Assembly: GCA_965235115.1 (NCBI GenBank)
Contig: OZ249443.1
Location: forward strand, 20,150,001-20,214,000
Direction: 5' to 3'
Length of the DNA: 64,000 nt
Source of the DNA: Laetmonice hystrix
Taxonomy: Eukaryota
The notes beneath the pieces were generated by a model. That model was not told where the DNA came from. It saw nothing but the letters and a program-made list of their open reading frames with translations, and did not search any database. Below, piece by piece: positions 1 through 64,000 of this stretch. Position 1 is the first letter of the stretch. The number at the start of each line of letters is the position of its first letter. The position numbers and the translations under genes were made by a program.

Positions 1-1179
1 TAATCATGCATTTCTCGAAACCTATTCAAGAAAATGTCAATCAAGCCTTTAGTATGTGGTCTACATTAGGAAAGACACTATTTCGTACTTTGTACAGACT
101 GCTGACTGACGCAAAGCTGTGTTCATCGCGTTCGCTCAAGTCTCGCGAGTCGCCGTCCCTATTATTTCACCGAGCTGATAAAAAGTGAAACGTTTATGAT
201 GGATTGGTCCTAGTGTCCCCTGCCCCCAGTCCCTGCTCCCGACCTGCCGTTTATAGACTCGACAAGAGCTGGTAGTCCCGTCCCCGCCCTCCCCCCAGCC
301 CCGACAATTTTGTTTATATCACAGCCCACAAACAACGTCGCTGTACGCGGCCGTCACAGTGCCCCCTGGTGGCCGTTTCATCACCGTCCTGCCTTCTGAT
401 TGGATCTGGTCGAGGACTTGCCTGCAGTAGTTTCACTCATAGCATTTGTTTGTATCAGAGCCAGCGGTCCAGCTACCAGCGACCAGCCCCGGCTGGGCGG
501 ACGTCTTGCTGCTATATGTATCTTCAAGTCCCAATCCCGTTCGTGTATTGATCTCTTGAAGACTTGGCCGGACAATTAGCTAAGGAAGTGTCTCTCGGAT
601 AACGAACTCCCCACTAATCTGACATTTGGGCCTTTCTGGGGTTCGGTTCTCTTGGGCAACGACAAGACTACTACAGGAGATATTTTTTGTGGAGTCTCTT
701 TCGTTTCTGCAGTGTTTTTCTAGCCCAGAATATGTTTGGCCCAAATACAGCTTGGCACAGCCAATGTTTTATGTGGCAGCCAGGCTTTTAAACATGCCTC
801 ACCTCAATTTAGGTAGAAAGGAGGTCGGTAATTTTATTCTCTGAGTTGGGGGGGGGGGGTATCATTCAGGTATTAGATACCCGCCGCTTCATTTGTACGT
901 TCAAGGCCAATCCCTATACCTCAGGGTCAATCCCTAAGGTTCAAGTTATTACTAAACCATTCTGGGCACCGAGGAATACTTTGTGTACCAAATGTTATTG
1001 TCTCCATGATTATGGAATGGCATGGTGCCGAGTTTCAGCCAGAGAATGGTGTCTATTAATCCTATTAAAACGCATTCAGACGGACATCTGTTGGCCGTCT
1101 TCATCTGTTGACCGTCGGCATCTGTTGACCGTCAGCATCTGCTGACCGTCTTCAATGCGAGAAAATTACTTTTGTAATA

Positions 1180-1425
1180 CAGGGTGACCCAAAATAAATG
1201 ATACCCAGAGAAGTGTTAATAGTTTCCACAAGGAGAGATTACACTTATTTTTCACACAAATTTATCCTAGGCAATAACAATTCAGTCCTAAAGATTAGGT
1301 TCTTAACATCAATTGGTCTGTCATTTATGCTCCTTCCAAAATGTGATCGAGATGGCCTCCTTGTCGACGTAGTTGTCGAAACTATTAGCACTTCTAATGG
1401 GCATCATTCATTTTGGGTCACCCTG
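1180..1425. mobile_element. Tc1/mariner-type MITE, ~246 bp
   Basis: Imperfect ~50-bp TIRs (CAGGGTGACCCAAAAT... / ...ATTTTGGGTCACCCTG) flanked by TA at 1178-1179 and 1426-1427. Confidence 0.75.
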
Positions 1426-3365
1426 TATGTCAGCCACGAAAAATCTTCCTCGAATTTCAAAGAAAAAATCCGAAACCGCGGAAAAGCAAGCCCAGCAACC
1501 GGCTAACCCAAGCAGCCTCCACAGGATGCGTTATATATCTAATACCCTCTTACAACTCAAGTGGGAATAATTTAACTCGCTTCCATTGAGAACACATGTT
1601 CGGCGGTCTGCGTTCCATTATCTACTTAAAGTCGGTCGTTTCACCTGAAAAACGGCTTTTAAAAAGTGTCTGTATTTGCTAAAGGCTGTCATAAAGGCTG
1701 ATTGTATTGTGGGCAGCAGATTACCCTGAACAAGTCGTTTTATAACAAGAACCTGCTCGCATAACACTGGCATCCATCAACGTCAATTACTGCTGCTCAC
1801 TCATCACCATGGCCTCGCCACCCAGCGCAAGTCATGCTAACCTCCACTGATAATGGCTTTCAAACAATAATAATAATATCCCAATTCTACTGTCGCCACC
1901 AAATTGAATGACATGCCTGGCAAAAATAAAAAAGGAAAGAAAAAAAATTAAAGGAACGCTGTCTTCTAATGGCACAGTCAATGGAATGAAAGAATGGAGA
2001 TTTTCTGCTCTGAAAGAGTATGGCCGTGGCTCGTTCCAATAGCCTCCCCACCACCATGTATTGATATTGTCCAGGAATAAGAACCACACTGTCATTTGTG
2101 TGAGTGTTCAACCTTGAGCGCTGTAAGCACAGCGAGTATTTGATTACAAGGCAACTCTTTGATTACACCATCACCGGCCCCGGCTCACCGGTCCGACTCA
2201 CCGGCACCAGCGGCCGGTAATGGGCACCTAGTGGTTTCTAAGTCGGTGCCAACCGGCCGGGGTATTCTTCAGGCAATGCACATGTCATTAACTGAAACAA
2301 ATATACCCAGCCTAGCTCACCATCCCCTGCCCTACCCTAGTCAATGCCGCCTCCCTCACTACTGTTCGATCCAATCCCCAGCCTTGTTACAACCAGGCCC
2401 GACACGTTCTATGTTTACCATATTCTCCGCAGGGCACAATGGACACTTTCGGTGGCTTACTTTCGTTCATGCCGCGTGTGTTTTGGATTACGTCAAGACG
2501 GAGGATGTGGTTTTGGTTTACATAATAATAACATCAATTCACATCAAAATAAGGCATGTGGTATTGTATCACATAATTACTGCAGAGCAACGTTCAAATC
2601 ACGTCCGACATTTCGTATGACAGCATAATCAAGTTATTGCAAAGTATTTAAAGTGTGTGGTTTATATCAGATAAACCTCTCCATTAAAACCTGACTCCTG
2701 AGGCACAATCAACAAATTTCTTCACGATTTGAAAATATGGCTTTGTGATATAAATACCGATACATTATGGCATTGTCGTTTTTTACGACTGAATTACCAC
2801 CGCATAATCTAAAAATAGAATGTCTACTGTACCCATGATGAAGTATCAAATTCCTTCTAGTACAGAAGATACAGCAGGTTTTTTAGAGCATCTAAAGCCA
2901 CTTCATACAAGAATATTCTTATTCCAATGCCCCTTTAAGAGGTCTTAGGGACTTAGAGGTCCGATATATATAGAAAACCAAAATTTCATTTCCGCGCAAT
3001 ATGACTTCTCGAAACTACTTACTGATCTGTCAGCTCTCTCTCTCTCTCTCTCATGAGAGGTGTAATAACTGTCACTCACCTAAAAAAATACAAAAAAACG
3101 AAAGAAGATGAATGATCACCATCGAGCGTTCTGTGCCCAGTGTGACGTCACAGCGGGCGTTCACAGAGCGTCGTCAACTGAGAACGAGGTTTGAAAGACA
3201 AGATGGCGGGCGGGCGGCGGCGGTCTGTCAGAATCTGATTGGTAAACGCGTAGTTTCCGGGACAGGTTAATTCAAACTGTTAGGTTTCGGTGCATGGTTA
3301 CATCCGGTACGTGGGAGGATGTCAGCGATGTATAGCTTCATTACTTACTCGGAAGGAAAGAAGTT

Positions 3366-3686
3366 CAGGGTGACCACAAAAATTTCAATGTCAAACTCCC
3401 TGTGTTTTCCCTGGCTCGAGATGAATTTTCCCTGTGATCCGACATGGCTGCCATTCAGTGTTTTTATCAAATATGGCAGCCGTTTTGAATAAGATCGCCA
3501 CATCAGCAGCAATTTGCAAGTGAGATTTTTCCTCTTTAGGCGTAAAAGTATTGTGACTCAGGAGCCCCTAAGCTGTCCCAAAAATCTCCCTGTGTTTTAA
3601 GGATTTTTTTCAAATTCCCTGTGTTTTCCCTGCAGGAAATTTATTTTTACCATTTTCCCTGTTTTCCCTGTGTTGTGGTCACCCTG
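3366..3686. mobile_element. Non-autonomous DNA transposon (CAGGG ends, hAT-like MITE)
   Basis: TIR CAGGGTGACCACA / TGTGGTCACCCTG; internal TTCCCTGTGTTTTCCCTG repeats; GAAGTT directly on both flanks (6-bp TSD). Confidence 0.7.
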
Positions 3687-4286
3687 GAAGTTAAACCGAC
3701 TTCTGAAAGAGGAAAGTTTGGCTCTCCATGCAGTGCAGCTCTTCTACACAAACTGACCCTTGAGATATAGCAGAGGTCTGGGAACTGGGATTGGAATTCG
3801 GATTATATCTGGGGCTATGAATAGTAATAGAATTTTGAACTCTTACCTGCTGATTTCGTGGGGACACTACCACTGTGAATGTCCCGGTTCCGTTAAATTA
3901 CCCTATAGATGGGCCCCTCTATAACTCGATAGTGTCAATATTTGGTGTCGGTAAGAGCAAATCCCCAGGTCCCATGTGACGCGAACCCGACATTTGTAAC
4001 TTAATACTTTAATTACCAGATCTGCACTTGCTGCCTGGAGAATACCAACGACCAGGGGGGGGGGCTGGTCGCCGTCAGGTCCCTATAATTACTGATCTTT
4101 ATAAATTAGACATCTCGTTTACATGTCCTCCAGGGTGCTCATTAACCACCTCACGTTTACATCTGTTTCTTGTACTTCGGTGTTCAGGCGCCGGGCCGGG
4201 GTGGGGGTGGGGGGGGGGGGGTGCGACGGGTGCGCTCGCACCCCCTCCAAAAAAATCCCCCGAGGTCCCCTCCAGGGGGAACATAT

Positions 4287-4730
4287 AATTCTTAGTACGG
4301 TGGTTCGTAGGACTTCACGGGTGGTTCGTGCCTGTTCGCAATGAATCGTAGAGTTAAAAAATATGCCGAATTGATGCGATTCACCTACGAATTCCTACGA
4401 TCTGCTAAGAATAACTACGATCCTGCCTACGATCGTAGCAAGCCTTGACAGTCGTAGCAGTTCTTGACAAGTCTTCACAATTCGTAGCAAATCGTGAGGT
4501 GTCGTATGTAGTTTGTGGGTAAATCGGGACAGTTCGTACTTTGTGACGGTTCGGCATGAGTTCAGCATGGTTCGTAGAGGAGACGTAGGTAATTCCTAAG
4601 TACATCGTAGCAGATCGTAGCTAATGCGCAGCCAATTCGTAGTGTGTGCGGACACACACTACGAATTGGCCGAGCGACCAAGAACCGGCACGAATTTCAA
4701 TTCGGGACAGTTCGGCGCGCTCTCACGAAA
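4287..4730. repeat. CTACGA/TCGTAG-rich element with a perfect 18-bp hairpin
   Basis: Dense CTACGA/TCGTAG motifs; stem GCCAATTCGTAGTGTGTG (4631-4648), loop CGGA, exact reverse complement at 4653-4670. Confidence 0.6.
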
Positions 4731-5499
4731 AATTCGGGAATGTGGGAAAGCCCCTTTACGGATCGCAAGACAGTGGGAACCTAGCGTTAATTCCCACCCG
4801 TCTTACGTGGCTGATCCCACAACTCAAGTGAACAACAAAATCCCTTTCCTCCCCTGTCTGACGTGCCAATTGTCTCACAGACAGTGCCGCTCACAAGACA
4901 ATAGCCACCTGATGGCGTCCATTTCACGGCGCCTGCACACTGTCATGGCAACATCCAATATCAAATGTCACCCGAGAGGATATTTTCTTAGCGCTCACAA
5001 AATAAACTCTGTCTTTCCACCACTAATAATTTCTAGAACCCCGTAAATTTGACACATATTTGGCGCGAACGCTCGAGTTAATCTGTCGTCTTCCGCCCCC
5101 CCCCCCCGTCTCCCGCGGTACTTGTACCATGGAAAAACAAGATCCCCTACTAACAAAAATCTTAATCCCGTGGACAAATCTAAATTGTCATTAACCATGA
5201 CAAAATGGGAATTTAAGAACAAAAGCGGCATTGCTTCAAAAAAAAGTGGCGTTCGGCTTAGTCGGCAAAAAGAGATAGATGGCTCCGTGCTACAGCAGAA
5301 TACTCCGAAGTCCAGCCATTCAATTTATTTCCCCTGGGGCCGTGCGGCTTGCGTTATTCACCGGTTTAACTGTCACATGGCAGTCAATTTATCATCAGGG
5401 TCACAAGTTGGCGGTAATTGCACTTGTTTAGTGACCAAGGTTGTCGTGTGAAGGTCGATCTAGGACGTCGGACGCTCCAAGTAGATTGCTGCCGAGTGG

Positions 5500-5808
5500 A
5501 GTGTCCGTTTTTATCGTGGAGGGGGGGGGGGGGGTAGAGATATTTAGCACATTTTCTGTGTCAATATCAAGCAACACCGTTCAATGTGTCCATTCGAGGA
5601 CGTGTTGATTCGGTGTTTTCTCATGTCCCTCCGTCTGTATTGCATGCGAGTGTCTGTTTTTATCGTGGAGAGGGAACAGGAGAGGGAGGAGGGGGTAGAG
5701 ATATTTGACACATTTTCTGTGTCAATATCAAGCAACACCGTTCAATGTGTCCAGTCGAGGACGTGTTGATTCGGTGTTTTCTCATGTCCCTCAGTCTGTA
5801 TTACATGC
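5500..5808. repeat. Tandem duplication, ~161-bp unit x ~1.9
   Basis: GGGGTAGAGATATTT...CATGTCCCT recurs at 5531 and 5692. Confidence 0.85.
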
Positions 5809-6217
5809 GTCGATCAGGGATGAATGGTTGCTTTCCGCTGCTTCCTGTTGGCACTCATCCAGCAGCTGGTCAGGGATGGGATCCACCACCCCTTCCCTAC
5901 CACTGCGTCGATATCTGACAGAAACATGGAGATGGTGGGGGTAGGCAATGATAAAAACTACTTTGACATCAGATAGGCATAAAGAAATGTTATCTGAGAC
6001 AAGACAAAGGTTCAAAAAACGTTTTGGAACGTGTACGTTGTGCGAGTAAAACGTTTTAAGGTTTCCTGTCAGCTGGGATGTTTCATCACCCAGCTTAGAG
6101 CAGCGGGAATGACAATCCTGCCCACATGAAGGACCCCCCCCCCCCCACCCCCACCCCCACCAATGGGACGTCCAATGTCGATGACCGTCACAATAAACCT
6201 GTTTGTATATGTTCCAG

Positions 6218-7311
6218 GGACGTTCGAGTACTCGGAGGAGCTGTGTAAGCTCTGGGTGACCCTCGACCTCTTCTTCTGTAACAACATCTGTCTCCACCTG
6301 GCCTTCACCAACATGGACACATTCCTACGGCTTAAAGACCCACTCCGTCACGGCCGGATCGTCACCACCTGCTCTGTGGTGTTGTGGATCGGAGCCCCTT
6401 GGATGATATCACTGGTCCAGGCCATCGCTCAGTTCATGCTCAGCCAGGGTGACCACGGCATCATCCATTCCGGGGTCTGCTTCATCGCTGACAAGAACTT
6501 CGTGATCCTAGGCACCCTCTTCTCCTTCCTCATCCCCACTATTATATCCATTCTTTTCTACTGCCTCTGTGTGTGCGAGATCCGGGCCTTGAAGCATGGC
6601 AAGTTTCTTGAGGAGAGTGAAGGGAGTCAGAACGTGTACCGCTACGCTTCAAATGAGTCTCTACCGGAGGAGCTCTCCGACACAACTAGTTGTCTGTCCG
6701 ACACGCAATGCGACACGACCACGACTGCCCCCGAGCAGGTGCAGCTGGCAGTCGTGACAAACATGAAAGAAGGGGAGGTCAAGGAATGCGTGAGTAACTC
6801 CCCTCACAACTCCAGCCTGGAGGAGACGACGTCGTTCTGCGACGACCACGCGCTCTCTCCATGCGCCGGCGACCACGCTAACAATAACGCCGCCACCAAC
6901 TTTATGGAGCACATCCTGTCGACTGACCAGAGCGCCTCCTGTACTCTCCTCCTGCGGGAGTCTCACACGGAGGGCGTCCTCCCGGAGACATTGATCCGGC
7001 CCAATGCCGAGGTCGACCACAGTAGTCCAGACGAGAACCTTCGCCATGAACAGGCCATCAGCCGGCTCATGTTCTTACTCCTCATCTGCTGCATCGCTCT
7101 TTGGGTGCCCTTCTCTGCCAGCAACGTCGTCTACGGCGTCTGTAGGCATTGCCGGGCCAACATGGCCTTCGATGAAATGAGCACGTTCAAGTGGCTGGCT
7201 TACAGTACCGCGGTGCTTGGCCCATTCATTTATGTGAAGTTCTCTGAACCGATGAGGGACGCCTACTGTAAACTTTTCAGTTGTCTCTACTGTAGACGGT
7301 GCTGGCATTAG
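6218..7311 (+). CDS. Class A (rhodopsin-like) GPCR, aminergic/5-HT2-like; large terminal exon encoding ECL1 to TM7 and C-tail
   Basis: ORF 6163-7311 has C..W..LDLFFC (TM3 with D3.32), ECL2 Cys, TM5 FSFLIP, long ICL3, TM6 LWVPF, TM7 GPFIY and a Cys-rich tail. Acceptor gttccag at 6211-6217 precedes G-T-F-E-Y. TM1-TM2 exon(s) not found in the window. Confidence 0.85.
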
Positions 7312-9420
7312 CCTGGTCCATATCTATAGTTCAATTCGCAGTGATCTCCCTTCAATGGCCGGTTCGTGTCTGGACGGATCAGGTTTCAAAGGAGCGAACT
7401 TTAATATGTCGCTGAATCTCAATCAGTAGGTTGTCATTCTCTGCTTTTAGCGTTCATGTGACCCCACGGGAAGTGTTTATACAGAATCTCTTTACGCATG
7501 TCGACGTGGTGTGACCCTGACGTCACAGAACACACTGTGACGTCACTGGCACTGTGACGTCTAGCAATTCTAGGATGTCCGACCTGATGGTCAGATGTGG
7601 ATTTAAAAAAAGTGTAAAATTGGTGCATGGTCAAGTTTGATGATGACGTCATCAGGAGCACGGACCAATCGGGTGTCAGTGGACCCTGTCCACAGACCCA
7701 CTGCGAGGGTCACGTCAGCCTATGTTTAGGTGCAACAGACCCGCTGGACAATTAACTTGGGAGTGTCAAACACATCCCTGTCACCGAAATCAGCCCAATC
7801 CACTATATTACCAAAAGTGTTCCTTGATGTTTGTTTCATGTAGCATTGTTACATTTGTTTCTATACAGTGACTTTGTAAAGGTCAGTAGCATTTTGTTAA
7901 TTAGTTCCACTACATATTGCTTATTATTCCAGTTTTTGTTGTCTACCTAATATCATACAGAGAGAAGTGACAATTTAAGACCTGATGTTGTATTTCATTT
8001 ATATTCCGAGAAAGTTTCCTGTAAAAACATGGATCCATTTTTCAGTAACAAGTCCGTAACGAATCAATAAAATACGACACGCATAATTTTACCGAAAACT
8101 GAATGAGTAAACCCTGCCTTTCGATGATCCTGCTACAATCATTGTAAATGCATTACCCCCAACTCCGTATTGTCCACAAGTAAAAAGCGCCTGAAAAATA
8201 ACATTACAATTCAGAACATCTACAGCACTAAAACGAGACAACATCCATCAAAAAGAACATTATTGAGGAGAATTTCAACCCCCATGATTTTCAGTTTAGT
8301 TATGAATATGCTACAATATCTGAGGTGGGTGTATATTCCAGTTTCCCCCCTGATGTCTTGCTGACAATCTTGCAGGGAAGTTGGCGGGGAAGTGTGGGGG
8401 GGGGGGGGGGGCACCTCGTGACCTGTCCTGCCCTTTAACGACCTCTTTAACTCGTCTCTGCCCTATGTGGTAGGAGTTCCTATTTACCGTATTGTGTTTA
8501 CATTAATCAGAATTTCCCGACTTTACTGTTATTAATTTCGCAAACATGCGGTAAAAAAGGGTCGTATTTTCCTTCAACTGTGTTTCACAGCGCCCATAAA
8601 TAGAGTCTGCAATCGGGGTCACTGCTGATGGGAAAGGTTTCCAAAATTCAACCACAGAACAAAGTCAACATGTGTCATTTATCATCTCGGTTCAAAAAAA
8701 GTTCAGATTGCTTGACTGTTCAAAACGAAAATAAAGACAACAAAAAACAAAGCAATCAACCAAACAAAAGTCTTTTATATGAATCCATATTTTACCGACA
8801 CGACCAAGTTTCAAGTTCTTATTTCGGTCAAACTGGTGAGATTAAATCGAGCGCCAAGCAGTCCATCCCCCAGCAATCACTGATCACCAATTTGAGCTGG
8901 TGTAAACCAATGCCGCGCTCACTGTAACCGTACAACTTATTCCCTTACCGTACCGATTGTCCAACTCACAATGTATTTCACCATGTGATTAGCAGCTTGG
9001 ATCTACTTCTCACGTCATTTGCCAACTCACAATGCACTGTAACGTGACTGGTTAATTATAAAGGTAATGCAGTATGACTTTAATAGAGAACTCATACTGT
9101 TAGGAATATTGCAGTACTGCTGCTACTGAGCCACTGACGGCGACTGGCAAGATGCTTACAAATATACCTGCTAACCCTTGTTTGCAATTGAATGTCAACA
9201 TCGAAGTTAGACGGACAGTCCGTCGCGCTTAGTGAAACACCCCCGGGTTCCGCCTCCTGGCCAAGTTGAGCACCTACAGCACATGAACCCCATTCCCAAT
9301 CAATCTCACTCGCTCATGTGATTTATTTTCTTCAAACACACGGATGTCACGTCAAAGCTGGACGCCGAAATGTACGTGACAATCGGACATGAGAGGAAAC
9401 GCTGTCAAATGGCAGTCAGA

Positions 9421-9500
9421 AACGTGACGCGACGTCACTCAGGAACCGCTGGCCAATCAGGGCGAGGGGGCGGGGCCAATTTACAGGCTCGAGCCGGAAG
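9421..9500. promoter_or_regulatory. Promoter-like motif cluster
   Basis: CRE-like GACGTCAC, two CCAAT boxes, GC box GGGGCGGGG and ETS site CCGGAAGT within ~80 bp. Confidence 0.4.
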
Positions 9501-10084
9501 TGTGTTATCGTTTACAGATTAGAGAAATGTTCCATATCACCTGAGTTGTGTCATCAAAAACTACGCCGTTAGAGTTAGCAGACGACCTGTCTGGACTAAG
9601 CTGCCTGTGGAACAAAACATGAGATTATCACGACAATGAATCCCACACTCATATCCTGTCCAGACGTACTGCCACGTCAACGACACGTCAACTGCTGCTG
9701 GACAATTTCCGGTGATGTTTCCTGTCTACGGAACCTCTGAATGGAGCTCGGCCGACACGATACTCTGGCTGGCTTCTCTACAATCCGTTCTCTTTCATCC
9801 CCCGTCTGCCTGGTTCTGCTATATCCCTGTAATCTTCACTGTCTTGCAATAACATACTTAGTGGCACGCGCCTGTGTTTTTTTAATTTTTTTTGTTTTAA
9901 TCATCATACTACTGTAGCCTCCTGGAGATTCATCATGAATCTGTACTGTGCCGATTTACATTCCAGCTACTTCGTCCTGTTTTATTAGTATAGCGCGACT
10001 GTCCTCTTTCACCGTAACATTGGCACTGCGCTACTTTATGATAGATCTGCTGTAAAGATCTACATTCCCTTGTTTCCTGACCGA

Positions 10085-10730
10085 ACAGTTTTTGTCCTGG
10101 TTTAGGATAAACTTATATTCTCTCGTTTCCTTACATAGTTGTTTTGTTCTGGTTTAGTATAGGCCTACATTCTCTCGTTTCCTTTACACCGTTGTTTTGT
10201 CCTGGTTTAGTATAGACCTACATGTATATTCTCTCGTTTCCTTTACACCGTTGTTTTGTCCTGGTCTAGTATAGACCTATATTCTCTTGTTTCCTTTACA
10301 CCGTTGTTTTGTCCTGGTTTAGTATAGACCTATATTCTCTTGTTTCCTTACACCGTTGTTTTGTGCTGGTTTAGTATAGACCTACATTCTCTCGTTTCCT
10401 TTACACCGTTGTTTTGTCCTGGTTTAGTATAGACCTATATTCTCTTGTTTCCTTTACACCGTTGTTTTGTCCTGGTTTAGTATAGACCTATATTCTCTTG
10501 TTTCCTTACACCGTTGTTTTGTCCTGGTTTAGTATAGACCTATATTCTCTTGTTTCCTTTACACCGTTGTTTTGTCCTGGTTTAGTATAGGCCTACATTC
10601 TCTCGTTTCCTTTACACCGTTGTTTTGTCCTGGTGTTGTATAGACCTTTTCTCTTGTTTCCTCACATAGTTGTTTTGTCCTGGTTTAGTATGCTAGTATA
10701 CACCTACATTCTCCTGTTTTTGTCCTGGTT
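10085..10730. repeat. Minisatellite, ~52-53-bp unit, ~11 copies
   Basis: Unit TTCTCTCGTTTCCTTTACACCGTTGTTTTGTCCTGGTTTAGTATAGACCTA(C/T)A repeated head-to-tail. Confidence 0.9.
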
Positions 10731-13700
10731 TTATCAAACACTCGCCTTGGTGCTATAGTATTACACAGATCTCTATTGACCTGCTATATTACACCACTTC
10801 ATTGTCCCGTTGTATTCTCGGGTCCTGCCACATACCGACAGCCAGCCTTCCTGTCCCGCCCATACACACTACCAGTCTCTACGACCTCTCCCAGGCTACA
10901 AGTCATATACAGTAAATCATCTTGACTACCAGTACCGACGTTCCTACCAGTCATTAAAGTCTATCTACAGCGCCATCTTACGGTCTTTCACACTGTTTTA
11001 ATCCTCTCTCTCCTCTCGGCCTAAGTGAGTGATCACCTCTCGCTTCGTCATCATCTAGGTTCCAGAGAAGGACGCAGGACCTTGTCCCTATGACGACATT
11101 CGATTCAATCTTGTGAAACAGTACGGGTTCTTTTCAGAACATAATTCGAAAAAAACGGTACGATGAACCAGCATCCTAACCTATACATAAGGGCTGGAGT
11201 TGAAGGGCGTTTTTTTTATTCTCAAACCCTCCTGTTTCCATGGTGACCATCCCGCATCAATGCTGGTGGACCGGAAGGGGACAGGACGCATGCGTGACGT
11301 CACCTAACAGACCCCGGGAATTATGACAACCAGTCCTTGGCACGTAATGACTTCGCTGCAAACTCGTGCGTCTCCTCGGCAAATAATAAATGTTTTGGGC
11401 GAAGTAAATGAGAAAAGCATGGCGTTGGTCGTAAAGAGTCCGGAGGGTGTGTGGGTGTGTGTGTTCGAGGACGACGGATGTGTACATCTGCCATGTCTGT
11501 CCACATGGGGTGTTTGCAGACGTCACCCAGATCATCAAGTCTCCCCAGACAAGGGGACGCCGTGTAACTTATCGACATCTTTATGTCATTCTATAATCCG
11601 TCCGCTGAGACAACACGGTCTGTCAGTACGTGACGTCACGAGTCTCACCGGACTCTGCCTGGTAATCTTCACGTGATGACATTAAAACTTTCCAGGCCGC
11701 GTCTTAATAGAGTTATACATTTACACAGCGCCGTTTTCAATGAAACTAACCACACATGTGAATGTACAGAAAGGTAGGCGTCCTGCTGAAGTAACTTGAG
11801 TTTGGTTGAGAAAAACGCTGTGAGGCTCATCGACTTTACCCAACCCATGTGATAACCCCACTTTGTGACGTCACAGTACAGCTTGATTCCGGTCGTAACC
11901 GGAAGTAATAACTTGTGACGCTGTTTCTATTATTTCCAAACGAGAAACCTTATGCTGAATAAACACCTCACCATTTTGACAACCTTCTTTATCCAAGTTG
12001 TTCTAATTCCCCAACCCAACCCCAACCCAACCCAACCCAAGAAGGTCCTAAAGATCCATGGCATGTGTCAGGAATTGACGGAGAAAAGGCACTTTACAAA
12101 CCATGACCTGATCACGTGTTTGCAAACCTTGATATAAGATCTCAATGACGATTCTATACCATTAGCAGTGCCAACGTCGAATCGACTACTCAGCAAGAGA
12201 GAATCCCTAAGTAAACCTAATCACAAGATTACCTGCTTTAAAGGGGAAAAACTAATAGTTCAGACTTTCGAGCAAAAATGAATGGATCCCAGCACGTGAA
12301 AAGTCGGACGTCACGAAGGTCGCCACCCATAAACACCCTCTCAACCCAGCGACGTCCACCCAAAAATAACCAGTTTTTCAAATTAATGTGGAACTAAATT
12401 GGCACTACAGTTAGGATCTATTATCTAGGATCACCCATAAACAAGGGCTGGATATTCTGATCGGTAGAAAGCATGTTGGGCAGCATCTAGCCTGATTTTA
12501 TGAGCCAGCAGCATGCTTGGCAGCACCAAGCTTTGTGACAAGGCATCGGCATCATGTCTTAACGACCTCCAGCCCACGATATTGGTTTCTGTCACTCATT
12601 TCGTTTACACGCACGTACACAATTCTCATCCACAAACACACAGAAAATGGCAAAAAATGGACCTCCTAATGGGCTTTCCTTCTGCCGGTTCATTCGGTGT
12701 AAACTTCATTTCATTTGATAACAGACGGTGCTACCGTTTGATTGATTCATTTGTAAAATCTAACATACTTTGGTTGAGTCTACTGGAGGACGGCGGGGGT
12801 GGGGTGGGGGGTGGTGGTAGGATATTAGCTGGGGGTGACCATTAATAATTCACAGGGGTGACAGATACTATCTCTGGTATTCTGTATAGTGACGGTCGTT
12901 TTAAAATAGGTGCGACATCACTTTAGTCGGTCTAGGAGCTCTGACACGAGGATAATGGTCCATGGTGCTTCCCAAGACAATGATGGATCACCATGGCAAC
13001 CACTACTGATCAGCCAAATAATCTTCGGGGTGGATTCCCACCAAGGCTGTGTGAGGGGGCGCCCGTTACCATGGTGTGTGTGTGTGTGGGGGGGGGACAA
13101 CCCTTCTTACACTACCAACAACCTCCCTCCCCCCACACCCCGCCCCCTACCAACAAACCTGCACTAGATCACTAGATGAAGGGGTTGATGCATTCCCACT
13201 ATAGAATTCACGGGTCAACCCTTCATCCATTTCTTTGATAGTTTTAGGCAATGGATGCCATCTTTGTCATAAATATATGGGTAGACTTCGGAATATTCGC
13301 AGTCAATTTGCATGTCCTGTCACGTAAACTAAATGCCACATTTTTCACAAGCATCTTCCCACTGAGTTATTATTCCGCATCTTTCTCCCAAAGCCTTGAC
13401 TGACATCGGTACACATAGCAACGGATAAAACCCGTTTCAACCATCCAAGTTAGATGTATAGTGTCTCTTTTATTTTACTTCCCGGATCGTCCTTGGAGAA
13501 GGCGGCCATGCAGGAACAGCTATCAAACGCCGAGTGACGTTCCCGTTTTTAGATGCAACCATGCCGGCCCTTAATAACTTCACCTTCAATTAATTCTCGC
13601 GAGAAGGCCGCGCGAGAGGGGCCCAGATAGTTCACATTCCTGCCACCAGGCGGCAGCAGGGTCAATCTGTTCCGAGAGCTGCCTGAATCACCTTCCCAGA

Positions 13701-16700
13701 ATGCAGCACGGCATGTCGACTGCCGCCGGGCAGTCTGGACGTACGGACGGAAGACGTTGTTGTCATGGCGATGGTGGGATTAAGGAAAGCTGTGTTAGGC
13801 GCTGCCAATGCCTACCTAAGTCGTTGTCGTGGCAAGCCGACGATGAGGCTGGCTATGGATGGGGCGAGGGCGCCCGACGATTTATCTGACAGTGGCCGTT
13901 AAAAACTGACGTTGCCATAAATCCATGATTGCAGCCAAGGTCATTCATGAACCGGTCGTGGCTGGCTGTGCCTCGGACAGGTCACGTCACGTGTCTATGA
14001 CGTGACGTGAGAACAAAATGACGTACTCCAAAAACATGCCATGACAGCCACGCTTGGAGAAAATCAGGCTAAGCCCCTGGTTGGTCAACACCGGGCCTCT
14101 CGCTGCTCAGCTCTGAACCCCTTTTCTTCCTGATGTGTGAAATGCTGTCAAATATCTGCTGCAAGACGGTGCTTTTTTTCGGGTACCTCGCCCCCCTGTC
14201 TTTATGACCGAAATACGGCTGCGACTGCGTTACCCACAATTACCCTAAAGGCTAAACCAACTCACAAAGTGTCTCTCCTTCTATGCCCAGACTTCCAAAT
14301 ACCTGGGCGACGTTACATCAGGATGTGGGTCATTGCACCATTGATCGGGATAAACTAGCAGGTCTCTAAGCAAACGCCTCGAGAAAGGCTTTCCGTTTGG
14401 CGCCGACGCGGGCCATTTGTTTCAGCACTCGTGAATTATTGTCCCTTTTTTCATCCCGACTCGTCCCAGAATAATGAATAGCGGCTTTGAATCTCCCCCA
14501 TTTGGGTCACTAGACACTGGCTCACTGCCGGATTCCACGGCTTACCGGGGCTCACGATTCTGACGCCTCCTAGCGGAGAGTCGGGCTATCATGCAGCGCC
14601 CCCTGTGAGGAAGATGGATTTGGTCGCGTCCGTCCGGGCGGGGTTCCACGGGACGCCGGGGTCACGGGGCGGGCAGGGGATCCGCCGGCTGTCACGGAGG
14701 CGAGGGGGGAGGAGGGGGGGGGGGGGGGGGCTGTGGATATGGCGGGCTCACAAGCACATTTTAAAGGCACGTTGAAATAACCAACCCAAAATACAAAACA
14801 CAAAAATTCCAACCCTATAGTTATGATAATCGATACATTGGCTTAGTTCTGATGATGACACGAAACAATGTTTACAATCAGTGCCAATGTTCTGCGTACA
14901 TTTCTCCACACATTCCGAAATTGATTGTTGATAGATGTTTCCTATAGCAGCAGTACTGTCAGGATCCCCTGACCCGAGGTTCTGAGCGGACCACTATTTA
15001 CACTAACCACTCTCGTCGGTCTGATCGGAAACCTACAACTGTGAAACTACAATCAACGGGAAAAAACACTTTATATAAACGGATTCTTTCCAAGGGGGGG
15101 GGGGGAGACCTGATGACAGACATATCTCATACATTCAAACAGAATTTTTACCCTCGCCTACCCATTATAGACTATCTTGTCTCCAGTCATGAACACAGGT
15201 AAAGATCAACACGTTTTTTTTACCCCCAACAGTCAGCGAACAAGTGTACGAATGTAATTTGTAATTTCCGACTTAGAGAGCGGTAAAGCCTAATTGCCAT
15301 AGTGATGTTGGGAGTCGTTGACAGAAAGAAACCTTACTGTTCCAAATGTTATAAAAGAAACCACTCGGTGTAATGACAGCCGTCCTCAGACAAGTCCACC
15401 AGTCGCATGACAGCCGACAATCACGGAAATAAACAGGTTTTTTCCCCCACGCTCAGGTTTATAGAGAGTTAGTCTGGCTGGCTGGCTAGCGGTTTCAATA
15501 AGATATCTCAGCAAACGGGAACTCGGAAATGTCAATCGCCGTTTTTCATGAGAAACGGCAGTTTCTTAAAGCGACCTTTTAAAAAAAACGAGTGGGCGGG
15601 GAACGCGCCCTTGACGAGTTGTGAGAAAACCACAGGCAGATCCATCCGGGTTTAGACCATTTTCCGGAAACCAGTGCAAGGTTTAGCCCCCCCCCCCCCC
15701 CACCCCGCCCTAAAACGCAATAATGCGCTACAATTTTTCAATTTCTTTCTGGGGGAACATACCCCCCCCCCCCCGCCCCCCAGCACGCCCATATTGGAAA
15801 CTATTTAAGAAACAGCTCTGGATCGGCTGTTGAATACTGGTTCTATGAAGGCCTGAAACCTAAGTAGGCGCGGCTATCTGAAGTACGGGAGTTATCACAA
15901 AGATGTATGGTAGGTAAATGTATACAGCAAACTCATAATTCCTCTCAACGAGACGCAATAAAGGCTCGTCTGACCTTTTACTGTCTACAACCTTTACTTC
16001 TGGATACTAAAAAATAGTTTCCAACTTGCTGAAACCTGAACGACTGTAGTCAGGTAACATGTGCTCTACCAAAGGATCGGCCAAAGATAGTCACTATAAA
16101 CGTCCAACAAAACGCCTGAATGGAAGGATTCTGCTCATCTTATGGATCTAGTGAGCCAGTGTAGGCGTTTGGGTTCAATCTTCAAGCTTAGTAGGCCCTC
16201 ATTAAACATTCCCTACTGAACAATTTAGTCGCGGACCATTTCAAAATGTCCCATATTAATTATATTACTCCCCGAAAAAGGTTGGCAACGTGAAAATAAC
16301 TAACTTGTCCATTGTCCGTAGAAAATTCCTCTATCTATTGCCTGAACTCTGAAACAGGCCTCTCATAATTTTGGACAAGCGTATAAAATGGGAAGACCAC
16401 TGGTAGGCCAAGAAAATTCAAGTGGATTTGTCCCATAAAAAGTAAGTAAAAAATGTCTATCGAGTTAGCATGCATATCGGGGGCGAGACAGTGGTAACTT
16501 GGGCCCCGACAACCGGTATTGGGTTCACCGACACATGCCAACCTCATTACTGCATCAATTCCCTCATTATACTTCAAATATCCTCACTAATTAGGCGCCA
16601 ATTAATGGGATTGCCCAATTAACAGCAATGCAATCGGGTTGAAAGTGGGAATGTTGGCGCCACCATTTGAACATCAGCAGGGTGTGCCGAGTGTTCATTG

Positions 16701-16976
16701 ACTGGTGTGATTACTCCAACCTGTAATGATGCGGTAACGGTCAAACAGTGGGCCGTAATCATGTAAGGTTCACAAGACCGAACCAATCTCATGAGGATCC
16801 AACCAATCTCAGGGTAACTGAACCAAATCCAATCCTAGGATAACCAATCTCAGAGAATCCAACCTATAACTGGGATTTAACTGGGTTTGCGCAAACACAC
16901 CTGAACTATCCCAGGTGGGTTGACATCCTTCCAAAGATCATTTTTCTCACGGGCCCTGCCCACTGTTTTACTGCGT

Positions 16977-18024
16977 TAACGTACGGTGGCAGTAAAGACA
17001 CGACTACGTTTTGTGGGGAGCAATAACTGTAGATTCTTTACTTTGCATCTGTACACAGTGCCAGTACAACCCGGAGGATAAGGCACACGAACACAACCAA
17101 AATATACAGTATTGGCTATAACTGATGTATGCTTGATGATGTGTGGTTCACGTCTGGTTTGCAGGACTTGACCACACGTACGTTCCTCAATGGTAGAGCA
17201 GAATGAATGAAGTCTTTGAGATACACTGCCCACTGTTACTGAATACTGAATGTTCACGCACTAACTCACCAGGCAGAGTTTTTGGGATGTGGTGAAGCTG
17301 AGTGATGTCTTTGGCGTCGGACAAGCGTAATGGCGTTGTCGAGCAGGTAGAGTTCCTTAGGATGTGTGAAGTTGTTTCCAGCAGGCAAAGATGTGTGTCT
17401 TACCAAATTGTAGGATGAGTATATATAGGGAGGACCAATGTCAAACTGACCAATGATATATAACATAAAAATGCTGGTCATCTATTGGCTACACCATCAC
17501 AGGGCAGGCCTGTTTGAGGATTGTCCATTTGTTGTTAAAGCCAAGTGAGTTGGCACTGGCAGACAGTCTAATGAGCAGTGATTACTGAGGCCGACATCCT
17601 GGCACTAGTGAGCTGCTTCACAGAGGTGGGAAACAATAGGTGAGAAAACACCTGTATTACGGGTTCCCTGTGATGAGCGACTCTGCCCCTATGACTGTAC
17701 TGCCTTCATTAATAAAACAACCTCCCAAACGAAAGCTGGGGAAAACCATCAATGGAGAACATATGTCACCCAAGAGATTACATTGTTTGTAAACCTAAGA
17801 TGCTGGTAGCAGACAATGAATACAAACTGAACATCTGAGAACGGTGGTTAAATCCTTAATGCACCACGACATGGTTGGTAAATGTCTATAATGAACATCT
17901 AATCTTTCTGGGTGTAAATCAAACGTATACAATTTACAACTAAACACAAGAATTGTCTCTGACATAAGTTGTCTGTTCATTATTTTGAGCAAGAGTGGCC
18001 CATAGTGAAACTAGGGGTACGATA
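16977..18024 (-). repeat. 3' LTR (1048 bp)
   Basis: Apparently identical to 25516-26563 (three identical ORF-track translations at constant offset); 8-bp imperfect terminal inverted repeat TAACGTAC...GTACGATA. Confidence 0.95.
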
Positions 18025-18026
18025 TA

Positions 18027-18038
18027 TCCCCCTCGCTC
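18027..18038 (-). other. Polypurine tract
   Basis: Minus strand GAGCGAGGGGGA, separated from the 3' LTR by 2 nt. Confidence 0.8.
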
Positions 18039-18376
18039 AACTGAGATTGGAGCATCCAATCTCTAAAGGACAAAAATATACCTACGCTATAGTTCTCGGA
18101 CTATGTCAGAATTACGACTGTACTTATACGTAACATGACTTCTTCTTCTTTTTTTTTATATACAAAACATATCATCAATGCAAGAGCTAAATACTAGTAT
18201 ACAGTCATACCCGGCATTTTGGTATGGCAAAAGTATAGGACACAATATACATAAGGGATCGTGTCGATTGGTAATGACACGCACTGAATATCCCAGGGAG
18301 ATGCTTGAACAGACAGATTGTAAAGCATCTCTTCTTGGCGGTGTTTTCCAGAACACACAGAATGCCTTTCAGTATA

Positions 18377-18665
18377 TATGGTGTTCGGCATGAAATGTTT
18401 ATGCAACACCCTTGTTGTTGACCACATGAAAGTTTATGTGTATCACCGTATTGGACACATGGAAAGTTTATGTGTTCGTTGTATTTTCACACGTTTTTCA
18501 TTTCATTTCTTGAAGGTTGTAGTATGGTGTTCGGCATGAAATGTTTATGCAACACCCTTGTTGTTGACCACATGAAAGTTTATGTGTATCACTGTATTGA
18601 ACACATGGAAAGTTTATGTGTTTGTTGTGTCTTAACACTTTTTCATTTCATTTCTTGAAGGTTGT
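18377..18665. repeat. ~146-bp tandem duplication in the element 3' UTR
   Basis: TATGGTGTTCGGCATGAAATG...CTTGAAGGTTGT at 18377 and 18523. Confidence 0.85.
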
Positions 18666-18885
18666 CAACTGTTGAAATGATGACGGTTGACACATTGTTG
18701 ACACATTATTTGCTTGTTTTTGCTTGCTTCTTGTTTCTCTTGTTGGTTGCTGTTACATTGTTGTCTGATGTCTTGGAGATCTTACGTGGCTTGACTGGAT
18801 TGGTAGGGTTGTTTGAGTTAACCAGGGGTGAGGCGAAACCATAGGTACCATGACAGTTAATTACCGTTTGTCGCAAACCTTCAGC

Positions 18886-19620
18886 TTAATCAGGGTGGGA
18901 CAGTACACCTGTTAACATGGGGACGCACTGTTTGCAGGGTTTGAGGCATACCTGGACGTAAAAGCTGAATTGGGCGTGGCGGACAAATAGTAGGGCTTGA
19001 AATTTTTGTTTTAGAATGGATTTTAGTTTTAGGGCTTGCCAGGGGGAAATGGACAATTGTTCTGGCAATGGGACATCTTGGTTAGACAAAGTGTTGGTGA
19101 TGGACAGATCCTGCCAGTTAATATATAGGACGGGGCGTATGGAACCTTTGACATGGACGTCTTTTAGCCATAGGGATGCTTGGAAGTGGAAGTTTCTAGG
19201 GCAAATGGGGACATCTACGATTGGGACTTTCACGCACTTAGGACCGGTGGACAATTCAATAAAAATGGTCGAGTGGTGTTTGTTGCGCTTGTAGGCTTTG
19301 TACAGCAGGAGACCAACTGTGACCATTATGGCGAAGGTCACCATGTACGATGCAATATCATGCGTACATATGTCTACGGGGGAAGGGGTGGGGATGGTGG
19401 GTTGGGCTGTCGATGGGAATAGGTGGATTACTTTGTCTACAGCAAGTGCATGGGCTGCTTTTGTTTGTTTGAGTATTGACACATAAGCAATTAGTGTGCG
19501 GTATTTCCAGAAGAGAACTACTGTTCCTAGTAAGGATATACCACTAACGATGATGGGGATGAGGGTCCACCACCATGTAGTAGATGACCAGAGGATTGAG
19601 CCCGGATCAGCCCCCAATGC
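18886..19620 (-). pseudogene. env: env C-terminal fragment (TM anchor, second TM, ~115-aa extra domain)
   Basis: ORF 18886-19662: WWWTLIPIIVSGISLLGTVVLFWKY, second hydrophobic helix IASYMVTFAIMVTVGLLLY, then a beta-rich-looking domain. Located just before PPT/3' LTR in element orientation. 5' boundary (inversion junction) is approximate. Confidence 0.7.
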
Positions 19621-19895
19621 CCCAAAATCTGCCACAGGATAGCCAAAACAACTCCCAAACAACTACTACAGACGGTCACCCCACAGATGACCTACCGGAC
19701 AATGCAGAGGTATCGGATATCATCAAGTCAGGAAAGGTGCAGAACAGAAAGGCATATAAAGTGAGACTGAAGGACAAAAGAGGTCCCATCTGGCTATATG
19801 CTGAGGATGTACCTGACGCCATGAAAAGAACATTTCACATACAAAGGACACAAGCAGGAAAGAAAAGAAAGAGAAAGAAAGTTACACGTCAGTAA
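19620..19895 (+). pseudogene. Inverted integrase C-terminus (chromodomain-like fold plus basic tail)
   Basis: EVSDIIKSGKVQNRKAYKVRLKDKRGPIWLYAEDVP..FHIQRTQAGKKRKRKK resembles chromodomain-like ends of gypsy integrases and is followed by an A-rich spacer and env, the expected pol-env order. Confidence 0.6.
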
Positions 19896-19911
19896 AACAA
19901 AAACAAGAACA

Positions 19912-19942
<31 letters not shown>

Positions 19943-19965
19943 TCGAAAACAGCAAACAAACAATC

Positions 19966-19996
<31 letters not shown>

Positions 19997-20355
19997 GGAG
20001 GAGAAAGTGGCTTCCAACAAACCCCCCACCCCCCAACCACCCCTAAAATTCATGTGCTTTATATGAAGTGCTTTAGTGCCAGTTGTTTCTACAAAACTTG
20101 TGCCAGACCGTTAACAGTGTCACCAACAGAGCATCACTCGACGAGTCGCTTCTTTTACTTACAACTTGAGTCATACGGTTAAGTTTTAGAGTACAGTATA
20201 CCTGTCAGAGATCACTGTAAAGAGGATATTGCTTCGGTTGCCGACGGCGTGCTAACCCCAAAATCTGTGTCCAGAAAGGGCAGTGGAGCTTCATGTGCAC
20301 ACACCCTCATATCATCCATTATTCGTGCCTCATTCATTAAGGCTCTGCTCCCTAT

Positions 20356-21534
20356 ATGTTCACAGATTGCTGGGAATTAGCTACTCCCCGGGGCGTGCGC
20401 GCAACAAGCAGTCGGAGCTCTGTACTCGGCACAGTGCGGACAGGACTGATCATAGTACTCATTTACACCGTCATGATCTCAACCAAGATTCAAGCTATGG
20501 ATGTGGTTCAGCGACCCAACTACGGAATATTATTCCAACCCGCTGGCCGTATGCAAGCCACCTACAACAAGTGGTCGCATACTTTCCAGTTAACCATGCC
20601 CCAACGTCTGCAAGTTAACAGTACCAGCGTATCATGTCCTGAAACCACGTCCCATCATCCATGTTCAGCTTTAGTAAAGGCTCTTCAACGTGCCCATGCG
20701 ATACGCATGCGGACAGCCTCAACACTAAACATTTTACGCGACCAGATTATAGCACTCGTACCAAAGAGCAGAGCAAAACTCTCTCTCTCACGGTCCAAGC
20801 GAGCGTTACTACCAATCATCGGTGAACTGGCCCATTCCTTATTCGGAACAGCAACAGAACAAGAAGTAGAAACACTGGCAAGACATATCATAGCACTAGA
20901 AAAGCACTCCGACAAACAAGCGGCCGCTTTTGCACGTCACTCTGAGGAAATGTCTTCCTTCATGGCTGCAACAACAGAGCACTTTGAAAGTCTCACGGCT
21001 GAAATTCTAGAGAATCATCAAGCCCTAAATGATGTCTCTTTTACCCTACGTAGCTTTGGCCTGGCCACACAAGCGGCAATACAATTATCAATTGCTTTGG
21101 CAGAGGATGCTCACTTAACAGGTCAACTACAGCAACAATTCTCACTCATGTTCCAAGGCGTCCATGAGCTGACTCAGCATCGTCTCTCGCCATCACTACT
21201 ACCACTACAAATTCTCGAACACACCCTGGACAATATCAAGAACTTGCTAGCAACCAGCCACCCAGAATTTAAAATCGCTATCAGAGCCAACCACATTTAT
21301 GATTCCAAGGATTTCTTTTGGGCTTTCAGAAACAACTCGATTTTCATTACAATCAATATTCCACTTCTAACTCAGGCTGTGGTGCTGAACGTATACAAGG
21401 TCATCTCAGTACCAGTACCACTGCACACAAATTCTGAGCAAGTGACTCAACTTCTGGACACACCACGATACATAGCCTTCAGCTCAGATGGACTATATTA
21501 TACCATCCCAGACCCAGACAAATGGTTATCATAA
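20356..21534 (+). pseudogene. env: Inverted env N-terminal fragment, baculovirus-F/errantivirus-type class I fusogen (392 aa, truncated)
   Basis: Signal peptide LIIVLIYTVMISTKIQA, furin site RSKR (20791-20802), fusion-peptide-like ALLPIIGELAHSLFGTATEQE, heptad-rich helices. Ends at the junction with pol; no TM. Confidence 0.85.
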
Positions 21535-21540
21535 TTATCG

Positions 21541-24061
21541 TAGGGAGGGTTCCTTTGCTTAGGTATGTGTAAATGTGCCTGAAGTCTGGACACTCCTGTT
21601 GTGCGGCTGAAATAGTTGACCTGTCCATGCCAACAGGTGTCACTGCCGTTATTTCAGCGTTTGGTTGGGTAACTGTTCCTTGGTATTCAAATGATGCCTG
21701 CCACTGTTCATATAGGTTAGGCTGTTGTGGAATGGGTGTGCAAGTGAGAACTTCTCCATCAAGGTGTTCCATTATGGCACTCTTGGGATGTGGTGTGCTT
21801 TGGCTGTCATTGTATGGTCGACGTGAGAGGCCATCTGCATTAGTGTTAGCCACTCCTTTCTTGTGCTCGATGGTGAATGTATAGCCTTGTAGATTTAGTG
21901 CCCATCTGCATAACCTTGGGTTTTTGTGTTTAAAGTTCATTACATGTTTTAGTGCTTGGTGATCGGTCACGAGTTTAAAGGGTCGATGTGAGAGGTATAC
22001 GTGGAAGGCTTCTATGGCTTCTACGGCTGCCAAGCACTCCAGTTCAGATATTCCACGTTTGTATTCTGCACCGCGTAGGGATCGTCCTCCATAGCATACC
22101 GGATGTTCCTTTCCTGTACTATCTATCTGACTTAAGACATAGCCAATGGCACTACTGGACGCGTCAGATGTTACTATGAAGTCTTGGTTGAGGTCCGGAT
22201 AAGCTAAGACGGGGGGGTTTGTGAGACTTTCCTTGAGTTTGCTGAATGCCAGGGAACATTCTTCTGTCCAGACGAATTCAATATCTTTTTTAAGCAAAGC
22301 TGTTAATGGTGCCGTAGTTGTACTGTATCCGTCAATGAAGCGCCTGTAGTAATTAGCAATTCCCAGAAATGATCTCACTTGTTTTGGTGTTTTGGGGACT
22401 GGAAAGTCCGTTACTGCTTTGATCTTCTCAGGGTTGGGCAGGATTCCATTAGATGACAGGATATGACCCAGATAAGTGACTGCATTTGTACCAAAGCGAC
22501 ATTTTGTGGGTTTGGCTTTAAGGTTTGCCTTCCTTAACCTATCGAAGACTTGCTCCAAATCTTTCATGTGTTGGTCCACATCTGAGCTGAACACAATGAT
22601 GTCGTCGACAAATCCTGCCATAATTTTGTATACGAGTCCCCTGAAGACTTCAGAGACGAGTTTTTGGAAAGAGGTGCTAGCATTTCGCAAACCAAATGGC
22701 ATACGGTTCCAGGCATACTCTCCCTGTTGTGTCACGAATGCGGTTTTGTCTTTGCTGTCGGGATGGACTGGTATTTGCCAAAAAGCACCGGCCAGGTCTA
22801 TGACTGTATAGATTTTGGCTTTTCTTTGACCAATCGCATCCCATATGTCTTCCAAGCGGGGCATGGGGAAGCTCATTGGTTTGGTTACTGCATTGACATG
22901 TCTGTAGTCGACCGCAAAACGATAGGATCCATCACGTTTTTTCACTAACACGACGGGCGATGTCCACTCTGAAGTTGAGGGTTCAATGAAGCCACAAGCA
23001 AGCAATTCCTCAACTTGTTTATCTATTTCTTCTCTTACCTTAGGCGAGGCCCTGTAGAATCGCTTTGCTTTGGGAGGTGCATCACCTGTGTCTATTGTGT
23101 GGGTCATGAGTTGTGTGCATCCTATGTCAGAGACGTCTGTTGCAAAAACATCAGAGTGTTTAAGTAGGAATTGTCTGAGTCTATTCTTGTCATAGTCAGA
23201 CAACTCAGGATTTTCAACGTCAGGATCAAATGCAGCATTGCCTTGTGTGTTACGTTGTGGCTGATGTTGAACGTCTGTTTCATCACTTTCTTCGGCTATA
23301 GTCATGACCTGAGCTGGGGACATGCGACGTGCAATTCCAATGGTTGACATACCTGGTATGCGGACGGATTTACTTGTATTATTAATGATACGACATATTA
23401 TCGGTTTGTTGTCTTCCACTTCAACTAATGTTGGAATTACAGAGAATTGTGACCCTTTAAGTGTGCTCTTTCCTGTTGGTTCAATCAAGAACGGGTCCGT
23501 ACATGTTGTTGATAATTTGACCCGTACTGCTGTTACTGAACGTGCTGGTATCTTTTCAGGTTTTGTGGTTCTGACCAAAGTCGCCTTATTTGAGAGTGGG
23601 CCTAGAGGTAATGATATGCCTCTGTCCAGTGTTAATGTCCCATTCTCAAGGTTAACAATGGCTTTGTGTGCGGTCATGAAATCCATGCCTATTATTAGGG
23701 CGTGGTGACCTTGGAGCACGTGGAAGGGGTGACTAAATTCTGTGGTTCCTGCCTTGAATTTCAGGAGTATGCAGTCTAGCACCTTGTGTGTTTCTCCTCC
23801 CACACCTCTGACCGAGTTGTATGTGGGTCTCACTTTTGTGTGATTTCTCATAGATATTTTGTTGATCAGATGTGCAGAAATACATGAAATTACTGCACCT
23901 GTGTCTATGAGGGCTTGAACTGATAGTTGGCCTATCTGTACAGGTAGTGCCTGGTCATACTCTAGGTTGGTAGTAGACATTAGGTCAGCTGTTGGACCTT
24001 CTGTTTCAAGACTTTGCCTGTCCTCACATGTCATTTGACATGAAGAAACAGGCGCGAATTC
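21541..24061 (-). CDS. pol: pol: aspartic protease, reverse transcriptase, RNase H; integrase truncated
   Basis: ORF 21479-24034: LIDTGA (PR); YRFAVDYR, MPFGL, FVDD (RT); TSDAS, ELECLA, TDHQAL, NADGLSR (RH). Breaks after QQECPDFRHIYTYLSKGTLP with no HHCC or DDE motifs. Frame stays open up to the gag TAG. Confidence 0.92.
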
Positions 24062-25360
24062 CTATGCGGAATATTGGTGGTTGGGTGGGATTTGGGCTCG
24101 GTTTTTGTAGGACTTCTGGTGGTGGGGTCGGGGATGGTAATTCTGCTGAGGGTGGGATTGGAAATTCTGCTGAGGGTGGGGTTGGAAATTCTGCTGAGGG
24201 TGGGGTTGGAAATTCTGCTGAGGGTGGGGTTGGAAATTCTGCTGAGGGTGGGGTTGGTAATTATATTGTGGTTTGCCACGACACATAAAGTACCAATGGT
24301 TTTCCTTTCCACAAGATTGACAATTGTGACCCCTGGCTAAACAATCCTTACCTCGTCTGCACTCGATTTGTCCACAATTGGCGCATATGTCTGTCTGTTG
24401 ATGCTGTTGAGTATAGTTGTGTTGGTTGCGTCTGGGTTGTCTCTGTTGGCTTGGACCTTGGTGACGTGGTTGGCCCTGGTAGCTGTCTTCAGGTTGTGAC
24501 CATCGTCCCGTGGTGGGTGACGTCATCTGGGCTGTTGATGGGACGGCTGAGTTGACTTGAGCTGCCCTAGTCAAAGATGCCACCTCAGTTCTCAGCTGAT
24601 CAATTGATGTGAGGACTTCTTGGTTGAGCGTTGTGGTGGCTGAAGCAACTGGGATGGCTACTTGCAGTGCCGCGCAATCAATTACTTGTTTCGGCGTTCT
24701 GGGATTCGCTTGCCGAAAAAATGGCAAGAATTCCGGCCTGAGTCCAGATTCTATGATCTGGACAATGTTAGTATCATCCAGATCCAAACCTTTTGCAGCC
24801 AGCACTACTTCATTTACATAATCTGGCACTGATTGCCCTAATTTTTGTTGGCTGGTAGCCAGTTGTCTAAACTTTAGTCCTCTGTTGGGGCGTTTTGGAC
24901 CATTTATCCAATATGCTTCAAATGCTGCTGACAGACGTGTGAAGCTCTCCTGGTCGGCCTTCGGCAACGTCCGGTACCAGGTTTCCCCGTCACCGGTAAA
25001 CATAAAACGTACCGCTGCTGCTGCTTGTCTGTCATTTTTGTTATTCCATGTTGTCATGGCTGTGACGTCATCCAGCCAGTCTTGGGGGTTGATGACTCCA
25101 TCAAAGCTTTTAGGCATCATCGCCATCATCATGGTGTCGTCCCACTCAGTGTCGGCTTCTTCCTGTGCTATTTCGTCCTCTTCCTCGTGGACGACTGGTG
25201 CCGGGTCGGGCACAGGGTGGGGCGGTACTATTGTTCTTTTAGTACCCTCTATTTGGGGTATGCCGTTGGTTGCAGCCTGAGAGCGTGTTGCTGCTGCTGG
25301 TCCTAGTGGTAATTTGGCTGACACTGCCCTTTGTATGGGATTATTGCATGGGGCTGACAT
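24062..25360 (-). CDS. gag: gag (432 aa) with CCHC zinc knuckle
   Basis: FDG...QDWL..V..MT.W / A.TWY retrotransposon-gag motifs; CANCGQIEC...CQSCGKENHWYFMC knuckle; five PHPQQNFQ-type repeats encoded by a 24-bp tandem at ~24131-24258. Confidence 0.9.
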   Translation of the reverse strand: MSAPCNNPIQRAVSAKLPLGPAAATRSQAATNGIPQIEGTKRTIVPPHPVPDPAPVVHEEEDEIAQEEADTEWDDTMMMAMMPKSFDGVINPQDWLDDVTAMTTWNNKNDRQAAAAVRFMFTGDGETWYRTLPKADQESFTRLSAAFEAYWINGPKRPNRGLKFRQLATSQQKLGQSVPDYVNEVVLAAKGLDLDDTNIVQIIESGLRPEFLPFFRQANPRTPKQVIDCAALQVAIPVASATTTLNQEVLTSIDQLRTEVASLTRAAQVNSAVPSTAQMTSPTTGRWSQPEDSYQGQPRHQGPSQQRQPRRNQHNYTQQHQQTDICANCGQIECRRGKDCLARGHNCQSCGKENHWYFMCRGKPQYNYQPHPQQNFQPHPQQNFQPHPQQNFQPHPQQNFQSHPQQNYHPRPHHQKSYKNRAQIPPNHQYSA

Positions 25361-25498
25361 GCCACATTAAAATAACTGAATTTTGATGATTTCGGCACTC
25401 ACACTAACGGTGCACCAACAACTGTCCACAGATACAAAACTGCTCACCGAGAATCAGTTGCCACTGCTTTCCCAACCAGAGTTAGGCAAAACGAGACA

Positions 25499-25513
25499 CC
25501 GGATTCTCCACCA
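25499..25513 (-). other. Primer-binding site, tRNA-Ala
   Basis: Minus strand TGGTGGAGAATCCGG, 2 nt from the 5' LTR. It is complementary to a tRNA 3' end ...ATTCTCC-A-CCA with U70, the G3:U70 alanine identity element. Confidence 0.8.
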
Positions 25514-25515
25514 AT

Positions 25516-26563
25516 TAACGTACGGTGGCAGTAAAGACACGACTACGTTTTGTGGGGAGCAATAACTGTAGATTCTTTACTTTGCATCTGTACACAGTGC
25601 CAGTACAACCCGGAGGATAAGGCACACGAACACAACCAAAATATACAGTATTGGCTATAACTGATGTATGCTTGATGATGTGTGGTTCACGTCTGGTTTG
25701 CAGGACTTGACCACACGTACGTTCCTCAATGGTAGAGCAGAATGAATGAAGTCTTTGAGATACACTGCCCACTGTTACTGAATACTGAATGTTCACGCAC
25801 TAACTCACCAGGCAGAGTTTTTGGGATGTGGTGAAGCTGAGTGATGTCTTTGGCGTCGGACAAGCGTAATGGCGTTGTCGAGCAGGTAGAGTTCCTTAGG
25901 ATGTGTGAAGTTGTTTCCAGCAGGCAAAGATGTGTGTCTTACCAAATTGTAGGATGAGTATATATAGGGAGGACCAATGTCAAACTGACCAATGATATAT
26001 AACATAAAAATGCTGGTCATCTATTGGCTACACCATCACAGGGCAGGCCTGTTTGAGGATTGTCCATTTGTTGTTAAAGCCAAGTGAGTTGGCACTGGCA
26101 GACAGTCTAATGAGCAGTGATTACTGAGGCCGACATCCTGGCACTAGTGAGCTGCTTCACAGAGGTGGGAAACAATAGGTGAGAAAACACCTGTATTACG
26201 GGTTCCCTGTGATGAGCGACTCTGCCCCTATGACTGTACTGCCTTCATTAATAAAACAACCTCCCAAACGAAAGCTGGGGAAAACCATCAATGGAGAACA
26301 TATGTCACCCAAGAGATTACATTGTTTGTAAACCTAAGATGCTGGTAGCAGACAATGAATACAAACTGAACATCTGAGAACGGTGGTTAAATCCTTAATG
26401 CACCACGACATGGTTGGTAAATGTCTATAATGAACATCTAATCTTTCTGGGTGTAAATCAAACGTATACAATTTACAACTAAACACAAGAATTGTCTCTG
26501 ACATAAGTTGTCTGTTCATTATTTTGAGCAAGAGTGGCCCATAGTGAAACTAGGGGTACGATA
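25516..26563 (-). repeat. 5' LTR (1048 bp)
   Basis: Direct repeat of 16977-18024, followed by the GCGT TSD. Confidence 0.95.
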
Positions 26564-28618
26564 GCGTTATCAAAGGCCCTGTCTGTACTTTTTCTTTCAA
26601 TAAGGATAAAGGATTGTTCAAAGTGATAAGTTTCTTTCTCTCATCCTCACTAATACCTTCTTGGACTCGGTTCCCCCTGGAAAGATTACGTTATTACATT
26701 GTATTCTCGCCTGGCTGGCTGAAATACTGCTGACAATGACATGACATAAACCTCCTAATTCTCTCCGCTAGCGGGTGAACTCCCCCCCCTCCCCCTCCCT
26801 TCCACCCCCCCCCCCCCACCCCACCACCCACCCCTACTGACAGAGCCAGCAGACAGACTAGCTAACAACATCATTACCTGGACAACTCCCAGTCCACAAT
26901 TAGCTTCGTTTGATGCCAGACTCCAGGCAGAGGATTTGATCTTTGCCACCAGTCTGTGAACACTTGTAAATTATACGCCGCCGTGTGCGCCGACTGGGGT
27001 AAAGGGAGCGACTAGGGCGTGAACAAGCTGCCCAAGTAGGAAGGGTTCTTACCCCTATTCCTGACGGATATCAGTGACAGGTTCTACCAAATCTGAAGAA
27101 CATAAGTAGGTAACAGACAACACTGTCCGTCACAAATGTTCCATGTCGCCTTCAATTGGGACTCAAGGACACCGGAACATGGGCTACCATGTTCTTTAAC
27201 CCTCCCAGAGAACATCACGGCTTGTCACACAGCAAGGTCCTTCGGATGGCACTTGAGGAAAATGATTCTTTGACCTTTCAAAAAAAGTTCCTGTTGCACT
27301 CAGGCTTCGCTTGGCTCTGCTGAGATCAACAAATGGATCTGGCACGGCCGGGCACATTAAATTAACAGATAGAAAAAAAATAATACTTTTAACAAGAGGA
27401 TAGGAACATTCTGTCTTCCGTACGATTTTTCCCGAAGTAATTGCCACGGAACATTTGCAGGCTTTGGTGTATTACATGTTGTAAAAACATTACACTGGTG
27501 CTACAAAATCCGAAATATGACACTGACACTTGTGTACATCCTGATCGACCCTGACATTTTGTCACCACGCAATCCAAGTAAGCCAGGACAGGTTGCCGTC
27601 GCAGAGACGGACTGGATCAGTAGCAAGCAAACATTCCACTACTTGGAAAAATATCTACAGGCAAAAATCTAAAACCTTCAAAAACATTTCTACTTTCTGC
27701 TTATTTTTTTATTTGGGGTGGGGGTGGAGACTGATGTGTTTGTAACTTTCCTGCTCAACAACCCTGGTGTACCACCATCCAGCACATCAAATAATAACAG
27801 TGATGTTGGAAGCATTTTTTTATTTTTTATTTATTATTATTATTATTTATTTGGGGGGGGGGGGCAACTAGGCCATGTTCCAAGAGCATTTTAGATTGGG
27901 GGGGGGGGTGGGGGCAGACTATGTTTTGCCCCAGTTTCTTTGCCTTTGGTGGTGGGGCCATGGCCCATGGACCCCCCCCCCCCCCCCCTTTCCGACATCA
28001 CTGAATAATTGAACAATTGTTACGCTCTTTGGTGCAGCCCCCCAGCCTTAAGAACATGACGTCATCACTAATGATGAGACGGGTCCTTCTTTAAGCACTA
28101 CTCCCTGATCCAAACATGTTGCACCTAACAAACAATGTATCCTAACTCAGTGGAATCTTACCAGACACTGCTGCCCTCTCGTGGCAACATTTGATGTAGC
28201 AAATCGATAAGATTCCCCTGGTGGTAAATCATCGAACCACTACTACAGAGACTATTGTGAAGCACTCTCAAAATAACAGCTTGGGATTTCGAAACAAAAC
28301 ACAATAATATCTCTCATAGCTGCTAAAATGAACAACGGCTATAACAACGGCTAATATAAAAATAAAGTTACATTCAGGAATAGCATCTACTGTGCTGCCC
28401 CCTGTCGGTGGCTGTGGTGACGTGTTGTCCAAAGGTTGAGGAAGTAATTAAAATAACATTAATTCCCGAGAGGTAACCTTGGTTGACTGGGCCTCATATA
28501 GACAATATCACAGTCCCTCAGGGCGGCACAGTATTAGGATTTCTGAGGGTTGAACAAGTCTGACAGGATCACAGAGTAATGCCCCGAGCAGTGCAATACC
28601 AAAAAGACTTGTGCCTAC

Positions 28619-31600
28619 CTGCAAAGTTGTTCTGCATTGTTCAAGTTCAAGTACTTCTTTATCGTCAAAACAACAAGTGGGCCTGAAAAAAACGTATTTC
28701 CACGGATATTTAAATATTTTCCATTTAATTGACTACAAAATTATGTAAAATAGTCACATATCTTCCAAGGACCAAGGACCGAGCAAGGACCACTTAAAAA
28801 TGTTTGGTTGCCACAAGGTCAGCAAAACTATTACTTTTCAAATACCCAAGATTATAGCCGACCAGTATATTAGCTGTGAATACTTACGCCAGCTTTGAGG
28901 CATTCTGTTAATAGCTAGTGGTTCAAGGTGATCAAATGTTGCATCTAGAATCTAAAAATAACAAAAAAACAATAAAAGTTATGAGTTTGAAGAAAAGCTC
29001 CATTCAGAAACATTAAAAAATGTTAAAAGTTCTAAAAGACCAACTCGGGGCAAAGCCAGCTTACCATTACGAGTGTAATCCACACAGAACGCAAAATAAC
29101 TTGTCGCCATCGGTGTTCTAACTCTTCAACAAAACGTTTGGCTAACAACAGTTGTTGACCTAACTCTGGTCTGGATGTGCATGACGAGTAAGGTAACCTA
29201 CCACAGAGCGGACGTCAGGGTAGTTCATGGCAGCCCATGTGGCTGGGTAACCTCCTATAGACCAGGCGAAGAGGATAATATCTTCAGGTTTGAAACCAAG
29301 ACGGTGGATGGCGTACTGCATCACCACATCGATGGCACACTGCTCCTGGTCGGGGAATGGCACGCCCTGAGTGTGGGGACAAACAACAGGTCATTGGAAC
29401 GGGTATTCAGGCTTGCTCTGGTACAGAGAAAAAAAATTGTGTGATCTTGTACCGCTTACTTTTGCCTTAGTGACGTCATTAACTCATTATTATGACTTAG
29501 TGACTTACGCTTATTTCAGAGAAAAAATGGCATCTCTTAATTATGAGATCAACACACACAAAATTTCTGAAACGACTTTTTTTTTTTCATGTCCCCAACA
29601 GGGAAGAGTAGTATAGATCTAGAAATTATATATAAAAAAAAATATACGCCCCAAAAAAAGACATGCAAAGTTTTTACAAATATTGTCTGAAATACTGCTG
29701 AAACCCTCCCTGACAGGAATGTGATACAGACCGTGCTACCTCCAAATCCTGGGTGGTTCCAGCCAAGCACCGAGTACTGCGCCTCAAGTGGTGTCACCAT
29801 CCACCCAATCTCATAGAACCCTGCATTCCCCTCACTACAGATCACCTAGAGACAAAAATACATCAATGAATAAATTATTAAACACAAAGTGTTGGCATGG
29901 TTACTGCAAAGAGAGGTCAGTACTTCAAATTTGGGAATTAAAAATTACGGTTTTGCTTTTTACTGATTTTAAATTAAAGAGATCCAATCTGAGATGAATT
30001 TGCAAACGTGCAAAAAGAACGATATAGTTGGAATTTTTCTAACATAACATGGATCCCTTTTAAAGAAATATGATTCTGTTTGCCTAACTTACCGGTAGTC
30101 TTACAAGCATTTATTGGAACAAATATTTACCACAACATTCATTGTCCTAATGGCTACATTTTTTGAGATGTCAATATTTTCTACGTTTGTTAATGAATGT
30201 TAGCCAATTTTTTTTTTTTAGCCAAGTAACATCAAGACAAGTACAATAAACATACCAACTTGTTCCCATTAGAAAAATTGGGATCATTTCTTCTATCAAC
30301 GAACATCGATTCTATTTCATTCCCATCTTCTGCAAGTAGCTTACTCCTCTGACCATTTTTCTAGAAACATAAAAGAAAAGTAAGACCAAAGCCTTAGATC
30401 CTCACGGGAAATCTCTTAGAAAAACAACCTGAAGAATGAATGTCATTAATCATCAAATATTTCAACTCCGAGGTTCACTCATTCTGGTAATGGTAACATT
30501 CTATTATTTTTTTTTTTAGATTCTAGATGCAACATTTGATCACCTTGAACCACTAGCTATTAACAGAATGCCTCAAAGCTGGCGTAAGTATTCACAGCTA
30601 ATATACTGGTCGGCTATAATCTTGGGTATTTGAAAAGTAAAAAAAAAAAAAATAAATAACATTCTATTATTCTAAGGGTTAGAAACTGCTATTATTCTAA
30701 TTTGAAGAATCATTTCACTCAAACTTACCTCTTCAACTAGTTTAGCACGTCCCTGTACCAAGACTGGAGCTGAGGGGTATCAACAGGAATTATTTACATA
30801 CCCCTCCGTTATTATGTGTTGTTTTTTTTATATATGCAATCACATTCTAGAGATATCTGATTTAATGAATGTGCAAAAACCATGTTTTCATCTAAAAGTA
30901 AAATGATCTGTATGACTCAAACATTACAGGATTGGACAAATTTTTGTATGAGTCACTGGTCCAGGACCAGTAACTCAGAATATTTACTGGTCCTGCTCTT
31001 GTTTGGTAGGAAGGTTGGTAGGAAACTCCACAATTGAGTGTTTATGGAAGTGTTAATTATCTGTCATTGCCATTACAGGCCACAGACCTGTAGCATCGTT
31101 GGAGGTTGGAGGATTGTGACCTGCTACATGCCTGGCACAATTAGGCTAATTTCTGGTTTCTTATAATTATGTGCTCATTAACTCACAGAGTAGGACTTGC
31201 ATAGATGTGGCTCCGGGGTAGACCATACGACGACCGAACGTATGGACTGCTATGTAGCTGCAATTAATTACAAATAATGGAAATACAGCCACGTGTCGTT
31301 AAAATTAATGCACTTCTTTAATCCACATACTTAACAATCCAAACACACTTTCTGGTAGCCTCTTCTACCATTTTCTATTTAAAATCCATACGTTTCAAAA
31401 TCCGAACACATTTTAGCAGGCACCAAGCTGTTCCGATAAATGAGGTCGGACTGTATAATGAATAAAGATACCAGAGAACATCTACTGCTAACTCAGAGAA
31501 AAATAGTCTTCAAGCAGAATATAACTGGTGTTGAATGTAGAAAAAAGTAAAGGATTTCTACCTTAGAATATGGCAAGGAAGAGTGCGGATTTTATCAACG

Positions 31601-34600
31601 ATACCACGCGACTTTCTTGTCCATGGTACACTTTTCTTAACCTTTTTCCCCCTGCAGCAAAAAAATCATATTCATAATCTCAGTAAAATCACAATGGTTG
31701 CTTATAAGTACCCGAAATTCCAGTTAAGATTGAAAAAATTCTACCCAACACTAGATTCTACTGGCCTATTCTTGCTGTAACGTAATGCCAACCTTGCAAT
31801 ATAGCTAATGAAAAATCTATCTTACTTTTCACAGACTTAATATTAACTATTTGTCTTTCTGTTAAAAAAAAGAACTTTTAGATATCGAGTTCATGAAAAA
31901 CATTCATGCTAAGGTTTTGTTTTAAACCGGCCTTATTGACACCTTGATACTAATTTATCAAAAACCTTATTTACTTACCTAACAAATACTTCAGTCCATC
32001 GGAAGTCTATTGGCCATGGACCAAACTCACTGTCATATCCAGCAAGCTTTCGCTACAATTACAAGTGATTGTAACATTTTGATTACCCAAACCAGGGGTG
32101 CGTTGCATAAAAAACCCTGCCCGTTAAATCCGCCGCTAACGGTCAGTTAACGGGACGTTGCGTTGCATAATAAATTCCCACCCGCTAATGTTCCCGGTAA
32201 CTGTTGTATTTTAACGGGTACCTAAAAGGTCCCCGCTATTTTAACGGGACATTTTAACGGAGCGGGCGGGGATGTTTTTATGCAACGGGCCCCAGTGTAT
32301 ATAAAAATTCTATTATAAGTATAAGTAAAGGCCCAGATACACAGACAGACCGATTTTGAGATACGGCCAAATCTCAAAATTGGCGTAAATTTGTCTGTGT
32401 ATCTGGGCCTTTAGAGGCAGTCAAAGTTGAGAACTCAGCACACATTATACTATTTATCGCATTTTCAATCAGTATTCTTTTTAATGTTCTTCTTTCTCAG
32501 CATCCATGAAAATATTTACAGCAGAGAAAAGTTTCTGTGCCCCTAAAAGTTTCTATTGATGAATACGTACCCTGGTGTCTGCAGTGTAATTGTTCGTGGC
32601 TTCACTCAACACTGACGTAAACAATACATAATCTGGATTCATCCATCGACCAACGCCTGTCAAATACATCAATAAATCAACCTCTATGACAACTTGTATA
32701 GAAAAGTCCATCTTGGGTTCGAGTTGATGGTAACGGTTAGGCTTTGCAAGGAAGCATGTTGCATTTGTTTCGCAAACCTGATGTATTACTGAATCTTTTA
32801 CATAAATAAATGACGATATTTAGTTAAAGACTCTACCTACCTCGTAGGACTATGGCGGTGTAGTAAAATGCCATTATGCTACCAACAAACTTTGACATCC
32901 ATATAGCACCCTCAATAGTGAAAAAATCTACAAAACGACAATGGTATAATAATCGTTTAAATAGAAAAAATCGTTTAAATAGAAAATCTACAAAATGACA
33001 ATGGTATAATAATCATTTAAATAGAAAAAAATGACATAAAAAGACAGAAACATAAATTATTCAAGAAATGCAAGGCAGGGTTTGGAGGCACGAGGTGGAC
33101 ATACTTTTCCTGTAGAGGTAAGTCAGTAGAACCGGAGAGGTCCAGTAAGAGAAGGCTTTGAAGAAACGGATCTGAAAGACAGAAAAATCTTCATGAAGAT
33201 AATCTTATAATTACGGTAATCAGATCGTGTCTTCAAATTCTTGGTACATTGATAACTTCAGAGCAATCTTAACTCCACAAAAGGCAAGCAATATAATAGT
33301 ATCTTTGCATTAATCTGCATTGGAAACAGCAAAGTACAAAATGCATGGAAGCTGTGGAAAATTAATAGGCCTATCAATAAACTAAATGTTCCTTCAAAAC
33401 TTACCCATTTGACAACACTATCTGCTGTGCTCTCTAACCCATTAGGAATGTAGTTTGTGCGCTGGAAAAGAAAAAGATGTTGCTGGAAGTTCAAATTTTT
33501 CAACATCAAACATGCTGCTTGTCATCCTTAGAGTTAGAAAAGGAAATATATAGTTTCAACTTAAACTGCTGAACAAAGTCTTATCTAACAAAAAATTAAT
33601 GTTCTTCAAAATCTTTCATGTGATACCAGTAATGAACATCAGCTGTTGTCAAATTTGCACAAGGTGTACTTTAAATTTCTAACATAATTTTTGTTATTCA
33701 GATAACAAAAAAAAAAACATTTAAAAAAAGACAGGTAATACCAAACCCTTTTAACACCTTAGCAGTTAAGGAAGCTGGATCAAGGATGACATACGATATT
33801 TTATTTGAAGCCTTTTATTTCGTCAAAGATGGGTGGGTGCATGGGTGCATCCCTTAGCTAGGCCCCAGACCCCTACCCCGAGTTCCCACATCCTATGTAT
33901 ATACAGTACATGATGAAAGCTGAAGGGTAGAGGCAATATGAGCTAGGCACTACTTCAGTCATGGATTTAGTCGGGCACAGGGGACATGCCCCCCCCTGGC
34001 AATTTTTTTTTCAAAAGCAGGGTCCCTCCATCATCCATACTGAACATGAACAGAAGTAGGATAAGTATCGCGTTCTGCTCATCCATCCCCCCCCTCAAAA
34101 AAAATCCTGGATCCGCCACTGTACCACATCTTAGACACTACTGCCGGTAGCCTACAATATCGGCCTCTACTCAGACTTGTCTGTTATTTTTAATATTAGT
34201 GCCTTCAGTGTGGTAGACATGCAGTTGGTCCCTCCTCCATGGAGCTCATTACTTGGGGTAGTGCCAGTTACCAGTCAGCAAAATTCGCTGACAACCAATG
34301 ATTGATGAGAATACCAGTTACTGTGAGCAGCAGCAACTGTGAGCGGCAGTTGTGAGCGGCGGTCACAGTCACATATGAGCGCATGGATAGCATGCTAGAT
34401 GTTTCACATATAATCTAATTGGTAACACAACATGTCCGTCAGTCGCAATGTCCGCAAGGATCGTGTATACCATTACCTGCTATAGTAATAGTATTAAACG
34501 ATCCGGGATGAACGCCCGGTCATGTCCGCCCCTCGCCGCTCTGCTCGAAGCGCCCGGCAAGGGACATGCTGCGTTACGGTGTGGCTCATCACATGTCCGC

Positions 34601-35078
34601 TCAAGCCGCTCACAGTAGGCCTAACTGCCGCTCACAGTGACTGCCGCTCACAGTGGCTGACGCTCACAGTGACTGGATACCATTGATGAGGGCGAGGCGG
34701 ATGACCCATTGCATTTGGCCATTGGCATTGCCATTGGCATTGGTGCATTACAAACTTGTGTTACAATTGGTCGACTAATCCCAAACAAAGAGCCGGCAGC
34801 ATGGTCAGCTCAGCCACCGTAATCACTAGCTGGCCATGTGTCCGACTCTAAACCCGGGCCGGGAGCTCACCGGTACCCCCACCCCACAACCACGCGTGTT
34901 CAAACAGTAGCTAGGTTATCAACACAACAACAGTAACGTTAGCCGAATTATAGTCTACTCCCGGCCCTAGTCAAAGTCAGCTCAGGTCGGCCAACAGCGG
35001 GAACAATACCTCCAAAGTTTCTGTCCGATGAATTCTGTACAGACGAGGCCCACACACACATCTCACAATCTCTGACAT
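28619..35078 (-). CDS. ABHD16A: ABHD16A (BAT5) phosphatidylserine lipase orthologue; 14 coding exons, ~384 codons, 3' exons not found
   Basis: GT-AG exons with consistent phases: 35078-35010, 33461-33405, 33171-33105, 32927-32841, 32656-32571, 32052-31979, 31651-31562, 31257-31187, 30769-30729, 30360-30256, 29845-29732, 29366-29202, 28951-28888, 28682-28619. Peptides MSEIVRCVCGPRLYRIHR, HTFGRRMVYPG, DGNEIESMFVDRR, VICSEGNAGFYEIG, WNHPGFGGST, FAWSIGG (nucleophile), ILDATFD and YLNLNNAEQLC match the ABHD16A family as I know it. Confidence 0.93.
30494..30671 (+). other. Inverted copy of ABHD16A exon 13 plus flanking intron, between 15-bp direct repeats
   Basis: About 30512-30640 is the exact reverse complement of ~28831-28958; TAACATTCTATTATT at 30494-30508 and 30657-30671; T-run on the left and A-run on the right. 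Confidence 0.92.
32093..32295. mobile_element. MITE with GGGCCC-type ends in an ABHD16A intron
   Basis: CAGGGGTGCGTTGCATAAAAA ... TTTTTATGCAACGGGCCCCAG; internal TTAACGG repeats. Confidence 0.65.
32328..32411. mobile_element. Tiny palindromic MITE (~84 bp)
   Basis: AAGGCCCAGATACACAGACA ... TGTCTGTGTATCTGGGCCTT with TA on both flanks. Confidence 0.6.
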
Positions 35079-35285
35079 CTTTCCTCCACTGTCAGAAGTG
35101 TCAACAAAAGTTCTCTATCAGTCCCTGTGGTTTGTTTCACTTCAGAGTTGCAAAACATCGGATCCACATGAATGGAGTGTCTCGGCCTTATGTCGTCCCC
35201 ATGATATTTCTACGGTCGGTGTCGCTTTGCCGCTAGACGGCGCCATTGTACGGTTAGTGTCCCCTGCCCTGGGCAGCGTTGGCAC

Positions 35286-35415
35286 NNNNNNNNNNNNNNN
35301 NNNNNNNNNNNNNNNNNNNNNNNNNNNNNNNNNNNNNNNNNNNNNNNNNNNNNNNNNNNNNNNNNNNNNNNNNNNNNNNNNNNNNNNNNNNNNNNNNNNN
35401 NNNNNNNNNNNNNNN
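35286..35415. other. Assembly gap (N)
   Basis: Run of N. Confidence 1.
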
Positions 35416-35774
35416 GACGCATCTGTAGGCTATGTCAAAATTAAAAGTAGACCTGGGTCTAAGTAGCCTAGGTCTAGGCCTATATCTGGACTGTCAAGGA
35501 GGGGGGGGGGAGACACTTTTTCGAGATTAGGCTAATGGGGGTCAACTGCATGCCCCCTTGCCTTCCCCTGCTTATAGCTAGGCTATGTAGGCCTAGGCCT
35601 ATTATGTACCGGTAGTAGGGGGGCCTACCGCTATAATAGCTAGACCTATTGCTAGTGCCAGATCCAGGATTTTTTTTGGGGGGGGGGGGGGGGCGGGGGG
35701 GCTGCAGTCGTCTAGTCCGAAAATATTATATTATTAGGCCTATTTTATGAAATATATAAGCTGGCTACTTAACT

Positions 35775-38700
35775 GTAGGCCTACCGTTTGCTTGTATAGG
35801 CTACACTACAACAATATACAGCTTGTAGGCCCTATACAACAGTAGTATAGGGACGCCTCAGGTTTCATGTTTCCAAGCCTTTATTGTCCAGGAGACAGGC
35901 CTTACGTTTCGTCTATCATCTACTCCCATCAAGCTGTGTCCCCTAGATCTACAGACCATCTGTAAGCATCCGACAACGTTGTCAGGTCGTCCCAATGGCT
36001 GTTTGCCTTAAAGGTCTAATTAACAATGGCAAATGCCGTTGTACACCTTTCCTATATCAAATATCCCATCCCCAAGTAAAACAAAAATTACAGAGATGTT
36101 GCAGGCAACCGCCAGGGTACTGTGGCTCCGACTGCACTGCTATACCTTCCGGCTACCGATGGAATCACCACGTATACCTGGCCGGGATGGCAGGCACCTG
36201 TGGCTCTTAGGCGGGAGAGGGGTTAATGCAATGATAATTGCGAAAAATGGCTACATTTTTGATACGTCAAATTGAAACTACGCCCCCCAAAATTATGATT
36301 CTTAGGCCAGATGTATAACTGTCAAACGTATCGGTCCGGGCCCTTACGTTCGCTACATAGACTCTATATATGGTTGTGATGTGTACACTTCCCATTTGAG
36401 TATCTTCTCCAGATTTTAACATTAGATGCTTCTCGCCTGTAACTTTCATTGCCAGTAGCTCACTGTCGTGTTTGCATGGCTAATAGGCCAGCCGGTAAGA
36501 TGTAGGGACTTCTCACTCTACTGATTGGCCTCCCACAGTGCTTGGCCCCACAGTGTACTGTTTGGCCTCACTGTACTGTTTGGCCTCACTGTAGTGTTCG
36601 CTTGGGTGCTAAGCCAGCCAGTATACCTTGTAGAGATTCTCCCTGTACTGTTTGGCCTCCCTGTACCGTTTGCTTGTATACAAGAGTAGCCAGTACTATA
36701 GGGACGCCTCATGTTTCATGTTTCCATGCCTTTATTGTCCAGGAGGTAGAGTCTATAGGCCATACGTTTCGTCTATCATTTACTCCCATCTAATTTGTGT
36801 CCCCTACAGACCATATCTAAGCGTCTGACAACGTTGTCAGGTAGTCCCAATGGCTGTTTGCCTTAAAGGTCTAATTAACAATGGCAAATGCCGTTGTACG
36901 CCTTTCCTATATCAGATATCCCATCCCTAAGTAAAAAGAAAAGGCTACAGAGATGTTGAAGGCAACCGCCAGGGTACAGTGGCTCCGACTGCACTGCTAC
37001 CTTCCGGCTACCGGTTGAATCACAACGTATACCTGGCCGGGCTGGCAGGCACCTGTGGCTCTTAGGCGGGAGAGAGGTTAATGCAATGATAATTGCGAAA
37101 AATGGCTACATTTTTGATACGTCAAATTGAAACTACGCCCCCAAAATTATGATTCATAGGCCAGATGTATAACTCTCAAACGTATACATCTCGTACGTTC
37201 GCTACAGATAAATGCTTTGTGATATGTATAATTCCTATTTGAGTATCTTCTCTAAAATTTAACATTAGATGCTCCTCGCCTGTACCTTTCATTTCCACTA
37301 CCTCGCTGTACTGTTTGCATGGATACTATAATGGGCCATCGGGTAAGATGTAGGGACTTCTCACTCTACTGGTTGGCCTCCCACAGTGCTTGGCCCCACA
37401 GTGTACTGTTTGGCCCCACTGTACTGTTTGGCCTCACTGTAGTGTTCACTTGGGTGCTAAGCCAGCCAGTATACCTTGTAGAGATTCCTCCCTGTACTGT
37501 TTGGCCTCCCTGTACCGTTTGCTTGTATACAAGAGTAGCCAGTACTATAGGGACGCCTCATGTTTCATGTTTCCATGCCTTTATTGTCCAGGAGGTAGAG
37601 TCTATAGGCCATACGTTTCGTCTATCATTTACTCCCATCTAATTTGTGTCCCCTACAGACCATATCTAAGCGTCTGACAACGTTGTCAGGTAGTCCCAAT
37701 GGCTGTTTGCCTTAAAGGTCTAATTAACAATGGCAAATGCCGTTGTACGCCTTTCCTATATCAGATATCCCATCCCTAAGTAAAAAGAAAAGGCTACAGA
37801 GATGTTGAAGGCAACCGCCAGGGTACAGTGGCTCCGACTGCACTGCTACCTTCCGGCTACCGGTTGAATCACAACGTATACCTGGCCGGGCTGGCAGGCA
37901 CCTGTGGCTCTTAGGCGGGAGAGAGGTTAATGCAATGATAATTGCGAAAAATGGCTACATTTTTGATACGTCAAATTGAAACTACGCTCCCAAAATTATG
38001 ACTCTTAGGCCAGATGTATAACTCTCAAACGTATACATCTCGTACGTTCGCTACAGATAAATGGTTTGTGATATGTATAATTCCTATTTCAGTATCTTCT
38101 CTAAAATTTAACATTAGATGCTCCTCGCCTGTACCTTTCATTTCCACTACCTCGCTGTACTGTTTGCATGGATACTATAATGGGCCATCGGGTAAGATGT
38201 AGGGACTTCTCACTCTACTGGTTGGCCTCCCACACTGCTTAGCCTCACAGTACACTGTTTGGCCTCACTGTACTGTTTGGCCTCACTGTAGTGTTTGCTT
38301 GGGTACTAGGCCAGCCAGTATGGATTCCTCACTGTACTGTTTGGCCTCCCTGTACTCTTTGGCCTCACTATACAACATTAGCCAGTAGTATAGGGACGCC
38401 TCCTGTTTCATGTTTCCATGCCTTTATTATCTAGGAGGTAGGCCATACGTTTCGTCTATCATTTACTCCCATCTAATTTGTGTCCCCTACAGACCATCTG
38501 TAAGCGTCCGACAACGTTGTCAGGTAGTCCCAATGGCTGTTTGCCTTAAAGGTCTAATTAACAATGGCAAATGCCGTTGTACGCCTTTCCTATATCAGCT
38601 ATCCCATCCCCAAGTAAAAAAAAGATTACAGAGACGTTGCAGGCAACCGCCAGGGTACTGTGGCTCCGACTGCACTGCTACCTTCCGGCTACCGGTGGAA

Positions 38701-39030
38701 TCACCACGTAAACATGGCCGGGCTGGTCTGGCTCTTAAGCGAGAGACAGGTTAATGTAATGATAAGCGCCTGTACCTTTTATTTCAACTACAGGGCCGTA
38801 GCCTGCTGGGGTGAGAGGGCAGGGGGCAGCTGCCCTCCCCCCTGGGATTTCCAGTTTTTGTGTGTTTTTTAACCCACACCCCGGGCCCGCTCGCCCGCGC
38901 AATGACGCGCTATCACATGGCAGGTCTACTGCCCCCTACGTATTTGGGCCAGGCTACAGCCCTGCACTACCTCACTGTACTGTTTGCATGGCAACTAGGC
39001 CAGCCGGTAAAATGTAGGGACTCCTCACTG
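35775..39030. repeat. Satellite-like tandem repeat, ~850-bp unit x ~3.5-4
   Basis: GGACGCC anchor at ~35851, 36702, 37551 and 38394; internal CTGTACTGTTTGGCCTC sub-repeats; last unit has an internal deletion and is interrupted by a MITE. Confidence 0.9.
38791..38964. mobile_element. CAGGG-ended MITE inserted in the last satellite unit
   Basis: CAGGGCCGTAGCCTG ... CAGGCTACAGCCCTG; flanks AACTA / CACTA match the parent repeat sequence CCACTACCTC. Confidence 0.6.
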
Positions 39031-40632
39031 GATCCGTTGATCGCAATTTTCCAACACTGCCCAATTTTTGCGATGAACGCGCCGGTAAACGGAAGGGGAA
39101 CTCTATATTATGACGTCAAATTGGGGAGACCCTCACACCAACCATGCCGCGGGAATATACAACCCTGACAAAGCAACAGCTGGGGGAGCTGATAGAGGGT
39201 GTCAGGAGACACCCCTATCTAAAATGACACAGAAAAGTGTCAAAATGCCTAGGAGGCAATCAAAAGTACACTACAAACGGAATTGAGCGGTGAGTATAGC
39301 TAGACTGTGTGATGGTAACATGTTCCTGACATATTGGCCCGTACAGGAATCATGCAGTAGGAACCCGGTCAACCCATGTACCAGGCATATTTACTTTCTT
39401 ATCATGTCATCATCGACATATATCCCAAAAAGGCGTAAATGCGGTATTTCAGGGGGTCACGACAGGGTGTCCTTTGCACTGCTCTCCCAATAGCCAGAGA
39501 ACTGATTTTTTGCAGACATTACACCCATTCCCTCTACAACCCACTGCAAATCATTTTACAGGGCTGAAAAACGAATTCATAGTCCAGCAAACAAACTATT
39601 TCGGGGGTTTGGTGGAGAAAATTTATTGCGACGAATGGACGTTTTGGTTTCGCCGCTTGTATGTGTCATGTGTTGCCGCATGTTTGCCGTCCGTTCATCG
39701 CATCAGGTAACCGGGTGCGTCAAACGCTACTGCGATTACCGCAGGTATGTGTCACCGGCTTGAGAAACAGCCAATCAGAAGCAGCGTCGGGGTTCCAAGT
39801 GCTGAAACAGTTGTTCTGCTCCATTAAAAGGTTGTGTAAGTCATTTCAATCTTCTGGCCCTTTCAGACACTTTTGTATCCCCTTTTTCTTCCAATATGTT
39901 GATGCTCATCATTGCCTCTTTCTAACGGAGGAGTTCCTATTACTTTTAAAAACTACATTGTATAGAATACTTTCATCTTTCATGAATGAAGGGGATTTCC
40001 GTATTTGGCGTGTGTAATATCTAGCCTAACGATTAACCATTGCATTAAATTATACAGTATAATTCATGAACTGTATCTTGATGACAAATAATCTTTGTGT
40101 GAAGTAAATGGTTTTGTTAAAGTATCTCGGCTTCGAGTATGTGTACTGGAACATTTACACCATTTTTAGAATTAAGACTATACACAATGCCTGGAATATT
40201 ACAACACTTTGTCAGATTGAAATAAAAACATGATAAAATTGTTTAAAAGGACACCCTAAGAATGGCACAAGTAAAGTTAAAATAACCCAAACAAAAACAC
40301 ACATACATGTACTTCATTTTCCCCAATTTTTATCCCGATTTTGAAGTCGGACCTCTTCAAACATGGTGAGTTGGCACGCTGGCTTATAACCCCACAATGG
40401 CATAATTTCTCTTTTATTTCATTAAGTGAAGGTAAACAAGCAAAAATATTTCAAATCGGCATTCATGACACTTGGAGGCGTTAACTATAGAAAGCTGTCA
40501 CTAACTACTTCATTTTGTAAAATTCCTTGTGAAATTTGCAGTCTTTTACCCATTTTCTTTTTTTTTGTCATGAGTCACATATATCTGTACGCGGTTCCAG
40601 GGATCCATGCTAAACCGTTGCCTCCCGCCACT

Positions 40633-43131
40633 CTATCTTGAATTAACAGGCGGAAGTGTTGGTGTCTCACTTCCGGTTCCGCTTTCTGTCTGTCCTGCGC
40701 TCGCCCTAATTACAGTCTCATCCTCCAGCTTGTATTTCCCTGCAACCTCCCTGATGGAGGCATCGCGACTAATCTCCACACTGGAGAGGCCATCGTCATC
40801 GGACGCACAACCCGGCAAGGCGATCTGCTTGAAAAGTCCGACACGTTGTTGCGCAGTCATGACGGTAGAGGGCGCGCGTGCTGACGCCCGACGTGGCAGC
40901 ACTGTCGGGGACGCGAGGAGGTTGTATTGGTGAACGGTTGGAGGACAGACACGTTTACTCCGGGCTGAGTGAATGCGTCTTCTCCTCCTGTGATACCGGA
41001 GGAAGTCGTAGGAAAGGAACGCCACCACGAATACATAGAACGCTGCCACGGCGACGCCAACAGTGATGTTTACCGAAACGTGCACTGGAGGAAAGGAGCG
41101 AGAAAGGTTTTGTGGGATGTGGCTCCTATTGGTATCCAGGAGACAAAGGGGGGGGGATTTAATTGCATTCTATTATTAATGTTAATCTGAAAAGGGGAGA
41201 AACAGCAGCAACAACAACAAGGTGTTCTGACAAAGAGAGAAATACTAGGCCTACTTATCATTAAATCTAGCTGAAAAGTTCAGTGTACAAAACACAATTT
41301 TTGAAAGATAGCACGTGTGGCCTATAGTCAAAATAGTGCATAGAAGACGAAAAAGAAGTTAAGAAGAAACGGAAGAAGATGAAAATGAAGAAGAAGAAGA
41401 AGAAGAAGAAGAAGAAGAAGAATGAGAAGATGAGAGAAGAAGATGAGAGAAGAAGAAGAAGAAGAAGAAGAAGAAGATGAGAGAAGAAGATGAGAGAAGA
41501 AGAAGGAGAAAATGAAGAAGAAGAAGAAGAAGAAGAAGAAGAATGAGAAGATGAGAGAAGAAGAAGATGAGAGAAGAAGAANNNNNNNNNNNNNNNNNNN
41601 NNNNNNNNNNNNNNNNNNNNNNNNNNNNNNNNNNNNNNNNNNNNNNNNNNNNNNNNNNNNNNNNNNNNNNNNNNNNNNNNNNNNNNNNNNNNNNNNNNNN
41701 NNNNNNNNNNNNNNNNNNNNNNNNNNNNNNNNNNNNNNNNNNNNNGAACAAGAAGAAGAGCAGGAATCAAAAAACAAACAAAAACGAAAATGAAGAAGAA
41801 GGCCTGCAGATACCGTGACATCGAGCGAGTTGGCCTGACCACGTTCCATCCTGTTGACAGGCACGGATTAAGTTACCCTCCCTGTGCCTGTAGAGATTCT
41901 TACACGTAAACTCGGCAGTGTCGTTATACTGGTAGACGGGTTTCAACATTCCATTCAGATAGACAGAGGAAGCATCGAATCGTGGCGGTGGGCACGTGGT
42001 TCCTGAAATACACACCCGTCAGACCTCTGAGGATTCATTATGTACTGGTCTCATTAAAGGGAATAGAAAAGTTCAAACTATCAATATATAAGGGTGTTCA
42101 GCATGAACAAGCTTGTTCTTACCTAGAATTCTGTGATTATCTGATCTTTAATAAAGGAATAATCAACCGAAATGTAGAGACATTCTCCCGCTGGCTTCGT
42201 CCGTTTGTTTACCCTATTTGGCCCTTATCTCAATCTATTAATAGATATAGCTCCCGCTGTCTCGCGTGGGTATTTTTAAAAAGTCGCCGTTGACAGTGTT
42301 CCACTTATCGGTGTGACCTTAGACGTTAGTGAGGAATTTTTCTATTCTCTTTAATAACTGAAAAAAGTATTCTTGCTATCTCTGGCATTCTAGATGCATG
42401 TAAGCTGCTTCATTGTTCAACCGACAGAGTGGTGATTGTAAAAGTACTTGTTTGATTTTGATTATATAGGATTTACGAAAAGAAAAACACCAGGGCATAT
42501 CAGTCAGTTTGAATTACAAAAGAAACGGGAATACTCGGGGGAAACTGCGAGTACCTCAGGCTCAAAATGCGATCACAGGCAATAGCTATTACAAATGAGA
42601 ATCAAACTGTTCCCAGGAATACTTACGGACACAAGCTGGCGGTGACGTAGACCAGCGGGTTGCGTCACACGTGACCGTCCAAATGACGTCATCAGTGGGA
42701 AATCTGTGTCCAACCTCACAAACATACGTCACCGACGTCACGCAGTTGGCAATGCTCACAGAAAACTCATGCGTGGAGTGTTTCACAGTCGGCACCGCCC
42801 CACAGGTTTTATCTGATGTCAAATGTTAAATTCAACATTGGATCACAGATCTACAACGGAACAGTTACCATTACATTCTTTTCTTCTTATACAAACTTTT
42901 TTTTCGATGGAGGCGGGGGAAGGGGGTCTAAAAATCATTTATTTTTCGGCATCATATTAAGTTGGAAGGTACTGTCTAAAGAGCCCAACATGCGTAGGTT
43001 GAGTATTGTCAACATACGGTATTCGCAGGTGGTGCCTGTGAAGCAGATAGCCGTGCAGTTACAAGTCGTACCGCCAGGGGTCGACGGTACAAACCTGTTG
43101 TAACACCGCTGTTCACTCACCGCCAATACTG
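40633..43131 (-). CDS. Type I membrane protein: EGF-like, 2 x sushi/CCP, TM, cytoplasmic tail (3' four exons)
   Basis: Phase-1 exons 43131-43018 (CYNRF...GTTCNCTAICFTGTTCEY), 42812-42627 (CCP: C..P...Y.C..G......C....W...P.C), 42002-41814 (CCP: CPPP...AEFTC...RACQQDGTWSG..ARC) and 41084-40633 (TM VGVAVAAFYVFVVAFLSY, RRRRR stop-transfer, stop). Start exon not identified. Confidence 0.8.
41340..41800. repeat. (GAA)n / GAAGATGAGA microsatellite containing an N gap (41582-41745)
   Basis: Directly visible. Confidence 0.95.
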
Positions 43132-43651
43132 CTAGAAAAAGGCAAACAAACAAGTAAACAACCTGCCAAAAAGAATCGCCTTTTGTATTTGGTAAATTTA
43201 GGGCAAGACACATTTTAATCATTTTATACTGATAACAATAATAAGAAACTCTTGTGTTACATTGTTATGTATTATAGATTTAATTGCACTGTAATCTCTG
43301 TCCACTTCAAATATTATATTGTAGGGCCTATATTATATTATTATATTATATTATATTATATCTTTATTATATTACTGCAACATACGTTGATGCTGGACTA
43401 CAGTGAAAACAGGGCAGGATTGCCCTACTTGTATAATCCATGATAATTGAAAGATTTAAAATATTGGCTAAATATTGATAAATATTTCCCAACGGCTGGT
43501 CAGACCTACCTGTAGCGAACAGTGCAGTCAGTAAATGCTTCATGTTACTGGGTGAAGATCACTCATCCAGAAACAGGGGCCGTCTAAAACTTGAGAATGG
43601 CGATCAGTCGGTGAAATTACTACTATATGGCACGCTTTGTTATACAATGCA

Positions 43652-44331
43652 NNNNNNNNNNNNNNNNNNNNNNNNNNNNNNNNNNNNNNNNNNNNNNNNN
43701 NNNNNNNNNNNNNNNNNNNNNNNNNNNNNNNNNNNNNNNNNNNNNNNNNNNNNNNNNNNNNNNNNNNNNNNNNNNNNNNNNNNNNNNNNNNNNNNNNNNN
43801 NNNNNNNNNNNNNNNNNNNNNNNNNNNNNNNNNNNNNNNNNNNNNNNNNNNNNNNNNNNNNNNNNNNNNNNNNNNNNNNNNNNNNNNNNNNNNNNNNNNN
43901 NNNNNNNNNNNNNNNNNNNNNNNNNNNNNNNNNNNNNNNNNNNNNNNNNNNNNNNNNNNNNNNNNNNNNNNNNNNNNNNNNNNNNNNNNNNNNNNNNNNN
44001 NNNNNNNNNNNNNNNNNNNNNNNNNNNNNNNNNNNNNNNNNNNNNNNNNNNNNNNNNNNNNNNNNNNNNNNNNNNNNNNNNNNNNNNNNNNNNNNNNNNN
44101 NNNNNNNNNNNNNNNNNNNNNNNNNNNNNNNNNNNNNNNNNNNNNAGAGAGGNNNNNNNNNNNNNNNNNNNNNNNNNNNNNNNNNNNNNNNNNNNNNNNN
44201 NNNNNNNNNNNNNNNNNNNNNNNNNNNNNNNNNNNNNNNNNNNNNNNNNNNNNNNNNNNNNNNNNNNNNNNNNNNNNNNNNNNNNNNNNNNNNNNNNNNN
44301 NNNNNNNNNNNNNNNNNNNNNNNNNNNNNNN
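43652..44331. other. Assembly gap (N) with a 7-bp island at 44146-44152
   Basis: Run of N. Confidence 1.
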
Positions 44332-45501
44332 ATCGAAATATGATAGAAGTAAAGAGATTTGAACATAAACTCAAGCCTACCTGTTACTGCCACATTACGG
44401 TACTTTTATAACGTACATGTAGCAGACATACATGTACATCCACGTACTAGTCTTTAACAACGATGATATAACACGCACAGCGGCGGCGACTTGTAATCCA
44501 TTAATGATCCTACCAGGATTAAGACAAATCCCTCGTTTACGTGAGGAAGTAAGATTACTTGAGCTTGGATTAATTGACTTTGAGCTTTCGACAGAGCTGT
44601 AAAAGTGCAGGGGGGGGGGGGGGGTTAGGCCTACGTTCAAGGTGAAACTATTTCGTTTTAATACAACGACAATTGTAGTAGAATGCACCGAATTATTATC
44701 TAGCGAAGGTCAAAGGTCAATATAGACCTCAAGTATCAAGAAGAAGAAAAGGAAGAAAATACCAGTTTGTCATCCTGGAGCTATGGGGCTCTACTCTATA
44801 GTTCGTTAGTGGGAGAATGTACGTACATACCTAACCGGAGGCTTACCTGGACCTTCCCATGATCACGGTCTCGCTGACAAGATGACCAATGGCATGAAGG
44901 TAACAATCATCTGGACAGTCTGGTTGGTCTGTGCGGAGCCCACACAAACCGCCAACTTTGGTGAGACGGCTACAGGTCCTGGGACCGGATGGTGGTAGAA
45001 CTCACCGACGGGAGTTCGATCGGCTGGTGCCGGGAAGGGCCTGGGGTGGGGTAGGGGGTAGGGGGTGGGGCGTGGGGGGGGGGGGGGAGGAGGGGTTGAG
45101 GTTGTGCATGTTGGCCCAATCACTCATGTCCAACCTCCCTTCCATACACCAGATGGGCATCATTGTTTCAGCGGCAGTAGGGAACAACGATACATGCAGG
45201 AATTTCGACAAGTATCACATGCAATTAGCTATGTTATTCCAAGTAAAGAGAGCCATATTATAATTTACAGTGATAAACAGTTAATTCCACAGATATAGCC
45301 GGCTAGGGCCGATATATTTTCAAGAGATAAGCCTATTCTTTAGCTCGGCAATTAAAAATATGTATAAATATGAATATATATTGATCTTTAGTAGACCGAG
45401 ATAATCATTAATATGTCATCGTATTTCTTCTTTTCCTTTCTTTTTTCTTCTTAATCACAAAACGCTGATTTTAGGAAACGGAGCATAACCATAGTCCTAT
45501 A

Positions 45502-46206
45502 GGGGAAAGCGGGGCATGGCGGGACTCGGGGCATGAAGGGACATGGCTCTAGTTCCTACACTTTCCATCAGATGGGGCTGGGATTCCCTATAGTTGTCAC
45601 AGCCTTGATGGAAGACATATTGGTGTTGACGGATCCGAACGTCAGACCCACATTTATCTGTAATCATCTACAGACTGAAATTCTTGGCACCCAAACTTCC
45701 GCCAGGTAAATACTTAACACCCCCTGAGTCTCTAGAACTAAGAATGACTGACTATTCTCACACCAACAGTTAGTGTCGGCATTATAGAGTAAACATTCAT
45801 TACGTAGCTCGTGATGCATCATCTACTCTGGCGGGAAGAGGACATCTTTGTGACGTTAAGGGTGGGGCATAATGGGACAGTGGCTTATGGGCCACAATGG
45901 GTAACTGTCCCATCATACCCCATGAGTAGTTAGCGCATGGGCATCCACGGAAGGCGGGGGGCAGCGCAATGGGGGCAGTCCCCCTGCATATTACGTCTGT
46001 GATTTGTAAGGGGCACGATGGGACAGTGTTTAATTTTTTAAAAGTTGTGTTTTTTATTTCCTAGAAGTTAAAACTGTTTCTAATCAAAACTGGTAATAAA
46101 GGTTGGTAGTAGGTATACTGCTGTACTATTTTCATGTTCCAGGTGGGTAACGATTTTTCAAAAAACACATTTGAAAAAGTGTGGCCCGTTATGCCCCGCT
46201 TTCCCC
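45502..46206. mobile_element. Non-autonomous Tc1/mariner-superfamily (pogo-like) element
   Basis: TIR GGGGAAAGCGGGGCAT / ATGCCCCGCTTTCCCC with TA on both sides; subterminal GGGGCA...GGGACA repeats. Confidence 0.6.
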
Positions 46207-48353
46207 TACATGGGGGACCGTTACGTAGGTCTACACACGTTACATACGTTACGCTCGAAACCTGTAGGGAGGTCCAGTATATAAGGCTACACGCCTGCTA
46301 CCTTCCTAACGCTACACTCTGTCCGCCAACAAGTACAAGACAGTCTCCCAGACTGCCTGACACTGACCAGACCAAAGTGTCTGGGAATGTATACAGGACC
46401 CCCCGGCCCCTACCCCGCCTTCCCGCCCTGGGGGGGAGGTGATGTAGGCGGTTAGTATAGAGTGATGACGACGAACAGACTTCCCAGGGCAGTCCATACT
46501 AACCCAGCCGAGTACAGGGTGTGCATACCCTGGGTACTGTCATCGGAATGGGGAGAGAAAAAAAATCCCGGCTCCAGGCCAGCCTTCCTTAAACCTCGAT
46601 AGGCTATATAGGGCTACGCAATCTTCAGTGTAGATATCTAAGTCTGTAGGCGAACTAGTCTACGTGAACTTAGACGTAAAACATGATGACCCCCACTCTT
46701 GTTTTTCAAAAAGGAACGGCTAGGCCTACACCAAGTGACTACACCGACAGCTGTAGCTAAAATACATTTTTGTAAATATTCCTCAACTGGCCTTAATATG
46801 TTTAAATCTGAGGTAGGCCCATTCAGCATCATGGCGTTAGAATATACATGATGGAAGAAATTGCAAAGAAAAACCTGGAGTAGGCCTAAACCTATAAACT
46901 AACCCCAAAATACAAAAAGCATTTCAACAGAAACCCTACTTTTTTGGGGTATGTTTGCATTGTCCAATTTTAGCCCAATAATTGAGACGTATACTTTTCA
47001 TAGGCTGCGCCAATTTTGTCCAAATTAAACGTTTACAAAACCACTCTATTGTGTTTGCTTCTAGGCCTAATGTAGACCTATTTATCTCTCTACGGACTAT
47101 GAATGCGGGCATGCAATTTGCTCAGATTTGCTGCCACTGCCATGCCAAAGATGTACATCTCTGCAATTCTCTCAAATATTTAAGACAATATCGGCAAAGT
47201 TTTGAATTTTGAGCGGTTTAATCTGCTAGACCGTTTGTATTTCTGCCGGTGCTCTGCTATATTGGATAGGGCAACATGATGACGTTCAACACTAATGTTA
47301 CTGACGGCCGATAGGGGGCGGGTTCAGGATATCATCTTCCACCAGAGGGCGTGACAGGAGCCAATGCCGTGGTCTGCCTCGGGTTGGCTGCCAGATTTAA
47401 AGCGACAGTCTCTTCCTTCAGCATTGTACTATTTATAGACGTTAGTTTCCACACTGAAAACATGGACTCGTCAAAAGGTTATCAGTAGTGATGACTTTTG
47501 GGTACTCAAACTGATGATTCCCGTAGCGAGTACTTATCGGTTATCAAATGATGATCACTATCATCACTCGGTAATCAAGAAGTCATCAAAGCTCAGAAGA
47601 TTAAATAGCTCCTAAAATACTCGTCAAATGATAAACGCTATAATCATTAGGTCCTCGCACAGTGATCAAAGCTCAAATACACTTATTAGCTCAGCCTGTT
47701 ATCAAGACTGAGGGGCTCTGGAAATGCAGCATGCATGGGAAGTGTGTCTGCCCATCAACAAGGCACGTTTGAAAACTGCCAACTCGACCGAATCAAAACA
47801 AGGAATCCAAAAAAAGTTGATAAGACCTTTATTGGCAGAGCCAGAAAAGATCTATGATATTTACATTTAAGTCACATAATGGAAACCACTGTGGGTAGAC
47901 GCTTGTATTTAACCTGAACCTTAAGACAAGGGAGAAAGCGACATGTCCCCTCTCCTTAATTAGACACACTATGGTTCAACAGACTGTAGATCAAACGGGA
48001 ACCAGCATGTTAAAGTGAGTGAGTGGGTAGTGACAAATTGTCACTGTCATGGCTCTCTCAGCCATATATAACAAAAATGTGTTCTTGTCCAGGTGAGCAA
48101 CAGGACCCTTGATCCAACATTAAAACTGAAATGACCACTATATGAAAAAGAACAATATTAAACAACATGACATACAATTGGGCCATATCTAATGTTAAAC
48201 CATAATCCTTTAACATTTGCTGTTGACATGTTGTATACATGTAGGTACATCATCCATCTATGAATGAAGTGCACGGCAGAGCGCCGCACCTGGCTAGAAC
48301 ACTGGAATGATAGGTAAAGTTAGTATAGTAACATGATACTACGTACTATCATG

Positions 48354-51060
48354 TTACTGTACCAACTTTACTGCCAGATTCTTCACGACTCTTGGAACTT
48401 TTGTCATTGGCAGCTCCAAGAAATTCATGTGTATGAACTCAAATGTTTTTTGCAATTTCTCTGGGTACTCCAAATTGAAGACATAAATTGCTGCGACCGT
48501 CATAGCAAACGCCTGGATCATCTCTGTTGTCCTTCCAATACACTGGCCCTCCAACTGCACTTGGAAAGTGGAGTTTTCAAGACTCGAGTAGCTGTGTCCA
48601 GATTTTAGGATGTGGAGAGTGGGATCCTCCTCCTAAAAATATGGAAATGAAGGAGTAATTTGTGGCACTAGAGAGTTAATAACTACTTTTTTGTGTTTTT
48701 TTGTTGGTTTTTTTTTCATCCAACTGGTAATGTATCTTTAAATTGAAAAATTCAACAACAAACAAGCTAAAAATTCTACACATGTTCAGTCTTTTAAAAA
48801 TATGTATAAAAGGTTGTATTTCTAGTCCTGACAAACTATTTTCTTGTCTAGCACCAGCATATTGTAAAAAATCACATTTTATCGTTATTCTACATTTTAT
48901 TGTAATTTTATGCACATTTTATGGTTATTGTCCAAATCCAAGTTTATATCATGCACCCTGAAACAGCTCTGCTAATTGGCTATGCATGTACAATCAATCA
49001 ACAATCAATCAATCAATCAAGGAAGAATACTCACTGTCTTCAGCCTGAGAAGACTGGTAGCGTCTTCGCCTAACAGGTAGGGCAGCCCCAAAACTGCTGC
49101 ATAACCCAAGAGAGCTGCAGGTGAAATAAATTATAATAAGGTTTTATTACCTAATCATTACTACAATGGAAAATTTAGTAACAAATTTGTATTACAGATA
49201 CACCAGTAGTGTTTACTTTCTATAGCCCGACACCCATAGCTAATGGATTTTTACGACTGGGCTACCAGTGTCTACCCATTGTATGAGTCCATGGGCTACT
49301 AATGAAATATACTGTGGTGGCTACCTAAACACATCATTTAACCAAGCAGGATCATCATGATTTGAAATGCCAATGAAAATTCCTTTCCAGGGATTTTAAT
49401 TATACCTCTTTAATTTTAAAGTAGTACTAAAATTCGTCAAGGAGTCCAGATTTAAATAGTGTAGAAAATATATAATATCCAAGAAATGAATACTGGAAGT
49501 AAGCAAGACGAGAATTCGGGCTAGGGGACAGAAAGTGTGGGCTAGTAGGTTTGCTTCTACTGCTTGGTCTTGGGCTACCAGCTTCAGAAAAAAAAGTTGA
49601 CACTGTATACTGACAACTACATGCCTTTCTTGATGTTCTCATCAGCTTCAAGGGATGCTTCGCACTTGAAGGTCTTTAGCCAGGACGGTACAGTTTTTGT
49701 TGTATCCATAGCCTTCAGTGTTCCTTTCCCATACTTGTTCAGCCCTTCCAAGATTTGTTTGTACAAATGTTTGTCAAACGGGTCGGGTCTCAGGCGTCCA
49801 AACTCGGCCAGCAACTGGACGAAAAAATATACCACATAGAAATGCAGAACAAAGAATGAACAGGGTTCCCACTGGTCAAGACCCATAGAAATCAGGACTA
49901 TTTGCAGACTTTTTCAGGACTTCTGAGTTTGACCCCCATTGGAAGGCGAGGCTGTACAGTTTCTGACCCTTGGAGCCTAGACTGATGAGGGTGTCCACAG
50001 GGTTCTGAGGGAGCCCCCCCCCCTTGGAAATTTTCAACGCAGGGGAAATTATCTTTAACAGGCTAGAATGATTTCCTTAACTATAAGCTGAATTATTTAA
50101 AACTGAAAATATAATTACTCAAGAACTGCACAAACACAAGTGTTGTAATATTGGTCAGCGCAATCGAGTTTTCTTTCATTTCAAGACTTCTATGTTGAAA
50201 TTCCGACTAAACAAAGTCGGGATCCCGATCTGACGGGTTTCCCAACGTACCAACTCCGTGGGAACCCTGAATGAAGCTCAAGAAGGTACACACAAAAGTG
50301 AAGTTTTACAGCATAAAATATAAAATTACCTCTTCCTCTACAAGGCATGGGTATTTCTGTAAAATTTCCTCGACACCCTCACTACGAATAACGATACTTT
50401 GGCGACGATCAAAGAACGTTATGTCCATCAACGCTGATATAAGGCTCTTGTTCACATTTCGCTTCCTAGTCTCCTCCTGCAGTTTCTGTAAAAAAATCAT
50501 CGATTCAATACATCAATGTTCAAAGAGCATGCCACAGAGAACAAAAAATAGGTTTTCTTAATAACACAATGCATAACAGGCTGCGAATTTAAGGGGATTC
50601 TGTGCTTCTGTGAATCCTAGATTTGAAGCTGGAATCCCAGAATTTATTGACAGAATCCTAGACTTTAAAAATTCCATACATTTTAATGTAGTACATAGAA
50701 AGTAGACTGGCATAATCCTAAGTTGAAATCCTTAAATTCAATGCCTGTAGCATATATATGTGATTAATTCAAAAATAATGTTAAAAAATGTTAAAAAGAC
50801 ACCTACCTTGATATGTGAGGCCACTGTTTCTTCATTTTCTGAGACCGGTCTGGCAATAGGAAGATAATTATGAAATCCATATTCAAGCTTTCTGGGCAAT
50901 GAAGTTTCCTTTTCCTTAGTTTCCTTGTGAATCTTCCTGTCCTGCACTTCTTTTCGGTGAGAATCTCTCCGCATGCGGTTTAAGGCAAAGATCTCTAGGC
51001 CGGTGCTGACCGAGGTCTAGGGGTACTTGTCAACGGTAGAATCTAGTCGTGAATTTGGAT
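48354..51060 (-). pseudogene. Spliced, decayed transposon-associated ORF (SAMD3-like C-terminal family, typical of animal CMC/EnSpm-type elements)
   Basis: Exon-like blocks ~51060-50807 (…VDKYP*TS…, in-frame stop), 50485-50330, 49814-49625 (GC donor), 49114-49035 and ~48632-48354 ending AAIYVFNLEYPEKLQKTFEFIHMNFL. Family assignment is from memory of the YVFNLEYP..L..TFEFI motif. One phase mismatch at the last junction. Confidence 0.5.
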
Positions 51061-52065
51061 GATTCCGCCTCGCGGCAAAAAAAAAGGACAAAACATTTTC
51101 ACTTTTAGGTGCTAGTTGGCGGGAATGAAGGAACAAAAAGAGCGTTTCGAGACTTTTTCGGAAAATATATGGTAACGGTGTATTCCGACCAACCAATACT
51201 CGGCACGTGGTCTGGTCCTATTATCAATTAACAATTGCGATTTACGATGCGACATCCTGGGGGACCGAAGGCGGGTGGACCATTACATAGGGCAACCTGA
51301 ACCCATATATTATACAAGCCTACATGTTGTCCCGGGCACCGTTTCCATATATTATACACTCACGGTTCAAGACTATGACACCACGCTCGTTGTCATGGCG
51401 ACAAACCGTCGTGTATACTGTTGCTACTGTTGCTACTGTTGCTTGTAAACTCAAGGTTTATGAAGATGTAGCCTTTCCATTGATGATCGCTGAAGTTTGG
51501 GTTCGTTTATGGATAAACATCACGTTGACATGTTGAGATGGGTTCTGAATTTGGACAGTGCCCGACCCAATGCTCCTAATCCATAAACTACTCACGGCTG
51601 AGAGCTAATTGGAAAATAGTTCGTCTTTCACTTCAGGAAGACAGCGATAGCAAGAGAGTGAATTAGGGGTTGATCAGACTCAGCTGGAAATGCCAAAGCC
51701 TTTCTTAAAGGTCCACTGTTTTTAAAACCTGTAATATCGACACCCTGTCATATAAATCAGCTTAGTGTCACATGTAAAACTCAAATAAATTGAAGTGAGA
51801 CCAACCAAATGTAATGTGAGAACGCTCAGCTGGCTCCGTTGCAATCTAACAACGCTCTACATGGTGAGTTTCAGTGACTCTCACAGTCTCAGGTGATGCT
51901 CGGACTAGTCAGAGCGTGGGGTTTCAAGGCCATCCACCGATCTATTTCAATGCCACAAGCACTGTCACATCTTCTGTCCAACTCATTCTTTCTCAGCTTT
52001 TTAGCTCTCGGAGGCACATTTACAAAGCAAGCGTATGATGATGATGAAATATGGTGGAGCGATAC

Positions 52066-52333
52066 CTGGGCCGGTTTTTTTTGTTTACTTTTCCACCGTG
52101 AGTAAGGGTGAGCTGAGCTGAGCAAGGGTGAGCAGAACCTCATGCTCACCGTTTTGCTCACTGTTTTCGTTTTTGGGTGTTTTTCCGCGAGCTTGCTTGC
52201 CATGAGCACGCTTCATTGAAAAAAAGCAACCAAAAAAAGCACGAAAACGGTGAGAATGAGCTCATGCTCACCCTTGCTCAGCTCAGCTCACCCTTGCTCA
52301 CGGTGGAAAAGTAAACAAAAAAACCGGGCCCAG
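52066..52333. mobile_element. Palindromic MITE with ~70-bp TIRs
   Basis: CTGGGCCGGTTTTTTTTGTTTACTTTTCCACCGTGAG...; reverse complement at ~52265-52333; GCTCA/TGAGC repeats. Confidence 0.8.
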
Positions 52334-52853
52334 AAGCCGTAGGACTATTATGGGATGTTGTTCGAAGTCATTTGCAGCGCCCCTTTCGGAGAGCAGAGGC
52401 AAATTCAAACTCCTGCTAGTTATCATGTTTTAGCTTCGGTCCGAGTTTTAGTGTGTCGTCATATATTGTGTCAATAGGTTGCTATAGGGGACAGTTAAGT
52501 GTGTTATTCTCGAAGATACTAACGATGCCGCTTTAACTCCTGTCGAGCATCGAGGGGGCAGTGACAGAAATGGTACTGGAAGGATCCAAATCCATCTCCG
52601 TCAGGCAAATGATTCTGCATTACGATACTGGACCACTTCAACCCTGCACACCTTCACCCCATTCATCGCCTCTTACAAACACCCAGGACGGAGCTCCAGG
52701 AAGAACACGTACAATCATTGAGGGAGATATGTTTTATTTTTGTGAACAGGTGGTCTCACTCGTATACACCACTATATGAACGCCTGGTGAAGGAGCGCCT
52801 GGTGAACGACATACAACAAAACCTCTGGTAGGTGGCGCTCTACCAGCGGACTT

Positions 52854-53197
52854 CAGGGCCCGTCTTTTATCAAAACTTAATCTTTTGCTGAGCTTAAGCT
52901 TAATGGTTCTGCATGGGCCTGGTTTTAAAAACGTAAGGTCTTCCTTAAGCTCAACGCTCCTCATTAGCTGGTCTAAGAAAACCAGCTGATCAGAAGCGTT
53001 ACGTTTCTGCTTAAACAAGAGCTTGAATTCCGCTACACTGGGTTGAGATTGGCTCGGCCAAACTGACTAGTCATCAGCAGAAGCCTTAATCGTAAGCTTT
53101 AAGCAATAACTCGAGTTTTCAGATCTTGCTTAAGCTTAACGCTTCTGGTTGGCTGGTCTAAGCAGACCGACCTTAAGTTTTTACGAACTGGGCCCAG
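52854..53197. mobile_element. GGGCCC-ended, CTTAAG-rich MITE (possibly nested)
   Basis: GGGCC...AAAAAC.TAAG start and CTTAAGTTTTTACGAACTGGGCCCAG end; related pieces at ~56770-56870 and ~57660-57767. Confidence 0.55.
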
Positions 53198-53922
53198 ATC
53201 AGTTTGCATACGGACGACTGTCAAATACACACGGCGTCCACGTCTGAGGAAAGCGTGCACTTGTTGTAACACACTGACAAGAGAATGCCCCAACCAGATG
53301 GCCACAACCTTAGGTCACGGTCCCAGAAACACTGCATTATTTAGAGGCTCTCACTTTGGGAATGTTCGCCCGAGATTTAACTAGGCCCGACACGAAGGGG
53401 CGTACGTGTCGGGGTGGCCTTCTTCGATCTGACTGCAGGCTGGCTGTTAGGGTAATTTGTCTGAAATGGTTAAAGGGGAAACCCTAAGTCGGTCAGACAA
53501 TCAGGCTTCTTTCTCTTACAACCGTACATAATTTACAACCTTTCGAGATATGTACTTAAACTATGAAAAAACAAATAAATAAATAAATAACTTAAAAAAT
53601 AATATTTTTTTAAACAATTGCTAGTGGTTGAGGTTTTGGGAAATGGGTCTATTCAAACTTTAATTGGAAAACTAGCTTTCGTTTCAAAATTGGGTGTACT
53701 TGCGCTCATTTAAACCTACAGTATTCACGGGGAAGTCACAACTGCACGCATTAGGAATTAGTTCAGTCACAATAAACCTCACAACCTGCCGAATGTTGAC
53801 CATACACGTCTGGACACAGAGTTTGTTCATGTCATACCGCCAGATGTTTGTCAACACTCGTCAAACATGCCAGGCCGCTGACCAGCGCCATAACATGACA
53901 GCTATAACCTCTCACACCAGAG

Positions 53923-54178
53923 AGCTCTACAGTGATCTGAAAAAAACCTAGTAAGTCGAGTTTTTGTCCAATTTGAGTTAGTCCCATTTTTGGACTTACT
54001 AGGTTTAGCCCTTTCATAATAGTCCTGTACAAATGATCAGAACTCTACGAATTCATAGTTCTTGATCTGGAAAAAAACTAGCGTTTGCAGCACCTTAATG
54101 GCAGGAATGGTTTGTTTTTCCCAATTTTCTGAAAATGAGGCAAGGACTTGCTAGGTTTTTCTAGATCACTGTAGAGCT
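53923..54178. mobile_element. Inverted-repeat MITE
   Basis: AGCTCTACAGTGATCTGAAAAAAACCTAG versus CTAGGTTTTTCTAGATCACTGTAGAGCT. Confidence 0.6.
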
Positions 54179-57100
54179 GCTGTTGAGTCTTGCCGAATGT
54201 ATTTACTTAGAAGGGCGGCATCCATACCACTTACATTAAAGTATGAATGTAAAACATGTCCCGACAGAGGACTGCCACTCTGGCCACATATTCTCGACAT
54301 CTAACTGTTCAAAGAAGTACCAGATGAAAGGAAATGGCCCTAAATGATATTTCATGTGTACCGCTCAAAATAACGCCCCCCCTAAACATCAATCAGGTGT
54401 AGAACTCCCACTGTGATCATTATAACATAACCATAATTCATACCCAGATGAAAGCAGATTGAAAACTTACTGAAACGCCAGCTGACCTACATATTTCAGC
54501 GTTGAACCCGTCTGAGATATTTTGTCATGTGCCGAGTTCCGCCAAGTTCTATCTGTCAGGAACCCCAGAAAGATGGACGGACAGACGTCGCCCCTACCAC
54601 ATACTTCCTGCCAGGAAATCGTCAACAAAAGAAGAAAGTAAAGTAAAGTTCCTGCTAAGGATTAAGCCAAGGCTTAGCTGGTGGAAACACCAGGCCCTGT
54701 AGGGGTTGGCTGAACGTACATTCGGTCATGGGTCGGTGACACTCACTTGAAGTTTATTCCTGCCTATCTTACTTAGAAGTCTGTCATTCAGCCGTTTTCC
54801 TTGTGGACCCCCATTTTTAAAAATTCTTCAGGCGTCGTTAGAACGACTGGGCGTTTGCACATGAGACTGTTAGAAACTCCGGAAATATCCCCCCGGCATG
54901 ACCTGAAGAAAGTATTTTTAGTCACACCTTCAAAATTCATTGTCAGCGACCCCAAGAAGAGAAGATACATCGAACACCACAACAACAAAGTAACATATTG
55001 CATATACTCAGATTTCCCTTGACTCCATTGCATAAAAGTGTGGTGCCAGTATAAATTCGACACACCAAACCCGACTTGTTTGCTGCAGACATGACCTAAC
55101 ATTCTTAAAACGTCGAGCGCGATTCTGAAACTACTCGTGACTGGCCAAACTGACAGATTAGATCTACTACCAACAAGTTACCGGGGAAACTTCCTCGAGG
55201 TTTAGTTTGAGACCTGTAGTCACGCCCACTCGGCTTCTAGGTCTACCAGCAGCTCTCGCGATAATGGACGATAACAATTTAGGGTTCCCCTCTATTCGAA
55301 TGTATCCCGAAATAAACCTACATGTTCTTTCTAACTCACCATTTCGACCTGAACAAAACTGCAAATGCCGTTTAGGCCTATTTCGGGGAATTTTAAGAGA
55401 GTTTCACATTATACGCCGGTCCAGTGGCCTTGCCATCTCCCCACGAGATGCAAGTCATTTGAAACCAAGGAGTCTGCAAAGGGCAGGCGCCGGGGCCACG
55501 GCATTAACGTAGGAGCTCTTCACCGCCCGGTTGGCATATCGGGTTAGGGCACACTGGATGAGCAGAGCCGAGGGGGTCCACCTAGACTTGTTTAACAGTA
55601 ATTGTCCCGGTCGTTCAGCCCATAATCAAAGCCCGAGGCCACGAACGTCATGACGCGCGTCAAACATCAAATCTCTCCGAAAGACGCGACGTCGTGACGT
55701 CAGCGGCAGGCACCGATGCCAACTCGCTTACTGCGGTCTCTCTGAGACAGCGACGGGGAATTATAGATCTGGGACAGCTCGTAGAGCTTGGTTAGAGTAG
55801 AGACAGCCGTGTCAGGGACCCCACTACACAGATCGTGATCTATACGGGCACGATTCTCAAGTCGTGTCAGGAATCCTGGCATGGCCGTACGGCAGCAGCC
55901 TTGCCCTGCCGCTGCAAGATAAGGGGGGGGGGGACTTCATTACAATACGGGCCTGCTGGAGGCCCAGTCTCGTCAACTCACATTTAACGTAGAGAGCAGC
56001 TACGGAAACTTAGCTCGAACCAGACGGAAGCTACGTGGATACATTCGGTATATGGCCTATTATCTCCGGGTGCAGCGAGAGCCCCACGGTCGGTAATTTA
56101 CCCGATACCCCAGTCAGCTAGGCCTGCTCGAATCTCGATGCTGGTCACAAACCTTACTACTTATGGTTCAGAGTGTTGCGGTTCGAAGCTCTATTGGTCG
56201 ATATCCTATGGAAACAGTGCAAGAAATTTGGCGGGAAAAAGAAGAAAACAAAATCCTAGCCCTGAACCTAAACCAAAACCTACCCCCGGTCCCTGGTCCT
56301 CGAAACAAATTATCATACCTGCCCCTAACCCTCCCTGGTATTTTACCTTGTGGGTAGAACCTTAAAGGTAAAGCCGTGCTGTCACACATGCCATGGTATC
56401 CACATTCCTAACCGTCAAAGGCCAACACACCGTACCGTTCGGGGAACACTTTGTAGTCTTGGTGCACGTACAGTCCTGAAACCCAACACCTTGTCAGGCG
56501 TATTGGACACCGACCTCTCTCGACAGGCTCCCACATAGGGCAATCCTGTCACTGCACACAAACATCTCGTTACAGCAATCGGACACACAACTACATATCA
56601 TCGGTACCCTGGCTTATCTCCGCCTTGTTGTGAAACCTCCAATGTAAGTTACAGTTCCCGTTAATTTCATGGCATTTCCTCGGGCCAAAGGAAAAATATC
56701 AAGCGCCCAGTGACGGTACGTGGAAAGAACGTCATTACCAATCGAAGAAAGGAAAGTCAAACTTACATCCTGGCCCGGGTTTTTAAAATTTAAAGTCTTG
56801 CTTAATTAAGCTTGACGTTCCTAATTGGCTAGTCTAAGCTTCAGCAAGAACTTAAACTTTGCAAAATCGGGCTGCTCAGATCGATGTACAGTTGTCCAAA
56901 TAGATTTAAAATGTCATTCGGCTAGGATTGCGAATACGTCTCCCATATTTCTCAATTCTTATGTTTTTGACACTAATGCATGTGTCAACATTATTTTTTC
57001 TTTCTTATAATAATTCGGGATTACATTACAGATACACCTAGTCGATATTTTACATTTATATGTTAAAAATATTATATACACAACGATGTTCATTCGGGCT

Positions 57101-57767
57101 AAACAGACTATTGAACTCTTACATAATCCAAAGGTCACAGGTACTCTTGGCTGTGAAAACTTAAGTCGTCAAATTGGACAAGTAGAGAAGTTTGGCAACA
57201 TATTACAGTTATCCAGCAATGTTGACCATCAATAGAGAAGCAGCACAGTTTTGTCCACCTTTTCAAGCCTCAGTTTCTTTAGCCGACAGTCTGCAAAAAG
57301 TAGACAATTGGTTCCTGGCCTCAAGCAGTACATACTAACTTCTTATATTTATACAACTTTGCATAACTCTTTCCAACTTGGCTGTCGACCTGCCCTGTCT
57401 TCTGAATACTATATACAGAATAAGATAACAGTCTGTATTCAACCCCTCGTGATCAATCCTATTCTTCGACGGACCTCATTCATTGTCTGCCAATGTAATT
57501 ATCCATCCTAGGGTCAGATCCCACAGTGCCATCAGATTACCGTTTTGGTGGGACAACATATAGAACAGTACACCCCGTCCCGACCACCCGCAACCCTTGC
57601 ACAATGAAAACAAGTTCTTTACGTCAGCTCAAATACAGTCAACTTTCCAAATCTCCAGTTAATACTGTTGCTTAAGCTTAAAGCTTCCGATCGGCTGGTC
57701 TCAGCAAACCAGCCAATCAGGGCTCGGATGTTCGAAGCAGACCAACCAATTACAAGGGTTAAGCTTA

Positions 57768-58376
57768 TGGGCCTGATCCACTTGCGTTGCGATGCTTCCG
57801 ATTCACCACTTACGCGGTCTTACGAGTTCTTCCGAGGAAAAAATTCCAAATCGGGAATACACGCAAGCATTTTAAGTGAATCACGCATTACGAGAGTTCA
57901 CGAGGGTTCCGAGGGCTTCAGACGTCTTACGAGTGCCAGAGCGCTCTCAGGATCTCCTTCCGAGCAGATCAAAAATGTTAGATATTATCGGAAGAGTGCA
58001 TCGTGCGCGTGGCCTCGCGTAAGATATCGGAAGATGCATAAAGAGTTCGTAAGCACTCGGAAGAGCGCGGAAGGTCTAAAGCGAACCCAAAAACTTCTTC
58101 CATTTCTTGTTCCTCACCTTCGGCCAAAAGGCGAAGGTGAGTGCAATTAGTGCGACCTCCTCGGGCTCCATTTTGATGTCCTCTGACAATCGGAAGAGCT
58201 CTTAAGACCCTACAAGTGGATTATGCTTTTCGATTTTCTTACGAGTGCTTACGCGGGTTACGCAAGCCTACGATTCCTTACGCGGCCTTACGAGCACTTT
58301 TACGTGCTTCCGAATCTTCCGAGAGAAAAAATCGTAGACGCGCGAAAGCCATCGCAACGCAAGTGGATCACGTCCA
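57768..58376. mobile_element. MITE (~610 bp) nested in a CTTAAG-rich MITE
   Basis: TIR GATCCACTTGCGTTGCGATG / CATCGCAACGCAAGTGGATC; internal CTTACG/TTCCGA/TCGGAAG repeats. Confidence 0.65.
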
Positions 58377-59734
58377 TGAGTTAAGCAAGATCTTGAGTTT
58401 CGGGTACTAGATAATAATGACTCGCTATTAAATTATCTCCCCCCCCCCCTTGGCCAACCCTTGACTTGATAAAGAACCAGCTGCTAATCCTGCCGAACCA
58501 TTTCACGTGAAGGAATGGTAAATAAAACGCTTAAGTACATCTTTATCTCTCTATTCACACCTCTGAAAATCCAGAAAATATATTTACACTTACAAAAATC
58601 ATGACTGTGGCACTTACAATTTCACAGCACCTGCCAAGCACGCAGAATACATGTATTGCCTTAGTAGTAAAAACGTGAGCTCGAGCTTGCAGCTACATGC
58701 GTGCACATCCACACACACACGCTTTTTTTATGTCTTGAGCGATAAGCTGGTCCCATGCAACCTGTACTATAGGATACCAAGCCCCCACAGCATGACGTCA
58801 TGAAGTACACACAGGGGGTGTTGCTGGTAGCAACCAAAAATCCGACGACATGACTACAATGAAAGTGTCGACCACGACCGTAGAGCTGACAGTGATAACG
58901 AATAGATCACAATAAGACTTTTATATGATACAGATGTGCTATGGTCGTCGATATCTTGGCGGAACATTCAGTTACATGGTCTTTCTTATCTGTGGTTTAC
59001 CCTTGAAATGTGATTGTAAACACACAATGTATTTTAATAATACAATACCGTACAACCAGAAGACATTAAGTGGAACCCCCCCCCCCCCTCCTCCAATGCT
59101 TTATCTTGACTGATAGTTCCACGGAGAATTGATCAAATCTGCCGATGAACTGGGCTCACAAAAACACAGATTGGACTTACACTCTTGATAGGATCAGGTT
59201 CTGAATTTTGGGTGAATTTTTTGGGGGGCTCATTTTGATTCTCGTATGCCCTGTAGCTGACGTTGACCACCTTGTGTTCGTTTACTTCAAACGTCGCGAT
59301 TTGACGTTATTTGACTCTGGTGAATTTGGCCACTGATACCTCGAGTATGGATGAACTGCTTGTGGTAGATAAAATTCAGACAATGAGGTGGCACAAAGCA
59401 ACATCTTCACAGTGGTTCTGACATATGTTGTTGGTCTTGTGTTTCTGAAACCAGATAAATGATTTCTGTATGTGGGATAATAAACCCATGGCCAGGCCAT
59501 GGAGGTTCTTCTCGAAACGTGAAGGTCGCTATATACTGAGATCGTGACGTCAAGACTTCAGAACGAGGCCATACAGGGGTCAGAGTTCATTGCGACGCTG
59601 GTCCCTTTGGTAAAGCCAGCCACGACGTCTTATAACTGAGGTCGGCACAAAAAGGGGAGGTGGGTGCGGTTGGCGATTTCTGGTAACGCAGTTTCAGAGG
59701 CAGTGAGCCCCTTGGATGAGGGGGAAGGGGGGAG

Positions 59735-61647
59735 TCACACCTCAAAGGAGTGCTCCCCCGAGGGGGGCTTGTACAAGTCATGCAGCAAGAGCGTGCTCTT
59801 GGTCTGCAGCGAGAGGTTGAGGGCCTCGATTTTGGTGAGGAGGTCGTTTCCTAGCAGTTTCCTCACCAGGAGCCGAGCCAGGTCCTTTAACCTGGGCGGG
59901 GCTGAGGTAACACACTCTAAGAGTTTTATCATCAGCTTTTGCTTCTCCTCGGGGATGTTTTCCACCAGTTTTTTATCGTCTTGCCAGTTGAGGACCGGGG
60001 CGAGCTGACAGCGAAGGTTGATGAGAAGTTCGGCAATGTCCCAGCTACCAGAGTGAAGAGCGTAGAGGACGGGGGCCTGAACTTCTGTGTGGATCTCATC
60101 CTCAGAGGACTCCTTACACACCAGCCCCGCCATGTTGATGTCACAGTTGGCTTCCAGTAAGTGCCGCACGATTTTCATGGAACCAAGGCAGATGGCGATG
60201 AGCAGCGGCGTGCTAGCCGGCACTATGTCGCTGTTATGAGTTAGTTTAGTCGACTGGACATCGGGAACCGCCTTGGACGCCAAAAGGGTTTGCACAACGG
60301 GCGGTGCGCTCGCCCAAACGGCAACATGCAGGGCGGTCCAACCCTCCGGGGTGCTCTGGTTCACATCGCTGCCGCGTTCTATTAAGTACTGCACAATGTC
60401 TAGATACCCCCCTGAGCAAGCCACCATTAGCGGGGTGGCTCCTAGCTTGGCGCGGACTCCAATCCCACAACCTTTCTCTGTGAGCGTCTGGCAAAGGTTG
60501 AGGGACCCAACGCAGGCGGCCCAGTGAAGGGCTGTCAGTCCCTCGTTGTCCTTGGCCATGATGTCAGCGCCCTTGGTGAGTAGCAGTTGTGCCACCGCCT
60601 CGTCATACTCACAGGCGGCCAGGAAGGGCGTCCGACCCTGCGCGTCCTTGCCCTCCAGCTCGGCCCCCAGCTCATCCAGCAGGAGCTTCACGTTGTCCCT
60701 CCTCCCGTGTTTGATGGCCTTGTGGAGCGCAAGGTTGAGCTTCTCCTGCTTGTCTTCCTCCGTGTACTTGGAGAGCGTCGGGTGTTTCTCCAAGATGAGT
60801 GCTAGAATCTGGGGGCGGCCCTCTTGGGCCAAATACATGAACGGGCTGTCTTCGTATCCATGACTGCCGTACTGGCCGACGAAAGGGTCGACCTGCAGTT
60901 CGTCCAGGAGGACGCTAACCTCCTCGCGGTCGGCCGTATTCCAGTCTTCGTTTTCCGCCTGGATGTCGAGACTGTAGCAGAACTTGATAAACTCCACGTC
61001 CTTGGTGGCCAACGCCAGGCTCATCTTGACGATCTCTGTCGTACAGCCAGCGTCACGTAGCGTCTGCATGATCTCCTGCGGAGAGCACATAAACAGGTGA
61101 CGTCACAAGTACAACTTTACTCCGCTTCAGAGACCACAGAAAGAGGCACAGAAAGTATTTCCAAACAACCAAATTCAAAATGCAACCACTGTCTTAATGG
61201 TAGCTTTGATGTTTATGGTCGCACACTTCTAAGGTCTAGAAAAGATGGCAAACATGAAAAAAAGTATCGATATTTTGAAAAGTAAACCCTGTAGAACTGC
61301 ATAGCTGTATTTAACATAAATTCGGACAGATTAGGAAGGAATGCCCATCTATTTTTTTTAAATAATTTTGGGCTCCTCTCAGAAAATGTAACTATTGGGA
61401 CTGCTCGATGGATACACTTTATATGCCTCTTTATTGGACTGGCAGGCTAAAACCTCTTCTTTATATCAAATCAGTTGTGAGAGGTGTGGGACACCTTGCG
61501 GCTATCTTTCTCCAGATAAGGTTACAATAACAGACCTCTAGGCGGGGTCCGGGAACTTACCGTGTGGCGGCCTCGGAATGCGTGAACGAACGGAGTGTCA
61601 CCGTTCTCATCCTCAGTGTCGATGTCAGCACCGGCCGACAGCAGCAC
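59735..61647 (-). CDS. Ankyrin-repeat and SOCS-box protein (ASB-like), last two exons
   Basis: Exon 61647-61561 (VLLSAGADIDTEDENGDTPFVHAFRGRHT, 87 bp) splices in phase 0 to 61075-59735. Multiple G.TPL/TALH ankyrin repeats and C-terminal SOCS box PPRLKDLARLLVRKLLG...KIEALNLSLQTKSTLL. Upstream exons lie beyond the window. Confidence 0.88.
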
Positions 61648-61666
61648 CTGGGGAAGGGAGAGAAAA

Positions 61667-63243
61667 CGGTCAGGTCTGCTCCTCCTAAAGTCTGTGTCCC
61701 CGGCAGGTCTGCTCCTCCCAAACAAAGTCAGTGGCCCCGACGGGTCTGCTCCCAAACAAAGTCAGTGACCCCGGCGGGTCTACTCCCAAACAAAGTCAGT
61801 GTCCCCGGCAGGTCTGCTCCTCCCAAAACAAAGTCAGTGACCCCGGCGGGTCTGCTCCCAAACAAAGTCAGTGACCCCGGCGGGTCTGCTCCTCCCAAAC
61901 AAAGTCAGTGACCCCGGCGGGTCTGCTCCTCCCAAATAAAGTCAGTGACCCCGGCAGGTCTACTCCCAAACAATGTCAGTGACCCCGGCAGGTCTACTCC
62001 CAAACAATGTCAGTGACCCCGGCGGGTCTGCTCCTCCCAAATAAAGTCAGTGACCCCGGCAGGTCTACTCCCAAACAAAGTCAGTGACCCCGGCAGGTCT
62101 ACTCCCAAACAATGTCAGTGACCCCGGCAGGTCTACTCCCAAACAATGTCAGTGACCCCGGCGGGTCTGCTCCTCCCAAACAAAGTCAGTGTACCCGGCG
62201 GGTCTGCTCCTCCCAAACAAAGTCAGTGACCCCGGGAGGTCTACTCCCAAACAAAGTCAGTGACCCCGGCAGGTCTACTCCCAAACAAAGTCAGTGACTC
62301 CGGCGGGTCTACTCCCAAACAAAGTCAGTGACCCGGGCAGGTCTACTCCCAAACAAAGTCAGTGACCCGGGCAGGTCTACTCCCAAACAAAGTCAGTGAC
62401 CCCGGCGGGTCTGCTCCTCCCAAAGTCTGTGACCCCGGCAGGTCTACTCCCAAACAAAGTCAGTGACCCGGGCAGGTCTACTCCCAAACAAAGTCAGTGA
62501 CCCGGGCAGGTCTACTCCCAAACAAAGTCAGTGACCCCGGCAGGTCTACTCCCAAACAAAGTCAGTGACCCGGGCAGGTCTACTCCCAAACAAAGTCAGT
62601 GACCCGGGCAGGTCTACTCCCAAACAAAGTCAGTGACCCCGGCAGGTCTACTCCCAAACAAAGTCAGCGACCCCGGCGGGTCTACTCCCAAACAAAGTCA
62701 GTGTCCCCGGCGGGTCTACTCCCAAACAAAGTCAGTGACCCGGGCAGGTCTACTCCCAAACAAAGTCAGTGACCCGGGCAGGTCTACTCCCAAACAAAGT
62801 CAGTGACCCGGGCAGGTCTACTCCCAAACAAAGTCAGTGACCCCGGCAGGTCTACTCCCAAACAAAGTCAGCGACCCCGGCGGGTCTACTCCCAAACAAA
62901 GTCAGTGTCCCCGGCGGGTCTACTCCCAAACAAAGTCAGTGACCCGGGCAGGTCTACTCCCAAACAAAGTCAGTGACCCGGGCAGGTCTACTGCCAAACA
63001 AAGTCAGTGACCCCGGCAGGTCTACTGCCAAACAAAGTCAGTAAGCCCGGCGGGTCTCCTCCTCCCAAACAAAGTCAGTGACACCGGCGGGTCTGCTCCT
63101 CCCAAACAAAGTCAGTGACACCGGCGGGTCTACTCCTCCCAAACAAAGTCAGTGACCCCGGCGGGTCTACTCCTCCCAAACAAAGTCAGTGACCCCGGCG
63201 GGTCTGCTCCTCCCAAACAAAGTCAGTAAGCCCGGCGGGTCTC
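61667..63243. repeat. Intronic minisatellite, 34-37-bp unit, ~45 copies
   Basis: GTGACCCCGGCAGGTCTACTCCCAAACAAAGTCA head-to-tail, with variants and higher-order blocks. Confidence 0.95.
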
Positions 63244-63779
63244 GACACCACGGAGACCTATCCCACTGCGGTCAACCAGAACTGCAATCACTCAAACATA
63301 AAGAGTTCATGCGTTCATAGAGTCGTTATTTATGAAAGTCAATAAATCTTTGAGTTTGATCTTACTGCTGCTGTACGATGAATTTACAGTGGACACGTCC
63401 GGTGGGGCGCCGCGGCCCCTCAAGTCTCTCCACAAACTGTCTCAAACAGACCTCAGACGTATATAGAACAGTCCTACCACCAACGCCAGCCACCCTAGAC
63501 CGGGTCAGACCGTAGGAGCCTCAGACTGGCGGACTCCCCATGTTTCTTACTCAGTTACGGTCGATAACTAGGTCTTTGAGAAGGGTAAGTGACCGTAAAT
63601 ACATTCCCAAAGCGATGTAGTCCGGAAACGTTTGGCCAGGGTTAGGAGGTCCTTTGACGACGGTTTATCAATATTTCATACACTCTACCGACGGTGCCGG
63701 TAGCGGACCACTGACCGTATAGCCTAACAGGAGAATCTGCTGGGAATAGATGTCTTTAAATAGGTCTGTAATGGGTCAA

Positions 63780-63965
63780 CTACGGAGCCCTGTTGGGGAC
63801 ATGAAGAAAAAAAAAATTGTGGGGATCTCGAAATTACCACTTAGTGATGTCATTAACTCGTTACTACGACTTGATGACGTCACTAAGTGGTAATTTCGAG
63901 ATCACCACAAAGTTTTTTCTCTGAAACGATTTATTTTTCTTCATGTCCCCAACAGGGCTCCGTAG
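63780..63965. mobile_element. Palindromic MITE with 4-bp TCAA target duplication
   Basis: TIR CTACGGAGCCCTGTTGGGGACATGAAGAAAAA / TTTTTCTTCATGTCCCCAACAGGGCTCCGTAG; TCAA on both flanks; decayed relative at ~29417-29605. Confidence 0.8.
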
Positions 63966-64000
63966 TCAACACTGCCGTAGATACAATAAAATAATATTAC

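Follow-up and report, generated by a model that had tools for sequence, protein, structure and literature searches.

Does the LTR retroelement at positions 16977-26563 of the window (the whole 64-kb stretch of DNA that was analysed) deserve the name of an infectious-type element? The preliminary description of this locus presented it as such, very young and equipped with an F-type envelope, in a non-insect host. We believe that the locus is best read as a "dead-on-arrival" copy, defective in replication, of a Ty3/gypsy element with an F-type envelope from a lophotrochozoan lineage, probably an annelid one; the integrase that inserted it would have come from elsewhere. Our probability for this reading is about 0.6.

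Boundaries and age of the insertion

The sense strand of the element is the minus strand, as the LTR pair, the target duplication, the location of primer site and purine tract and the direction of gag and pol indicate. The element is bounded by an exact direct repeat of 1049 bp (16976-18024 and 25515-26563, 0 mismatches). After allowing for the GCGT duplication, this leaves two LTRs of 1048 bp each, 100% identical, both on the minus strand: the 5' LTR at 25516-26563 and the 3' LTR at 16977-18024. The LTR ends are TA..TA, with an imperfect terminal inverted repeat of 8 bp; TATA-like motifs are found at LTR positions 563 and 598, and AATAAA is absent from the 1048-bp sequence. The 4-bp target-site duplication GCGT is present on both sides (16973-16976 and 26564-26567).

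A primer-binding-site-like stretch with TGG at its start lies 2 nt past the 5' LTR (25496-25513, minus strand), and a polypurine tract adjoins the 3' LTR (18025-18038, minus strand). The tRNA scan found no tRNA gene in the 64-kb window, and the Rfam scan of the window was also empty. The 3' untranslated part carries a tandem duplication of 146 bp, 95% identical (18377-18665, minus strand). No second copy of the element occurs within the 64-kb window.

The absence of differences between the LTRs, the intact duplication and the purine tract are all as previously described. The claim of very recent activity is supported as well, since the LTR identity and the target duplication point to a very recent integration. 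We presume that a single Ty3/gypsy-type LTR retroelement with an F-envelope was inserted here very recently, which is the likelier case.

Arrangement of gag, pol and env

Read on the minus (sense) strand, the element consists of the 5' LTR with the primer site, gag, pol (protease, RT, RNase H), an inverted segment with the N-terminal part of env, a spacer and the C-terminal tail of pol in this order, the C-terminal anchor part of env, and a 3' untranslated region that ends in the purine tract before the 3' LTR. The Baculo_F frame of env is antisense to gag-pol and stands tail to tail with pol.

The gag gene is an open frame of 432 aa (24062-25360, minus strand). Its translation contains a CCHC zinc knuckle, which is followed by an 8-residue repeat (24-bp x 5.7 at 24125-24262), and has no Pfam family match; the frame is terminated by a single UAG, in frame with pol.

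The pol gene is broken (one part, 19584-24034): its protease, RT and RNase H portion is read from the minus strand, while its final ~85 codons belong to the inverted segment and are read from the plus strand. The minus-strand frame of 851 aa is open, so that the open gag and PR-RT-RH frames of the preliminary description are indeed there. In this frame Pfam finds, in order, an aspartic protease domain (residues 30-128; 23651-23947), the reverse transcriptase domain RVT_1 (residues 364-526; 22457-22945) and an RNase H domain (RT_RNaseH/RT_RNaseH_2, residues 589-718; 21881-22270), all on the minus strand. In the predicted structure, a single canonical RNase H fold leads into a linker modelled with low confidence and then into two helices, the bridge region being shortened by the deletion; neither a second RNase H-like barrel nor a duplicated pseudo-RNase H follows the RNase H in the predicted model.

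The closest pol proteins are 62-66% identical, and in them the integrase comes after RNase H. When a full-length relative of 1360 aa is compared by tblastn, its residues 3-842 align on the minus strand and its residues 1277-1349 on the plus strand. No integrase match was obtained on either strand, either in the Pfam scans or with this relative in tblastn. Relative to the 1360-aa protein, the loss takes in the zinc-binding domain and the catalytic core, ~430 codons. The breaks of pol are therefore one deletion and one inversion, and the retained pieces contain 0 stops and 0 frameshifts.

The env gene (18886-21534, one part) is likewise broken, by one inversion and one deletion, with 0 stops and 0 frameshifts in the retained pieces; the plus strand carries its N-terminal ~390 codons and the minus strand its C-terminal ~250. 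The plus-strand frame of 392 aa matches Pfam Baculo_F (PF12259) with E 3.3e-11 and 42.9 bits (cut-off 24.1), at 20455-21501 and over profile positions 7-353 of 609; the search against this profile, by which the envelope was to be checked, thus came out positive. Baculo_F is also matched by 24 of 60 aligned env relatives. The frame has a signal-peptide-like hydrophobic segment (residues 23-48; 20422-20499, plus strand) and a furin-type site, RSKR, with the fusion-peptide motif directly behind it (residues 146-164; 20791-20847, plus strand), where the RxKR-x6-G-x5-LFG pattern noticed earlier is located. Among the 60 aligned relatives, R149 is conserved in 58, F163 in 58 and G164 in all 60.

Structural comparison supports the same assignment. 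The env family profile matches the PDB "fusion protein" entries 9w4d/9w4c (E 2.8e-15 for 9w4d), while env as a single sequence has no match among solved structures. For the predicted model of the env frame (pLDDT 77.8), the best Foldseek matches in the PDB are the F proteins of hPIV3 and RSV (probability 1.0, E about 1e-5), with those of Langya and NDV also among the top matches, whose E values go down to 8e-6; the TM-scores are low (~0.26), which is normal when a fragment is modelled as a monomer, and solved F proteins are 10-16% identical in sequence. The conclusion that env is an F-type (Baculo_F / paramyxovirus-F-like) envelope is supported by these data.

The remainder of env has to be sought on the other strand. 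Two hydrophobic membrane-anchor-like segments (residues 33-51 and 103-121 of the C-terminal env frame; 19300-19566, minus strand) lie in a separate frame, so that the anchor is not continuous with the ectodomain. With each of six env relatives (736-859 aa), the N and C pieces match opposite ends of one protein and leave ~200 residues unmatched, i.e., ~200 ectodomain codons between the pieces are absent. For the two closest relatives, the identities of the N and C pieces are 70%/66% and 74%/66%; being similar for the same relatives, they indicate that both pieces come from one lineage. Env relatives are ~780-870 aa long, with a long tail containing two hydrophobic segments, and no protein in two large protein collections, which do not include the proteins of the host genome itself, has an end truncated as it is here.

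What remains of the previously described envelope is therefore its F-type frame; this frame is on the plus strand and is the N-terminal part only, and of the rest some is missing and some lies on the minus strand. The literal form of that description, a colinear gag-pol-env element with a usable env and minor parts missing, can appeal to the signal-peptide-like segment, the furin site and the fusion peptide, all present and conserved. However, the env frame is on the strand opposite to gag-pol and ends after ~390 residues, the anchor belongs to a different frame, on the gag-pol strand, and ~200 residues are missing. A colinear element is already refuted by strand and coverage, and we assign it practically no probability.

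The copy itself cannot be "infectious-type", since its env is split, partly inverted and short of ~200 codons; the integrase is absent as well. As it stands, the copy can encode neither an integrase nor a membrane-anchored fusion protein. Very probably, then, the element is a defective, rearranged copy of a Ty3/gypsy element with an F-type envelope. An annotation warning follows: motif content alone is insufficient to call an element env-bearing or potentially infectious, and strand and colinearity should be checked.

Origin of the defective copy

Protein comparison with full-length relatives reduces the disorder to one inverted internal segment, in which ~85 codons from the end of pol and ~390 from the beginning of env lie on either side of a spacer. 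This spacer contains an A-rich simple repeat (19894-19988, plus strand). Each end of the inverted segment adjoins a deletion: at one end all of the integrase, at the other ~200 codons from the middle of env. A Pfam scan of all frames of at least 40 aa between the 3' LTR and env found no domain, and the pieces in this region were recognised solely by comparison with the proteins of relatives. Each retained piece aligns as a single stretch, in one frame and with no internal stop; ~2100 codons are open in total, from which we conclude that the rearrangement is young.

Three simpler schemes were considered and rejected. A simple inversion predicts an antisense integrase beside the inverted env; since there is no integrase signal on either strand, it was replaced by an inversion with two deletions. 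A nested fragment of a second element was dropped because the inverted segment has neither an LTR nor a target duplication of its own, and the env pieces match the same relatives equally. Recombination between inverted repeats was the third: no inverted repeats flanking the segment were found, and a comparison of the neighbourhoods of the two junctions gave inverted matches of at most 6 nt, less than the mean for shuffled sequence.

Neither the element nor its immediate surroundings contain an N run. Together with the lack of flanking inverted repeats, this argues against a flipped scaffold piece as well as against inverted-repeat recombination. It bears on a broader objection, namely, that the inverted, deletion-flanked middle, and possibly the LTR identity too, is an assembly artefact arising from mis-joined repeat copies, chimeric reads or one LTR used twice. 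The objection has its grounds: the family of the element is typically multicopy (PMC13524379), N runs of irregular length elsewhere in the window indicate that the assembly is not gap-free, and a collapsed repeat would likewise give perfect identity over 1048 bp. Nevertheless, the assembler had no inverted repeats around the segment to mislead it and no gap in or beside the element, the flanks share a matching 4-bp duplication (chance 1 in 256), both env pieces are equally identical to the same relatives, and two independent wrong joins would be needed, each losing sequence. We consider an artefact rather unlikely.

If the arrangement is real, the question is when it arose. Defective retroviral proviruses provide a precedent, with inversions (6%) and large internal deletions (68%) being standard classes attributed to reverse transcription (PMC6235535). 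It is tempting to propose that a template-switching error in reverse transcription produced the deletion-inversion-deletion in this copy or in its immediate parent, and that a complete copy elsewhere in the genome supplied both the integrase for integration and the particle proteins for packaging. An integrase supplied in trans would explain how a clean 4-bp target duplication can accompany an element without an integrase gene. An origin of the defect at reverse transcription has, in our view, an even chance; its placement in time (before, during or after integration) follows an argument from rates. The defective HIV-1 proviruses known from near-full-length sequencing (PMC6235535) are similar in that intact ends enclose a scrambled interior with an inversion and a deletion. 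The present copy differs from them in being a germline one in an invertebrate, and the timing of its defect is what we infer, not what was observed.

The timing could also be the reverse: a complete colinear provirus was inserted and was later scrambled in the chromosome. In favour of this possibility, chromosomal structural variants of the deletion-inversion-deletion type form a recognised class, and the openness of all retained pieces fits any very recent event. On the other hand, LTRs without a single difference leave little time, and no mediating repeats were found. A complex event confined inside one 9.6-kb element is, moreover, a priori much less likely than a replication error, such errors being frequent per reverse-transcription cycle (PMC6235535). 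Rearrangement after integration is thus unlikely.

Conversely, the scrambled layout could predate this insertion and belong to an established non-autonomous lineage that a complete helper has copied in trans many times over. Everything needed in cis has been kept (the LTRs, the primer site, the purine tract and the leader next to gag), and the copy was integrated without an integrase of its own. Such a lineage is, however, hard to reconcile with ~2100 codons in five pieces, including antisense and orphan fragments beyond selection, that have acquired no stop or frameshift. A novel C-terminal read-through tail of the pol frame was found in 0 of 120 pol relatives, and the truncated env end occurs in no protein of the two collections mentioned above. 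We regard such a lineage as improbable.

The error at reverse transcription therefore remains our preferred origin. Zero LTR divergence, a clean duplication and a deletion-inversion-deletion with all fragments open would make the locus a snapshot of the death of an element at its birth. The earlier expectation of a complete source copy elsewhere is reinforced on logical grounds, since an integrase-type target duplication surrounds a copy that lacks integrase; a complete, integrase-bearing relative is implied to have been active in the host genome very recently.

One further possibility concerns the remains of env. The plus-strand frame, if transcribed antisense from the neighbouring LTR or from the spacer, could give an anchorless secreted F fragment that hinders entry by complete relatives; we consider this highly improbable. 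If true, it would be an early stage in the making of a restriction factor from env, seen while the LTRs are still undiverged.

Host and related elements

The view that the host is not an insect agrees with our analysis: the genome looks lophotrochozoan. The sole named relatives of one neighbouring host gene belong to the annelid Capitella teleta, and the named relatives of env and pol are molluscan. Judging by these distant relatives, the host is probably an annelid.

The preliminary description drew attention to the non-insect-looking genome, but a host of this sort is no surprise. Chary and Hayashi (eLife 2026, PMC13524379) report Ty3/gypsy elements with an F-type env, often in near-identical multicopy families, from many phyla other than insects, Annelida and Mollusca among them. 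The host range is therefore no novelty, and the present element adds little to what is known of it.

We presume that the element belongs to the non-insect "ancient errantivirus" kind described in that paper, which seems a reasonably good bet; it was set beside the published elements by its features. It shares with them (PMC13524379) the LTRs, gag, a PR-RT-RNase H pol and an F-type env with a conserved furin site and a hydrophobic fusion peptide, as well as LTRs >99% identical (a sign of recent activity) and a lophotrochozoan host. The mark of the "ancient" group is a mini domain after RNase H instead of the duplicated pseudo-RNase H (PMC13524379), and the predicted model of our pol has a single canonical RNase H and no such duplication, the region beyond it, where a mini domain would lie, being cut short by the deletion. 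Unlike the published elements, the present copy is not colinear, has no integrase, and has an env that is split, partly inverted and shortened. An intact env-carrying Ty3/gypsy element ("errantivirus" in the broad sense of PMC13524379) requires a third, intact and colinear env frame; what is found here is a defective derivative.

The insect errantiviruses (Drosophila gypsy, ZAM, Idefix) resemble the element in their retrovirus-like organisation and in having an F-type env akin to baculovirus F. The differences are the non-insect host, the absence of the pseudo-RNase H duplication from the predicted model, and the relatives of the present env, which are ~800 aa long with a long tail containing two hydrophobic segments. 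The likeness to the class I fusion proteins (F of baculoviruses, paramyxoviruses and pneumoviruses) consists in the Baculo_F score, the fold matches and the furin site directly before the fusion peptide, whereas the present copy has only the N-terminal part in one frame.

Two minor observations concern the window: it contains an ankyrin/SOCS gene, for which an exact look-up gave no record, and GPCR relatives were found for window sequence.

Order of the interior and the gag and pol frames

The element at window positions 16977-26563, whose sense strand is the minus strand, was presented in the preliminary description as a very young errantivirus-like element with an F-type envelope. The identification stands, both for the LTRs and for the F-type env; the copy itself is scrambled and defective, and its env is split across the two strands. 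In the sense direction the parts follow one another as LTR with primer site, gag, pol (protease, reverse transcriptase, RNase H), an inverted segment, the C part of env, an untranslated region, a purine tract and the second LTR. The inverted segment contains, listed in that direction, the N part of env, an A-rich spacer and the tail of pol. In the stretch from the left LTR to the start of env no frame gave a Pfam match, and this stretch was resolved by comparison with proteins of relatives.

The gag frame (432 aa, minus strand) encodes a CCHC knuckle as well as a repeat of 8 residues, and neither a deletion nor an inversion was found in it. The repeat, which is rich in proline and glutamine and lies downstream of the knuckle, is encoded by a 24-bp tandem repeat at 24125-24262 (5.7 copies, 94% matches) in the 3' end of gag. 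The pol frame (851 aa, minus strand) comprises protease, reverse transcriptase and RNase H, contains no integrase, and follows in the same frame as gag after a single UAG. At the boundary (window 24034-24064) the shared reading frame holds this one UAG followed by G, which suggests a strategy of stop-codon read-through and not of frameshifting. The protein models of the closest pol relatives begin within a few codons of this UAG.

The rearrangement of pol is best seen against a 1360-aa relative (62% identical), which has protease, reverse transcriptase, RNase H, and the zinc-binding domain and core of integrase. The match to its residues 3-842 lies on the minus strand, and that to its residues 1277-1349 is found upstream of env, on the plus strand; the residues between 842 and 1277, which include the integrase, have no match in the element on either strand. 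Homology with 120 pol relatives ends 10-20 residues before the 851-aa frame does, which makes this tail read-through. Pol has one deletion (the whole integrase, about 430 codons) and one inversion, env has one deletion (about 200 codons) and one inversion, and the two inversions are a single common segment. No stop or frameshift was found in the retained pieces of gag, pol or env, in agreement with the open gag and PR-RT-RH frames described earlier. The scrambled order is less probably an artefact of assembly; a flipped scaffold piece is opposed by the absence of N runs inside the element.

The F-type envelope and its relatives

The N piece of env is encoded in a plus-strand frame of 392 aa that runs tail to tail against pol. 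It has a hydrophobic segment resembling a signal peptide and the site RSKR; the furin site and fusion peptide pattern RxKR-x6-G-x5-LFG noticed earlier is indeed present, at residues 146-164. In 60 aligned relatives the last R of RSKR is conserved in 58, the F in 58 and the G in all 60. Comparison with the Baculo_F family, proposed as a check in the preliminary description, gave a match above the cut-off (E 3.3e-11, 42.9 bits against 24.1) over profile positions 7-353 of 609; the same Pfam match is obtained for 24 of the 60 relatives. The single env sequence had no match among solved structures; a profile built from the 60 natural relatives matches the "fusion protein" entries PDB 9w4d/9w4e/9w4c (E 2.8e-15). 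When the N piece of the window itself was modelled with AlphaFold (mean pLDDT 77.8), the best PDB matches of the model were the F proteins of hPIV3, RSV, Langya virus and NDV, with E down to 8e-6 and a match probability of 1.0 in the top seven rows and 0.96-1.0 down to Langya F; the TM-scores are only about 0.26, a low value that is no surprise in a monomeric fragment containing a long helix. Three independent lines, namely the Pfam match, the profile match to PDB and the predicted fold, identify the N piece as F-type.

The C piece is a 258-aa minus-strand frame beside the 3' untranslated region. It has two hydrophobic anchor-like segments and shares 66% identity with about 245 residues at the C-terminus of env relatives. 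In six env relatives (736-859 aa) the N and C pieces match opposite ends of one protein, leaving about 200 residues unmatched. The env family numbers 1046 cluster representatives at E <=1e-3, with a full length of typically 780-870 aa. Full-length relatives (the collected proteins P0159, P0163, P0165 and P0173; about 740-870 aa) exceed the 609-position Baculo_F profile, and in their long C-terminal part there are two hydrophobic segments, together with a cysteine-rich tail that is conserved and belongs to no Pfam family. The named relatives of env and pol are molluscan (Patella vulgata, Mytilus edulis, Sinanodonta woodiana).

In a systematic search of invertebrate genomes, Chary and Hayashi (eLife 2026, PMC13524379) reported that most phyla, Annelida and Mollusca among them, have Ty3/gypsy elements with intact gag, pol and env, the env being of the F-type or the gB-type. 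Copies with over 98% identity exist for many of these elements, and their F-type env conserves the furin site and fusion peptide. The host range reported here is therefore not new. The element is of the same F-type kind; however, the present copy lacks an intact colinear env and is therefore not to be counted among the intact elements. The locus is a defective derivative of this known kind. The "insect" and "ancient" groups are told apart by the region after RNase H (PMC13524379); our model of this region covers only the shortened form that the present copy retains, and in it a single canonical RNase H is seen without a second barrel.

Insertion age and origin of the defective copy

Positions 16976-18024 and 25515-26563 form an exact direct repeat of 1049 bp with no mismatches. 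Since GCGT occurs in both flanks (16973-16976 and 26564-26567; the chance of a 4-bp flank match is 1 in 256), the LTRs are bounded at 1048 bp each (3' LTR, on the left, 16977-18024; 5' LTR, on the right, 25516-26563; both minus strand), with a 4-bp target duplication. A purine tract directly adjoins the left-hand LTR, and a TGG-initiated stretch, the putative tRNA-Ala primer site of the preliminary description, begins on the sense strand 2 nt past the right-hand one. The undiverged LTRs, target duplication and polypurine tract of the preliminary description are thereby recovered. The LTR termini are TA..TA, not the common TG..CA, and form an imperfect 8-bp terminal inverted repeat. AATAAA is absent from the LTR, and two TATA-like motifs lie near its middle. 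At 18377-18665, in the 3' untranslated part, there is a 146-bp tandem duplication (95% identical).

No difference in 1048 positions gives a 95% upper bound of about 0.3% on LTR divergence; if the neutral rate is assumed to lie between 1e-9 and 1e-8 per site per year, the insertion would be younger than roughly 1.4 to 0.14 million years. About 2100 codons are free of stops, the orphan and antisense fragments included; considering this together with the identical LTRs, the scrambling is probably about as young as the insertion. Less probably, the copy represents an older non-autonomous lineage.

A rearrangement after integration is less likely a priori, being a complex chromosomal event that would have had to stay inside these 9.6 kb over an equally short span. 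Recombination between repeats is further opposed by the lack of inverted repeats in the neighbourhoods of either internal junction and of any N run in the element. We favour a "dead-on-arrival" copy, in which the scrambling would be an error at reverse transcription, the error-prone step. Among retroviral defective proviruses, inversions and large internal deletions form standard classes (6% and 68% of sequences, respectively, in one data set; PMC6235535). As the target duplication is clean and of the integrase type and the copy has no integrase, it would have been integrated in trans, by an integrase from elsewhere.

Surroundings of the element

The DNA around the element has no long frames, and neither tRNA genes (tRNA scan) nor Rfam matches were found in the 64-kb window. 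A rhodopsin-family GPCR lies at 6163-7311 (plus strand, single exon, 382 aa, 7tm_1 at E 6e-21); its named relatives come only from the annelid Capitella teleta (43-45% identity), and relatives from other assemblies reach 88%. Together with the molluscan relatives of env and pol, this points to a lophotrochozoan host, probably an annelid. A single-exon ankyrin-repeat gene at 59735-61090 (minus strand, 451 aa) has a weak C-terminal SOCS-box match, and its exact protein sequence is absent from the gene collection searched. Four N runs of irregular length (35286-35415, 41582-41745, 43652-44145 and 44153-44331) lie in an AT-rich stretch, and the long "ORFs" spanning them are artefacts of Ns; an AGA microsatellite (41342-41581) abuts one of the runs. 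Two minisatellites, each about 90% matching, occupy 61687-63242 (45 copies of a 34-bp unit) and 10090-10691 (11 copies of a 53-bp unit).

Follow-up and report, generated by a model that had tools for sequence, protein, structure and literature searches.

The rearranged element and the env tail

The window, a 64-kb stretch of the Laetmonice hystrix genome, contains an LTR element of 9.6 kb in minus-strand orientation. This is a young Ty3/gypsy element with an F-type env, whose 3′ end is the env tail considered here (Table 1). The classification as Ty3/gypsy with an F-type env is based on the Pfam matches to protease, RT, RNase H and a Baculo_F envelope protein; a pair of LTRs with a target-site duplication, and an F-homologous third frame with a furin site and a transmembrane segment (TM), are likewise found. 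The two LTRs are 100% identical across 1049 nt and the duplicated target, GCGT, lies on either side of the element (16973-16976 and 26564-26567). The LTR termini are TA...TA (window 16977 and 26563), not the usual TG...CA, and the target duplication is 4 bp long. Gag and pol share one frame with a single stop between them (window 24061-24064), as they also do in L006, L041, L043 and L051, an arrangement that suggests read-through. In the gag-position frame, neither a Pfam capsid match nor a canonical late motif was found.

By comparison with a second copy on contig C10 (L005), a segment of about 19601-21532 is inverted in the window copy, and on its flanks env has lost ~0.6 kb and integrase ~1.3 kb. 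The inverted segment holds a frame for the integrase C-terminus (19584-19895) and one for the 5′ half of env (20341-21534; Baculo_F E 3e-11 in Pfam, furin-type site present). The order protease-RT-RNase H-integrase is seen in L005, while the integrase core is gone from the window copy. The inversion, which was not seen in the public contigs compared with the window, separates the tail from the F ectodomain in this copy, a point absent from the first-pass annotation of the locus. Inversion and flanking deletions sit in an element whose LTRs remain 100% identical. The integrase C-terminus (plus strand) looks chromodomain-like by eye and a mussel homologue is annotated with a chromodomain; Pfam gave no match for it. 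Elsewhere, the window carries tandem arrays at 61600-63300 (34 bp units), 35840-39030 (~850 bp) and 10008-10698 (53 bp).

All of the tail features are held by a single minus-strand frame, open from 19662 to the stop codon at 18888-18886, and their sub-coordinates were derived by hand from its translation. The first-pass annotation had described a TM anchor, a KYR motif, a hydrophobic stretch, an AxA motif, a spacer, a second TM, a basic stop and a terminal domain, and each was recovered on the minus strand where it had been placed. The spacer is 37% S/T/P with few K/R, and the domain has a net charge of +5 in the window frame. The Baculo_F match in L005 extends to the end of TM1.

Table 1. Features of the env tail and of the surrounding element (window coordinates)
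Feature	Position	Strand	Basis or remark
3′ LTR	16977..18024	-	LTR pair comparison
C-terminal tail, 20 residues, C-x3-C-x2-C, then stop codon	18886..18948	-	
Beta-rich domain, ~108 aa, predicted matrix fold, predicted cytosolic	18949..19272	-	Structure prediction
Basic stop-transfer segment after TM2	19273..19299	-	K+R fraction 0.26 after TM2 vs 0.02 before
TM2, anchor of predicted second protein	19300..19356	-	Kyte-Doolittle mean 2.0
S/T/P-rich spacer, 30 aa, predicted lumenal N-terminus of second protein	19357..19446	-	
Predicted internal signal peptide	19447..19506	-	Alignment and (-3,-1) rule
A-H-A, end of polar c-region	19447-19455	-	Translation; predicted cut between 19447 and 19446
Hydrophobic stretch, h-region	19471-19497	-	Translation
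KYR, basic n-region	19498-19506	-	Translation
TM1, F fusion protein anchor	19507..19563	-	Best 19-residue Kyte-Doolittle mean 2.26
Inverted segment: integrase C-terminus and 5′ half of env	19601..21532	+	Comparison with C10 copy
pol (protease, RT, RNase H)	21543..24061	-	Pfam; integrase core missing in window copy
gag-position frame	24062..25366	-	In frame with pol, one stop between
5′ LTR	25516..26563	-	LTR pair comparison

The tail in other copies and families

The C10 copy is 98-99.7% identical to the window copy, and its env is open for 843 codons with the same tail at its end (Baculo_F E 1e-12 in Pfam). A public contig, from one sample that is possibly the source sample of the assembly, also connects the ectodomain with the tail, in the arrangement without the inversion. 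Since both join ectodomain and tail, the tail is part of env. When the domain was used to search the genome, there were 40 matches among 51 candidates, and the layout is common to six env frames of this genome, which belong to five families and are 25-64% identical to L005. The c-region, which ends in A-H-A in the window family, ends in T-H-A, V-Q-A, V-E-A and T-H-A in the four others. In the domain, L005 and L007 differ by 0.61 at third codon positions and by 0.17 at second positions, the corresponding values for the F ectodomain being 0.61 and 0.13; this pattern shows purifying selection on the domain.

For a wider survey, a five-sequence domain profile was run against 1.84 billion cluster representatives, 710 of which match. 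The best 150 of these 710, together with P0002 and five own-genome frames, form the set of 156 sequences used here, of which 93 have at least 125 residues ahead of the domain and are called full-span. TM2 is present in 92 of the 93 and both TMs in 91, so that with the six own-genome frames the layout exceeds chance; the 91-sequence alignment leaves out P0104 (marginal) and P0136 (internal deletion). One open frame in the order signal, F ectodomain, TM1, basic motif, hydrophobic stretch, small-x-small, spacer, TM2, basic segment and domain is kept across dozens of families. An F ectodomain was found in 63/63 homologues with at least 250 residues upstream of the domain, and pairwise identities of ectodomain and domain co-vary among 48 envs (Spearman 0.40, 0/999 permutations). 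Among 24 further proteins, 19 match a TM2-plus-domain profile, four stop before the TM region and one is distant and unscored. Named homologues with the domain come from the molluscs Mytilus, Argopecten, Pinctada and Mizuhopecten; the share of F-type envs that do without it is not given by this sample, because the domain itself was the probe for collecting it. Within the domain two cysteines, C22 (126/143) and C33 (135/145), and also H108 are conserved. P0190, a distant F-type protein of 851 aa, has the same layout with two TMs when judged by eye, and its last 30 residues hold PSAP, YPAL and PPPY together; it gave no score with the domain profile.

That the tail might come from a captured piece of host sequence, or be a frame that arose by chance through the rearrangement of the window copy, is suggested by the fact that this copy is rearranged exactly where the stretch starts. 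In other copies and families, however, the frame runs on unbroken from F, the domain is matched by 710 cluster representatives but by no family in the Pfam searches, and its codon positions point to purifying selection, so this explanation can practically be set aside. The first-pass annotation had itself named a captured host fragment as a ground for giving up its proposal; the consistent presence of F upstream and the viral matrix proteins among the best structural matches speak otherwise.

In the L041 family, 12 of 14 copies examined (L017-L021, L023-L028, L034) share one env deletion of ~1.96 kb, which takes out F, both TMs and the signal and stops two or three codons before the domain. 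All 12 retain the domain and its YPxL tail, in a frame that is open and has an ATG upstream; possibly these env-less copies keep a soluble matrix, or the frame is due to chance.

Predicted topology and fold

Immediately after TM1, the alignment of the 91 homologues has K/R in 97% and another basic residue in 78%; eight columns of hydrophobic residues then lead into a polar stretch. Beyond it, V/A/T/S/I stands at -3 (95%), the residues at -2 are for the most part large or charged (A/G/S in 13%), and -1 is A/S/G in 92%. The hydrophobicity of the h-region over 8 residues is at least 1.5 in 89/91. A (-3,-1) rule, applied without alignment to the 17-24 residues past the first basic residue and written after the alignment had been seen, holds for 73/91 homologues and fails in 18, against shuffle means of 32.4 and 38.8 and maxima of 48 and 54 (2000 rounds). 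The commonest site, at offset 19 from the first K (45/91), is also that of the window frame. A small, a large polar and again a small residue at -3, -2 and -1, at a fixed distance from an h-region, are the signature of signal peptidase. The cleavage-type motif and TM2, whose absence from relatives had been named beforehand as counting against the proposal, are both conserved.

With regard to charge, the residues after TM1 and after TM2 are basic and those before TM2 acidic in the 91 homologues. According to the positive-inside rule the basic flanks of TMs face the cytosol; since this places both basic patches there, a membrane crossing is needed between them, and the h-region would supply it. 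On these features of the sequence, the stretch after TM1 is very probably an internal signal peptide, which would form a hairpin in the ER membrane and be cut on the lumenal side, leaving F with a hairpin tail and freeing a type I protein of ~186 aa, encoded within the env frame, with a folded, predicted cytosolic domain.

An Env that stays uncut would be a single protein with three membrane passes, and its matrix-like domain would remain covalently joined to the fusogen. The 18 homologues that break the rule and the shortened or altered hydrophobic stretch of P0027 and P0072 agree with such a protein, in which cleavage, itself predicted from sequence, does not take place; a -3/-2/-1 signal peptidase pattern at a fixed distance would, however, have no evident purpose in it, and we consider an uncut Env improbable.

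Turning to the domain, the top structural matches of its predicted model are viral M-type proteins with two aligners and in two libraries, at low Z and TM-scores. Among the best is the M protein of Borna disease virus, a single domain of similar size that aligns over most of its length. Identity to the matched matrix proteins is 4-15% and, at lax thresholds, no M family or chain is among the sequence and profile matches listed; the M families have no sequence match to each other either (PMC3887258). Judging from the predicted model, the cytosolic domain is probably homologous to the M proteins of the Mononegavirales. Its top matches in BFVD are glycoproteins of 1040-1230 aa from Aliusviridae (Jingchuvirales). 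Weak BFVD matches are small uncharacterised proteins (128-136 aa) of lispi/arli-like viruses, Hubei rhabdo-like virus 3 and Wuhan sharpbelly bornavirus, which may be un-annotated matrix proteins.

Behind the domain, many relatives carry late-budding motifs, mostly a few residues from the C-terminus. [LMIV]YPxL occurs in 34/156 tails (0.2 expected, maximum 3 over 1000 shuffles), or in 34 of the 111 tails of at least 15 residues; P[TS]AP is found in 6/156 (0.3 expected) and PPxY in 5/156 (1.2 expected, within the shuffle maximum), and 38/156 relatives have any late motif. The remainder of the same proteins, 65,756 residues, contains these motifs 3, 0 and 5 times, respectively. Gag and matrix proteins are known to recruit ESCRT through YPxL, PTAP and PPxY, which can replace one another (PMC8402826, in its accessible part). 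On the ectodomain tree the motif is scattered (12/48; 8 changes vs 10.8 in shuffles), and therefore the late motif is either old and often lost or of several origins. In the tail of the window family no late-domain motif was found, a C-x3-C-x2-C (window 18925-18948) standing there instead, and among six Gag frames of this genome, two of them incomplete, a YPxL-like word is present in one. A similar cysteine motif occurs in 42/156 tails, 7 of which also have a late motif; together with C22, C33 and H108, such tail cysteines may serve zinc binding or acylation. The earlier suggestion that the domain acts as a matrix, budding or assembly factor is supported by the predicted Borna-M-like fold and by the late motifs of the relatives.

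Two other readings bear on these results. The second protein could be freed while its domain is merely a common twisted beta-sandwich with another job, such as trafficking, Env chaperoning, host modulation or cell-cell transfer of the sORF2/FAST-like kind. Low Z and TM-scores, the lack of a sequence link to M and the absence of late motifs from most tails, the window's included, all leave room for such a job, and small type I proteins are used for cell-to-cell transfer by Ty3/gypsy elements (PMC11952523, accessible part). Even so we regard it as rather unlikely: M-type proteins rank first by two aligners in two libraries, the late motifs, where found, are placed as a budding protein requires, and the sORF2 proteins described in that text, of 63-107 aa with a myristoylation motif, are unlike the module. 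Alternatively, the hydrophobic stretch might not cross the membrane, so that TM2 would run from inside to outside and the domain would be an outer attachment domain. This would accord with the shortness of the h-region, with the two conserved cysteines and with sequons that are slightly above expectation in the domain and below it in the spacer, counts that run against the topology proposed here. Basic residues after TM2 and acidic ones before it, best fold matches that are cytosolic matrix proteins, and late motifs that function solely in the cytosol (PMC8402826, same part) make an outer domain very improbable.

Proposed mechanism and comparison with known systems

We lean towards the reading that the env frame encodes an F-type fusion protein plus a conserved second membrane module, likely a membrane-anchored matrix or budding protein of predicted Borna-type fold freed by signal peptidase. 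For its cleavage, sidedness and function we infer the following course. The N-terminal signal would bring Env into the ER and transfer would halt at TM1; the basic motif would remain cytosolic, while the h-region turns back across the membrane and signal peptidase likely cleaves past A-H-A on the lumenal side. F, left with a hairpin tail, would then be processed at its furin-type site, and the second protein, made 1:1 with F, would consist of an outside stub of 30 S/T/P-rich residues, TM2, the basic stop, the matrix-like domain and the tail. There is a good chance that this protein forms a layer on the inner side of the budding membrane and brings F and the Gag capsid together, and that the C-terminal LYPxL of many relatives recruits ALIX/ESCRT; in the window family the signal for scission would need another source.

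To our knowledge, the Gag of Ty3/gypsy elements has no retrovirus-type matrix domain, and how enveloped errantiviruses link capsid to envelope and bud is for this reason a question. For one large clade the module offers a testable answer, namely a borrowed, membrane-anchored matrix fold that is made 1:1 with the fusogen.

Among known systems, the ancient errantiviruses with F-type ENV (Ty3/gypsy, Metaviridae) described by Chary and Hayashi (PMC13524379, accessible text) share the gag-pol-env arrangement between LTRs, the RT-RNase H-integrase order, the Baculo_F match and the furin-type site; such ENV_F elements are recorded there in molluscs and annelids, and with the window element one more member is added to the F-type errantiviruses of animals other than insects. 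The analysis in that text, by contrast, covers the ectodomain between signal peptide and TM, and its main text, as far as available, names neither a second TM in F-type ENV nor a "matrix". Signal peptide, furin site, fusion peptide and TM are also found in Drosophila insect ERV Env-F (PMC12992720) and lokiretrovirus Env (PMC7947760), for which the accessible parts of both sources describe one TM and no downstream membrane protein, with a cytoplasmic tail in insect ERVs. The sORF2/FAST-like proteins come from a separate ORF of 63-107 aa with an N-myristoylation motif and not, like the ~186 aa module, from inside env, and the available part of that source describes no such Env-tail module (PMC11952523). 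The first-pass annotation knew of no characterised equivalent; our literature search, in which subscription journals were mostly outside coverage, likewise gave no description of such a module or of an env-encoded matrix in retroelements, and within that scope the second membrane module of F-type env is undescribed.

The Aliusviridae glycoproteins, classed as long class-I fusion proteins (PMC12583693, accessible part), may hold the same F-plus-matrix layout. They differ in belonging to negative-strand RNA viruses, and no matrix domain is described for them in that part of the source, nor is a matrix mentioned for jingchuviral glycoproteins in the available text of PMC11521997 or bioRxiv 10.1101/2024.11.25.625296. 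We give an even chance to a broader proposal, in which a widespread clade of mollusc-type errantiviruses forms chimeric virions, with a retroelement capsid in a Mononegavirales-type F-plus-matrix envelope: the matrix, encoded in the env frame, would be membrane-anchored, released by signal peptidase and equipped with a late domain, Aliusviridae, in which no matrix gene is annotated, would have this domain hidden within their long glycoprotein, and a negative-strand RNA virus would have supplied F and M together, in a single cassette. A borrowed matrix in the env tail would take the fold shared by Borna, measles and Ebola virus matrix proteins beyond the negative-strand RNA viruses and mark these as donor of the env, and it also predicts the location of the un-annotated Aliusviridae matrix. 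The domain family is large, with 710 cluster representatives, and without a Pfam model.

The best structural matches of the predicted domain are Borna M, the C-terminal domain of paramyxo/pneumovirus M and the N-terminal domain of filovirus VP40, and the module has a basic surface and, in relatives, late motifs, as do many matrix proteins. Known M proteins of the Mononegavirales are soluble, bind membranes peripherally and are each made from their own gene. The domain is not a typical M, since it follows a TM within the env frame; it may share the M fold and work alike, but its fold is tied to a TM, is an env-frame product and would serve a retroelement capsid. With regard to the processing, envelope polyproteins cut by signal peptidase are known from hepaciviruses (E1-E2), flaviviruses (prM-E-NS1), alphaviruses (E2-6K-E1) and bunyaviruses (Gn-Gc). 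As in the env tail, an anchor TM, a basic residue and a second hydrophobic stretch form the signal for the next protein; in those polyproteins, however, the released glycoproteins fold outside, whereas the folded part of the env module is predicted to lie inside.

What the first reader, a model, noticed from the sequence alone, without database searches (positions are those of the whole stretch)
30494..30671. A gene carrying a perfect antisense copy of one of its own exons in an upstream intron
Seen: ~128 bp covering exon 13 (28888-28951), its acceptor and ~57 bp of donor-side intron is copied with no mismatches, inverted, into the intron between exons 9 and 10. It is flanked by a 15-bp direct repeat, with a T-run on one side and an A-run on the other. 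Inference on origin: a recent templated insertion at a staggered break (local DNA or pre-mRNA template; polymerase-theta repair or LINE-type capture). Inference on effect: the pre-mRNA can fold into a ~128-bp duplex that hides both splice sites of exon 13 and loops out exons 10-12, including the catalytic-Ser exon, favouring skipping, circRNA, ADAR editing or endo-siRNA.
Basis: partly seen in the sequence, partly recalled or inferred. Interest (0 to 1): 0.75.

Follow-up and report, generated by a model that had tools for sequence, protein, structure and literature searches.

The report
Young antisense exon copy inside own gene
A worm lipase gene (ABHD16 family) carries a very recent 163-base insertion in one intron. 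The insertion is a perfect backwards copy of one of the gene's own later exons, so the gene's RNA could fold on itself. Whether that changes splicing or editing has not been tested.

Summary
Window 30513-30640 is an exact 128-nt reverse complement of 28831-28958, which holds 7 nt of acceptor, the 64-nt exon and 57 nt of donor-side intron. These are the only two copies in the 627-Mb genome.

The copy sits in a 368-nt intron of a minus-strand ABHD16-family lipase gene. It is flanked by a perfect 15-bp target-site duplication.

Of the 11 T's, only 4 are unexplained. Two belong to the duplication and 5 are copied from the source. The right side carries a real untemplated tail, A12-T-AAA.

The layout is therefore duplication, insert, A-tail, duplication, which is the signature of target-primed reverse transcription. 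The template reads in the sense of the gene's own pre-mRNA and the copy lies antisense to the gene.

Weighing against a standard LINE event:
- The source lies only 1.5 kb away in cis.
- The copy has no poly(A) signal.
- The genome's dominant LINE ends in (CACT)n, not poly(A).
- Poly(A) retrocopies look rare here.

DNA-level template switching remains a live rival.

DNA contigs from the one available sample indirectly indicate both a filled and an empty allele. No RNA data were available. The predicted duplex is -231 kcal/mol. Effects on splicing, circular RNA or editing are plausible but untested.

The parts
30494..30508 (.). Left copy of the 15-bp target-site duplication, TAACATTCTATTATT
   Evidence: D14, 100% identical pair; only 4 occurrences in the 627-Mb genome.
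30509..30512 (+). Four filler T's at the left junction, found neither in the duplication nor in the source
   Evidence: The exact copy starts at 30513 and the duplication ends at 30508.
30513..30640 (+). Exact 128-nt copy of TTTTTAG, exon and 57 nt of intron. It reads in exon sense on the + strand, so it is antisense to the host gene
   Evidence: 128/128; tblastn also hits 30520-30585 on the + strand.
30641..30656 (+). Untemplated tail A12-T-AAA, directly before the right duplication copy
   Evidence: The source continues TAGTTTTG instead; no DNA template for the tail in the window.
30657..30671 (.). Right copy of the 15-bp target-site duplication
   Evidence: D14.
28831..28958 (-). Source segment: last 7 nt of the upstream intron, the 64-nt exon and the first 57 nt of the downstream intron
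28888..28951 (-). Skipping it shifts the reading frame
   Evidence: tblastn of ABHD16 homologues, 26 of 27 hit.
30361..30728 (-). Host intron, 368 nt now and 205 nt before the insertion. The insertion lies 57 nt after the donor and 133 nt before the acceptor
29202..29366 (-). Exon with the nucleophile motif WSIGG (GxSxG), one of the three exons enclosed by the two arms
   Evidence: ORF translation; 416 homologues; full-length homologues carry ABHD16_N and Abhydrolase_1.
30256..30360 (-). First enclosed exon, 105 nt. Its acceptor would be the back-splice acceptor
29732..29845 (-). Second enclosed exon, 114 nt
30543..30620 (-). Possible cryptic 78-nt exon created in the sense RNA. A U13 tract and AG precede it and AAG|GTGATC follows it. 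It contains an in-frame TGA
   Evidence: a consensus count only. This is inference and was not tested.

Best explanation
This is a real, very young insertion allele, probably still segregating, and not an evolved regulatory device.

Most likely origin: a staggered break opened in the intron, with nicks 15 bp apart. The 3' end of the minus strand (...GAATGTTA) was extended by a reverse transcriptase, first on an A-tract, which gave the A12-T-AAA tail. It then ran along 128 nt of the gene's own unspliced, probably nascent, pre-mRNA, from GAAAAGUAA back to UUUUUAG. The far end was joined with 4 extra T's, and fill-in produced the 15-bp duplication. The copy therefore lies antisense to the gene.

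Shown: the anatomy, the two-copy status and the gene identity.

Inferred: the RNA template, the enzyme and the use of a nascent transcript.

Predicted consequence, untested: in transcripts where the 368-nt host intron is still present when the exon 1.5 kb downstream is made, a 128-bp perfect duplex forms. It would be a substrate for ADAR-type hyper-editing. It could also lower use of that exon's splice sites, giving frameshifting exon skipping or back-splicing of the 384 nt of enclosed exons. The antisense U13 tract could also create a cryptic poison exon. The net effect would be a mildly hypomorphic or neutral allele.
For: - Exact 128-nt inverted copy, a perfect 15-bp duplication and 16 untemplated A-rich bases abutting the right duplication copy.
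- Only two copies in the genome, and the duplicated 15-mer is not repetitive.
- No DNA template for the tail within 64 kb.
- The layout matches the LINE-type class 1 of templated sequence insertions: a duplication of at least 5 bp plus 10-40 untemplated A's (PMC5110952). Extra 5' T's are known from twin or dual priming variants (PMC2837659).
- The genome holds a very active endonuclease/reverse-transcriptase LINE. It gave over 1100 candidate matches, many with intact 1230-aa frames, and it makes 10-13-bp duplications.
- Youth: 0 differences in 143 compared bases, in a sample with about 1.6% allelic differences.
- Empty allele: contig X2 record 14 leaves the reference at 30502. That is the position predicted for an empty-site contig whose right part can only be laid from 30666, because the tool masks 30628-30665.
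- Filled allele: bin depths imply a left-junction contig in X1 and X3.
- Duplex -231.5 kcal/mol; the fold of the filled allele is 206 kcal/mol lower than that of the empty one.
- A_deamin domains are present in the genome.
- Inverted intronic repeats are documented to promote loop-out exon skipping (PMC13019027).
Against: - There is no AATAAA or ATTAAA in the last 40 nt of the copy, so the RNA was not a normally polyadenylated transcript.
- The nick site (TGTTA^CC) is not T-rich.
- The abundant LINE ends in (CACT)n, not poly(A).
- In 226 kb scanned, no other insertion combines an A-run with a duplication of 11 bp or more.
- No L1-type ORF1 was found, although the controls for that search also gave nothing.
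- Three ribosomal-protein families have no processed retrocopies.
- A source 1.5 kb away in the same gene is what DNA-level template switching predicts. For an RT event it needs the extra assumption of a nascent local transcript.
- Read support is indirect. It comes from contigs only, from one sample, probably the assembled one. The right junction was masked by the tool.
- No RNA data exist, so every functional step is prediction.
- The host intron may be spliced out before the second arm is transcribed.
Confidence: 0.45

Rival explanations
1. DNA-level template switching during replication or break repair (MMBIR/FoSTeS or polymerase-theta end joining). A 3' end at the break annealed by microhomology to the exon region 1.5 kb away, copied 128 nt of DNA, and returned. 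The 15-bp duplication would come from re-entry upstream or from fill-in.
For: - The source and target are 1.5 kb apart in cis and inverted, which is typical for such switches.
- There is possible microhomology: the target end ...TTATT matches the source ...GTTATTTTTAG, and TAA lies at the other junction.
- Poly(A) retroposition looks rare in this genome.
- The copy keeps both intron flanks, so nothing requires an RNA template.
Against: - Sixteen untemplated A-rich bases sit exactly between the copy and the duplication, with no DNA template in the window.
- A clean 15-bp duplication is not the usual outcome of polymerase-theta joining.
- The insert is much longer than typical polymerase-theta fillers. 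This rests on established knowledge and was not tested here.
Confidence: 0.28
2. Mirror-image or twin/dual-priming event on an antisense transcript. In this reading the true tail is the left T-run, the template was a + strand RNA of the exon region, and the right A12-T-AAA is a second, abortive priming on poly(A).
For: - The + strand 3' end ...CTATTATT is T-rich, which suits priming.
- TTATT can pair with AAUAA in the + strand sequence CTAAAAATAAC at the arm's edge.
- An AATAAA lies on the + strand at 28971-28976, just past the arm.
- An architecture with both a 5' poly(T) and a 3' poly(A) is described for L1 (PMC2837659).
Against: - Only 4 T's are unexplained, against 16 bases on the right, so the right side looks like the real tail.
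- No evidence of antisense transcription could be obtained.
- It needs two priming events instead of one.
Confidence: 0.1
3. Assembly or sequencing artefact: a chimeric read or a collapsed or mis-joined haplotype, with no such allele in the animal.
For: - No listed contig spans the insertion.
- Depth over 30540-30666 is near zero in all three runs, and contigs end at 30493.
- All runs come from one sample, probably the one that was assembled.
Against: - An artefact would not create a perfect 15-bp duplication with an A-tail.
- The near-zero depth is expected, because the copy's 31-mers are identical to the source's and were laid there. Source-arm depth is raised in X1 and X3.
- Bin arithmetic requires a contig over about 30464-30542, the left junction, at full depth in X1 and X3.
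Confidence: 0.05
4. A selected regulatory element: an evolved intronic antisense 'selector' that controls use of the exon or makes a functional circular RNA.
For: - The geometry is ideal for masking the exon's splice sites.
- Earlier scan notes report shorter intronic antisense exon copies in other genes of this genome (unchecked).
Against: - Perfect identity, an intact duplication and tail, and a probable empty allele in the same sample all mark a new mutation, not a conserved element.
- Skipping the 64-nt exon shifts the frame of a conserved hydrolase core.
- No relatives were available to test conservation.
Confidence: 0.04

Closest known systems
Class 1 templated sequence insertion polymorphisms (LINE-1 ORF2p-mediated insertion of non-LINE RNA fragments, including intronic ones; Onozawa and Aplan, PMC5110952)
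   Same: A short fragment of cellular, unspliced sequence is inserted with a target-site duplication and a 10-40-nt untemplated A tract. It is probably polymorphic.
   Different: This copy has no cryptic poly(A) signal upstream of the tail and no TTTT/A nick site. The donor is 1.5 kb away in the same gene rather than at a distant locus. The host is an annelid-like genome whose dominant LINE is not of the poly(A) type.
Twin-priming and dual-priming L1 insertions with 5' poly(T) (Meyer et al. 2010, PMC2837659)
   Same: A duplication-flanked insert with T's at one end and A's at the other.
   Different: Only 4 T's are unexplained here, there is no LINE sequence in the insert, and such a variant is not needed to explain the locus.
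Inverted intronic repeat pairs (for example inverted Alus) that loop out exons and cause exon skipping, circular RNAs and A-to-I editing (PMC13019027; PMC2533698)
   Same: Two complementary arms in one pre-mRNA enclose exons. The predicted stem is long and very stable.
   Different: Here one arm is the exon itself with both its splice sites. The arms are 100% identical, not the 70-85% typical of repeat pairs. The pair arose from the gene's own sequence, not from a repeat family. No RNA evidence exists.
Hairpin-RNA loci born by inverted duplication of their target gene (Drosophila hpRNA/endo-siRNA loci; from my own knowledge, not checked here)
   Same: An inverted duplicate of genic sequence that can produce long perfect double-stranded RNA against its parent gene.
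   Different: Those are separate transcription units with both arms adjacent. Here the arms are 1.5 kb apart within the parent gene's own pre-mRNA.

Membership tests
LINE-mediated orphan retrocopy / class 1 templated sequence insertion | Target-site duplication of at least 5 bp at both junctions | tested here: met
   Perfect 15-bp duplication (D14). The 15-mer is not repetitive.
LINE-mediated orphan retrocopy / class 1 templated sequence insertion | Untemplated A tract (10-40 nt) at the 3' end of the insert, abutting the duplication | tested here: met
   A12-T-AAA at 30641-30656 is absent from the source. No DNA template lies in the window.
LINE-mediated orphan retrocopy / class 1 templated sequence insertion | Poly(A) signal 10-30 nt upstream of the A tract | tested here: not met
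   There is no AATAAA or ATTAAA in the last 40 nt of the copy (read directly).
LINE-mediated orphan retrocopy / class 1 templated sequence insertion | Insertion at the endonuclease's preferred site (TTTT/A for L1) | tested here: not met
   The inferred nick is 5'-GAATGTTA^CCAT-3' on the minus strand. The preference of this genome's own LINEs is unknown: four duplications examined gave no consensus.
LINE-mediated orphan retrocopy / class 1 templated sequence insertion | Template from a distant, unlinked transcript | tested here: not met
   The source is 1.5 kb away in the same gene.
LINE-mediated orphan retrocopy / class 1 templated sequence insertion | A poly(A)-using LINE machinery active in the genome | tested here: inconclusive
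   An abundant intact EN-RT LINE exists but ends in (CACT)n. No other A-tail-plus-duplication insertions were found in 226 kb. RPS3A, RPL15 and RPS6 have no retrocopies. Only a tiny part of the genome could be read.
Polymerase-theta / microhomology-mediated templated insertion | Local DNA template, microhomology at both junctions, no target-site duplication, no untemplated homopolymer tail | tested here: not met
   The local template is met and microhomology is possible (TTATT, TAA). A 15-bp duplication and a 16-nt untemplated tail are present.
Inverted-repeat-driven exon looping (skipping, circular RNA, editing) | Stable intramolecular duplex between arms that flank exons | tested here: met
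   Duplex -231.5 kcal/mol. The minimum-energy fold of the 1981-nt pre-mRNA pairs the arms over 140 bp. This is a prediction only.
Inverted-repeat-driven exon looping (skipping, circular RNA, editing) | Observed skipped, back-spliced or edited transcripts | not testable with these tools
ABHD16-family phosphatidylserine lipase (host gene) | Alpha/beta-hydrolase core with a GxSxG nucleophile, and homology to proteins carrying the ABHD16 N-terminal domain | tested here: met
   WSIGG is in exon 29366-29202. There are 416 homologues. Full-length hits carry PF22990 and PF00561. A collinear exon series covers residues about 3-386. The C-terminal exons were not located.

The most novel reading that the evidence does not exclude
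A reverse transcriptase acting at a nick inside a transcribed gene used that gene's own nascent pre-mRNA as template. This would be capture in cis, driven by proximity, in a lophotrochozoan genome that otherwise makes almost no poly(A) retrocopies. In one step it would have created a segregating allele whose RNA carries a perfect 128-bp hairpin over an essential exon. That allele would be a natural starting point for self-targeting hairpin RNA, circular RNA or recoding by editing.
Probability: 0.2. Interest if true: 0.7.

Novelty: new variant of a known kind. Interest (0 to 1): 0.42.

Why it matters
If the allele is real and heterozygous, it is a ready-made natural experiment. The two alleles of one gene in one animal differ only by a perfect intragenic inverted repeat that covers an exon and both its splice sites. 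Allele-specific RNA-seq would then show directly how far a 128-bp duplex spanning 1.5 kb affects splicing, back-splicing, A-to-I editing and small-RNA production in vivo.

The origin also bears on how short templated insertions arise outside mammals. It raises the question of whether nascent transcripts at a break can serve as templates.

For the gene itself the likeliest outcome is modest: a neutral or mildly hypomorphic allele of a lipase.

Tried and rejected
- **Repeat family.** I checked whether the 128-nt unit or the 15-mer belongs to a repeat family. It does not: there are 2 and 4 genomic hits.
- **Known small RNA.** I checked whether the copied segment is a known stable small RNA, such as a snoRNA, that could explain its mobilisation. 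There was no Rfam match at E up to 1.
- **DNA template for the tail.** I looked for one nearby and found none.
- **Similar events in the window and fetched loci.** The window self-BLAST shows only an LTR pair and one tandem duplication. Scans for an A-tail plus duplication over 226 kb find only this locus, equal to a reversed-sequence control once this locus is set aside.
- **The SGPL1 lead.** I tried to locate the earlier-noted SGPL1 exon copy joined to a LINE stub through PF00282 hits. The one candidate region I fetched (C1:31.77-31.82 Mb) has no such inverted copy. The lead stays unchecked.
- **L1-type ORF1.** The search gave no hit, but the control genomes were also silent, so this is weak evidence.
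- **Lariat branch point.** I considered that the copy ends at a branch point, with the template being a splicing intermediate. The only A next to the boundary is 8 nt from the AG, too close to be a likely branch point, so I rejected this as unsupported.
- **Symmetric twin priming as the main model.** I first favoured it, then demoted it after counting that only 4 T's are unexplained.
- **C-terminal exons.** Exons of the gene below 28619 were not found by tblastn.
- **Read evidence.** Only contigs of three runs from one sample were available, and the tool masked 30628-30665. Neither a spanning contig nor the right junction could be shown.
Full report
**Observation.**
The longest exact match between the two places is 128 nt: 28831-28958 against 30513-30640, in inverted orientation. 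The repeat finder reports 143 nt at 97% (I1), but the extra 15 nt are only A/T-rich resemblance.
- A search of the whole 627-Mb assembly with the 178-nt feature finds these two places and nothing else. It is therefore not a repeat family.
- The 15-mer TAACATTCTATTATT flanks the insert perfectly at 30494-30508 and 30657-30671 (D14). It occurs only four times in the genome, two of them here. That is what a true target-site duplication looks like.

**Host gene.**
- The gene is on the minus strand. The exon 29366-29202 encodes ...FAWSIGGYPATWAAM..., a GxSxG nucleophile motif.
- This 55-residue peptide finds 416 proteins. Full-length hits carry the ABHD16 N-terminal domain PF22990 plus the alpha/beta-hydrolase fold.
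- tblastn of 27 full-length homologues gives a collinear exon series from 35081 down to 28618. It also hits the + strand copy at 30520-30585.
- The copied segment holds the last 7 nt of the upstream intron (TTTTTAG), a 64-nt exon (28951-28888) and 57 nt of the next intron starting GTAAGT.
- The insertion lies in the intron 30728-30361. That intron is 368 nt now and was 205 nt before. The insertion sits 57 nt from the donor and 133 nt from the acceptor.
- Three exons lie between the arms: 30360-30256, 29845-29732 and 29366-29202, 384 nt in all. The last is the nucleophile exon.

**Exact anatomy, and a correction.** On the + strand the parts are:

| Coordinates | Part |
|---|---|
| 30494-30508 | left duplication copy |
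| 30509-30512 | TTTT filler |
| 30513-30640 | exact copy |
| 30641-30656 | A12-T-AAA tail |
| 30657-30671 | right duplication copy |

- The 11-T run is 2 T's of the duplication, 4 filler T's and 5 T's copied from the source's polypyrimidine tract.
- The right side carries 16 bases that are absent from the source, which continues TAGTTTTG. These bases have no DNA template anywhere in the window.
- The structure is the classical duplication, insert, A(n), duplication. The insert reads in the sense of the gene's pre-mRNA and is placed antisense to the gene.

**Origin.**
- This layout is the hallmark of target-primed reverse transcription. In humans, non-LINE fragments, including intronic ones, inserted this way are called class 1 templated sequence insertions. 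They are defined by a duplication, 10-40 untemplated A's, a cryptic poly(A) signal and a TTTT/A nick site (PMC5110952).
- Two of those criteria are met here and two are not. There is no AATAAA in the copy's last 40 nt, and the inferred nick is GAATGTTA^CC. Extra 5' T's are known from twin or dual priming (PMC2837659) but are not needed for 4 T's.
- The genome has a very active EN-RT LINE. It gave over 1100 candidate hits, many with intact 1230-aa frames. Its copies make 10-13-bp duplications but end in (CACT)n, not poly(A).
- In 226 kb that I could read, no other A-run is followed by a duplication of 11 bp or more. A relaxed scan equals its reversed-sequence control.
- No L1-type ORF1 was detected, although the controls were also silent.
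- RPS3A, RPL15 and RPS6 each exist as one intron-bearing locus with no processed copies. Poly(A)-dependent retroposition in trans therefore seems rare here.
- The donor lies 1.5 kb away in the same gene, which random retroposition would almost never give. This points either to a nascent local transcript as template or to DNA-level template switching.
- I rank them as follows:

| Explanation | Weight |
|---|---|
| RT extension on an A-tract followed by the gene's own pre-mRNA | about 0.45 |
| DNA template switching (MMBIR or polymerase theta) | about 0.28 |
| Mirror or twin-priming version on an antisense RNA | about 0.10 |
| Artefact | about 0.05 |
| Evolved regulatory element | about 0.04 |
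| Something unrecognised | remainder |

**Age and allele state.**
- There are no differences in 128 + 15 compared bases.
- Only three runs hold this stretch. All come from one sample and one study, all are stored as contigs, and none is on record as RNA. Laid on 28000-31800 they cover introns evenly, so they are DNA. They show about 62 allelic differences in 3.8 kb.
- The copy's 31-mers are identical to the source's, so contigs break at the arms and were laid on the source only. In X1 and X3 the source-arm bins are raised (116 and 95, against about 57).
- Bins 30413-30539 and 30540-30666 require a contig over about 30464-30542, the left junction, at about full depth.
- In X2 one contig crosses the whole source arm without a break (28796-29372). 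Another, 385 nt long, fits 30227-30502 and then leaves the reference for 110 letters.
- The tool masks 30628-30665 and dropped one joint there. An empty-site contig would then be split exactly at 30502 | 30666, the 9th and 10th bases of the duplication. The observed end at 30502 matches this prediction.
- I read this as indirect support for both a filled and an empty allele in the sample. It is not proof. No listed contig spans the insert, and the right junction could not be assessed.

**Predicted effect.**
- The two arms give a duplex of -231.5 kcal/mol. The minimum-energy fold of the 1981-nt pre-mRNA segment pairs them over 140 bp. It is 206 kcal/mol more stable than the fold of the empty allele.
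- The duplex buries the AG, the whole 64-nt exon and the GTAAGT donor. Skipping that exon shifts the reading frame.
- A_deamin (ADAR/ADAT-type) domains are present at several loci. Inverted intronic repeats are documented to promote loop-out skipping (PMC13019027).
- In the sense RNA the insert also offers a U13 tract followed by AGs and a donor-like AAG|GTGATC. This could make a 78-nt cryptic exon with an in-frame TGA.
- All of this is prediction, because no RNA data could be obtained. The 368-nt host intron may often be removed before the downstream arm is transcribed, which would blunt any effect in cis.

**Verdict.**
- The origin inference is partly supported. The evidence favours an RT/LINE-like event over polymerase theta, but with unmet criteria and a strong DNA-based rival.
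- The functional inference is geometrically sound but untested.
- The locus is best seen as a newborn, probably segregating structural allele. It is a new variant of known templated insertions, and its main value is as a natural experiment.
- The scan had noted other intronic antisense exon copies in this genome. I could not check them.

Noticed in passing
window 30195-30225: On the minus strand, an A12 run is flanked by a direct repeat TTGGCT|A12|TTGGCT. It is followed by AACATTC, so TAACATTC, the first 8 bases of the insertion's target-site duplication, recurs 290 nt away next to another A-run. It is the only one of 71 A/T runs in 226 kb with a flanking direct repeat. The other haplotype lacks 10 of the 12 A's. 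It could be a poly(A)-only abortive insertion, a hint of endonuclease site preference, or chance.
   Followed up: partly
G000 loci L015-L022 (for example C3:2573000-2582000): A very abundant, young LINE family gave over 1100 candidate endonuclease matches. Many copies are 96-99.7% identical and keep an intact 1230-aa EN-RT frame. They have a (CACT)n 3' tail and 10-13-bp target-site duplications. Copies cluster on contigs C3, C4, C5 and C11.
   Followed up: partly
window 29397-29523, 30921-31174, 31302-31555: Summed contig depth reaches several thousand to about 30,000 in the read sets, against about 50 elsewhere. These intron segments are high-copy short repeats, and many contigs end or rejoin there.
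   Followed up: no
window 29632: All three read sets lack 16 bases that the assembly has in an (AT)n/A9 stretch. This is either the other haplotype or a local assembly difference.
   Followed up: no
window 16977-26563 and below 28619: The C-terminal exons of the ABHD16-like gene (residues after about 386) were not found between 28619 and the young LTR retroelement. The retroelement may sit in an intron of this gene or just downstream of it.
   Followed up: partly
window 27843-27988: Long G-runs and C-runs form inverted repeats (G12 and C16 arms about 60-80 nt apart), downstream of the last exon that I located.
   Followed up: no
whole genome G000: RPS3A, RPL15 and RPS6 each occur as a single intron-containing locus with no processed pseudogenes. 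This suggests very little poly(A) mRNA retroposition in this annelid-like genome.
   Followed up: partly
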